NCBI RefSeq assembly: GCF_902713615.1
Contig: NC_052152.1
Location: forward strand, 51,621,810-51,685,809
Length of the DNA: 64,000 bases
DNA from: Scyliorhinus canicula
Lineage: Eukaryota
Direction: 5' to 3'
This document shows positions 1-64,000 of the stretch, one piece after another; the first letter of the stretch is position 1; each line of letters opens with the position of its first letter. The translations under genes were made by a program, and so were the position numbers. The notes beneath the pieces are model-generated. The model worked only from the letters and a program-made list of their open reading frames with translations. It did not search any database and was not told where the DNA came from.

Positions 1-708
1 TACTGCAAAGACTATGGGCACTGACAACATTCCAGAAATAGAACTCCAAAATTAGATGCGCCCTTAGCCAAGCTGCCAGTACAGCTCCAACAATGGCATT
101 GGAAACTTGCCCAGATATGTGCTGTATACAAAAAGCAGTACAAATCCAACCCAGCCAATGAACGCCCCATTTGTCTACTCTCAATCATCAGCAAAGTGAT
201 GAAAGGGGTCGTCGACAGTGCCATCAAGCTGCACTTGATCACTGATGTTCAGTTAGGGTTCTGGAAGGTCCATTCAGCTACTGAGCTCTTTACAGCTTTA
301 GTCCAATAATGAACAGAAGAGCTGAACTCCAGAGGTGAGGTGAGAGTGACCTCCAGGCAGCATTTGACCAAGTATGGCATCAAGGAGACCTAACAAAACT
401 GGGATTAATGAGAATCTGGGGAGGTAACTCCCCGCTGGTTGAGGGTCATGGAAGATAGTTGTGGCTGTTGGAGGTCAACCATCTCAGTCCAAGAACACTG
501 AGGCAGGTGTTCCTTAGGGTAATGTCCAAAATATCTTCAGCAACTGCATCAATGACCTTCCCTCCATCATAACTGGGGATGTTTGCTGCTGATTGCACAA
601 GGTATTGATGACTCCTCAGATACTGAAGCAGTCCATGTCCAAATACAGCAAGATCTAGTCAGTGTTCATGATTGCTCTGGTAAATTGGAAATAATATTCA
701 CAAATCAG

Positions 709-1403
709 GTGCGAACTTCTCTGACCCCCAGCAGGGTCGGAGAATCGCTTGGGGGCGCCTAAAATCCCGCCCCGGCCGTGGCAGAGATTCTCCGCCACCC
801 GGGAAGTGGCGGGGGCAGGAATCTCGCCCCGCCGATCGGAGAGGCCCCTGCGGTGATTCTCCGGCCTGGATGGGCCGAGGTCCGGCCACTGGGAGGCCTC
901 TCCCGCCGCCGAGGTTTGAACCACCTCTGGAACGGCGGGCTCAGCGGCGCGAGCAGGCCCCCGGGGTCCTGGGGGGGGCGGGGGCGATCAAACCCCGGGG
1001 GGTGCCCCCACGGTGGCCTGGTCCGCGATCAGGGCCCCCCGATCAGGGGCCGGGCCAGTGCCCTGGGTGCACTATGTTCCTCCGTGACCGCCACGGCCTC
1101 CACCATGGCGGAGGTGGAAGGGAACACCACATCGCGCATGCGCCGGCAGTGACGTCAGCGGCCAGCTGGCCGCTGACGTCACTGCCGGCGCATGCGCCGA
1201 CTGGCAAAAGCCTTTCGGCCAGCCCCGCAACGGGGGCGCTGGTTTTTTGCGCCAGTCTTCTGGTGCAAACCGCTCCGGCGCGGGGCTGGCCCCCAAAGGT
1301 GGGGAGAATTCCCCACCTTTGGGGAGGCGCGACCCCTGAGTGGTTGGCGCCACTCCCCTACTCCGGCACCCTCCGTCACGCCGGGTAGGGGAGAATGCCG
1401 CCC
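709..1403. mobile_element. GC-rich MITE, PIF/Harbinger-like
   Basis: Imperfect TIRs GTGCGAACTTCTC / GAGAATGCCGCCC, 3-bp TSD CAG, internal 64-bp palindrome. Confidence 0.7.
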
Positions 1404-2880
1404 CAGAAGTGCCAGTCAATCACTATTTCCTGTGACAGAGAATGCAACCATCGCCCCTTGACATTCAATGACATTACCATGATTACCATGATTACCATCT
1501 CTGAATCTCCCACTATTACCATCCTGTGAGTTACCATTGACCAGGAATTGAACTGGGCTAGCCATATAAATACTGTGGCTACAAGAACAGGTCAGAGGCT
1601 GGGAATCCTGCGGCGAGTAACTCACCTCTTGACTCACCAAAGCCTGTCCACCATCTCCAAATTACAAGTCAGAAGTGTGATGAAATACTCTCCACTTGGA
1701 TGAGTGCAGTTCTAACAACACTTGAGAAGCTCAACACCTTTCAAGACAAAGCACGTCGCTTGAATGCCACACTATCCACTACCTTAAACATGCAATCCTT
1801 CCAACACTGATGCACAGCAGCAGCAGTGTGCACCATTTACAAGACACACTGCAGCAATCACCAAGACTCCTTTGGCAGCACCTTCCAAATTTGCAACCTC
1901 CACCACCCAGAAGGAAAAGGACAGCAGATACATGGGAAAACCACCACCTGCAAGTTCCCCATTCTCCTCCAATTCACTCACCACCCTGACGTGGAAATAT
2001 AGCATTATTCCTTCACTGTTACTAGGTCAAATTCCAGGAACTCCTTTCCTAACAGCACTCTGGGTTTATCTACACCACATAGACTGCAGTAGTTCAATAA
2101 GACAGCTCACCATCACCTTCTCAAGGGTAATTAGGGATGTGCAAACAAACTCTGGCCTTTAGAAATACCAACATCCTGTGAAAGAACTTTTAAAACGTAA
2201 CAGTGAGATTGCTGCAAACGTTGCAATACTGTGAAATAACCCAGCTACGGTCAAAGAAATAGCATATACTATACTCCCAGTTGTGATGAATGTAGGAATT
2301 TCAGATATATTGTATGTACTTGGTGCAGCAAGGGTCAAAAGTGGGTTAGTGTGTGTATGACTGCTGCAGTAGTATTTTTTAAAAAGCTTGTTTTGCAAGA
2401 CAGGCTTTCTTTGGAGAGCCAGAGGTGAAATTAAAGCATCATAAAAGCTTGAGCTACCAGACTTTTGATTGGATTAAGAGGGTTTCCTGTGGAATATTTA
2501 ATCAAGAGACCTCTGTGTTCAGTTCGTAATGAATGGGAAGAACGAGAGTACTAGACATTTTAGCAGAGAGGCAGAGATTGTTGAGTTAGTTCTTGGAAGT
2601 CAAATCATGGAGACAGTTTCGACTTCTGCTAGACATCCTGCACGGTTCTGACAGAATTAAGCTTTATCTCTTAAAACAGTCTCAAAGAACATCTGTTGAA
2701 CAAATATGTCTGGGTCTGCTAACTGTATTTGAAAGTGGATTGAGATCTGAGATGGCTCTGTTTTTTGAGCAGAACTAAAAATAAAGTGCTAATTAGCATT
2801 AAGTTAATTGTAAGTAATTTTCTTTGGTGATGTTAAAGATATTTTTGTATTGTGTTAGTAATATAATAACATTTGTTTCT

Positions 2881-3090
2881 TTTTAAAAATACATTTAGAG
2901 TACCCAATTATTTTTTTTCCAAGGGGCAATTTAGCTTGGCCAATCCACCTCCCCATCTTTGGGTTGTGGAGGTGAGACCCATGCAGACACGGGGAGACCC
3001 ACGCAGACACGGGGAGAATGCGCAAACTCCACACAGGCAGTGACCCGGGGCCAGGATCGAACCCAGGTCCTTGGCGCCAAGAGGCAATAG
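2881..3090 (-). mobile_element. A-tailed V-SINE
   Basis: V-domain and a diverged TSD of about 15 bp, aataa(ca/tg)tttgtttc. Confidence 0.75.
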
Positions 3091-3449
3091 GTAATAATGT
3101 TTGTTTCAATATGCCATATTCTTATTTTGTATGAAATCACTCCTGAAGCGAGATATTTTTTCCTCACATTCTTACAAATTAAAAGAAAATATTGGGGTTT
3201 CTGCCCAGTATCCTAGCTACTACTGGGTTCTGGTCCAGGATCATAATAGAGAACCATAATCAACCCCAAAACAACACTGGTTCAGATTGAATCCCTGGAG
3301 CATTTTGTCAGCAAAGAGTATCAGAAATGTACATTTTACAGCGATCACTTGCATGCATTCTAACACATATATTTTGGTGGTCAGATACAAACAGGAAACT
3401 CATTTCAAGATTCAGGGGAAAGGTTGTTAACTATTCTATTTATAGGTGT

Positions 3450-3825
3450 TGGTGGTGTAGCGATAATGTCACTGGCCTAGTATACCAGAGGTCCAGGCTA
3501 AAGCTCTGGGGACATAGGTTCAAATCTCACCATGGAGGCTGGTGGAATTTAAATTCAATTCATAGATCTAGAATTGAAAGCTGTTCTCAGTAATGGCAAA
3601 CACAAAACCTGGTTGTCATGAAAACCGATCAGGTTCAGTTAAGTCCTTTAGGGAAGGCAATCTGCCACCCTTACCTGTTTTGTTCTACGTATGACTCCAG
3701 ATCCACAGCAATGTGGTTGACTGTTAACTGTCCTCTGAAATTGCCAAGCAAGCCACTCAGTTCAAGGGCAATAAGGGCAGGCAACAAATAATGGCCTTGC
3801 CAATGGCACCCACACCCCAGGAACT
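3450..3825 (+). mobile_element. Deu-domain SINE (second copy at about 24590-25170, split by a V-SINE)
   Basis: Central gtcctttagggaaggcaatctgcc..cttacctg..gactccagatccacagcaatgtggttgact segment is typical of the Deu domain. Recognised from memory of the consensus. Confidence 0.6.
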
Positions 3826-3918
3826 TTTTTTTTTAAAGCATGTATTCAAGCCGAAAGTCATAATGTGATATGCCAACAGAATCTCCACCCTTTCGACCTC
3901 CATCCTTTGTCAACTCAC

Positions 3919-4033
3919 CTGTACATGCTGGCCCTTTACACACACGCATCCCACATATGAGCCTGACACAAGGGGAGTGTATGTAAAACAATAAGTCCCA
4001 TCATGATTGTCCTGCAGTTTTGTCTTGAGGCTG
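3919..4033 (-). CDS. TRIM45: TRIM45 coding exon 4 (filamin repeat); gene continues beyond the window start
   Basis: ctttcatgcag|C ... CAG|gtgagt. 115 nt, reading (C)SLKTKLQDNHDGTYCFTYTPLVSGSYVGCVCVKGQHVQ, with the filamin DxxDGTY motif. Remaining exons were not found in 1-3900. Confidence 0.9.
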
Positions 4034-4526
4034 CTGCATGAAAGAGGATCAAAATATTCACCATAAATACTTTCATTCAGTTAAACAATGAGTTACTGTC
4101 AAGGTATGCACACCACACGTTCCTGAGCCTCTGTGACTGAAAATGTAATGGAAGCAACTGGTCTATTTGCCATATGTAACATGCAAGGCTCCTTAAACAT
4201 TCTGAAATGTCGTCCAATGTTTCTATCTGTGACCCCCAACATAAATGTTAGGGTGAAATAAATTAAACACACTAGTGTTTAACTAGTTTAACTCCCACAT
4301 AATACGAGTAACATGACAGGTGGCAAGTTCACCTACTTGGGAGAAAAGGGTGAACTTTGACCGATGATTTTTGAAGCTTGCCATTACTGGCTATTTTTTG
4401 TGCCCTCGGGTCTGGGTCTGTTTTTGACAGAAGCTAATTGCCATGATTGCTGTCACCTCCATCACTAGTGTATCATGTGACTACCAGTGTAATGGAACAC
4501 AAGTTGGTTAGATCCTGATCTTTTCT

Positions 4527-7500
4527 TTTTTTTTAAATAATTTTTATTAAAGTTTTCACAAAATATCAACAACAAAAATATAAAGTACAATATGCAGAAA
4601 ATGTAAAGGAAACTCAGTAACAAAAATAATAAATTAACACCCGCCCAAACACACAGCAAATATATACACCCAGACAAAACCTCCAATATATAGAAACAAA
4701 ACAGAAATTAACCCCCCCCCCCCCCCGGGTTGCTGCTGCCACTGATCATTGTCTACCATTCTGCCAGGAAGTCTAGGAACGGTTGCCACCGCTTGAAAAA
4801 TCCCTGTACCGACCCCCTCAAAGCAAATTTCACCCTTTCCAATTTGATAAACCCCGCCATGTCATTGATCCAGGCCTCAACGTTTGGGCCTCGCATCCCT
4901 CCACTGAAGAAGAATCCTCCGCCGGGATACTAGGGACGCAAAGGCCAGAATACCGGCCTCTTTCGCCTCCTGCACTCCCGGCTCCTCTGCAACCCCAAAT
5001 ATTGCGAACCTCCAGCTCGGTTTGCCCCTGGACCCTACCGTCCTCGACACAGTCCTCGCTACGCCCTTCCAAAATTCCTCCACTGCTGGGCATGCCCAGA
5101 ACATATGGGTGTAGTTTGCTGGGCTCCCTGAGCACCTAACACACCTGTCCTCACCCCCAAAAAACCGGCTCATCCTTGTCCCGGTCAACACTTTGAACTG
5201 TAGGAGGCTGAGCCTCGCACACGAACAGGAAGAGTAAACTCTCCCTAGGGCATCTGCCCAAGTCCCCTGCTCGATCACCTCCCCTAGCTCCTCCTTCCAC
5301 TTACCTTTCAGCTCCTTCACCGAGGCCTCCTCCTCCTCCTGCATCACCTGGTATATTGCCGAAATCTTCCCCTCTCCAACCCACACCCCCGAGAGCACCC
5401 TATCCTGTACCATGCGTGGTGGCAGCAGCAGAAATCCCACCACTTGCCGCCTAACAAACGCCCTTACCTGCAGGTACCTAAAGGCATTTCCCGGGGGGGG
5501 AGCCCGTACCTCTCCTCCAGCTCACCCAGGCTCACAAACATCCCATCCACAAATAGGTCCCCCAACCTCCTCATCCCTGCCCTGTGCCACCTCGCACACC
5601 CTCCGTCTATCCCCCCGGGACAAAACGATGGTTTCCCCATATCGGGGTCCACACCGAGGCCCCCAACTCCCTCCTGTGCCGCCTCCACTGCCCCCAGATT
5701 TTGAGGGTAGCCGCCACCACCGGGCTCATGGCAAAGCCCCACCCTCCCCTGTCTCATTGAAGGTCTAAACCAACAACGGGCCCAGCAAATCCACATACTT
5801 TTTGTAAAATTCGGCCGGGAAACCATCCGACCCCGGTGCCTTCCCCCCCCCCCCCCCCCGCATGCTCCCTATCCTTTTGGCCAGCTCCTCCAGCCCAATC
5901 GGAGCCCCCAAACCCACCACCAGTCCCTCCTCCATCTTCGGGAATATCAGTTGGTCCAGAAAGCGGCCCATTCCTCCCTCCTCCAGTGGGGGCTTGGACC
6001 GATACAGTTCCTCATAGAAGTTCCTGAAGACCCCATTGATGTCAACCCCACTTGGCGCCACACTCCCCCTCCTGTCCTTAACTCCCCCGATCTCCCTAGG
6101 TGCAACCCGCTTCCGAAGCTGATGCGCCAGCATCCGGCTTGCCTTTTCCCTGTATTCATAAATCGCCCCCGGGCCTTCCTCCACTGCGCCTCTGCCTTCC
6201 TGGTGGTCAACAGGTCGAATTCGGCCTGGAGGCTGCGCCTCTCCCTCAACAGTCCCTCCTCCGGCACCTCCGCGTACCTCCTGTCCACCCTCACCATCTC
6301 CCCACCAGCCTCTCCCTCTGCTCTGTCCTCTCCTTATGGGCCCTAATGGAGGTTAGCTCTCCCCTGACCACCACCTTCAGCGCCTCCCAGACCGTCCCCA
6401 TTCGAACCTCCCCATTGTCGTTAGCCTCCAGGTATCTCTCTATGCTGCTGCGAGCCCGCTCGCTCACCTCTTGATCTGCCAACAGTCCCACATCCAAGTG
6501 CCACAGCGGGCGCTGGTCTCTCTCCTCCCCAGCTCCAAGTCTACCCAATGCGGGGCATGATCTGAAATGGCTATCGCCGAGTACTCGGTATCTCCTACCC
6601 TCGTGATCAGCGCCCGACTCATAACGAAGAAATCGATCCGGGAAAGGCCTTATGAACATGTGAGAAGAATGAGAATTCCCTAGCCCTCGGCCTTGCAAAT
6701 CTCCAAGGATCCACCCTTCCCATCTGGTCCATAAGCCCCCTCAGTACTCTAGACGTCGCCGGTCTCCTGCCCGTCCTGGATCTGGAACGATCCAGTGTCA
6801 GATCCAACATCTTGTTGAAGTCTCCCCCCATTATTAGGCCCCCCACTTCCAGGTCCGGGATTCGGCCTCGCGTGCGCCGCATAAAGCTAGCATCGTCCCA
6901 GTTCGGGGCGTAAACATTAACCAGCACCACCCTCTTCTCCCCTTGCAACTTACCACTTACTATTACGTACCTGCCGCCATTATCTGCCACAATGCTCGGC
7001 GACTCGAATGAAACCCTCTTTCCCACCAGAATCGCACCCCCCCAATTTTTGCATCTAGCCCTGAATGAAACACCTGGCCTACCCACCTCTTCCTCAATCT
7101 TACTTGGTCCGCCACCTTCAGGTGCGTCTCCTGGAGCATGACCACATCCGCCTTCAGCCCCTTCAGGTGCGCAAACACCCGGGTCCACTTAATCGGCCCG
7201 TTCAGTCCCCTTATGTTCCAGGTTATCAGCCGGACCAGGGGGCTGCCCACCCCCCTCCCCCGCCGACTAGCCATAACCCCTCCGCGGCCAGCCACGCGCC
7301 CACACCCCACACTTGGCCCGTTCCCCACGGGGGCAGACCCCAGTCCCAACCCCCTCTACTCGCTCCACCTCCCCCTTGACCATACCAGCAGCAACACGGT
7401 CCCCCCCCCCCCCCCCCCCCCCCCCCCACCCCCCAGCTAGGACCTCTCCTAGCTGCGTTGCTCCCCCCATTGCACTCCCACAAGTCAGCCGACTCCTGCT

Positions 7501-8994
7501 GACCCCGGCTGCTCCCGGCCCTCCTTCGACTCCTCCCCTTGTGAGACGTGTCCTCCCCCTCCGTTGCCCACCCACAGGGTCCCCGCCTCCCCCTTCATCG
7601 AAGGACGGGAAAAAGCGCGCGCTTCCCCGCTCTGGTCCCACCCCTTCCAGCCTTCACCCCGGGAAAAGAGCGCGCGCTTTCCACCTGCCCGGCCCCGCCT
7701 CCTCTGGCACAGATCCTATTCACAGGCCCAGTCCTCTCACCCCCACCCCGGGCCTTCCCCTCCCCCGCGGGGGCCCCGTCCCCCCTACCGACCCTCCACC
7801 CCCCACTCCATTTATTTGCCTCCCTTCACTAACCCACCCGACGGACATAACCAAATCAGTGCCCCACTCCCCCCACCATCCACCCTAAATCGCGAAAAAA
7901 CAAGAAAAAACAAGAACAGAGAGCAAACAAAAAGAACCCCCACTCGAAGTGTAACACAACCTCAGAACCCCGACCATCCCAATGCACGGCCCCTACCCCG
8001 ACCCTCAGTTTGTGTTCAACTTCTCGGCCTGAACAAAGGCCCACGTCTCCTCCGGGGACTCAAAATAATGATGCCGGTCCTTGTAGGTGACACACACACA
8101 CGCCGGCTGCAGCATGCCAAACTTCACCCCCTTCCTGTGCAGCACTGCCTTCGCCCGCTTGTACCTGGCCCGCTTCTTCACCACCTCCGCACTCCAGTCC
8201 TGATAAATTCGAACCTCCGCGTTCTCCCACCTGCTGCTCCGCTCTCTCTTGGCCCACCTGAGGACACACTCCCGATCAGCGAATTGGTGAAACCGCACCA
8301 GCACCGCCCGCGGCGGCTCATTAGCCTTGGGCCTCCTCGCCAGCGCTTTATGGGCCCCTTCCAGCTCCAGAGGCCCCTGAAAGGCCCCCGCTCCCATCAG
8401 CGAGTTTAACATAGTGAGCACATAGACACCCCCACGTCTGACCCCTCCAGACCCTCCGGGAGGCCCAGGTTCCGCAGATTCTTCCACCTCGACCGATTCT
8501 CCATCTCCTCGAACCGCTCCTGCCATTTCTTGTGGACCGCCTCGGCGCCTCCACCTTTACCGCTAGGCCCAAGATCTCGTCTTCGTGCTCCGAGACCTTC
8601 TGTCGGACCTCGCGGATCGCCACCCCCTGGGCCGCCTGTGTCTCCAGCAACTTATCAATGGAAGCCTTCATCGGCAGGCCCGCTTTAAGCTCCCTGAAGC
8701 AACGATGGAGAGCCTCCTGTTGCTCCTCCGCCCACTGCATCCACGCTGCCTGGTCTCCGCTCGCCGCCATCTTGCTTTTCTTCCCTCGCACTTTCTTTGG
8801 CTTCACCACGACTTTTTTAGTCGCCCTGCTCCTGGTCCAAGCCATACACTGTCGGGGGAATGCTGTAAACTCCTTCCCACACCGGGAAATGTCGAAAAAT
8901 TGCCCTTGGGGGCCCTGAAAAGAGCCCAAAAGTCTGTTCTAAGTGGGAGCTGCCGAACGTGCGACTTAGCTCTGTATAGCCACAACCGGAAGTC
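4527..8994 (-). mobile_element. L1-clade LINE with both ends and TSD, internally deleted (RT core missing)
   Basis: L1 ORF1p-like coding at about 8005-8770, AP endonuclease (TWNIRGLN..QETHL) at about 6400-7240, and an ORF2 C-terminal region at about 4850-5730. A-rich tail. 17-bp TSD agatc(c/t)tgatcttttct at 4510-4526 and 8995-9011. Confidence 0.9.
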
Positions 8995-9679
8995 AGATCT
9001 TGATCTTTTCTGATGTAGCAATGTTTTAGTCTGCTTTGAAATGAAATGAAAATCACTTATTGTCACAAGTAGGCTTCAAATGAAGTTACTGTGAAAAGCC
9101 CCTAGTCGCCACATTCCTGCACCTGTTCGGGGAGGCCAGTACAGGAATTGAACCCGCGCTGCTGGCCTTTAGCTTTTTGAATAGTCACAACTTTGACTGT
9201 TTATGCCATCTGACTGTTTTCAAAGGATTCAGGAGCAGACGCTTCATGAGGGATTATCCGTGGCCTGCATCTATAATAGCCAAACTAAATTGTGTAAAGG
9301 TGTGTGGTTTTTAATTGTTACTTGAAGATCTTAAAAGACAGATGCAGAAACTGTAAAGTTCCTCTCTAAATAGTTAGACTGATCACCTATGCCATATATA
9401 AATGGTGTCTCATGTTTGCTCAAAGTGTGATCATGAAGCAGTATCAGGACGAAGCTGACTAATTGTTGATCCTGGCACATTCAACAACAGATAGCAAACA
9501 CATCCATAAGAAATCACAAATATTTTAATGATATAATGATGAGCCAAATGGTAGCCTTCTATACTTAACTGTCTAGAGTTTCAGAAGATCAGATGGAACA
9601 CAAACATATTCAAAGCAGCAAAAATTCCCCTGCTTCAGAAAAATATTTGATACCATTTACTTTTTTTTAAAATTAATTT

Positions 9680-10660
9680 TTACAGGATGTGGGATTCACT
9701 GGCTAGGCTAACATTTATTGCCCATCCCTAATTGCCTTTGAGAAGGTGGTGGTGAGCAGCCTTCTTGAACCGCTACAGTCCATGTGATGTAGGTACACCC
9801 ACTGTGCTGGAAGGGAGAAAGTTTCAGTATTTTGACCCAGCAACAGTTAAGGAATGGCGATGTATTTCCAAGTCAGGATAATAAATGACTTGGAGGGGAA
9901 TTTCCAGGTGCTGGTGTTCCCAGGTATCTGCTGTGCTTGGTCTTCTGGATGGTAGTGGTCGTGGGTTTGAAAGGTGCTGCCTAAGGAGCATTGGTGAGTT
10001 CCTGCAGTGCATCTTGTAGATGGTACACACGGCTGCCACTGTGCAACGGTGGTGTAGGGAATGAGTGTTTCTGGAAAGGCTGCCAATCAAGCGGGCTGCT
10101 TTATCCTTGATGTTGTTGAGCTAATTGAGTGTTGTTTGAGCTGCACTCATCTAGTCAAGTGCAGAGCATTCTTTCACACTCCTGACATGTGCCTTGTAGA
10201 TGGTGGACAGGCTTTGGGAAGTCAGGAGGTGAGTTACTCTCTGCAAGATCCCTCTCCTCTGACCTGCTCTTGTAGCCACGGTATTTATATGGATAGACCA
10301 ATTCAGTTTCTGGACAATGGTAACTCCAGGATATTGATAGTGAGGTATTCAGTGTAGGTAATGCCATTGAATGTCATGGGGCAATGGTTTGATTCTCTCT
10401 TACTGGAGATGGTCATTGCCTGGCACTTGTGTGGCACGACTGTTACTTGCCACCTGCCCGCTCAAGCCTGGATATTGTTCAGGTCTTGCTGCATTTGAAA
10501 TGGACAGCTTCAGTGTCTGGGGAGTCACGAATTGTGTTAAATATTGCACAATCATGCGCGAACATCCCCACATCTGTTGGAAGGTCATTGATGAAGCAGC
10601 TAAAGATGGCTGGGCCTAGGACACCACCCTGAGGAACTCCTGCAGTGATGTCCCAGAATT
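9680..10660 (-). mobile_element. Decayed CR1/L2-type LINE 3' part. The same family recurs at about 1-650, 1410-2170, 25200-25460, 58680-59880 and 62750-63420.
   Basis: GVPQGGVLGP..FAHDC RT remnants and a recurring 3' tail (..caagggcaattagggatgggcaataaatg..). Confidence 0.7.
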
Positions 10661-11249
10661 GTTTGGGTGCACTGAGGCAAACATGGGGAGAATGTGCAAA
10701 CTCCATACAGACAGTGACCCCGGGCCAGGATGACACCTGGGACCTCAGTGCCGTGAGGCAGCAGTGCTAACTACTGTGTCACCGTGCCTCCTCCATAGAG
10801 TTTTAAACTTAATTTATGGAGCATATACTTTGAATAGAAAATCGGATGCTGAATAATTGAATCAAATTTACTTAATCAGATACAAGGGGCAGAATTTAAT
10901 ATAGATGACAGGGGTCTCTCTCGCACATCATCCAAAGAGGTAAGAGCCCCTCATGTTTCATTCTGGGAAGACCCACAAATCAGGCACTAAACTGGGGAGT
11001 GGGGGTGCTTGGCTTTTCCTGGATTCAAGAACCCCCGGGTCACTGGTCCCATTCCCCCGCCTCCTCAAGAGCTGTTGGCCAATCAAAGGCTGGAACCACT
11101 TTATTGCTCAGCAGAGCCACCAGGGAGATATTCATTTGCACTGAAGGGGTTGATTAGCTGACCAATAATCCAAGCTCAACTTAAGCCTTAAGCAAAGCAT
11201 TTTGGCAGACATTAGTTTATGACCCAGTTAATTTGCCCAAAATACTCAC

Positions 11250-11379
11250 CATTCTTTATTCTTCTTGTTGAAGATGCTAACCCGAATGGATTCACCGCCT
11301 CTCCCCATCTGCTTCCCAGATTGGTCATTACAGATTAGTACAAATTCACTTGATTGGTCTTGTCGAGCCACATGGAGGC
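11250..11379 (-). CDS. TRIM45: TRIM45 coding exon 3 (filamin/ABP280 repeat)
   Basis: acattcag|GC ... TG|gtgagt. 130 nt, reading GLHVARQDQSSEFVLICNDQSGKQMGRGGESIRVSIFNKKNKE. Not in the ORF track; found by manual translation. Confidence 0.9.
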
Positions 11380-13288
11380 CTGAATGTGAGCAGATTGGAA
11401 CAATGTTATGCGGAACTCACTAATCTTTTGTCTCCCCAAGAATAGCTCTCACAGGAAATAACACTTATAAACCACCTATATCTAATGCCCCCCCCCCCCC
11501 CACATAACCTCGATATGTATATTACGTAGAAGTCATGAATTCACGAATGTAACTCAGAGCACAGAGTAAAGCTCTGACTGGCGCTGTCTGCTGCTGGCTT
11601 TGTTTGTCACTTCTGTTGACTGACAATTGTTCTTCTTTTGCTGATCCCACCCTGTCCTCCCGGATCCCTCTTCCACTCCTCCATGTTCCAGACCCATCCC
11701 AAGTCTCCCACAAACCTTCCCCCCACTCACCTGTCTTACCCTTGCCAGTCCCTTGCCTCCACACAAGCTGCCATTCTCCTACTTTCCTAGCCTCCACACA
11801 AGCTGCCATTCTCCTACTTTCCTCTATGTGCTACAGTGCTCAACAAATAAAACAACAGACCTCAGCCACAAATGCAAAAAGACTGGTGCCACCTTTAAAC
11901 AAACATAAAATAGTTGCCACAACGTCTGTGTGCTTCTGACTTGATTATGAAGACAGGGTTTAATTGCAAAAAGTTTTAATATGAGTATTCATGGAATGCA
12001 AATGCAGGGTGGAACACACCATGAGACAGTGTGAAACGCAACCCAGTGCCAGGCCACTGCCTTCATCTCTGCATCTGTGTAATTATGTAATTTCAAGAAG
12101 GAATTAAGGTATAGCTCTTGGAGCTAAAGGGATCAAGGGATATGGGGGACTAGGGTATTCATTGGCCATGATCATAATGAATGGCGGACCAATCTCGGAA
12201 GGGCCGGATTGCCTCCTCCTGATTCTACTTTCCATGTTTCAAGCCAACATAAGGAAATCAACATTTTGGGTCCTCCTAATTAAGTCGCCTTGCCCGCCTC
12301 CTTTCCGGCTCTCACAGACCCTATAAAATATCGCCTGCTTTCCCAATCCTCCCACAGCCAGCTCACATTCTCAAACAGCATCATTTATTTTATTCCCTTC
12401 CCCAATGTACCAACATCCCACTCAAAGGGCAGCACTAATAGTTCTCAGAATTCTACCATTGGCTGGCTGCAATTGTACAAATGGAATTATGCAGGACAAG
12501 GGATCTTCACAGATCTTGTGGACAAGTACCCTACTTCCACTCAGTTCTGGTAATCACCAGTAAACCCAAAATCAAAATGACAGCTTACAAAATGTAAGAT
12601 CTCAATCCAGCAATTAAAAGGCTTTCAAGTCCCTCAGGTCTAACACTTGTTAAACAATTTTCAGACATGAATAGAATTTACAATGTGGAAACAATAATAA
12701 TTATGTGAAGCAACTATGGTAACCAGACATCTCACATCACTATCTTACATTACTATCTCCAACAGGAACATGCTCAATTTTGCCTTTGTGCCTCACTTGC
12801 AACCACTGGTGAGATTCACACAAGCAAAGTTTACAGCTAAAAAAAACTCAGCACTTCTCGTTCTTTAGAGCTGTGGCATACAAAGTATGTATTCCGCCCA
12901 TACACGTTCCTGATGTGAATCTCCTGTCAACGTTGAATCCCTTAGTGCCTCTAAATCTATCAATCTCAGACTTAATATATTCAATGACTGATGAACATCC
13001 ACAGCCTTCTGAGGCACAGAATTCCAAAAATTCACAATGCACTTTAGTGAAAGAAATTTGCCTCGGCCGGAATTAGATGTGGGTGTACATATACACGGTG
13101 GGCTGCAGTGGTTCAAGATGGCGGCAGCTTACCACTACTTTCTCAAGGGCAATAAGGATGGGAAATGAATGCTGGCCTAGCCAGCGACTGCATCCTTCTT
13201 GTGACCTCCTCACAACTTACCTTTCCCTTAATTAATTTTGTATCATCAGCAAACATTGCACTTCCTTCTCATGCAATTCAGTGATATG

Positions 13289-13961
13289 GGGCGGGATTCC
13301 CCCGTACCCGGCGGGGCGGGGGTTCCCGGCGGGACGGTGTGGCGTGAACCACTCCGCCGTCGGGCTGCCCCAAAGGTGCAGAATCCTCCGCACCTTCAGG
13401 GGCTAGGCTGGCGCTGGAGTGGTTTGCGCCCCACCAGCCGCCGTGGAAGGCCTTGGGCGCCGCACTAGCCGGGCCAAAGGGACCCTGCCGGCCAGCGCAG
13501 GTCCACGCATGCGCGGAGCGTCAGTAGCTGCTGACGTTATCCCCGTGCATGCATGGGGGGGGGTTTCACCTACACGTTGGCCATTGCAGAGGCTGACACG
13601 GCCGGCGCGTAGGGCAAGAGTGCCCCTACAGCACAGGCCTGCCCGCGGATCGGTGGGCCCCTATCGCCCCGCGCACCCCCCCCAGGACATCGGAGCCCGC
13701 CCGCGCCGCCGGGTCTTGCCGGTAAGGGACCTAGTCTGATCTACGCCGGCGGGACTGGCAAAGAACGGGCGGGACTTTGGCCCATCGCGGGTCGGAGAAT
13801 CGCCGGGGGGGCCGCTGCGAACAGCCGCCGACCGGCGCGGCGCGATTCCCGCCCCCGCGAATCTCCGGTGCCGGAGAATTCGGTAGCCGGCAGGGGCGGG
13901 ATTCACGCTGCCCCCCGGCGATTCTCCGACCCGGCGGGGGGGGGGGTCGGAGAATCCCACC
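13289..13961. mobile_element. GC-rich MITE of the same TIR family
   Basis: TIRs GGGCGGGATTC / GAATCCCACCC. Flanks ATG / ACG, consistent with a 3-bp TSD carrying one change. Confidence 0.7.
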
Positions 13962-14038
13962 CACGGACTGTAAAGAGCTGAGGCCCAAGTACTGATCCTT
14001 GTGCTGTCCAACTGGTTACAGCAAAAAATGACCCATTT

Positions 14039-16695
14039 GACTTCCAGTGGCGGCGATGTGCTGGGCGGACGCACATCAAGTGGTTCTCCTCCCAAATGAA
14101 CCCAACGGGCAATTTATTGGGAATTTCGGCTTAAAAAGCCCAGCGAAAGATGAAAGACGTAAGAAAGGAACATGCCTGGCAATAACAAACAGAGGGGTCG
14201 GCGAGATATTAGGAGCAGTAGCGAAGGAAAGGGGCAGGAACAGCGGGCATGCAGAAAGGCGGCCACACGAGGCGACACTGAGGTTCAGGCGAACCAGGAG
14301 GGGGAAAAGCCAGCGAACCAATCAGCGGAGCAGGAGGAGGATGCGGCGACCACCCCCCCCTACCCCTCAACTCCACTCCCACCCCCACACAGGGAGACAA
14401 ATGGAGAAGCGTGCTGAAAAAGGAGCTAAACGCCATGAAGTAGGCGATCATGACGGAGCTCCACACGATGATGAAGGAGGTGACGTCCGAGGCGACAAAC
14501 ACAATGCAGCGAACCATAGAAGGTCTGGGAAGGAAGCTAGAGGCACAGGAGAAAACAATCCTGGAGTTGGAGAATTCTGCTTTGCACCAGAGTGACAGGA
14601 TTGTAGCTCTGGAAGCCGAACTGAGAAGGTTGGTGATGGCCCAGGGGAGCCTAAGAGGGAAAGTGGAGGACCAGGAAGACAGGTCCAGAATGTCAGAATA
14701 GTGGTAGTGGGCCTACCAGAGGTGATAGAGAGTAGAGACCCAATGGGCTACATCACCCAAATGCTGGGCAAGCTAGTGGGGAGGAAGGACTTTCCAAATC
14801 TCCCAGAAATGGACAGGGCACACAGGTCGCTTTGGCCCAGGCCCAAAGCCGAGGAGCAACCCAGAGAGCTGCACCCGGTTACAGTACCGAGGCAACGGTG
14901 AAAGCTGCAGGGGCTGGAAAAAGGATCGTAACAGAGAGCGGAGGGCAGACTGCAAACCGATACAATAATGACATGAACTTCATGCATATGTCTTTTTACG
15001 CAGGACTGTGCTGCCTCATTTTCAAGCTCGTCTCTTCCCTCAATGTGATGAGGAGGGACAGGGCAAGGGGAGCGAGAGTGAGAAAAGCAGGCAGGAGGGT
15101 GAGATAAGGGGTGGAAGGAGGAGGGTGAAGGAGGGCCAGAGCTAGACAAGCACTGGGAGGGCACCGTACTAGAGAGGCCAACAGGGGAGGGCAGAAAGCA
15201 AGGGTGGGCCACGGCGCACCTCTCAGGGGAGAGGGAACGCCTAGCACAAATTGGAGGGGGAGGAGGTAGAAGTGGGGAAGAAATCAGAGGGGGCTCAGAA
15301 GGACAGGGGCTGGGAGGGTGAGAGGAGTTGGGGGGAGGGAGCGCAGGACAGACAAGAAGCAAAAGGAAAGTTGGAGGAAGAGAAACGAAACGGGCGCAGG
15401 CCTCGGTAGGGCGAGGAACCAGGATGGCACTGCAAGTAGCCACTCGGGAGGGCCCCAGGGCGAAGTGAGACCCTGGAGTGCAGGGGTGCATCCACGTGGT
15501 GTACAGATAGTTGGTGGCCATGTTGGGTGCTCCCTGGACAAAGGGAAACCCCGGAGCGCTGGGGCCCGACCACATGGTGAGAGCGGCAACCGTGGCCATT
15601 TTGGATGGCCCCCTAACAAAGGGGCACCCCGGAGGGCAGGGGCGCATCCATCAGGTAAGTATGGGTGATCCCGCAGGACTGGGGGGGGGGGGTCGGAAAC
15701 CCCCCATCAGAACTGTTACCTGGAACGTAAGGGGACTCAATGGCCCGGTGAAAAGATCCAGAGTCTTCGCCCACTTCAGAAGCCTAAAAGCCGACATAAT
15801 TTACCTGCAAGAGACGCACCTGAGGGAGAAGGACCGACTGCTGATAAGGAAGGGCTGAGTGGGACAGACGTACCATTCATGCTACGGGACGAGGGCTAGG
15901 GGGTGGCAATACTAATTAACAAGAGGACAAAGTTTACAGAAACCAAGACAGTTACGGAACCAGGGGGACGGTATGTCATGGTCAGCTGTGTCCTGGAAGG
16001 GGCACCGGTGGTACTGGCAAATGTGTACGCCAGAGCTACACATGGGGGAGGGGGCCAACGCCCTTGCTTTCGCTTCCCTATTCGCACGCCGGAGAATCCT
16101 GCTCGGCTGGCGAGCAGCAGCACCACCCAAAGCTGCAGACTGGCTCGCTGACCTCTCTGAATTTCACCACCTGGAGAAGATTAAGTTAGCCATCCGAGGG
16201 TCACAGTAAGGCTTCTTCGATACATAGTGGCAGTTCGTCAGGCTGTTCTAAAAACTGTTCGAGGCCAGCAACGAGGAGTAAGTTAAAAATACAGGAGAGG
16301 AAGACAGGGGGGAAAAAACAAGATAGATGAGGAACCAAAGAACTGCGCAACCCAGGGGGAGAAGAAGATGGAAGGAAGGTGGAAAAGCCACAAAAAAGGA
16401 GAAGGGGGAGGGGGGTAACCATCCCTCCCTGAACACAAAAGCAAAGCATTGCTGAAGCCAACAGTGGGGGGGGGGGGGGGTTACACAAGGTGGGAGAGGG
16501 CGGGGGTGCGTGGAGACAGAAGAGACCATAGACCGAACCAGAAGTTGGAGAAATGTATATAGGGTCAATTAAAGGAAGGGCAGGATAAACCTTTCTGTAC
16601 AATAAAGTAATTTAACGCAGGGAAGTCAAATGTGATGTATATATACATCAATTGTTTATAAATATGAAAACTGTCAATAAAAAGATTTTTTTTTT
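14039..16695 (+). mobile_element. Second L1-clade LINE with TSD, heavily internally deleted
   Basis: ORF1 fragments at 14450-14900 and the endonuclease start (TVTWNVRGLN..QETHL) at 15710. Jumps at about 16030 to the ORF2 C-terminus. 13-bp TSD aaatgaccca(t/c)tt at 14026-14038 and 16696-16708. Confidence 0.85.
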
Positions 16696-17403
16696 AAATG
16701 ACCCACTTATTTCTGCTCATTAACCAATCCTTCATCGGAGCTTGCTGCCAGCTTCATCATCGCCCTTGTGCAGTACCGGCCGTGAACACTGCTCGCACTA
16801 GCACTACTGGTGCATTGAGAGGTACTGGTCTCTGATTGGCCAGCAGCTCTCTCAGTCAGTCTTTCTGTCTCCAAAAGACATAAATGTCACCTTCAAGCAC
16901 TGGTTTTGAACTGACTGCGAGGCAGGTTTTCTTCCCCTGTAGGCTCCCCCACCGCACGGCTCCCCCCCCCCCCCCCCCCCCCAACCCCCATCCCCACCCA
17001 CAAAATCTGAAGGAGACCAAGGACACCAACTAGTGATGATTTGCCATTCCTACTGTAAAAACATTGATATTCCATCGTTCTGCAGTCATCATAGAGCACA
17101 GCAAACATGGAAAACAGAGGTGATATTGACTTACCTTCATAAAACTGCCCGCCCATGAGACCACCAGCATGGTCTCATTTCCTTAACACAGGCTTTCCCG
17201 TTACTCATTGACTAGGCTGCCCAGTTAACAGTTCTCACCTCATATTCGGCATTCCCCTTCCACACTACCATGACCTCACACTGCCACTTGTACCATGACC
17301 TTCAATCCTCACATTGCCACCAAATCCATGGAAAATGCACAGTAATTCAAAACTTCAAAATAAATGCAACACTCGAAAAGTTGTGTCAATCTTTCTTGCT
17401 TAC

Positions 17404-18140
17404 CTTCACCCTGAAGAACACACTTGCTGGGATCAACTGCCTTTGTGACAATGATTCCGAATACTTCAAATCCATCACATTGTCCCGCTCTCTCCTGTGG
17501 CTGGAACTGCATTCCATCATCCTCTCCAGGGTGAGTACTGTAACCAATTTTATTCAGCTGTTTCAACCGGTTGACTACCACACATTTGGTTAGAAGGATT
17601 TCCACATGAGAGCCACTCGTCAGCAAGTGCTCTGTGAAATCCACTCCAGTCCTCATATCTGCCAGGATCTGGTCCAATTGTATCTGCTGCAGATTCAGGG
17701 AGTTCTCCCTCTGGGCTCTCAGCTCCTCCAGTTCTTTCAAAAGTTGATTCCGATGGTTTTCCAATGCTCTGATATAACCGTCTGTAAAGTTATTAATTTC
17801 TTTGGCCATCATTCCCAGTCGTTCTTGTACCAGCTGCCGAGCATTAGCAATCTTTTGCAAAGTCTCCTGCAGAGCACCGATATGTGGCTGTGTTTGCTTC
17901 AGTAGCTCCCTGATGAAACTGCCATGCTTGCTAATGACACTAGCAATAAAGTCACAGTTATGTCCTCTGTGGTCCACCATACAACAATCGCGGCAGACCA
18001 GACGATCACATGTCTCACAAAACATCCTCAGCTCCTCCGCAGGATGAGCAGAGCATATGATGGGCTGAACGAGTCTCTCATTTCCACCTTGCAGGTCCCT
18101 CAGCGCCACTGTGTTGTGAGAAGCAGTCATCTTCTGCCTC
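17404..18140 (-). CDS. TRIM45: TRIM45 coding exon 2 (B-box 2, coiled coil, start of filamin repeat)
   Basis: Acceptor cttcctgcag|G and donor GAAG|gtaagc. 737 nt, reading RQKMTASH..CSAHPAEELRMFCETCDRLVCRDCCMVDHRGHNC..VDPSKCVLQGE. In frame with the flanking exons. Confidence 0.95.
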
Positions 18141-18499
18141 CTGCAGGAAGGATTTGTTTCACAGCTTAACTATCATGACCACCAAGATTAATTTCTGATT
18201 TTGATGAGGTAAATTTAACTGCAATGTGGTCAATCTCATATCATTTATTAATTCTCAACAAAGACATCTTCCATTGAAAAAAGCTCAATGAAAAGAATGA
18301 AACAACCCTGGCTAGCTAAGGAAGTGATGCATGGTGTCAAATTGAGAACAATCCATACAATGCTGAGAAGATTAGTGATAGGCCAGAAAAGGATGACTAT
18401 GAAAAAGAAAAATAAGTCAAAAAGGAGGAGTGAATCAGCAAGAAATATAAAAATAGACAGTAAGAGTTTCAACATTTAAATTTAAAAATTAGAGTACCT

Positions 18500-21400
18500 A
18501 AATTAAATGTGAATCAGTTAGAGGATGAGATGGAAAATTGGTCATGGAAAACAAGGAAATGGTTGACTTGTACCAAATATTTTATATTTGCCTTCCTAGT
18601 AGAAGAAAATTAAAAGCATCTCAAAATAGTAGAAAACCAGGAGGAAATTTATGGAGAAAAAATGCTTGGCGAACGAAAGGGACTAAAGATGGATAAACCC
18701 ACTGTCCGTGTGGAGTTTGCACGTTCTCCCCGTGTCTGCGTGGGTTTCGCCCCCACAACCCAAAAATGTGCAAAGTAGGTGGATTGGCCACGCTAAATTG
18801 CCCCTTAATTGGAAAAAAATAATTGGCTAATCCAAATTTATTTTTAAAAAAATAAATAAATAAAGATGGATAAACCTCCTCCACCCGAGGGCTTGAATCC
18901 TAGGTTCTTGTCGGATGTGGCTGCAGAATAATGGACACATTGGTTGTAATTTTCCAAAATGCTCTAGATTCTGGAACGGTCCCAGGGAATTCGAAACTGC
19001 AAATGTAAAGTCCCTATTCAGAAGAGGAGGCAGACAGAAAGCCAGTTAGCCTATTTTATGTCAGTGGGGAAATGCAGGAATTTATTTGTGGAAATAACGT
19101 AGGACATTTACATAGAAACATAGTAAATAGGAGCAGGAGGAGGACATTCAGCATTTCCAGCCTGCTCCGCCATTCATTCTGATCATGGCTGATCATCCAA
19201 CTCAGTAACCTGTTCCCATTTTCTCCCCATATCCTTTGGTCCTTTTAGCCCCAAGAGCTATATCTAACTCATTCTTGAAAACGTACAAAGTTTTCGCCTC
19301 AACTGCTTTCTGTGGTAGAGAATTTCACAGGCTTACCACTCTCTGGGTGAATAAATTTCTCCTCAGCTCAGTCCTAAATGGTTTATCCCATGTCCTTAGA
19401 CTGTGAATATTGGTTTTGAACACCCCGCCCTCCCTGCATCTACCAGAATTTCATAGGTTTCTAGGAGACTCTTCCCCCCCATTGTCCTAACTTCCAGTGG
19501 ATATAATCCTAACCAACTCAATCTCTCCTCATACGTCAGTCCCACCATCCCAGGAATCAATCTGGTAAACCTTTGCTGCACTCCCTTTAGAGCAAGAAAA
19601 TCCTTCCTCAGATAAGACCACCAAAACTATATTCCTGCCATGGTCTCACTGAGGCCCTCTATAATTGCAACAAGACATCCCTGCTTCTGTACTCAAATCC
19701 TGTTGCTACGAAGGCCAACATACCATTTGTCTTATTTACTGCCTGCTGTATCTGCATGCTTACTTTTAGTGACTGGTGTACGAGGACACCCAGGTCTCGT
19801 TGCACATTCCCCTCTCTAAATTTATAGCCATTCAGATAATAATCTGCCTTCCTGTTTTTGCGATCTAAGTGAATAACCATTCTCACATCTCATTCTTATT
19901 TGGCCATCTCATGGCATGATGATGGCAGAGGATGAACAGCAGCACCCGCTCGCTACCACACTTAGAAATTTTTCTGGAGAATCATGCTCATTGTTTCTTG
20001 TCTGTCAACCAGTTTTCTATCCATCTGAATACACTACCCCCAAAACTATGCACTTTAATTTTATACATTAATCTCTTATTTGGAAGGCACATGTCAAAAG
20101 AATAGAATCCCTACAGTGCAGAACGAGGGTATTTGGCCCATCAAGTCTATGCTGACCCTCTGAAAGAGCACCCTACCTAAACCCATTCCCCTGCAACCCC
20201 ATAATCCCACCTAATCTTTGGACACTAAGGGGTAATTATCATGGCCAATCCACCTCCCCTGTACAATGTTGGCCTGTGGAAGGAAACCAGAGCACCCGGG
20301 GACAAAGTGCAAACTCCACAGTTACCCAAGATTGGAATTGAACCCGGGTCACTGGTGCTCTGAGGCAGCAGTGCTAACTACTGTGCCTCCATGCTGCCCT
20401 GAAAACCTTCTGAAAGTTTAAATAAACCACATCCGCTGTGGAGGACACAAGAATTACAGAAATACACAGTATAGAAGTTTCCCTTCAGCCCATTGAGTTC
20501 TGCACCGACACATGAAAAACACCTGACCTGCCTACTTAATCCCATTTGCCAGAACCTGTTTTATAGCCTTAAATATTATGACATGCCAAGAATTCATCCA
20601 GGTACTTCTTAAAAGGATGTGAGGCAACCCATCTCTACCACCCTCCCAGACAGTGCATTTCAGATCGTCACCACTCTCTGGGTAAATGGGTTTTCCTCAC
20701 ATCCCCCCTAAACCTCCTGCCCTCACCTTGAGCTGGTGTCCTTTTGTAACTGACTCTTCAACTAAGGGGAACAGCTGCTCCCTATCCACCATGTCTATGC
20801 CCCTCATGATTTTATACTTGTCAATCAGGTCACCCCTCAGTCTTCCCTCCTCCAACGAAAACAACCCAAGTCTATTCAACCTCTTAAATGATTCATAGAA
20901 TCATAGAATTTACAGTGCAGGAAGCCATTCAGCCCATTGAGTTTGCACCAGCCTTTGGAAAGAGGACCCTACTTAAGCCCACACCTTCACGCTAAACCCG
21001 TAACCCAGTAATCTCTCCTTCAGAATTTTCTCCAATAGTTTCCCTACCACTGACGTGAGACTCACTGGTCTGCAGGTTCCTGGCTTACCTCTACAACTCT
21101 TCTTAAATAGTGCAACTACATTAGCTGCTCTCCAGTCCTCTGGCACCTTCCCCGTGGCCTAAGAGGAATTAAAAATTTGGGTCAGAGTCCCTCCAATCTC
21201 CTCCTTCACGTCCCACAGCAGCCTGGCATACAATTCATCCAGACCTGGAGATTTCCCCACTTTTAAGCTTGCTAACACCTCCAATACCTCATCACTCCCT
21301 CTGTCAATTTGCTCAAGAACCTTGCAGTCTCTCTCCCCGAGTTCCATACCTAAATCCTCAATTTCCTGGGTGAAGATGGATGTGACGTATCGGTTCAACA

Positions 21401-21670
21401 CCCTGCCAATGTCCTCTTGCTTCACCCACACATTTCCCCCGTGGTCCTTGATGAGTCCTATTCTTTCCCTGGTTGTCCTCTTCCCATTGATATACTTACA
21501 GAATATCTTGGGATTTTCCCAACTTTTACCAGTTAGAGCTTTCTCATATGCCCTTTTTGCTCTCCTAATTGCTTTCTTCAGCTCCATCCTGCACTTTCTC
21601 AACTCCATTAATGCCTCTGTGGATTTGCTCCCTTTGTACCTGCTAAAAGTTTCTCTTTTCCTTCTCTGGA
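18500..21670. mobile_element. Cluster of decayed CR1-clade LINE fragments in TRIM45 intron, both orientations
   Basis: CR1 ORF2-like translations (QRRFTRLIPG, QRDLGVLVH, KSPGLDELY) with stops and frameshifts. Confidence 0.75.
18700..18860 (+). mobile_element. 5'-truncated A-tailed V-SINE
   Basis: Nearly identical to the 24746 copy, with perfect 16-bp TSD taaagatggataaacc. Confidence 0.85.
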
Positions 21671-22069
21671 AAGGAAGAAAAATAGATTACTATGTGGACA
21701 AAACTTTGGCAAATGCAATGTCATATGGGAGTCTCCCATGTTCTACGCTGCTTAAACATGAGCTCATCTAACTCTGCTGTCAACCAAGTCCCCTTTACCG
21801 ATCACCCTTCTGCTTGCTGACCTATACTGGTTCAGGTGAAGAAACTCCCCTTTTAACATACACATTCTTTGTTTTCAAACATGGTTTAGCTTAGTTGGCT
21901 GGACAACTAGTTTGGGATGTTGAGCAAAACCTGGAGCGCCAGTTTAATTCCCATACCGCCTTCTCAACTTTGTGGTGACCCTCAGGTTAAATCACCAGCC
22001 GGCATTCCCTCAAAAGGGAAAGCAGCTGATGGTCATCTGGGACTATGACAACTTTACTTATATATGTAT

Positions 22070-22102
22070 ATACACACACACACACACACGCACACACACA
22101 CA
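22070..22102 (+). repeat. (CA)n microsatellite
   Basis: Direct reading. Confidence 0.85.
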
Positions 22103-22209
22103 AGTTCATCTTGGGATAAATGGGATGCCGGTATAGTTCACTAGAATAATTTTCTGTGCATGTGATAAACAAAGCTTTAAGAATGCTGTCAAACCCCAGT
22201 GACCCTTAC

Positions 22210-22667
22210 CTGTGTGCTTTTGAACAGAAATCACAGAGATTTGTCGAGCAGATGTGACATCTTCTTTCAGCATTTCCATCGTTACAAAGATCACAGACTA
22301 TCCTGCAGTTGGATCTCTTCAGGCTCTCCAATAAAACTTCATTCAGAATCAGATGGTTACTGGTCAGCCCTCGAAGACCAGCAGCGGGTACGTGCACCTC
22401 ATAATCACAGACTGGGCACAGGATACAGGCCGCAGACTCGGTGCAGTCCAGAGATCCTCCTGATCCAGACTCACCTTCCCCTCGAGTCCTGGGAACGGAG
22501 AACTGCTGCAAGCTTCGAACACAGTCTAGGCAGAACGTGTGAAGACAAGGCAAGATCTTCGGATCGGTGTAAACGTTTTTACAAATCAAACACTGTATTC
22601 TGCAGCTCCTTGGACGTTCTGAACTCGTCGAACATGTTGTAAAAGCATTTTCCTGACACTCCGACAT
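22210..22667 (-). CDS. TRIM45: TRIM45 first coding exon (RING finger + start of B-box 1)
   Basis: ATG at 22667 (MSECQE...). RING pattern CLIC..PCLHTFC..CPVC, then B-box CDLC..RCHICSTNLCDFCSKAHR. GT donor (AG|gtaagg) after 22210, phase 2. A probable acceptor at 22689-22691 implies an upstream non-coding exon. Confidence 0.93.
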
Positions 22668-24745
22668 TTTTGGATAACGCACACACGCCTAAATCAAATT
22701 AAATTTCCTAAATTCAAAGTATATTTTAAAAATCTCAAAATCCTCAAGAGTTCTGATTGGTTGATAACAATTGTTAAACAAGATTATAAATCTGAATTTT
22801 AAATACTTTTCTTCATTTGATTTTTTTTCCACAGTAGCTTACTGACCTACAGGGTCGAAAATATGTTTTTCATCCTTTAAAACTCTCCACCCTTTTTCTC
22901 TGCAATATCAAGGCAAATTCCTAATAAAGATGATTTTAGAAATCAAGTCATGTCGCCAGCCCCAGAATGTTAAATCACTATTTTAAATCCTTAATGCATA
23001 TTGCAGATGTTGTCAAGCGATCAAAGATGTTAAATTTCCAACCATGTTGTAACTAATCGCCTAATTTGCAGACAGTGATCATTATTATAATGTAGGCCAC
23101 CAACTATGGTCATCTGGTGTATCAAACAGCACCAGGTTAATTAATGTCTTCCTACTGAATATAAATCAAACTTTCTCTAGTCTCAAGTCCCCGTTCTTTG
23201 CTCAAACAGAAGAATCAACTCCGACAACTTTCCATTACTTTGTTTCTTTAGACATTCCCCGTTGTTTAAATCCTCATTGTGCAAAATCAGATTATGCTAA
23301 AAACGTGCAACATCGAACTATTAGTCCAGGTTGAAGTTTCCAAAGCGAAGGAGTTTCCAACAAAACTTTTCTCCCAAATTCGTCACTTTTAAACATTCCC
23401 CAACTTCTCTTGTGATTGACAGCCAGGCAGACCAACCAGCAGTCCGCACACCCAGCTCAATCCACCAATCTAAAACAGGAACGTTAGATTAAACAATACT
23501 CCGCAGTTTTTCCTGAGCCGAGAGTTTCCTCCAAGCTTCAAGTGGTCGTGGCTGGGCGCTGCTGCCAGTGCAGGTCTGGAGGGCTCGTAGCAAGACATCC
23601 AGCCCGTCCCAAGTCGTTTCATGTGTGTTCACAAAAGTCAATTACACCTGTCAAATTTGCATCAAAGCAAAACACTCAAAATGCTGGAAATATACAGTAA
23701 CATCTGTGGACTGAACAGAAAAGTCAACATTTCCTTGAAGGGAGCCTTCGTTCAGTTGGTAACATGTTGATCTCGGAGTCAGAAGGTTGTAGGTTGAAGC
23801 CCCACTATCTCCAGTGCAGTGCTGAGGGTATATTCCTCTGTCAGAGGGACCCATCTTTCAGATCAGATCAAACCAAGGCATCATCTGCTCTGTAGAAGAG
23901 TCAAAAGGACTAACTCTGTTCTTCTTTCTCCAGACATTATTTATTAAATAATAGAGCCCACGTTTGAAATATGAGCTGTTGTTTCAAATGGGCAAAAACA
24001 AAAAGCATGACACACCATAAGGCCACTTTAAGAAAATTATTCAGTACATTTCCCTTCTCTTCAATAAACCTAGAATAAAATCCGAACTCTTGCTGGACTC
24101 TTTCCATCCACTTGCATTTTAGCACAGATATCCCGCAGAGTAGTAGAGCTGGAGGAGATTACAGCTTTAGGGAGGGGCATGGTCAGGGATGGATTTGAAA
24201 ACAAGGATAAGGATGTTAAAATCGTCTGCTTGGAGCTAATGTAGGTCAGCGAGCAGAATGGAACTTGGCAAGATTTAGGATATGGACAGAGTTTTGGATG
24301 AGTTCAAGCTTATGAAAGGTCCATGGGGGGGGGGGGGGGGGTTAATTGGGTGAGGGTGGAGCCAACCAGGAGATAGTCAAGTGCGGAGGTAACAAAGGCA
24401 TGGATATATATGATTGTTTCCTTGAGAATAACATGACTAACCCACCTCCTGACTCATAAAACCTGTCCACTATCTACAAGGTATGAGCACGGAGTGGGAT
24501 GGAACATTTCCCACTTGCCTGGATATATGCACCTCCAATAAAACATGAGAAGCTCAGCACCATCTAGGGAAAATCAGCTATGTTATACTGAGAGGATGGT
24601 GGTGCTGTAGTGGCATCCTAGCACTAGTAATTGGCTGGGGGACACGAGTTTAAATTGTAGCTGATAAAACTTAAATTCAATTCATTAATAAATCTGGAAT
24701 AGAAAGCAAGTGTCAATGATGATGATCATTAAATCATCATCAACA

Positions 24746-24976
24746 GAGGGCAGCACGGTGGCCTAGTGGTTAGCACAACCGCCTCACGGCGCTGAGGTCC
24801 CAGGTTCGATCCCGGCTCTGGGTCACTGTCCGTGTGGAGTTTGCACATTCTCCCCGTGTTTGCGTGGGTTTCGCCCCCACAACCCAAAAATGTGCAGAGT
24901 AGGTGGATTGGCCACGCTAAATTGCCCCTTAATTAGAAAAAATAATTGGCTAATCTAAATTTAAAAAAAAAAAAAA
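24746..24976 (+). mobile_element. Full-length A-tailed tRNA-derived V-SINE nested in a Deu-SINE
   Basis: tRNA-like A and B boxes, V-domain (gtggagtttgcacattctccccgtg), poly-A tail and perfect 15-bp TSD aaatcatcatcaaca. Confidence 0.88.
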
Positions 24977-25459
24977 AAATCATCATCAACATTTGGAAAA
25001 ACCCCTCTGGTTCACTCATGTCTTTTGAGGAAGAAAATCTGCTATCCTTACCTGGTCTGGCCGAAATGTGACTCCAGATCATACACTATGGTTGACCCTT
25101 ATGACCACCCCAATCAATTCAACGACAATTAGGGTTTGGAAACAAATGTTGGCTTTGCCAATTATGCCCAAATGCCATAAAAGAATAACAGAAAATCTTG
25201 ATCAGCGCCCCATCACTACCATAAACACTCACTCTCTCCACCACCGCTGTGTAGTGGCAGGAGTGTGCACCATTTACAAGATGCGCTGCAGCAACTTGCT
25301 AAAGCTCCAACAACAGCAATTTCCAAATCTGCAACCTCTACCACTTAGAAAATCATCGGCAACAGATGCATCGCAACACCATCATCTGCGTGTTCCTCAT
25401 CACACAAAGTCACACAACATCCTGTTTTGGAAATATATTGCCACTCCTTCACTGTCATT

Positions 25460-26870
25460 AGGCCTAAGTTTATACAAAACGTGGAGGAGACAGAAAGCAG
25501 GAAACTACAGGCCAGCTAAATTAACACCTGCCATAGGGAAAATGTTAGAAGATATAATTAAAAACGTTAGAGCAGGGCATTTGGAAAAATTCATGGTAAT
25601 CAGGCAGAGTCAACATGGTTTTGTGAAAGGGAAATCATGTTTCACCAATTTATTGAAGTTGTTTGAAGAGGGGGGTCTTAAAAGCTCTAGTTAATGAGGT
25701 AGTAAATGCATTGGCGTTAATTTTCCAAAATTCCCTAGATTTTGAAAGGTTCCATCAGACTGTAAAGTAACAAATATAACCGCTCTATTCAAGAAGGGGG
25801 AGAGGCAGAAAGTAAGAAACTATGGGCCAGTTATCTTGACATCTGTCATGGGAAAGATGTTCGAATGGATCATTAAATAGGTTATAGTGTGGCACTTAGA
25901 AAAACTCACGGTATCGAGAAGAGTCAACATGGTTTTATAAAAGGGTAAATTATGTTTAACCAATTTATTAGATTCATTGAAGGAATAACATGTGCCAGTA
26001 TCCCGAATGACAGAACCATGTGTGGTCCATGCCGTCGGGACTTCGGCCAGTCGGGGGCGGAGAATGGCGGGGTGGGCCTCCAGCAATGGCCGCAGGTAGG
26101 GGATACGCGGGGGTACATCGCTTTTCAGGGGCCGGAGAATCGGGGAACCGGCGTCGGTCCCGATTCCATGCACGAAAGTGGATTCTCTGCCCCGGCGCCG
26201 GGCGTGATTTCGGTGTCAGGGTGACGAGAATCCAGCCCATGGTTGCTAAATTTGCTGATGCTACAAAGATAGGTAGGAAAGTAAGATGTGAAATGGACAC
26301 AAGACGTCTTTAAAGAGATATAGATAGGTTGAGTGAGTGGGCAAAAATCTGGCAACTGGAGTATAATGTGAGGAAATGTGTCCCATTTTGGCAAGGAAAA
26401 CAAAAAAAGAAACATATTATCTAAATGGGGAGAGATTGCAGAGCTCTGAGGTGCAGAGGGATCAGGGTGTCATAGTGTATAAATCACAAAGGTTAGTGTG
26501 CAGCTACAGCAAGTAATTAGGAAAGTTAGTAGAATATTATCAGTTATTGTAAGGGAGATTGAATACAAAAGTAGGGAGGTCGTGCTTCAGTTATACAGGA
26601 CATTTGGTGAGACCACATCCGGAGTATATCGTACAGTATTGGTCTCCTTATTCAAGGAAGGATGTAATTGTATCGGAAGCAGTTCAGAGAAGGTTCACTA
26701 AACTAATACCTGGATTGGGTGGGTTGTCTCATGAGGAAAGGTTTGACAGGATAGGCTTGTATCTGCTGGAGTTTAGAAGAGGAAGAGGTGACCTGATTGA
26801 AACATTTAAGATCCTGAGGGGTCTTTATAGGGTGGATGTGGAAAGGATGTTTCCTCTTGTGGGAGCAATA
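25460..26870 (+). mobile_element. Decayed CR1-clade LINE fragments interrupted by a MITE remnant
   Basis: SQHGFVKGKSC, VAKFADATK, RPHPEY..QYWSP and AVQRRFTKLIPG motifs. Confidence 0.8.
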
Positions 26871-29800
26871 ATATAGATTCCAATAATTTTATCTATTTAG
26901 TTTCCATCTAGGAGAAATTTATGCTAATGTTTTGTCATTTTTACATTGCTCAATAAGTTTCTGCACTTTTTAAAAACATATAGACGAAAGAACATTGTCA
27001 CCACACTGTGAAGGTGTTGTGCAGTTTCTAATGCTCCTAAGAATAGCATACCCTAAAGAAAGTTCACCATGTTGACCAACTGGTGATTAACGCTTTTGGT
27101 TACCACCTTAAATTGGACGTTAATTTGTGATAACACTGTGGTCACTGAAACAGTGATGTTGTTGAGAAAGCTGTGTGGTTCACCCCCTCCAGCTTTCCTG
27201 TTAAGACTTCAGCTAATGACAATTCTACTTTAAAAAAAGACTAGAACTCATTAGGACACCAGAATAATGCTGTTTATGTGAACATATTTTTTGAAGTGTT
27301 GTGTCATCCCTTTGATCAGTTTGTTGCATGTACCAGATAGATGCCAACTTGAAAACCACAGTGTGGACCTTGCATACCTGTAGATTCTCAGTTTGGTCAA
27401 AGGACGTAATCACCAGCCTACACTGAAAGATCACAAGTTTCAAATCGCTGCTACACTTTTGTCAGATAGCCTCTTAGATTTGCTATGCTCAATATCTACA
27501 GGCTTTTAAGTGCTTTGGCCTAGAAGTTAACCACAAATCTGATCAAATTTTATTCAAATTGAGCTTTTAAACCAGTATAAGAAAGAAAAACAACTGCAGT
27601 CCACAATGTAATCAACTTTATTTATTTTTCACTTCCTGTCCTTTCGACGATTTTTTGGCATGGACTTTGCATGTTGGCGATGAGCACTGTCTTTAACCAA
27701 AGTGCACAGTTCCACCAGAGAAACATCAGTGAATAGATTTACAATAGATAAAGAGTGCATTCATTGTCGGAGCAAGATATAACCTAATCAAAGTGTTGTT
27801 CTAATAAACGTAATAATGCATTGTAATGTCCCCTCACACCCCACCCCCATTGCCCACTGGCAGAAGACATTGCTGCAAAGTTACTGAAGAAAGCAACACA
27901 AAGTAAAACTCTGCATCAAGGTTTCATCTTCTATAGCTGTGGATGTGTGGAAGAAAGTGAAGGTAATTGATATCCAACTATTTTGTTGAAAAAGTAACTG
28001 GGTGATTGGTTGAGAAAAGAGTGGAGATTATGTTATTGGTATGTACTGAAATCAAACTACCCTTGGGACAGGGAACATGCTTTAGTCATGTAAAGGCTGG
28101 CAGCTGGTGTGGATGCTATTCTTTGCTTAGCTAAACAAAATAAATGCCTTTAAATTGAATATTTAATTTTCTGATTATTGAGATTATTTCACCCTTTTGG
28201 TTTCAATACAACGAGAACTCAGACCAAGAATCTGAAACCCAAGTTACACAGGTGCCTTTGAATTCATAAAAATTCAGAAGATTTTTATCAAAACTCAATC
28301 TCCCCAAACAGTTAATGATGAAAGTCTGGAAGTTGCTTTCCACAATAAGCTGTCCTGTGAAATCCGTTAAACAGCGTCTGGATTCACACCCAAATGTATT
28401 GAATGAGGTGAAGTTCCTGTATAGAAACATAGAATCCCTACAGCACAGAAGGAGGCCATTCTGCCCATCGGTTCAACACCAACCCTCTGAAAGAGCACCT
28501 GAGCTAGACCCACTCCCCATCTTATTCCTGGAGTTCCATAACTGCACCTGACCTTTTGGACATTAAGCGACAATTTAAAATGGCCAATCCACATAATCGG
28601 CACATCTTTGGACTGTGGGGAAAACCGCAGCATCTAAAGGAAACCCATGCAGACACGAGGAGAAAGTGTAAACTTCACACAGACAGTCACTGAAGGTCAG
28701 AATCAAAACTGGGTCCCTGGCACTGTGAGGCAGCAGTGCTAACCACTGTGCTATCGTGCCATTCTTGGTATTTGGTACCTGTATTGTATATATGGACTAA
28801 GCTATGCACAAAAGAATAGAGCTTGTCCAGTCTAGTCTAAGAACCCTTCCAATGGCACATTAAGTTTTAGTTACATTCAAAAACCTCCTTGGCACTGAAA
28901 ATTTACTGTTGCAAGTTTGGAGACTCCATTTTTTTATCTTTTAATTATTAGTGGAGATGTAAAAGACATTTAAATACTTTAACTTTTTTTCTAAATCTTT
29001 TACATCTATCTCCTAATCTAAGCTTTATTTTCCCACTTTATTTTATTTTCTGTACATCAATTTGAAAGTAAATTAAATGTTCTACCTTATTTTTCCAGAT
29101 GTGGGCTACTAATTTCAGTGTGATTTTTCAGTTTGAATCTCCTTTTGCTTGTGAAAGGTAGTTGCCATTCATTACTTTATTGTAATGATTGCACAAGAGA
29201 AGCAAAAAGATCAACACTCGTGATGGATTCCAACCCTTCCTATCCCTCCTCCATCCAGTTTGATGACGTGTCCCTACCCAAAATGTTAATCTGCTTTCAC
29301 TTCCATCACACATGGATAGGCCCGTTCCACACCACCAGTGTACCCTCTTACAAAAATATATAGGAGGTATAAATTTAGTGAAGTCAATGTTCACTTCAAA
29401 ATTTGTAAAGGAGAAAGAGATGTTTCATTGACATTCACTGTGGGAGTGTTACGACCAAACAGAAAGTCATAGGGAATTTGTTACATATGCAAATAAACAT
29501 AAGCCTTTTGCAAAGTAGCCACCTATCCTGTGTCAGACTCCCCAGTATGGAAGAGACTTTTGAACTCTGAACTAATCTAGGCAAGAGAGTTTTGGTCGCA
29601 GGTTAAACACATAAGCAAGTATATACTAATTGTCTCTCACCATATTCAGTAATGCTTTTAAGATTCACTTGTTGTGTAGTAAAACTTTTTAAAAATAGAA
29701 TGAATATCATCTCACCAAGTGTTAATTTGATCCACCAATAAAAGAAGACATTGGGCATGTTTTTCAACCTATTGGCATGGGAGATTGGCACCTTAAATTA

Positions 29801-29955
29801 GACCATTTAACATCTATTTTGTGCCTGGGAAACAGGTGCAATATTGATGATTTCATCTGTACTAAGGGTAAAAATTCAAAATGTATGTCACACAATTTAA
29901 AGAAATTTCAAGAAAATTATTAAATATCTCTTCCTGTCCTTCTGGAATGGAATTT

Positions 29956-30177
29956 TTTTTTTAAAATTAGAGTACCCAATTATTTTTCCAATTAAGGGGC
30001 AATTTAGCTTGGCCAATCCACCTACACTGCACATCTTTGGGTTGTGGGGGTGAAACCCATGCAGACACAGGGAGAATGTGCAAACTCCACACGGACAGTG
30101 ACCCAGGGCCGGGATTCGAACCTGGGTCCTCAGCGCCGTGAGGCGGGAGTGCTAACCACTGCGCCACCATGCTGCCC
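29956..30177 (-). mobile_element. A-tailed V-SINE
   Basis: V-domain and 14-bp TSD ctggaatggaattt. Confidence 0.85.
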
Positions 30178-31174
30178 CTGGAATGGAATTTGAACTTTGA
30201 CTTTCCATCCACTTGTATCTCAATCTGTGTTTACAGTTTACAACAACAACGTACATTAATATAATGTTTTTAACATCGCAAAAACAAGATTTTGACAACT
30301 AATTCAATATTCTAACAGATACTTCCTGATCCCAGACTCTGCAATGCTCAATACTTATTTATCAACCCAGGCACGGCCATCACCATAATTAAAGCAAAAT
30401 GCCGCAGATGTTGGAAATCTGAAATTAAACCAGAAAATTCTGGAAAAACATAGCAGTTTACATTTCCATTTGGGACGTATGCTATTTACTGCAGTTCTGT
30501 GCTTTTCATATCCAGATTTCTGGATTGGATTTGGATTTTGTTTATTGTCATGTGTGCGGAGGTACAGTGAAAAGTATTTTTTTTGCGAGCAGCTCAACAG
30601 ATCATCAAGTACATGAAAAGAAAAGGAAATAAAAGAAAATACATAATAGGGAATGTTAGTCTTAGAATTAAATTTTAAAAGTTTAGAATGAGTGTAAGAT
30701 AAGTAAAAAGAGGATCTGTTAGGGAGAGATCGCAGAGTCGCCAGGCACCGGCGCCATCTTGTGCATTTGAAGCTTTCGGCTTCCCTCGGTCTTTATCACC
30801 TGTGATTTTAATTTTACCCTGCCTGTTATACCTCTGAGAATTGAGAGTAGAGCTGCAGGATACTGGAGACAGAGTTGAATGTCCCAAGCACATAAGAAAT
30901 AGGAACAGAAGTTGTACATTCCAACATTCATTAAGTTTGTGATTCAACTTCAACTCTACCTTTCTGCACTATCCCCCTTATCATTTAATTCCCTTAGCAC
31001 ACAGAAAACCATCAATGTCTGCCCTGGATATCCACAGCCCCAGTGGGAGGGTAGATAATTACTAATCCTAAAATCCAGAACTGCTTGAATAAAGGTATGT
31101 CTCCTCATCTCAGTCCTAACTGGTTGAGCTCTTACTCCGAGGCTGTGATCCTGAATTCTAGATTCCCCAGCTAG

Positions 31175-32807
31175 AACATAGAACATAGAACGATACAGCG
31201 CAGTACAGGCCCTTCGGCCCACGATGTTGCACCGACATGGGAAGTCAAAAACTAAAGGCCATCTAACCTACACTATGCCATTATCATCCATATGCTTATC
31301 CAATAAACTTTTAAATGCCCTCAATGTTGGCGAGTTCACTACTGTTGCAGGTAGGGCATTCCACGGCCTCACCACTCTTTGCGTAAAAAACCTACCTCTG
31401 ACCTCTGTCCTATATCTATTACCCCTCAATTTAAGGCTATGTCCCCTCGTGCTAACCACCTCCATCCGCGGGAGAAGGCTCTCACTGTCCACCCTATCTA
31501 ACCCTCTGATCATTTTGTATCCCTTTATTAAGTCACCTCTTAACCTTCTTCTCTCTAACGAAAACAACCTCAAGTCCATCAGCCTTTCCTCATAAGATTT
31601 TCCCTCCATACCAGGCAACATCCTGGTAAATCTCCTCTGCACCCGTTCCAAAGCTTCCACGTCCTTCCTATAATGAGGCAACCAGAACTGTACGCAATAC
31701 TCCAAATGCGGCCGTACCAGAGTTTTGTACAGCTGCAACATGAGCTCATGGCTCCGGAACTCAATCCCTCTACCAATAAAGGCCAACACACCATAGGCCT
31801 TCGTAACAACCCTATCAACCTGGATGGCAACTTTCAGGGATCTATGTACTTGGACACCGAGATCCCTCTGCTCATCCACACTACCAAGAATTTTACCATT
31901 AGCCAAATATTCCGCATTCCTGTTATTCTTTCCAAAGTGAATCACCTCACACTTCTCTACATTAAACTCCATTTGCCACCTCTCAGCCCAGCTCTGCAGC
32001 TTATCTATGTCCCTCTGCAACCTGCAACATCCTTCCACACTGCCTACAACTCCACCGACTTTAGTGTCATCTGCAAATTTACTCACCCAACCTTCTGTGC
32101 CCTCCTCTAGGTCATTTATAAAAATGACAAACAGCAATGGCCCCAGAACAGATCCTTGTGGTACGCCACTCGTAACTGAACTCCATTCTGAACATTTGCC
32201 ATCAACCACCACCCTCTGTCTTCTTTCAACTAGCCAATTTCTGATCCACATCTCTAAATCACCCTCAATCCCCAGCCTCCATATTTTCTGCAATAGCCGA
32301 CCATGGGGAACCTTATCAAATGCTTTACTGAAATCCATATACACCACATCAACTGCTTTACCCTCGTCTACCTGTTCAGTCACCTTCTCAAAGAACTCGA
32401 TAAGGTTTGTGAGGCATGACCTACCCTTCACAAAACCATGCTGACTATCCCTAATCATATTATTCCTATCTAGATGATTATAAATCGTATCTCTTATAAT
32501 CCTCTCCCAGACTTAACCCACAACAGACGTGAGGCTCACCGGCCTATAGTTACCTGGGTTATCTCTACTCCCCTTCTTGAACAAAGGGACCACATTTGCT
32601 ATCCTCCAATCCTCTGGCACTATTCCTGTAGCCAATGATGACATAAAAATCAAAACCAAAGGCTCAGCAATATCTTCCCTGGCTTCCCAGAGAATCCTAG
32701 GATAAATCCCATCAGGCCCGGGGACTTATCTATTTTCACCTTGTCCAGAATAGCCAACACTTCTTCCCTATGCTCCTCAATGCCATCTATTCTAATAGCC
32801 TGGGTCT
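31175..32807 (-). mobile_element. Young 5'-truncated CR1-clade LINE with an open 396-aa RT ORF (31268-32458), nested in an older CR1
   Basis: QHGFVKGRSCLTNL, GVPQGSVLGPLLF and KFADDTK motifs. (TTCTATG)n 3' tail. cagctag duplicated at 31168-31174 and 32808-32814. Confidence 0.92.
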
Positions 32808-34250
32808 CAGCTAGTGGAAACAACTTTCCAGTGCCTACCCTGTCAAACTCGCTAAAAATTGTATTTCATTTCAATAAGACCATGACCACTCTCATTTGTC
32901 TAAACTCAGTCTTTTTCCTTATGTTGCTTCCTTCGAAGGCAGGGATATCCTTCCTTAGGTAAGGAAACCACTACTTGAAATGTCCAAGGCCGTCTATACT
33001 TGCAGAGGCCTTATTTACCTGTATGCACTGACTCCTTTATCATGAAGACTACTAACATACCATGTTCTGACCTAATTGCTTTCTGTACCTGTGTGTTAAC
33101 TTTCTAGGATTTGTGAGCAAGGTCAACAGAAATCTCTCTAAAAAAATTTTTTTTAAATATTTTTATTGCCATTTTCAATTATACCTAATAAAGCTTTGCA
33201 TCCAATATTTACAGTTTGTGCAGGTCTTATGTACATGCAATCATTCCTGATACTCAACCCTGCCCCTCTCCCTGCCCCCCACCCTGACCCCTCCCTGGTA
33301 TCCCCCTCTTTTGTTCTGGGGCTCTCTAAAAATTAACATTTTCCAGTCTCTCGTCACTTAAAAATTGCTGTTTTCTAATTTTCCTACAAAAGTGAATTGC
33401 TCCACACATCCTGATATTATATTCCGCCTGCCATGTTCTTGTCCACATAACTTGCCTATGTTCCTTTTTTAGCCACTTTGTGTCCTCCTCAGTTCATTTT
33501 CCCATCCCAGCTGCAGCTCACACGGCTGTGTTCAAGTTCCACTCCAGAGGCTTGATCACAAATTCTAAAGTGATACTCCAGTGCAGCACTATCGGTGGTG
33601 TCTTCTCTTTTATGCAATTTTAAACTGAGCCCTGTCTGTTTTCTAAGGTACATTCCAAGCCATTATTTTGAAGAAAGCAGGTGAGTTGGCCCTGGTGTCC
33701 TAGTCAATATTTATCCTTCAATAAATATCACAAAGACAGACTATCTGTTGCTGTTTGTGGGAGCTGCTTGTGCATAAATTGACTGTTTTTTTTTACATTA
33801 CACCATTGACTACATTTCAAAAAGTGCTTTGGAGATTGTGAAAGGTGCTGTTCAATGCAGTTTTCTTTCCTATTTTTCCAACATTGTATCATTACAATTT
33901 TTCATTTCATTAGCAAACTTGGATACCTACACTCACCCCTTTATCAAAGTCCTGCCTTTTCCCCACACAATATCCAGCATCGGTATCAGCATTGTCCAGT
34001 GTTGTCTTTGGCTATTTTTCTTCAAACTCAAGTTGTTCAGAAAGTGCATGAGGATTCCTGCTGTGATAGTTATTGTGAAAAGGAAGTTAGATGCGTTCAG
34101 TATAGTTCTCAGTGCATAGAGCATGTCAGTATCTGCGTGGAGCTAATACTGATTCCTTGCCCCATACATTGAACGATTAGTTTAATTATCTTGGATGTTG
34201 AATTCCCTCCTGTAAATGTTTTCTAGCAGACTCCTCTCCAAGAGTCAGGC

Positions 34251-34326
34251 TGTGGTAATTGGTGGAATTGCCCACAATCGACCCCCGAATGACAAGTCAC
34301 GTGACGCACAGACTGCTACCACCACA
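34251..34326 (+). promoter_or_regulatory. Putative proximal promoter of the V-C1 gene
   Basis: Palindromic E-box GTCACGTGAC (34296-34305) flanked by RUNX-type cores TGTGGT (34251) and ACCACA (34321), 75-150 bp upstream of the ATG. Motif match only. Confidence 0.4.
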
Positions 34327-34400
34327 ATGATCTTCGTGATCTTAAATTTGCACAGAATAACCAACAGCTCTGAACTACCGGTGACCAGGTTTTCAGTAAT

Positions 34401-34440
34401 ATGGGTGCAGTTGTTCTCAAATTCTGCCTCTTTGTCCTAG
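34401..34440 (+). CDS. IgSF V(J)-C1-TM gene, exon 1 (leader)
   Basis: ATG GGT GCA...CTA G|gtaagg. MGAVVLKFCLFVL is a hydrophobic signal peptide followed by a phase-1 intron. Confidence 0.85.
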
Positions 34441-34536
34441 GTAAGGATTCACTTGAACTCCGGTTATCAGTAATTCCAGTTGTGCTCAGATTATTTGGGT
34501 TTTCCGTTCCTATTTGTTATATTGTTTTTATTCCAG

Positions 34537-34878
34537 GGCCTGTTGTGGGTCTGAAAGTGATTCAGTCTCCTCCAGTTCTGTCCCTCCTGACAGGACAGAC
34601 AGCTCGAATTAACTGCAGCCTGACACCCGGAGAGGAGAGGGTGGGTTTGGTGAGATATTATTGGTGGAGGACAAGAGACAATCCTGACAGCAGAGGCAAT
34701 GGATACAAGCATTACCTCCAGAAAAGCTCTCGCCTGTCCCTATCTGGGACTGAACATTCACTCGTCATTCGGGAGGTGATTGTGAACGATTCGGACATTT
34801 ACCACTGCCTGGTTCTTAGAGAGGAAATTCGGCCCTATAAAACCATCATGGGGGAAGGAACAAAGCTGAACGTTCAAG
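34537..34878 (+). CDS. IgSF V(J)-C1-TM gene, exon 2 (V-set domain with germline-joined J-like G strand)
   Basis: ttttattccag|GG ... CAAG|gtaatt, 342 nt. Reads LKVIQSP..ARINC..YYWWR..DSDIYHC..MGEGTKLNVQ, giving the B-strand Cys, C-strand Trp, DxxxYxC and GxGTKL motifs. Confidence 0.95.
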
Positions 34879-34889
34879 GTAATTAGAAA

Positions 34890-35115
34890 ATAACACAAAG
34901 TACTCAGCAGGTCTGACAGTCTCTGTGGAGGGAGAAACAGAGTTAAAGTCGACTTTTGGTCAGAACTGGAAGAAGGTAGAGATTTAATCGTTTCACAGGT
35001 TAACAAGGTCATCTATCTGACATGTTAACTCCGTATCTCGCTCCACAGATGCTGCCAGACTTTCTGAGTTTTTCCTGCCTTTTCTGTTTTAATTTCAGAT
35101 TTCCAACATCCGCCC
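34890..35115. repeat. Fold-back (inverted-repeat) dispersed element at the start of the V-C1 intron
   Basis: actcagcaggtctgacagtctctgtggag..aacagagttaa is mirrored by ttaactccgtatctcgctccacagatgctgccagactttctgagt. Half-copies lie at about 23660 and 30380. Confidence 0.55.
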
Positions 35116-36056
35116 TATTTTTTCTTTTGACTCTGGGTCTGGACAGAGGGGGATAGGGTGAAATCCGGAGGAAGGGTCCAGAACTCCAGGATTTTAAGAT
35201 GAAAGAAGAGGCCACAGCGGGTCTTGTTGTTTTACCTCCCATGTGGTTAGGATCTGGAGTGTACTGCCAGAGAACGTGCTGAAGAAAGATTCAATGGTGA
35301 TTTTCCAAAGAGAATTGGACAATTTTTTGAAAAGAAACCTTTTCAGGGCCACTGAAAAAGGGCTGGAGTGGGATTGGCGGAATTGTTCTTTCAGACAGCA
35401 GGGGCAGGATGGGCCAAATGGCCTCCCCCTGTGCTGTGACCATTCTATGATTCTCTGATGAGATGAAGGGACATTGAAATAGCTCAATGTGTGGGAAATA
35501 AACAGAAATAACTCCAGACACTAATCTGACCTGATGTGACATCCTCTGTACACTGGGCCGGGAGTGAGTGTGCCCGGGTTTAGCTTTAATGTCCCAATAA
35601 CAATTAAACAACAGGGACTTTCATATCCTTCTCAAAACCTCGTTTGAAGAAGAACAGACACAAGTCTAAGCTGGTGTAATACTGACAGCAATCCTAACAG
35701 CGGAATATGATTATATTAAAAAAGCGAATTGCAAAGAGTGAAACTGGTCTTTGGAAAATAATTATATTTACTTGTTTACCAGCTCTAACAAACACAGACC
35801 CAATTTGTGCCGCAATGACACTTATTGTAAGGTCACTGGATATTATTTATATTATTCTGGATCTTATTTCATGCGCGTTTCATTTTCTCTTTTTAAAATT
35901 TGAATATTGATTTTTTTTTTAAAACACTAATCAAATTGATTCTACAGTTTCCCATTTAGTTCAGATTTGTACAAGTTTAAATCTTTGCTACAGTTGTCCG
36001 CTATTTATTTGCTACAATGAATATTGATAGAAGGTGTGTTTTTATTGTTTATTTAG

Positions 36057-36356
36057 CTAAACCTGAAGTCTCTCTCTCTGCGGATCCCGACAGTGAAGTT
36101 ATTGGGATTCGGGCTCTGACTTGTTTGGCAGCGGGATTTTTCCCCAGTGACCTGAACATTTCCTGGATTGTAGAGGGAAATGTCTCCTATCAAACTGAAC
36201 CAGGCTCGCTGACAGTGAACAGGGACAACACCTACAACCTGAGCTCCCGGCTGCAGATTACAGACACTCACTGGGACCAGGGAACCGCCGTCATTTGTGA
36301 GGTTCAGCACATCACACACAGTGAGCAAGTGAGGATAAGTTTCAGACAAAGCAGAG
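36057..36356 (+). CDS. IgSF V(J)-C1-TM gene, exon 3 (C1-set domain)
   Basis: tgtttatttag|CT ... AGAG|gtacgt, 300 nt, phase 1/1. Reads KPEVSL..LTCLAAGFFPSDLNISW..NRDNTYNLSSRL..VICEVQH, the C1 hallmarks shared by Ig, TCR and MHC. Confidence 0.95.
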
Positions 36357-38574
36357 GTACGTTATTCACAGAAATGAAGAAGAGATAGCAACTAAGATAA
36401 GGAAGAATAAGTGTGCTTATGACAGATGTCAGGTTGAAATCACAGCTGTGAACCAAGAGGAATGTAGAAGGCTTAGAGAGGAGGCGAACAGGCACATTAG
36501 AGAAGCGAAGAGGGATTATGTGGAAAGGCTGGCAGCCAACATAAGGGGGAATCCCTAAATCTTCCATCGGCATATAAATAGTTAATAGGTGGTAAAAGCA
36601 GGAGGGCCGTTTAGGAATCAAGAAGAATTTACACATGGCTAAGGTATGAAATAAATACTTTGCATTTGCCAAGGAGGTGGATGCTATCTAGGTCATGATG
36701 ACAGAGGACAAAACTGCCACCAAAAGGGTTCAAAACTGATAAAGAGGAAGTGTTGAACAGGCTTTGGGCACAGGTATAATTGGTATTGTTCCATCACTCT
36801 ATATTACTACTTTAGTGCAGATAAATTATGTTAATGCCCAACAGGTTTATTTGGAATCACTAACTTTTGGAGCTTTGCTCCTTCATCAGGTGAGCTCCGA
36901 AAGCTTATGATTCCAAATAAACCCGTTGGACTTTAACCTGGTGTTGTCAGACGTCTTACTGTGCTCACCCCAATCCAATGCCGGCATCTCCAGATTAATT
37001 ATAGGCTAGAAGCAGAACATTTTGAGCAATCACTGAGGAAATGAACAATGTTTTATGGAAATTTTCTGTTGCTCTCCTCTTATCATAACAACACGGCTAA
37101 ACATTATGGCCTGGTTTATTCACTCAGCCAGTAAAGAATAACCAATTCCGTTCCAGCTGCACCATTTACCATGAAATCGAATTGCTTCCGACATTACTAC
37201 ATTGTCGCGCTTTACATACTTAGACTGTTATAGGGCTTCTAGCACAATCAGTTCCAGTCATACGTTATGATTTAAAAAATCCTCCCAGATAATAACCAAC
37301 ATTTAACTCGGTCACCACAACCCACCAAATTACTATCGGTTAGTTAATTGAAGAGTACAATTTAATTTTTAACTAATTAAAATGTGACCACTTAAGTTTC
37401 AAAATGTGCAATTAAATTATGCTGCAGCCCTTCATCTCAGAAAATGGGACAAGCGACAATTAAAAGCAATTTATTTTACATATCGTTATGAAAAACGTTT
37501 TTATCAATAAAATACAAATGGCATAACTGATAATATAGGTATTAAATGCGTTATTGTATATTTATGGTTAACAAGAGAAGGACAAAAGTGTAGAAGTAGA
37601 AGCGGTTGACCTCCTTCCAGCAATGTTCCCTTTCCAATGTGAGCGAGAATGGTCCCACGTTAATCAAGCTCTCATTGAAATATACAGGCCGCTCACAACT
37701 TCGTCAATTGTCAGGACAAATTCCCAGCATGATTTAAACATTTTCTAATATAAGGTGTCCCGTGAATTGGAACGTAGTGTTCAGGAGTCTGTTACATGTG
37801 CCACACAAAGAAAAGTGAAAGTGAACATTATTTTTGTATTTGCTAACCGGTGATATTGACAGGCGTGCATTGGGAGGAGAGGGCAGAAACATGCTCCCAA
37901 GGGACAGCAAGTAGGTAACTGAAGCTAAGCAGAGAGATGGTCAGCAGCCTGGACAATAAAAACACACTGGGCGGATGGAAAGTTGGATCGATAGCCAAAC
38001 CGTAAAAAAAAAAGATGGTTCTGGAGTAACATATTGAGAAACATTTTCCACATAGTGCTGTCAGTCAGTCGATTTGAACCAGCTGGACATTCAAGGGTAA
38101 CCATACAGAAGATTTAAACTTTTACCTGTGCGACCCAGAAGACAACTGCTTCTCCATTTAAAGTCACATTCAGTCTTGTGTTCTATTTGTACCTACAAAC
38201 TCAACCAACATTTTGACAGATGCTGTTGTCTATGTTCAAGTCAAGTTAAAATTCAAACGCTTATAAATATTTCACATGGTGTGAAGCACAGGATTTTGGC
38301 TGTACTAAACAGCCAGATTAATGTCATTTGTGGTATTATTTCATAAATCACCCCCCAAAGTCACAGTTTTTTAATCTTCCTGTACCCGTTTCTTCTCAGT
38401 AAATCATTTGGTCAGATTGACAGTTTAGCGATTCAGACGCTGAAGGCCCACAAAGACCATACTGTCTCTGTTGGAGTGTGTCACATTGAAACTTTTAAAT
38501 CTATTTTGTGTGTCGGTGCACAGAGGGGGATTAAAACAGAGACACACTGAAAGCCAGTTAGGTGTCTAACCATA

Positions 38575-38752
38575 AATGAAATGAAATGAAAATCGCTTAT
38601 TGTCTCGAGTAGGCTTCAATGAAGTTACTGTGAAAAGCCCCTAGTCGCCACATTCCGGCGCCTATCCGGGGAGGCTGGTACGGGAATCAAACCGTGCTGC
38701 TAGCCTGCTTTTAAAGCCAGCGATTTAGCCAAGTGAGCTAAACCAGCCCCTA
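38575..38752 (-). mobile_element. Short tRNA-headed SINE with (TTTCA)n tail (related copies at about 9040-9170, 43300-43450 and 48225-48340)
   Basis: The shared block gcttattgtcacaagtaggctt..gaagttactgtgaaaagcccctagtcgccacattcc recurs across these copies. Confidence 0.6.
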
Positions 38753-39217
38753 AAGTTGCATGAGTTTTAATTAAGACTGAAAGTTTACAAATACTGGAGG
38801 GTAGTGAGAATGTACCTTGTTCAAATTAGTGAGAAAACTGTTGTGGGGAAAATGTGATGCGTTATTTTACATTAACATGGGGTTAAATTGATCAGATTAA
38901 AATAGGCAAATCAAAGCGCCGCTGTATCCCTTCCATCTGGCACAGTAAAGCAGCTTTTCTTGTCTTAACAAGTTGATGCTCGATCAACCTCACCTAAGAT
39001 TAAAGATGGGCCCGCAAAATAAGTATCAAGTTCGGACCACTAAAGATATTCCGAGTTATGCTAGTTGATCTATTGTAGCATTGAGTAGTCGTCAGTAAAA
39101 GATGCTCATTTAGCTAAGAATCTGAAACTTTGGAAATATCTATGACAACCCTCTATGTTTGATAAAAAAGGATCAGAAGAATTTCTTATGGGTATGTTGG
39201 CAAGTTGCTACATCCAG

Positions 39218-39345
39218 GTGATCTAACCCTATGTTCTCCGGTTATAGGCGACTTGTCCATCCCAGTAATCATGCGCTGCCTCATCATCTTTGTGGGAATG
39301 AGTTTGTTACTAACGGCAATGATCTGCGTTCAGATTTACAAGTAA
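39218..39345 (+). CDS. IgSF V(J)-C1-TM gene, exon 4 (connecting peptide with Cys, transmembrane with Arg, short tail, stop)
   Basis: catccag|GT, phase 1, reading GDLTLCSPVIGDLSIPVIMRCLIIFVGMSLLLTAMICVQIYK*. An alternative in-frame acceptor lies at 39247/39248. Exons of 40+342+300+128 = 810 nt give 269 aa. Confidence 0.8.
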
Positions 39346-39888
39346 ATTGTAAGTAGTTAAATTTAGCATATTTTTGTGTGACTCTAATGTATCATTTTAT
39401 TATTCAACAGTCTCTCGTGGCACTGGCAGCTCTGACATCAGGAGAACTGTATGAATAACAATCTGAAGCGATTTATTACTAGTTCCAGTTTTGATTATTT
39501 GTAATGATCATTTCATACTTAAGAAAAAAAAGCATTTTAGTCTTCGCTTTGCAAACCATTAAATAATCGTTATTCCAATGAGTTTAGGTGTAATATGTAT
39601 ACTGCAAATAGGTTAAATAGTTATTATCCATAAACATTAATAGCTGAAAACTTGTAGGAAATCTAAGTATTGTAGAATCAATTAAAAAGCAAATCTTAAT
39701 AGATGACCCAATACCAACAGCTAAAACAATCTTTTCAGGGGGAAAAAATCTGTACTTCAATTAATTCAACTTATCTTATGATGATCAAGCCATGTTTTTT
39801 TTTTACAGTTGGGATCGTACAAGCTCATAGCTTGCTTGTTTATTGGTTTATTTTACTTAATATTAATGGTTTTCTTACATCATCCTTT

Positions 39889-40113
39889 TTAAAAAATAAA
39901 TTTAGAGTACCCAATTTATTTTTTCCAATTAAGGGGCAATTTAGTGTGTTCAATCCACCTACTCTGCACATCTTTGTGTTGTGGGGGCGAAACCCACGCA
40001 AACACAGGGAGAATGTGCAAACTCCACACGGGCAGTGACCCAGAGAGGGGATTGAACCTAGGACCTCAGTGCTGTGAGGCCGCAGTGCTAACCCACTGCG
40101 CCACTGTGCTGCC
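39889..40113 (-). mobile_element. A-tailed V-SINE just downstream of the V-C1 gene
   Basis: V-domain and 15-bp TSD cttacatcatccttt. Confidence 0.85.
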
Positions 40114-42627
40114 CTTACATCATCCTTTACCCGAACTCAAGTGTGACGGTGCTGGGGCGTGTTTGCTAGATTTGGAATGGCTCCTCCACACAAACAACTG
40201 AGAGATTTTGGAATCTCCCTGGATTATATTTAAAGATATTATCATAGCTATAAACTAGAGTAATTGGTAGATTCAATTCTCGGAGCTAAAGGCAATGAAC
40301 CACAGTGACACATTTCATTTTTAATTAGAATATACATCAAGCCCCCATTTCCTGAGTTCCACACAAGGAAGATTGCATCAAGTCAGAACCATATTGATTT
40401 ATACTATTTTGGTGATTTTTCTGTGATCCATAGGGTGAATTGCCCATGTGTCAAGCCTGCCTAAACTAATTTCACAAAGAGCCCTTGCACCAGTACCAGA
40501 GACATTATATTAATTCTGGCTGGGCCAGCATTTATTGTCCATCCCCGAGGACATTTAAAAGTAAACCACATTGCTTTGGTCTGGAGTCACATGTAGAATG
40601 GAGTCCCGTGTAGTCCGGTGCAAGTAATCAAGGCAGATTGAGTCATTAAATGGTTTCAATAAGGAGATAGATATATTTCTGATTCAAAAAAACGGCTTAA
40701 AGGGGTATGGGGAACAGGTGGGGAGGTGGATTTGAGACCAGGAAGAGATATGCACTGATCTGATTGAATGGCAGAGCAGGCGGGAAGGGCTGCATTGCCT
40801 ACTTCCCCTCCTAATTCCCATGTTCCTATTTCCTTCCCTAAAGGGCATTTGTGAACCAGATGTTTTTTTTAAAACGACAATCGTTTCATGGTCATCATTA
40901 GATCTTTTTTCTTTTAATTCCAGTTTTTTTTAGTTGAATTCAAATTCCACCATGTGCCCTGATGGAATTTAAACCCAGATCATAGAATTTGCAGTGCAGG
41001 AGGCCATTCGGCCCATCCTCAAGTCTGCACCAGCCCTTGGAAAGAGCACCCTACCTAACCCCACACCTCCACCCTAACCCGGAACTCCACCTCAGGTTTT
41101 TGGACACTAAGGGCAATTTGGCATAGCCAATCCACCTAACCTGCACATCTTTGGTCTGTGGGAGGAAACCAGAGCACCCAGAGGAAACCCACGCAGACAC
41201 GGGGAGAATGTCTGTGACCCAAGCTGGGAATCGAACCTGGGACCCTAGAGCTGTGAAGCAACTGTGGTAACTACTGTGCTAGTGCCCAGAGCATTACCCT
41301 GGGTCTCTGAATTATTAGCCCAGTGACCACTACGCTACTGCCTCCCCTGTCTCAGCAGGCATCAAACTTACGTGTCTCAGAGACAGTTACTATAATTCAT
41401 TGTATGATTCATCAATTCATTCCCAATGTTGAAGCACGGTGAGTCTCTCATCTCAAATGTGTGCCATCTCAAAAAACACTTTTTAACCACCTTTGTTAAC
41501 ATCACCTGATTTCACCCAATCTCAGTTCATCTATTGCGGAAACCTTAACCCCATGCCTTCTTTACCTCTAGACTTTACTCATCACTGGTTTCCCATCTTG
41601 TACCCTCCTGAAACCTGAGGTCATCCAAAACTCTGCCGCCTGTGTCTTAACTTGCAGAGTGTCCAGCTCCCCTATCACTGCTCTGTTTGATTTAAAAATC
41701 CTCATCCTGGTTTTCAAATCCCTCCATGGTCATGCTCCTTTGTATCTGTCATCTCCCCAGCAAAATACCCCAGAGAAATATGCATTCCTCTGAATCTAGC
41801 CTCATGTGCATTCCCAATCATCAGTTTTCTTGGCCTCAAGCTCTGGAATTCTGCCTGTACATCGTTAAACCTCACTTTCCTCCTTTAAGACACTTCTTAA
41901 AACCTACCTCTTTGAGAGGAAGCTTTTGGTCATCAAACTCAATACATCCTTTTGTGGCTTGGCATTTATTTTATAACGCTTCTGTGAAGTGCCTTGGGAT
42001 GTTTCCCTATGTGAAAGTGCTATTTCATATAAGTTGTTGTTGTTAAATATACAATTGGTTAAAAGAATTGTTCTGCATCTTGAATGATATTGCAAGTGTA
42101 AATTGAATCAGTTACTGAATAAAATTCAGGTCACAAAATCTTTTCCAAAGTATTTTGCAGAATACTCAAATAATTTACTTTATTGATGTATTTGTTGTCT
42201 TACATTCAGTCTTGAAAAGAACAAGTGCCAAGTTAAGAAAGCAATATTCTGACCAAACTGAAATCATATACTTTGATAAAAGTAAATCCTCATTCATTGG
42301 AAATTGTTTTCCCACCTTTGATAAAAATGAAGTAGCCTTTTGCTTTAAAACAGAAATCATGGAACAAATATTTGGCTTCAGAGTGGGGATGATGCAGATT
42401 TGTATTTTGTTCCTGTAACAGAGAAACTCACACCAAAAATATAAATATTCCATCAATTTAAAGATTTTGTAACTTGCATCATAATTACATGAAAACATCC
42501 ATATTATGTTTGGCATGTTTCTGACATCCATTAATTCAAGTTTCTCAAATGTACAGATGAATTGAGCTATGACTATGATTTACTAAAATGTTTGACAATT
42601 AAATTGCAGGACTGTTTCCTTTGAAAC

Positions 42628-42772
42628 TCAGACACCAAACAGATTTCGAAGATCAGCCAGTGTAAGCTTGGTAAAGGATCCACCAGTTCCTGATAGCACC
42701 TTCTTTGCAAGTTCCTTTTTCTTCTCCTGAAGCTCAAAGATTTTGTCCTCAATAGTGCCCTCACACACAAAC
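42628..42772 (-). CDS. TTF2: TTF2 last coding exon
   Basis: ccctccag|G TTT GTG..., reading [47 protein letters not shown]. Matches the TTF2/lodestar C-terminus. Confidence 0.93.
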
Positions 42773-44122
42773 CTGGAGGGAAACATAATTTTCTTTAGTA
42801 AAGCAATATTTTTTTTAAAATACCACCTTTTCTGAAATATCCTTGTATAGTGAAACTGAATTTGCTACAAAATCATACTGCTTTCGGTACTTTACAGCAA
42901 TGTATCACTCACAATTTGTTGAGATGGAGCAAGTCAACAAGTTCTAACATTAGCTGCAATGATTGGTCAGATCCACCTGACATTAACATTGATACAAGAA
43001 CAATGACCCAGAATACAACGCCATACTTTCAGGGGCAGCAGATTACCAGTCCGGACACAGGACAGTCTATTCTTTCAACAAGGCATGAGAAGCTGATGTT
43101 GACAGTTTTCTGTATATGAACTCAAATCAACTTTTAAAAAATATACAAAGAACTCGGGTACTAATGTAATTTCTGACTGTGCACAAACTGATTAAAGAGA
43201 GGTCATTAGTATTCTAATTTTCAAAGGGAATGATTTCCAAAGAAACAGGAGCAAGTTATTCGGCTCTTTGAGCATATTACATCATGCAATGAAATAATAA
43301 TAATCTTTTATTGTCACAAGTAGGCTTATATTAACACTGTGACAAGTACCCTGTTCGGGTAATGAGCCGGTACGGGAATTGAACCCGTGCTGCTGGCCTT
43401 GTTCTGCATTACAAAACAGCTGTCTAGCCCACTGAACTAAACCAACTCTTTTGAAATCAGAGCTGGTCAGTGTCCTACCCTTTTAGTTGCCTGTGCCTGC
43501 AAAAAATTGACTGATCTCAGATGTAAAATTAAATAACTGTGCTAACATTTACTGTTTTGAGAGAGAGAGTGCCACAATTCTACCACCCTTAGTGTAATGA
43601 TGTGTTTTCCAAATTGCTTTTGAAAGCTCTGGGGCTGATTTTAAAGTTCCGTCCCTTGTCCCAGACACCCCAACCAGCAGAATACATTTCTGCTGCATCA
43701 CAGCACCAGGGACCCGGGTTCAATTCCGGCCTTGGGTGACTGTGTGAAATTTGCACTTTCTCCCCGTGTCTGAGTGGGTTGCCTCCGGTTTTCTCCCAGT
43801 CCATAGATGTGCAGGTTAGGTGGATTGTCCATGCTAAATTGCCCCTTAAGTGTCCAAAGGCTAGGTGGGGTTACGGGGATAGGATGGAGGTGTGGGCTTA
43901 AGTAAGGTGCTCTTTCAAGGGTCTGTATAGACTCGTTGGCCGAATGGCCTCCTTCTGCACTGTAAATTCTATGAAATCACCCCATAATTTCATTTTCCAG
44001 GAATACAAGTCTAGCGTACGCAATCACTTCTCATAATTTTACACTTTGATCCCTAGTAACATTCTGGTACTGCATTCCTTCCAAGGCCTTTCCAAGATGT
44101 GCTGCCCTGAACTGAACACCAA

Positions 44123-44775
44123 GGGCGCGATTCTCCGCTGCCCACGCTGGTTGGGAGAATAGCGGGTGGGCCTCCCGACATTTTTCACGCCCTCCCGCTA
44201 TTCTCCCCGTCCCCGAACCACGTCACGAATCGTCGCTTGCCGTTTTTTACGGCGAGCGGTGATTCTCCGCGGCCGATGGGCCGAACCTTTACGCCCATTT
44301 TTTCACGGCAGCAAACACACCTGCTCGCTGCCGTCGTAAAAACGGCCGCTGGATGCCCGTTTGGGGCATCCAGAGGCCCGTTTGGGGTGGGAGCACCACC
44401 GTTGTACTCGGGAGGGGACAGGCCCGTGATTGGTGCCCACCGATTGTCGGGCCTGCGTCCAAAAGGGACGCACTATTTCCCCTCCACCGCCCGACAAGAT
44501 CAAGCCGCCACATCTTGTCGGGCGGCGGTGGAGAAATGCGGAACCGCGCATGCTCGGGTTCCGTCAATGGCGTGATGACGTCACACGCATATGCGCGGGT
44601 TGGAGCCGGTCGTTAAGGCCGCAATGCCGTGATTCCCGGGGTCCCGCTCCTAGCCCCGATTGGGGGGGGGGGAGAGAGAATCGGGTCCCAGGACCGGGCG
44701 TGGAGGCTGCCGTGAAACACGGCCGGTTGCACGGCAGCCTTTACGACTCTCCGCATTTGCGGAGAATCTCGACCC
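44123..44775. mobile_element. GC-rich MITE, same subfamily as 53277-54018 in the opposite orientation
   Basis: TIRs GGGCGCGATTCTCC / GGAGAATCTCGACCC. Internal sequence is reverse-complement similar to the 53 kb copy. TSD unclear. Confidence 0.7.
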
Positions 44776-46589
44776 AGATTCTTGATGTGGTCTAACCAGG
44801 GCTTTGCACTTGTGGCAAAACCTACCACCCCTATATTCTAGCCCACCAGATACAACGGCTAACATTCCTTATCTTTATTTTTGATTGTTTTGTAGTTTAT
44901 CATAATATTTTCACTATCCGAATACCTGGACCCCTTAATCTCTTGGGACCTCCAATATTGCTAGCTTTTCACTATTTAAAAATAATACTCATCTATCCAT
45001 TTCTGGTCTAAAATAGATGACCATGCAACTTGTCGGATTTGAAATCCATCTGCCACAATCTTGCACTCTCAATGTTGCTTTGTAATTCTATGTTTTTGTC
45101 TACACTACTTGCAATACTGGCAAACTTGGATAACGCAATAGAAAATTATATATCCAAGTTATTAACAAATATAGTGAATAGTTGAGGCCCCAGAACAGAT
45201 ACATGTAGCAGTAGTTATTTCCTCTAGTTTGAGAACATACCCATTTTACACTGCTTAACCAATCTCCAAGCCAAGGCAATAATTTGCCTTCAATTTCACA
45301 TGTTTCTCTTCTGTGGAACTTAATAGAATATATTCTAGCAGTCCATTTCAGCTACATGTTTAGAAATTCCCCTGGTTACTGCGATAGTTGCATACCTTTC
45401 TTAAATATTGGAGTTACATTTGAAGTTTTCTAATCTAAATTCCAGAACCTTTCAAAGATTATGGCTGAAGCAGCAGCAATTTTCTCGAATACTACTTCTT
45501 AAAAATATGGGGTGGAAATCATCAGGTCCTGGGGATATGTGCAGCACGGTGGCACAGTGGTTATTCCCTCTCGGTGCCAGGGACCTGGGTTAAATTCCAG
45601 CCTTGGGTCACTGTCTATGTGGAGTTTGCACATTCTCCCAGTGTCCGCGTGGGTTTCCTCCGGGTGCTCCAGTTTCCTCCCACAGTTCAAAGATGTGCAA
45701 GTTAGGTGGATTCGCAATGCCAAATTGCCCCTTGTGTCCAAAAAAATGTGTAGGTTAGATTAAGGGGTTAATGGGATAGGAAAGGTAAGTAAGTTTAGGT
45801 GCAGACTCGATGGGTCTCCTTCTGCACTGTAGTGATTTGTCAGTCTTTAGCTGCACCATTCTTTCCGATAGTATTTTCTTGCTTTTGGCAACTATGTTCC
45901 ATTCCCTGATTCATTCAGAGTTTCTCTTGAATATCAGGCACATTAATTGCTTCGTTGATTGCCATTTCCTTACTTTAATTTGCAATATCAGCACATCAGT
46001 TTTTAACTACTGAAGCCAGTCCTTCAGGAAAAATGCATCAACTTAAAAGTATCCAACATTTAAAAGCAAAACAAAGCAAGGAAAGACTGTGTTGGATAAC
46101 TTTCAGAAATTTACCAATTACCTCCGAACATTCCACAGGACATCGAAAGCTTGATGTACACACTGAGTGACTTTTACAACAGACAAGTCAAGACACAGCT
46201 AACAAAGCCATCTGACCACATGAGTATGCTGTCTCCAAGCTGTATAACCAGTTAAAATCCCTACAGATTTGGAGTCATTGTGACAGAATGTGCCTGCATA
46301 TTCTTGAAATGCTAATCTCCGAGAACTTTATCATTAGAGCGTAACCCACGGAATATCATAATCAGGATCTTTCCTGTCAAAAACCATCTTCAAATTATAA
46401 TTGACTACCCGAGAACGTTTAAAGTGAAATTAACCTGATATAACCAGGACCTTCCCTTTTGAAACCAGCTTCATATGTTACTGGCCTATCATGAAGTTGT
46501 GCTGACATGTAAGACAACAGAGATTTGGGGAAGGATTGTGCGACAATCTGTCAAGGGTGTGATTCTTGGTTTAATGCCTCCTCAGTTAC

Positions 46590-46664
46590 CTGTGCACAGT
46601 TACATTCTTCCGTTGCCCCACACGATAAATTCGATCAGATGCCTGCTCCTCCAGTGCTGGGTTC
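46590..46664 (-). CDS. TTF2: TTF2 exon (helicase motif VI)
   Basis: 75 nt with canonical splice sites, reading (W)NPALEEQASDRIYRVGQRKNVTVH(R). Confidence 0.93.
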
Positions 46665-48600
46665 CTGACAAAACAAATTAAGTATTTATAAAAATTTGAC
46701 CTCCAGGAGGGGGCCTCACGGTAGCATGGTGGTTAGCATGGTGGTTAGCATCAATGCTTCACAGCTCCAGGGTCCCAGGTTCGATTCCCGGCTGGGTCAC
46801 TGTCTGTGTGGAGTCTGCACGTCCTCCCCGTGTGTGCGTGGGTTTCCTCCGGGTGCTCCGGTTTCCTCCCACAGTCCAAAGATGTGCGGGTTAGGTGGAT
46901 TGGCCATGCTAAATTGCCCGTAGTGTAAGGTTAATGGGGGGATTGTTGGGTTACGGGTATACGGGTTACGTGGGTTTAAGTAGGGTGATCATTGCTCGGC
47001 ACAACATCGAGGGCCGAAGGGCCTGTTCTGTGCTGTACTGTTCTATAAGGAGTACAGAAGGACATTTGGTTAACAAATTCAATAATCATAATATTCTGTT
47101 GACTCCATTAATTTCAATACAATATCAATTTTGGATTTATCAAGATTTTTTAATAAAGTGGCAGATCTGCGAAAACTTCCTGCCAAAGACATCATGCAGG
47201 TGCTATCGCCGGACAAATAAAACAAAAAGACGATTGAATAAAAAAAATGTACAAAACACATTAGAAAACTCAATTAGTGTTTTCATAAATGATCCACAAA
47301 ATTTTTAATACATTAAAAATTGAAATTGGTGTTGCAATTATGCCAAGATGATTATCTGAATTTGGTTATTAAAGCTTTCCTGGTATGAGGTACTAGACAC
47401 AGGTTACTGACTAAGAACTCCCCAATCTCAGCTGAGCTATGGGAGGAGGAGCAAGAGGGGAAGGGTGGGGGGGAGATAGTGTTGCTACCAAGTGAGGAGA
47501 AAACATTTAAATAAACCCAAGAGAGTCAATGAAGAATTATTCTGTGATGAGAGCAGCATTGACTGAGACTTGGAACAAGTGGAATACGAATAAAGAAAAG
47601 GTGAAAATTAATTTCACAAATGAAGTTAAGAAAAAACACAAACAAAATGTTTTTTATGAACGAGAAAAAAGTTCACTCCTTAAATGTGGACAGCATGGTA
47701 GCACAGTGGTTAGCACAGTTGTTTCACGGCTCCAGGGTCCCAGGTTCGATTCCCAGCTTGGGTCACTGTCTGTGCGGAGTCTACATGTTCTCCCCGCCTC
47801 CCACAGTCCAAAGACATGCAGGTTAGGTGGATTGGCAATAATAAATTGCCCTTAGTGTCCAAAAAGGTTATGTTGAGTTACTGGGATAAGGTGGAGGCGT
47901 GGCCTTAAGTAAGGTGCTCTTTCCAAGTGCCGGTGCAGACTCGATGGACCGAATGGCCTCCTTCTGCACTGTAAATTTTATGATTCTAAATGGTAAGGGA
48001 AAGCATTGATGGATGATGCGAATGGGATTGAAACAAGGCACTCAAATGTCTGATCATTTAGATCTAATGATTATTTAGATTTAGTGCCATTATTGCCAGC
48101 GATACATTTGATGTGTTCTGATGTTAATGAAAAGTGATAAATTGAAAACTAAGAAAATCGGTTGGCATTTTAACAGTCACAGTGTAAAACAATCCTTATA
48201 CACAAAGCAGCAAGGAATAATAATAATAATCTTTATTATTGTCACAAGCAGGCTTACAGCACTGCAATGAAGTTACTGTGAAAATCCCCTAGTCGCCACA
48301 TTCCGATGCCTGTTCGGGTATACCGAGGGAGAATTCAGAATGTCCAAATTACCTAACAGCGCGTCTTTCTGGACTTGCGGGAGGAAACCGGAGCATCCGG
48401 AGGAAACCCACGCAGACACGGGAAGAACGTTAGGGCCACAGACAGTGACCCAAGCCAGGAATCAAACCTGGGACCCTAGCACTGTGAAGCAACATTGCTA
48501 ACCACTGTGCTACCGTGCCGCCCATGGATACATGTTCTTTCATTATCACGTTTTAATATAGTCTGTAATTATCTTCAGTACAGCTGATGCGTAATCTTAC

Positions 48601-48683
48601 CAGTGCATATCTAACAGGAAGAGGTGGTTGCCTCCAATGAGGTTCAAACCCACACCCCCAGCACACAGCGACACCAACATGGC
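48601..48683 (-). CDS. TTF2: TTF2 exon (helicase motif V)
   Basis: 83 nt with canonical splice sites, reading [27 protein letters not shown](W). Confidence 0.93.
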
Positions 48684-49129
48684 CTGTGGTAAGAGAGAGA
48701 TAAAGTTCAGTAAGGAAACATTCCCAAGATAATCAAGTCTTAAAAATGGCACATTGTTGACAACACGAGTTTGAATGAAGAATAATCATATTTAAACAGT
48801 GATCGAACCAAGTATATTTGACTATATGAGTAGAATTCCCAATGCCATCAGACTGAAATTTTATTATACTTTTCATAATAATATGCCACATTGTTGAACT
48901 TCCTGATAAATAAACCACTGCATGCAATCCACTGTGTAAAATATAAAGATTTTATTTTGTCCAGCTTTCTTTTCAGCTCAGCCAAGAATTAGAGGGATGT
49001 TAACAAACAAGTTATCACCTATTAGTATCTTCAGGGAAGAAAACTGAAAATAAAATAAACCTCCCCGAGTATTCTGGATCTGTGATTCTGTCATCACAAG
49101 TGAATTTAAAACAGCAGCCAACTATGTAC

Positions 49130-49283
49130 CTGAGGGCCTTTAGGGTTAGTGTTAAATTCCTCCACCAAGTCCATACGACGCTTAGGGGTTACAGAGCCAT
49201 CCAGAGTAACGTAGCTCAGGCTCATTTGATCCAAGTGGCCTGCCACCACATTCAGCATGCTGGTCCACTGAGAAATGATTACA
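49130..49283 (-). CDS. TTF2: TTF2 exon (helicase motif IV)
   Basis: 154 nt, reading (S)[51 protein letters not shown]. Confidence 0.93.
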
Positions 49284-52275
49284 CTGAGAGAAAAGACCAA
49301 TAAATGAACAAAATGATTAATAGTCTTATCATTTAGTTTGGAAGCTTACAAATTGGGAATGTAAGAAAAAAGTGCAAGGCAATAAATAGTTACATACACA
49401 GAGGTCTAATTCAGATACTGATCCCACTATAATCATAGAAACCCTACAGTGTAGAAGGAGGCCATATGGCCCATCGAGTCTGCATCGACCCTCCGAAAGA
49501 ACATTCTACCTAGGACAACTCCCCAGCCCACCCCACCCTATCCCAGTAACCTAACCTTCATGTCCCTGGACACTCAGGGGCAATTCTATAATGGTCAATC
49601 CGCCTAACCTGCACATCTTTGGACTGTGGGAGGAATCCGTGCATCCGGAGGAAACCCACACAGACACAGGGAGAATGTGCAAGCTCCACACAGACATTCA
49701 CTCAAGGCCTGGATTGAACCAGGGTCTCTGGCAGCTGTGAGGCAGCAATGCTGACCACTGTGCCACTGGGTTTCCCACAATAATCAAATCGGCAGACATA
49801 GAAAACACTACTGAGTTAATTTGAATGAGGAAAAAGCATTTTATTTGACAACATTCAAAGTACTTTACAGCCAGTTCGTTAACTTTGAATTATAGTTACT
49901 CGGAATGTAAAAAAACATAATAGTAATTGCTATGATGTACAATGTACCTTCAACTCACCATTTACAAAGTTCAAGTCAGAATTTGATAAAATACTCCCCA
50001 CTTCCCTGTATGAACGTGGCAACAACTGCAAGGTGCTTGAGATCATCCAAAGTAAAGTAGTTAATTTTATTATCGCTCCAGCTGCTGTATGTAATATCTA
50101 ACCCTTTCACTACCAACACAATACAAAAAATATAGGATGTGCTGCACTAACTCAAAAGGTTACTTCAACAATACTTCCTGCTACTGAGAAGGACAAGAGC
50201 GAAACTTGTGGACACACCATCACCCCCAGATTCTCTTCCAACAGATACCCTAACCATGCTAACTTAGATTCACAGTAAACTCCAGTCATTCATGAAGCCC
50301 TCAATCATGATTTATTTTGCCCATGTGAACATAGTTGCAGACGTAATCACGGTTCACAGCCCAAAAAACGCCACTTATTCATGATGAACTCTCAACTTTC
50401 CCACGTTCATGAAGAAAGCGCACGCTGCACATGTACAAGTTCACCTTCATCTTCACTCTTGACAACATCCTGGAATTTGCTCTTCAACACTTTGAGGGAA
50501 CTGCACTGCCACAATGATTGCACATAAGCTGTTCCAGGAGAATGCCCACTACCATCTTCTCATGGAAAATAGTTACAAGCAATAAAGTGGCACTGCTCGC
50601 ACCACAGAAATCCCAAAAACGTTAAAACGGTACGGCTGCTGCTAGGACCAGTTTTCCTGCCTGAGGGCAGCTAATATTAATGAGTAACAATTATTGCAGT
50701 TTAAAAAGAAATCTGATTTGTGAGTGATTTATTTTCCTGCTTTGAACCTTGCTCCAGACTGTAGGAATACAAGACCACTGCTTCCCCCCACAGATAGGGC
50801 TTCTGAGGAACAGATATGCCATTCCCCAAGAACATATCTATGTATGTCATTATGAATAGGAACAAGAGAAAATGGAAGGACAGAGAGTCAAACAGCACCC
50901 TATAGCCTTCGACACCCCACAAAGAACAAACATGTAACACAAATCCTATTAATGACCTTAATGAGGGGATGTGTACAGTATTGAAGGAGGAAAGTCACCA
51001 AAGAGGCAATTGGAAAGTGGCATAAAGGAACCTGCATGCCCGGTCACCTACAAGACAGCTTGCTTGTGTCTATGAAGGTCACATCCAACCTCACTCTCAG
51101 CCAGTCATTTCCGGAAGACACGAGGTAATCTGGAGCATTGGCCATGCATATCATAGATCATAGAATTTACAGTGCAGAAGGAGGCCATTTGGCCCATCGA
51201 GTCTGCACCGGCTCCTGGAAAGAGCACCCTACCCAAGGTTAACACCTCCACCCTATCCCCATAACCCAGTAACCCCACCCAACACTAAGGGACACTAAGG
51301 GCAATTTATCATGGCCAATCCACCTAACCTGCACATCTTTGGACTGTGGGAGGAAACCGGAGAAACGGGGAGGATGTGCAGACTCCACACAGACAGCGAC
51401 CCAAGCCGGAATCGAACCTGGGATCCTGGAGCTGTGAAGCGATTGTGCTATCCACAATGCTACCGTGCTGCCCTGGCATGTCAGGTGACTGATGTAATTT
51501 TCTGCAGAACTTGGATCTCCACGTATTCTCCATCATTATTATGCTCCTCAGTACAGCCATCCTCATAGTCTACAAGGTGAATTCCCTTTCTGTTCTCCAT
51601 CATCAACCCCTATTGCTGCATCAGGTCGACAGGAAACTAGAGTATGAGCTAAGAACAGGTTAGCATAATACCCATAGGTTAAAAGAGGCAGAATGTGTAG
51701 AAGGTTGCGCCTCAAGACTGTTGATACCCAAGCAAGAAAGAAAAAAAGAGCAGCCAATATGATATCATGCCTGTCTTTATCAGGCTATTAAATTTCTTGA
51801 AATACAGTGCTGCATTTCTGGCCGTGGGGAGTGAAAAAGAGAATTGGCCTCATTCCATAATAGAAGACAAACAGTCTCTCATTGATACTCAGCAGTTTTT
51901 CTATCCTTTACTGAAGAGGATGGCCTCAAGATCCATCCCAATAATATTATGTGTCTTTTTTTGTTCCTTTCTGGCTGTCTTGCCATATTCTCTAGTAAAG
52001 ACAGTACTGACGTGGGAAAGCAGTCAGTGACTTTCACATGATTCACCAGGAGTTGTTTAAATGGGACGATCCTGCGTTTCACAGCAGTTGAACTCTCCTG
52101 GGCACTGGCAAGAAAATTAATGCAAATTAGTGTGCGCTCTCATGTCCAGTAATATTTCCAGTCTTGGTACTTTGTAGAAAACTACAGAGCTGCACAGTCT
52201 TTATTTACCACAGAGATAGCACTTTCCCATCATCCAAATGATTTCTTGAATCATGAATCCCAATAAGAAACGTAC

Positions 52276-52334
52276 CTTTTTTGTCGTTCTGGTCCACTTC
52301 TTATTGCTTTTAATTCCTCCAAGAGCGCAGAGAT
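52276..52334 (-). CDS. TTF2: TTF2 exon
   Basis: 59 nt, gttgccag|ATC ... AG|gtacgt, reading ISALLEELKAIRSGPERQK(S). Confidence 0.88.
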
Positions 52335-53276
52335 CTGGCAACAAAATGAACAGAATGTAAAAAGAGAACCGATGCAAAACATTATTATTCGATCAATACA
52401 TCTGTGGTCCATAGTTGGCAACTTCACATTTCATATGTATGCTTTACCACAGCCATCAGATCATGATGTTTCCCGACCTCTGCTTGTCCAGCATCCACTT
52501 TTGGATGAGTCAAAATTTCCTCCATACCATTGCCACCGACCTCTTCCCCTCGCCACAAGGTCAGGCTGAAGCAGATAACAATCTCCACAATGTGTGTTTG
52601 ACTCCTGGCTGAGTTTCACCTTCTTTCTTTACCTCATCACAAAGGTAATGTACACCCACCTTCAACAGCATCCATTCCAGCCTAACCTCAGCGCATCCTT
52701 TGCTTGATCCGTCATGCAAGTCTTTGCCATCTCTATACTCAATTAGCCCGAAGCTTTCTTGGCCACATTCCAGAACATTCTACTTATTCTAAAAGTTGAT
52801 AACCATGTCTTGTCCCATATAATATCCTATTAGTGGCCTATTAGTATCCTCACTGATCTAGACTGGTGCCTGGTCAATCAATACCTCACATTTCAAAGTA
52901 TTATCCACTTCGGAATTTAAATCCCAATTTATCTTTCTCTTCAGCCGTATAATTCCACTTCCCTTGGACTCCAAACTCTTGGTTCAAACTCGGGGTCCAT
53001 TTTTTGGCTTAACTTTAGAATACTTTTCTCCATTAAAGGTTATACTGGTTGTTAGGAATTTGGGAAATAAATGGAGGTTAACAGTAAATTCGAGGTGAAA
53101 ACAAAATAACGGACAAGTAATAAGACTAGCAGGTATCCAGGGGAGTACTGAGATGCAATTTTCTCATTGCCAAGATTAGCAGGCATCTAGAGACATAGAG
53201 GTGTGAATGGCCATATTGGAAACATTGTTTACCAGAGATGAGTGGGGCTAGACAAATTATAATATCTAAAGGCAAG

Positions 53277-53901
53277 GGGCGTGATTCTCCACAAATGCGG
53301 AGAGTCGTGAAGGCTGCCGTGAAACCAGCCGTGTTTCACGGCAGCCTCTGCGCCCTCTCCCAGGACCCGATTCTGCTCCCCGGTCGGGGCTAGCAGCGGG
53401 GCCCCGTGAACTTCGGCATCGCGGGCTTAGCGAAATTCGCTAAGCCCGCACGCCAAAGTTAGCGACGGCTGACGCATATGATGACGTCAGCCGCGCATGC
53501 GCGGATTGGACGACTCCAACCTGCGCATGCGCGGATGATGTCATCACGCATATGCGTGAAACCCGCGCATGCGCGGGCCGGAATGCCCCTCAGCCGCCCC
53601 ACGGACTGATCCAGCGGGGCGGCGGAGGAACAAAGAGTACGCGGGGTTCGTACCCGCTGCCTGCGATCCGTGCCCACCGATCGCGGGCCCATGGCACCCT
53701 TGGCACGGCCGTGGTGCGGCCGTGCCAATCGGTGCCGTGGTTCCCCAGAACGGCACTTTGCGGCCGTTTTTACGAACTGTGATAGCAGGTGTGTTGGAGT
53801 TCGTAAAAACGGCCGCAAAGGCCTGGGAACTCGGCCAGGGGAGAATCGCTGTTCGCCGTAAAAAAACGGTGAGCAGCGATTCGTGTCGGGGGGCGGCCGT
53901 T

Positions 53902-53938
<37 letters not shown>

Positions 53939-54018
53939 ATAGCGGGAGGTCGGGAAAAATGTCGGGAAGGCCCTCCCGCTATTCTCCGACCCGTCGTGGG
54001 GGGCGGAGAATCGCGCCC
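53277..54018. mobile_element. GC-rich MITE
   Basis: TIRs GGGCGTGATTCTCC / GGAGAATCGCGCCC with a perfect 3-bp TSD AAG. Confidence 0.8.
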
Positions 54019-54295
54019 AAGGAATTTGAGAGTTGTACACAGCCGAATCAACAGGATGGATCATCAAAAATACTGAACCATATAACTGCCAGCATCCTCA
54101 TTGGAGAAAGGTGCTAATGCTCCATCGAAAAGTCAGACAGGCCAGTTCCATCTCTGATCCGAGCCACAGTGGCACGTTACATCTAACATTTAGAGCCATG
54201 GCCGATTGCAATATATTACCCTCTAAGAAATGCAGTATTTGTGCCTTCACTGGACCAGAAAGGGTCTTCCCAGACTTGGTCACCTAAGGATATTG

Positions 54296-55075
54296 TGTGG
54301 TAACGATTAGAGTTACCAATAGAGTTACTAAAATTGGATGTTGCGTGAGTAAATGGGTGTCTCAGTGAGTTCAGAGAACACAGATATATTTGGGGTACAA
54401 GAGGTAACTTCAGATAACAGATGTGTTTCATTATTGATACACGCAAGTGTCATCGTGTATATTAGTCCTTTTCTATAATAAGTATTCGGTATTAACCTTT
54501 TGCACAATGACTGGACTGGTTGTGTGGAATCCATGATACACTGTTTCCTAGCAAGGGACACGAGTTAGTATGAAATCCATAATATCCTGGAGAAACGAAG
54601 GACATAAGTTAGAATGTTATCCATAATGACCAGTTCTTAGTGAATGACGCAAGTCTGTGGAGACAGAATGATGGAAGTAGCCGTAATAATGTTGCGCTTT
54701 TCTGTAAACTGCCATTTCCTTCAGGTCAAAGGGAAGATTAAGTATGCAAAAGAAGGATAGAAAGTGCTAATGTTTCTTTTATCCATTTGCCCTGATTTCT
54801 ATCGCTTTCTATTAGCTAGAGTTACTGTCCTTCCATTGGTCTAAAATGAAAGCTTAATTGTGATATTATTGGTGTATGTGACATGCAAATGAAGGATTAG
54901 AATGCAATTACAAATTCTATTGGTTAATCGAACTATAAATGTTTCTGCTTACTAGATGAATTTAGTGTAATACCAGTGCATCCCACTGGCTTTGCCCTCC
55001 ATGTGCACATGTCAATAAAACTTGATCAAAGAGTTCCTGTGTCAGCCTTGCAATACTTTGACAGTTCCTCACTGA
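54296..55075 (+). mobile_element. Possible solo LTR
   Basis: TG...AATAAA...CA architecture, but no TSD found. Confidence 0.3.
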
Positions 55076-55306
55076 ATTGTACGTTGTTCCTCACTTTATT
55101 CCAAACAAAAATACATCATTAAGAACCAGTTTTTCAGGTTATCCTTCGGGGTTTTGAGACACCCTCACAGGTAACATCAGCAGGGTTCTTCACAACATTT
55201 GGAAATACAAGTTGTTGCATAATTATGCTTTTGCAAAGTTACTCAAATGTCAACAGTATTTTTCCCAACATTTAAATCTTAGGATTTAACATTCATAATA
55301 AAGGTA

Positions 55307-56176
55307 CAGGTTGAGCCTCCCTTACTCGAAGTGCTTGGGGCCGAAAGTGTCTCGGATTCTGGAATACCTGTAGAATTATATAATGCGGTAGCTCATCCAG
55401 AGGGGATGGGACACAAACCCAAGCACAAAATTAATTTAGATTTAATTTACAACTCATAGATACAAATATTCTGCAGGTAGTTTTATGAAATATTTTGAAT
55501 AATTCGCTGCATGAAATAATAATATGTACATTAAACCTGAACCATCAGAAAGATAAGCCATCACTACCTCGACCGCTCAGGCGGGTGAGTGCCGAAGGCA
55601 ATAGTTGTGAAACGTCGCATAGTTAGCATAATGCACTAACGTCTGGCTATGATGAATGCTGAAAATAAACTGACGTTTTGGCGCCAAAAGAGCCCCACTT
55701 AGGGCTTGTAACCGTCTATGACTTGGTGGGACCTGTGCATCGCCTGGGAACCTTTCCAGAGCCTTATGGAATTTTCCACTCATAGAATTTACAGTGCAGA
55801 AGTAGGCCATTCGGCCCATCGAGTCTACACCGCCCCTGAAAGAGCATGCTACCTGAGCCCACACCACCACCCTATCCTGGTAACCCAGGAACCTGACCTA
55901 ACTTTTGGACACCACGGGGCAATTTAGCATGACCAATCCACCTAACCCGCACATCTTTGGACTGTGGAAGGAAACTGGAGCACCCGGAGGAAACCCACGC
56001 AGACACAGGGAGAATGTGCAGACTCCAGACAGACAGCGACCCAAGCCGGGAATCAAACCCGGGTCTCTGGTGCTGTGAAGGCACTGTGCTACCATACTGC
56101 CCCCTCCTGGCGTCACGGCGGCACTCAAAAAAAAGTGCGGATTTCAGAGCTTTTCGAATAAGGGGTGCTCAAGCTG
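55307..56176. mobile_element. pogo/Tigger-like non-autonomous DNA transposon with a nested V-SINE
   Basis: TA|CAGGTTGAGCCTCCCTTACTCGAA ... TTCGAATAAGGGGTGCTCAAGCTG|TA, i.e. about 24-bp TIRs with a TA TSD. Confidence 0.75.
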
Positions 56177-56616
56177 TAATTGGTAGTTCAAACTAAAATG
56201 GTCCACGTGAGTTCTTATGCAATGTTGGATGGATTCAAAGATTCACATTATTCAAAGAGCAGTGACTACTCCCAGTTATCTGATCCAATATCTCCTTCTC
56301 TCCCAGCATGATCAAAAATAAATTCCCCGGTCAGACATTTCATTCTGAAGGATATTGCAGTGGATAAATAGGCTGCTATGATCCTCCGTGTAACAGAAGG
56401 CTATGGCACTTTTGGGACATTGAAAATTTTGAAGGCATGAGAATAATGTGAAAAACATCCCAAAGTGTTTTGTAGCAGTATAAAGTTTTTAACTTTTTTT
56501 GTGAAAAGATTTGAGGTTTTTTTGTTTCACAGGCACTGCAAAAGGTTTCTAAAAATTGTACATTCCACTTGGAATAAAATAATGTCACAACTTTATGCCC
56601 CACCATCTGAACATAC

Positions 56617-56787
56617 CTTTGTGCTTTCTCTGGTGCTCTCAAACAGGCGTGCTTTGAAGCTGGTGCCATTCAGGGTAACAGTTGGCTTGGTATCAGGGGT
56701 TGTGACCTCTGATAATGATAATGCGTTCAGCTGCTCTTCCAGCGAGAGGGTTATGCCCTCAGATTCCATCTCAGTTTGACTCAGAGC
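56617..56787 (-). CDS. TTF2: TTF2 exon
   Basis: 171 nt, phase 0/0, reading [27 protein letters not shown]...[19 protein letters not shown]. Confidence 0.9.
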
Positions 56788-57325
56788 CTGTAATTCATGA
56801 CAAAAAGTCACTTAAAAAAATAGAAACATAACCAAAATAAATTGGTCAATGAGGCTGCAGGATTTATTCTGTGGCAGAGACAAGCTAGATGACTCAAATT
56901 ACCTTCAGCTTTGGCTTTTGTGTGTTTTCTCTCACATGGTAGGTAAACTTGAGTGTTGGCCGAAGACAGATGAATTTTAATGCCCTGCTCTCAACAACCC
57001 TAATGTCACCATAAAAAGGATGTTCATTGCATCAATGTGGTGTGGAGATTGATCTTCAGCAGTATGTTACATAAAGGGCAATCCAATTACACTGTGGGAC
57101 AATATGCACATCTTCCACTAGAGTTCTCCAACTACCAGAAAGTAAAGACAACATTTTTCTGTGGATTTTGCAGCTTGCACCCCAGTCACAAAGTATGCAG
57201 TCTAATCTCAAATGCTTGCATTGTGTATATTTGTAATTTTAAAGAAAAAGTGGCATTTGTTCATTTGAACATATTTTTGTGTTCTATGTGGTTCTTACTG
57301 CACATGAAGTACATTTATGTCTTAC

Positions 57326-57468
57326 CGTCTTCAACAGAGAGAGGTGACAGCAGCACTGTCGAAGCCTGAGCAGCATGGATAAGATGTGGACAGCGCTTGA
57401 AGTGTGAGAAATCTTCTGGGCAGAGGAAGGTCCACCATTTACAGACTCAATATCAAACTCTCGAGCAA
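57326..57468 (-). CDS. TTF2: TTF2 exon
   Basis: 143 nt, reading (V)AREFDIES...SSAVHILSMLLRLRQCCCHLSLLKT. Contains the SNF2 LLRLRQCCCH motif. Confidence 0.93.
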
Positions 57469-58309
57469 CTGAATGGAAACAGAAAACAAAATGCAAATTG
57501 ATAGTGATTTTTTTTGAATAGATAGTATTTACAGTAAGATTTTTACAATGACACATATCATTTTTATACCATCAATTAAATCTGGAGTTTAAATACCTAA
57601 AGAGACATGGTTTGTTGCGCACATTAGAACATGAATGAATGTTAGACAAAAGGATTAAAGATAACAACAAAGATATTTGGGTCTTTTGCCTCAGGCAGCT
57701 GTGCACCTCTTCCAATGCCCGTGCACCTCTTCCAATGCCCTTCCAAAGTGTCAGTGTCCTGAGGTCACAGCCATCAGCAACGGTCTCTCAGCTGTCAGTA
57801 AAAAGGTCTGCTATCTTCATTTCTCACTTACAGGTGCCCTTGTGGCAGAGGTATGGACACCTCAGTAGCCAGTTCAGCTTACAAAGGATAGGAGTGTATG
57901 GCCGTCATCCATCCAATGAACATTATTAAGTCAGTGCAGATGTCGTACAATGAGTGTATGCTGATGGAATTAGCATACTCCTGGATTGAGTTGATAACCT
58001 TGTCCTACCAAAAGGTGTTGGAGATATTTTTGAGACAGTAAAGGTTGAAACTGTGCGCTGATGATGCAGGCTTGGTAGAATCACTGTTTTGTCTTCTTAG
58101 TCACGTTACAATAAAACAGCAATTTATACTGCATGAGAAGTAGTGCCATGGTGACTGTACAGAGAGCTATTGTCCCCGATGCTATTACTTATTCAGAATA
58201 TGTGCAATGGAAAGAGGAGACCACATATGAGAAGATTTGGTGAGCAACCAATTTTCTCCAGCAGCTGAAATAGGCCACCATTGGCTATGCTCACGGTCAA
58301 AATCGATGA

Positions 58310-58660
58310 AAGCGATATCGAGTGCTGTCTTTTGTTAATGGCATTTCTCTTGCAGAGGCTGGACTGAGAAGATCATGTCAATTGTAGATCTTCCAATTCT
58401 GAAACAACACAGATTTGAGCTAGATGCATTCAGCCAGGTTCTGCAGTCTGAAAGGACAACAGAGGTAAAAACCTTCTCCACAACATTCAGCAGGGAGATG
58501 GTATAATTGTTACAGTTGCCCCTGTTCTTACACAGGGTAAGAATTCTTGCGTCATGCATATCTTGGACATTGCTGACTCCCTCCAGCAGCGGGACAAGTT
58601 TGTGCAGATGCTGCAGGAGTCCTGGTTTCCCATTCGAGATTAAGTCAGGCAGTTTGGTAG
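58310..58660 (-). mobile_element. RTE-clade LINE RT fragment
   Basis: DARILTLCKN..CNNY..ISLLN..GRSTIDMIFS..LQEKC resembles RTE ORF2. Confidence 0.7.
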
Positions 58661-58853
58661 CAATATCTGAGCAAGTAAGTCAATAGTTCTGTTAAGCTTC
58701 TCAATAATATGTTTGATATCTACCTCTGGCAGGCTTTCTATGGTGTCCAGAAATCCACACACTCCAGTAACTCACCAAGGTTCCTCAGACAGCATCTTCC
58801 AAACCCATGACCACTACCATCTGGAAGGACAAGATCAGCAGATACCTGGGAAC

Positions 58854-59622
58854 TGTAGCCATCCAAGATGGCCATCTGCAAAGGACCATGGGAATTATGG
58901 CCAACCCGGGACTCAGACAAACACACAGCCTATGTGTATCTAAAACACAGGTAACCAGACCTGACCGAAACCCCTGCTCATTTCCATTTTAATGGCCCAT
59001 TTTCCCTGTACAATAGAACTCCATTCAAGCAACCGGTACAGCCACAGACTGATCAGCGCCACTCCCCTTGCTCAGAAAGCACAACTGCCACGATCTATGA
59101 CCGCTAAGGACCCGCCCAGCTACCCAGGCACCCGCCCCTTTATTGCCAAAATCAAAGAGAGTGATTAGAGTCCTGTCAAACTATTGGGTCCAAGGTTAAG
59201 GACCGCCCCAAAGAGCGCGAAATCCCAGCGGGATAAAAGAGGGCGCAGCCATGTGTTCTGTCTCTTTTGGATCTGGCCTATGCTAACCCAAATGCAGCAG
59301 GAACAGCCAGCTAAGTTTAAGACCAATGATCGCTGTCGGACAGATGAGCCCAGCAGAGACAGAGTCACTTTCTACGAACCAGCCAAGTGAAATCCAGATA
59401 ACGGCCTTATCCATTTGCATAGTGCCAGTCGCCCTGAAGCTAAGTATAGGTTATTGTAGCTGATAGGTGTAGTTTAACCCGTAATAGATATTGTGTTTGC
59501 ATGTTGAGATAACTCTTGTGTATGTAAATAAACCATCTTTTGAACTAACTAACTGGTTGTGTGGTCATTTGATCGATATAAGAGAAGGCTTGTGGTTCAC
59601 CGAGATAAACAAATAGAGCAAA
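58854..59622 (+). mobile_element. Solo LTR inserted in a LINE fragment
   Basis: Starts with TG and has 4-bp TSD GAAC (58850-53 and 59623-26). AATAAA lies near the 3' end. Removing it rejoins the LINE sequence gatacctgggaac|tccaccgcctggaag. Confidence 0.7.
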
Positions 59623-61119
59623 GAACTCCACCGCCTGGAAGTTCCCTTCCAAGTCACTCACCACCCTGACTTGGGAAACATATTGCCGTTCCTTCACTGT
59701 AATTGGGGTAACATCCTGGAACTCCACCCCCCTCCGTCCCCCCCCCCCCCCCCCCCCCCCCACCCAACAGCACAGTGGATGCACCTGGAGGACTGCAGTG
59801 GTTCAAGAAAGCAACTCACCACCACCTTCTGAAGGGCAACCAGGGACAGGCAATAAATGCTGACCTAACCAGCGACGCCCACAATTTAAAAAAAAATTTC
59901 AGTGATAGTGTGCTCCCTAGAATTCAGCTTAAGATGGTATAGTTCTACATACTCGTATATACCATTTTGTTCTATAAAAGATCATATAAGGCAGGATCAA
60001 AATTGTTTCTAAATAGATTTTTGCTATTTCTCATCAAAAAATACATCCAAAGCTAAACTTGGACACAGTTCCATAAAACCAAAATCTTGCTGTAGTAAGA
60101 TCCTAATGAAAATGCGAACTGAGTATTTCTGCAAAATTTGCAGTTGGAATGAAATTCAAACGTTGTGAAGAGTGAGGACACAAACAGACCAATGAAACGA
60201 ACAGGCACAGCAGATATAAGTGAATGCAAGAAATTCTGGATTTTGGTCGGTAAAATGAGGATGGCAGATAAACTAAAAATGTACAATTTTAACGATGGTG
60301 CGTTAATAAAATTAACTTAGGGTACACATGCTTTTACGAGAGCAGTTCAAGTTGAGAAGGATGTTGATTTAAAAAACGCCAATGATCCTTGGCTTTATAA
60401 ACAAAGGCATAGGAGTACTAAAGCAAGAAATGTATGCAAACCCTTTATAAATCACGAGCCATGCCCCAGCTGGAAAATTGAGGCTCACTTCTCCTTGCAA
60501 CAGGTCAAAACTTTGTGTCCTTTGACAACTGTTTCACTCAGCTGGGGTGCTTCCAGATATGATTACCACCAGCAAGTCACACCGACTCTCCATTCCTTCA
60601 ATCTTCAAAAATCCCATCGATTCCCATTCTTCTGAACAGAAACTGAACTCTCACCAGCATCCTGTCAGGTTGGAAGCAGAAAACACTTCACCTGTTTCTC
60701 CATAGCTTCTTTGCCTCCCTGCGTCACAAGAGCAGCTGTCATTTTCTGTGAAGTACTATAAAAGGATGTTAAAACTGGTACCCAGAACTTTCCTCTTCTG
60801 CCTGGGGTCCTAGCTCTATAACAACCAGATGACATGAGCATGTCTTGGATGTTGAGCTATCAACCAGATCGAATGAGCATGCCTTGGGGTTTGAAGTGTT
60901 TATCCGGAATTTTGTCTCACTTTTAGCGCAAGTTACATTTCAAAATATAACCATCTTGTAAAGTTGAACATTCAAAGGTAAAGTTAAGCTGATGTTCAAG
61001 TACAGATCCTTTGACTCCAACCTATCTGCAGTATATCTCTAACATTTTCTATTTTTACTGCAAATCTATAGTATATGCATAGTTTATCTATACCAAGAGG
61101 GGACTATATAATTTCTTAC

Positions 61120-61208
61120 CTCTGCTGAAGGGATTATCAGTACCCGGTGATGAATCGGCTTTGGAATCCTTGCCTTCGTGTCTCTTCAGATATGACTGCA
61201 AGGTTGAT
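61120..61208 (-). CDS. TTF2: TTF2 exon; gene continues beyond the window end
   Basis: 89 nt, cttttcatag|A ... G|gtaaga, reading (R)STLQSYLKRHEGKDSKADSSPGTDNPFSR. Confidence 0.88.
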
Positions 61209-64000
61209 CTATGAAAAGGTCATGAAACAGTTCTGCAAACGTGGATGAACAAATATTGCATATTCAGGAAATAACACAAGGGCTGTTAGCTCATTTATTC
61301 CACTGGCGGTTACTGTCTGTTTGCACATTCTCTCCGTGTCTGCATGGGTTTCACCCCCAGAACCCAAAGATTTGCAGGTTAGGTGGATTGGCCAGGCTAA
61401 ATTGCCCCTTAATTTGAAAAATAAATAATCAGGGATTCTAACTGGCGCAGACACGATGCAACAAGTGATCTCTTTCTGTGTCATAAACTATGATTCTATT
61501 CTATGTCTCTCTAAGAGGAAGTCAGTAGAGAATGTTAACTATCACTTGGATAGACAAAACATTCCATCAGTTGATTCTAGTTCAGTGAAGCAAAGCAGAC
61601 AGCAGAATGTTCAATGATGGAGAATAATTGAGGCTAAAAGGAAAATCTCTCTCACCAGATTATTACAAGATTTACAGCTTGGGAATTAATAAAATGTGAC
61701 AACTGAAAATGTATCATAGCTAATGGTTTGAACCCAGTACGTTTGAAAAATGTGCTCACATTTTTTGTATGAAGTAATTTTAAATGATAAATAATTAACA
61801 GCAATTATGTAAATTTATGCACATTTGTTTTTTCCCCCAATTGGACGCAAGTTATGTCGGAATACAAGGCAGAGGTAATAGCCCCAGCTTTATCCAAAGG
61901 GGAGTCTAGCAATTATCATTTGTTAATGGTTTCATTTGAGGGATATTTTTGGGATATTTTAATACCTACCATGATCTACATTTATAGAAAAATTCAATCA
62001 TATTTGACATCAGTTTATAGTTCAAATAGTGAATTCCCGGTTGAAACAGACCATCTCTGAGGGATCAGTTGGAATGAACAATTAAGCAACTTCACTGATC
62101 ACTTTGGTGTCATTACGTTTGCTATCACAATGTCATGGTAAAACAGTTTCCCACAGTAGAGGGATGATTTGTATGTTTACATACCAAAGTACTGACTTTC
62201 CACACACATGCCTGCACATGTACGAGAACCAAATCAGTCCCACAGGAAGATGTGGTGGAGTCGACAATAATACTTTGGATCCCACTTGAAAGAGTTGGTT
62301 ACTGTCAACTGCTAGGGGGTGGGGACTATTCTTTGAATTATTGAACATAGAACATAAAGTGCAGAAGGAGGCCATTCAGCCCATCGAGTCTGCACCGACC
62401 CACTTAAGCTCTCACTTCCACCCTATCCCCGTGACCCAATAACCCCTCCTCCCATTTTGCACATGAAAGGTAATTTATCATGGCCAATCCACCTAACCTG
62501 CACATCTTTGGACTGTAGGAGGAAACCGGAGCACCCGGAGGAAACTCACGCAGACACGGGGAGAACGTGCAGACTCCGCACAGACAGTGACCCAGTGGGG
62601 AATCGAACCTGGGACCCTGGCGCTGGTAGAGTGTGGGTTGGTAGAGTGGAGGGGGTTCTGTTGTCTTATGTATGAAATGGTAAAATGTTAACAACTGAAT
62701 AAAAATATTAAAAAAAAATACTTTGCATCCCATCTGTCCAAGCTCTGAGCTACCTTAACCCCCAAGTAGCTCCAAAGAAGCAGCCAATACATAATGCATT
62801 CCTGGAGGAAATAAGTGCAAGGATCCAGCTATCAACATTATGGGGATTAGCATTGACTAGAAACTGACTGGACCAGCTGTATAAATACAGTAGCTACTAG
62901 AGCAGGTCAGAGGCCTGTCCTCTAACTGCAAGGCACCAGACAGGAGTGTGATGGAATACTCCCCACTTGCCTGGTTGATTGCAGCTCGAACAACATTCAA
63001 GAAGCTCAACACCATCCAGGGCAAAGCGGACAGCTTGATTGGCACCCCTTTCACAAACATTCATCCCTCCACCACCAAAGCACGGTAGCAGCAGTGTGCA
63101 CCATTTACAAGATGCACTGCAGGACCTTGTCAAGGCCTCTTAGGTAGCATCTTCCAAACCCATGGCCACCATCATCTAGAAGGACAAGATAAATGGGAAC
63201 ATCCCCACCTGGAAGTTCCAATCACTCACCATCCTGATTTGGAAATATATCGTTGTTCCTTCACTGTCACTGAGTCAAAGTCTTGGAGCTCCCTCCCTAA
63301 TACCACAGTGGGTGTAACTACACCACATGGAATGCAGCGGTTCAAGAAGGCTGCTCATCACCAACTTCTCAAGGGCAATTAAGGATGAGCAACAAATGCT
63401 GGCCGAGCCAGCAAAGCCCACATACCGGAAAAATTGATTTAAAAAAGAGTTACAGTCAGTAAGAGGAAGCAGTGGTAGACCAAACAGTGGGCACTCGCAC
63501 CATAGGATTATGCAAAACACTGTCTGCACTTGAACAGAGGTGTTCCGGAGCTTTTGCATTGTGTACCATGATGGGAACTGATGGGAACTTTGGCAGGCAT
63601 GAATTATAGGTGAAAGCATATTGGTGGAAGATATCGCAAAGATATACAGAAAACCCCTAATGGAATTGGCTTGCTTCCACATTAAGTGATCTCTTTAGCT
63701 CACAAAGGAAAATGGCAAGGTTGCTCTTGGTTATTAAAGCAATGTGGACCTGTCATAGCTCCACTGCTACTAGCTCCGGGGAAGTATATGGGAAGCCGGG
63801 TGGTACAGTCGATGGTTAGGGTGTGCAATCAGCTGCGGAGACACTTTAAGTTGATGGGGATGTTGGTGTTGTCACCACTGTGCGGGACTGATGAAGGTGA
63901 GGGACTTGTAGCTGGAAGGGTATGGATGAGATGTGGGAAAGGTTTGAGTTGCCGAGGGGGAGCGAATTTAGATACATGTAGCTGAGGGACTTTGCACAAA

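Follow-up and report, generated by a model that had tools for sequence, protein, structure and literature searches.

The exon at positions 39248-39349 of the stretch of Scyliorhinus canicula DNA that was analysed here (64 kb, hereafter called the window) probably codes for the part that anchors a receptor chain in the membrane, the chain being the activating one of a SIRP-like pair, of which the twin is inhibitory. The anchor itself is real: it is spliced, expressed and conserved, it is of the activating type, and it is ordinary in kind. Paired activating and inhibitory receptors recur in vertebrate innate immunity, where exploitation of the inhibitory member by pathogens has often influenced their evolution, and the present case is a clean and old example from cartilaginous fish, with an ectodomain that resembles one antigen-receptor chain and that has no need for rearrangement. 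The activating anchor has been kept since the split between sharks and rays, and the ectodomains are held alike within each species. The window gene and its ITIM-bearing twin form a defined pair for asking which ITAM adaptors and which ligand sharks use, and they bear on the question whether signalling of V-C1 chains by way of a membrane Arg is older than the rearranging receptors themselves.

The anchor exon is the last coding exon of a gene on the forward strand with four coding exons (leader, VJ-type V, C1 and membrane anchor), all of which have canonical splice sites of phase 1 in the gene model that was derived from the sequence. The leader exon with the 5' UTR runs from 34300 or earlier to 34440; its coding part (34401-34440) begins with the ATG at 34401 and ends at a phase-1 donor after 34440. 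The V domain is encoded by a single exon of the VJ type (34537-34878; Pfam V-set, E = 3e-09), with the equivalents of Cys23, Trp41 and Cys104 and a built-in J-like segment, G-E-G-T-K-L-N-V, of which the GxGTxLxV motif is kept in the orthologues. The presence of the V and J-like parts in one and the same exon is not the arrangement of a gene that is completed by somatic V-J rearrangement. The nearest solved sequences to this V domain are Ig light-chain V and TCR V-delta domains. The C1-set constant-domain exon (36057-36356; Pfam C1-set, E = 2e-15) is of phase 1 on both sides and precedes the transmembrane and tail exon (39248-39349), which in its RNA-supported form reads G-DLSIPVIMRCLIIFVGMSLLLTAMICVQIYK and carries the codon for the intramembrane Arg (cgc, 39274-39276), invariant in the alignment discussed below, and the stop codon at 39343-39345. 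When positions 39220-39345 (+) are translated, DLTLCSPVIG is obtained, followed by DLSIPVIMRCLIIFVGMSLLLTAMICVQIYK and the stop, which is the peptide that an earlier first-pass annotation of this region had described. With the acceptor at 39248, the product has 259 amino acids and the C-terminus QIYK. The receptor gene is single-copy within the 64-kb window, and no protein matching its product was returned from the public protein sets that were searched.

Evidence for expression comes from Logan contigs of four runs that were laid on positions 34300-39700; the library type of these runs is not on record, and it is the spliced joints that mark them as RNA, which is otherwise a guess. The joint between leader and V exon (34440|34537, GT..AG) is found in runs X1, X2 and X3, and record 9 of the X2 contigs follows 34300-34438 with zero mismatches before it joins 34535/7. 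The C1 exon is covered by RNA contigs at 36055-36354, and from its end at 36356 it is joined to 39248, with GT..AG borders and 2891 bases skipped, in runs X2 and X3, which belong to two studies. This joint is listed as 36354 to 39246 (cut +2), and the X2 contig that carries it has 441 bases, a depth of 25 and a short side of 104 letters. The first-pass annotation had let the exon start at 39218 and had pointed to a stalk Cys in the sequence TLCSP. Because the C1 exon joins 39248, the 30 bases at 39218-39247 that would add DLTLCSPVIG in frame, including this Cys, are intronic in the transcripts seen. No joint to 39218 is listed in the X2 and X3 contigs, and since contigs drop rare variants, 39218 may at most serve as a minor alternative acceptor. 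Its pyrimidine tract is also the poorer one (12/22, versus 15/22 for the acceptor at 39248), and the junction at 39248, R|GDLSIPV, reproduces the annotated ray junction R|DDHLIPF. The transcripts seen thus use the same anchor exon as described first, with its acceptor moved to 39248 and the Cys segment left out.

At its 3' side, the anchor exon ends with a gtaagt donor four bases past the stop codon, at 39349/50. In three runs the contig match stops at 39349 and is followed by 29 unlike letters, and since these contigs continue past the donor into unlike sequence, a further 3' UTR exon must lie outside 34300-39700. At the junction of exons 3 and 4 (36350-36356 plus 39248-39255), the spliced sequence spells S-R-G-D-L, which places an RGD tripeptide directly at the membrane. 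The rays have N-R-D-D-H at this site, so the tripeptide is not conserved, and it is probably fortuitous.

The hydrophobic run of the anchor is about 27 residues long, with the Arg 5-7 residues into it and either K or QIYK after it. A very short cytoplasmic tail had been predicted correctly, the length of about 3 residues given earlier being replaced here by QIYK, or K, and a pattern scan of the QIYK tail found no ITIM, ITSM or ITAM, in agreement with the first reading that ITIM and ITAM are lacking. Orthologues across sharks and rays were found by a V-region protein search and then by a profile search. The Arg-type anchor is documented in four species only, which make up the anchor alignment (n = 4): the window gene, Scyliorhinus torazame P0017, Hemitrygon akajei P0013 and Mobula hypostoma P0014. 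All four agree at I4, P5, I7, R9, I12, I13, V15, G16, S18, L19, L20, L21 and I25, and the Arg and the VG-x-SLLL core are unchanged across the two catsharks and the two rays. Due to their spacing (i, i+4, i+7, i+11), R9, I13, G16 and L20 share one face of the helix. The tails of the rays are longer, about 17 residues, and likewise have no signalling motif. The anchor therefore has both features of an adaptor-dependent activating receptor, a conserved basic residue in the transmembrane helix and a short tail free of motifs. With the ray anchor (region 222-270 of P0013) as seed, a word search retrieved nothing but the query itself, and a profile of shark and ray anchors run against 1.84e9 representative proteins returned only the orthologue P0017 and the repetitive P0018, which is regarded as noise. 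Two cysteines of the S. canicula helix are less constant than its core. The one that directly follows the Arg (39277-39279) is replaced by a Tyr in S. torazame and does not occur in rays, and the one near the cytoplasmic end (MICVQ, 39325-39327), which could be a palmitoylation site, is absent in rays as well.

The first-pass annotation had seen in this anchor a TCR-alpha/delta-like signature, and had proposed an invariant or surrogate TCR chain with a TCR-alpha-homologous anchor that forms a disulfide-linked dimer through the stalk Cys and docks to zeta-zeta. The gene does resemble a TCR-alpha/delta chain in its V(J)-C1 architecture, in having an Arg in the outer portion of the helix and in the tail of a few residues, and the L-S, L, G, LL and T of the shark anchor can be placed in register with human TCR-alpha, the sequence of which had been quoted exactly. 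In this register there are 7/24 identities with a BLOSUM62 score of 23, a score reached by about 1% of composition-preserving shuffles (P 0.01) and an identity reached by about 3% (P 0.03). The null is generous, because shuffling destroys the layout of polar ends and hydrophobic core, and the register does not convincingly exceed chance. Conservation in orthologues had been suggested as a check, and R, G and SLLL are indeed invariant (n = 4), but of the seven positions held in common with TCR-alpha the rays keep only G and LL in the homologous register, and the register in which ray anchors score best against TCR-alpha is a different one. The Lys five positions past the Arg is missing in all four species, leaving a single Arg that is shifted by one; this absence and this shift had been recognized before. 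When the 31-residue anchor was compared with all PDB chains by phmmer, no TCR appeared at E<=10 with full-length TCR-alpha and TCR-delta present in the library, the only matches at this threshold being Frizzled-6 and Insig, by chance, and no TCR was found by profile among the 1.84e9 proteins either. The sole candidate for a membrane-proximal interchain Cys is spliced out in the transcripts seen and absent in rays, which removes the basis for the disulfide-linked dimer. The expressed shark gene is thus unlike a TCR-alpha/delta chain in having no rearrangement, no Lys, no interchain Cys and no HMM-detectable similarity, as well as in having an ITIM twin, and no evidence for a surrogate TCR chain was obtained, the best colinear V-C1 match in the PDB being SIRP-alpha D1-D2. 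The likeness of the anchor to TCR-alpha is weak, no more than would be expected for single-pass helices with an outer Arg, and we consider the TCR-like explanation very improbable.

The inhibitory counterpart is P0004 of S. canicula, a protein of 367 amino acids with a V-C1 ectodomain that is 94% identical to that of the window protein and that shows 1 difference in 101 residues in the C1 domain. Its transmembrane segment is uncharged and is followed by four ITIM/ITSM-like tyrosine motifs (LHYAPV, TEYAVL, VQYSAV and TIYASL), three or four of which recur in three other shark genera; the remaining ones keep two. Most of the orthologue models are of this ITIM type and 334-374 amino acids long; they come from S. 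canicula (P0004), Mustelus, Stegostoma, Hemiscyllium (P0003), Heptranchias and Heterodontus. The anchor is without charge in almost every one of them, and each has a tail of about 100 residues, with the conserved motifs LHYA[SP]V, TEYA[VI]L, V-x-Y-[ST]-x-V and T-x-Y-x-S-L. The exons for the anchor and tail of P0004 left no trace in the 64-kb window, even at E 50, and because of their absence P0004 is to be regarded as a separate gene and not as an alternative 3' end. Alternative splicing of the window gene to an inhibitory tail is ruled out by the same search.

RNA contigs under the same species label carry both the window gene and the twin. In these contigs, the V exon of the twin departs from that of the window gene by 15 substitutions and a deletion of 6 bases, which cluster in the FG (CDR3-like) loop at 34812-34844. 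The twin transcripts differ also at a few C'-C'' positions, and their C1 exon is about 99% identical; it is the ligand-facing FG loop that differs between the twins while the rest stays alike. In a maximum-likelihood tree of ectodomains, the window protein groups with P0004 (100/99) and the two Hemiscyllium genes group with each other (99/99), which is by species and not by tail type. Since the Arg exon and the locus predate the shark-ray split, this grouping points to homogenisation of ectodomains within species, a hallmark of paired receptors.

The assignment to a SIRP-like family is based on the ectodomain. Human SIRP-alpha D1-D2 gives the best colinear V-C1 match in the PDB, with 53.4 bits in one stretch, in which G-x-G-T-x-L-x-V-x-A-K-P and the VICEV-H-T strand are common to both. 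Per stretch, the comparison covers one Ig light chain, the lambda part of a composite chain, which reaches 44.8 bits; the whole-sequence scores are 86 bits for SIRP-alpha, 82.5 for UrIg2 (summed) and about 77 for the best Ig light chain. As in mammalian SIRP-beta1 and SIRP-alpha, a V domain with a J-like G-x-G-T-x-L-x-V is followed by A-K-P and a C1 domain, and as in the mammalian pair, an inhibitory twin with several tyrosine motifs occurs beside an activating twin with one basic transmembrane residue and a tail of a few residues. The shark chain differs from mammalian SIRP in having one C1 domain instead of two, its single C1 exon being spliced straight to the anchor in place of a three-domain V-C1-C1 layout, and in having Arg instead of Lys and almost no stalk. 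The location is different too: the shark gene lies between TRIM45 and TTF2, the human counterparts of which are at 1p13.1, whereas the human SIRP genes are on chromosome 20. Neither does the SIRP analogy fix the adaptor, because mammalian SIRP-beta pairs with DAP12 through a Lys. The automatic names given to the orthologues by NCBI are inconsistent (SIRP-alpha-like, SIRP-beta-1-like, kappa light chain-like, TCR beta-like and Ig heavy chain-like), and neighbours in the ESM Atlas, which include generic V/C1 clusters and tapasin-related, SIRP-beta-like, nectin and butyrophilin folds, do not discriminate.

Other elasmobranch relatives of interest are UrIg and UrIg2, which are also non-rearranging and have a single-exon VJ domain followed by C1 (PMC12227049); UrIg2 is among the top solved-structure matches of the window protein. 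UrIg, with three C1 domains, is secreted; UrIg2 is anchored in an IgM-like way and has nine of these domains. Disulfide-linked homodimers are formed by both (PMC12227049). The receptor gene described here is different from these in its one C1 domain, its Arg anchor and its inhibitory twin. It is not mentioned in the UrIg papers, and no paper on SIRP-like or TRIM45-TTF2-linked VJ-C1 receptors of sharks was found in the literature covered, outside of which lay Ohta et al. 2019 and Fu et al. 2019 (PRARP).

The genomic surroundings of the gene recur in other species. Upstream in the window are TRIM45-like exons on the reverse strand (17309-22682), with Pfam matches to RING (22206-22682) and to B-box and coiled coil (17309-18130). 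Downstream, in tail-to-tail orientation to the receptor gene, the 3' exons of a TTF2-like SNF2 helicase occupy 42628-49300 on the reverse strand, as judged from ORF peptides and a weak Pfam Helicase_C match. In S. torazame the same order is found, with a RING/B-box/Filamin gene of 579 amino acids (-), the receptor gene (+) and a GRF/SNF2 helicase (-), and the span of the gene is nearly equal. A gene with GRF zinc ribbon, SNF2 and Helicase_C domains adjoins the orthologues in four other species (S. torazame, Hemitrygon, Cetorhinus and Hemiscyllium), and the genes of the window, S. torazame and Hemitrygon are positional orthologues, being TTF2-adjacent. In humans, TRIM45 lies next to TTF2 at 1p13.1, and the flanking genes are CD101, PTGFRN and VTCN1. 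The TTF2-adjacent models of Cetorhinus (P0001) and Hemiscyllium (P0002) have short, odd C-termini (…VTGSLQ and …SPELALVLFLGKD, respectively) and no Arg anchor. Faulty models would explain this, as would a change of the exon in the two sharks, and because the models end differently, the Arg exon may have been lost in some sharks.

Regarding function, the window gene encodes a type I protein of 259 amino acids in which a signal peptide precedes a non-rearranging VJ-type V domain and a single C1 domain; there is hardly any stalk, the single-pass helix has one Arg in its outer third, and the tail has four residues. Both twins would bind the same or similar ligands, and the ITIM twin would recruit SH2 phosphatases. 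Since the Arg chain would be unable to signal alone, it is proposed that a dimeric ITAM adaptor offers its two Asp residues to this Arg within the membrane, and that this pairing would be needed for surface expression and signalling. The model for such a mechanism is provided by the SIRP, KIR, LILR and NKp receptors and their three-helix membrane assembly, and by analogy with these the Arg probably couples to an Asp-bearing ITAM adaptor. The type and depth of the Arg suggest the FcR-gamma/CD3-zeta class as the most likely candidate, with DAP12 less likely: the Asp of DAP12 is located mid-membrane, and an outer-leaflet Arg fits FcR-gamma or zeta better. Receptors coupled to FcR-gamma or zeta, such as NKp46, Fc-alpha-RI, LILRA, OSCAR and GPVI, have the same lone Arg a few residues into the helix and a minimal tail, and the depth of the Arg in NKp46-type receptors equals that of the adaptor Asp in FcR-gamma and zeta. 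Their ectodomains, however, are of the C2/I-set and their gene families are unrelated, so that the likeness is one of mechanism only. What had been suggested in general terms at first, an invariant chain of the activating type that needs a partner through its intramembrane Arg, is supported by the present results, as the Arg is kept from catsharks to rays, the tail has four residues and no motif, and the ITIM twin is 94% identical.

The Arg could instead serve another partner or act in retention, and the gene product could accordingly be a decoy or non-signalling twin that binds ligand without an ITAM adaptor and uses its Arg for ER retention, regulated delivery or contact with some other membrane protein, in the way that the Lys of tapasin docks TAP. 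The analysis itself shows no adaptor, the structural neighbours of the V-C1 model of the twin include tapasin-related proteins, and mammalian paired families have non-signalling members, of which SIRP-gamma is one. This explanation is nevertheless unlikely, since the Arg, along with I13, G16 and L20 on the same face, has stayed unchanged from the shark-ray split onward, a pattern that fits a specific helix-helix contact, and since a single basic residue, a minimal tail and an ITIM twin are the standard design of adaptor-dependent receptors. A truncated copy of the inhibitory gene, decaying and functionless, with a terminal exon that is hydrophobic by accident, might explain why the product matched no protein in the searches and why the Cetorhinus and Hemiscyllium models are without the exon. 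Such a copy would hardly have kept an intact frame, canonical splice sites and spliced transcripts in runs of two studies, nor an exon and junction that are retained in rays at the same TTF2-adjacent locus, which makes this possibility a very slight one.

A more far-reaching variant is that the gene is a surviving non-rearranging chain of the antigen-receptor lineage, located in a chromosome-1-type MHC paralogous region (TRIM45-TTF2), UrIg (MHC) and UrIg2 (Ig/TCR complex) being the two other relics of this kind. The 1p13 region is one that we take to be tied to MHC paralogy, as are the regions of UrIg and UrIg2. The outer-leaflet Arg would then preserve an ancestral coupling of V-C1 chains to adaptors of the zeta/FcR-gamma type that existed before the TCR-CD3 complex, and the likeness to TCR-alpha would be a real remnant. 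We regard this as a speculative idea of low probability, and retain the activating member of a SIRP-like pair as the preferred interpretation.

Repeats were also noted in the window. Remains of retroelements include an open reverse-transcriptase segment of 396 amino acids at 31268-32458 (-), 2 kb upstream of the receptor gene, further RT-like pieces at 25068-26876 (+), and a GC-rich block at 4800-8900 with endonuclease/RT-like ORFs. In intron 3, contig depth rises to 1e4-5e5 over the stretches 36834-37014 and 38463-38824 in each of the four runs, and loose ends and odd joints are numerous there; both stretches probably belong to a SINE-like repeat that is transcribed and present in very high abundance. 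A dispersed family of short repeats gives the same ORF-like translation on both strands (e.g. ...GSNPGPGSLSVWSLHILPVSAWV... and ...LQGPRFDSRLGHCLCGVCT...). Its copies, recognized by this recurring translation, are at 29967-30212(-), 39944-40201, 43589-43804(-), 45499-45763, 46696-46923, 47529-47855, 48340-48501 and 49604-49780(-), and are scattered over the interval between the receptor gene and TTF2 and over the TTF2 introns.
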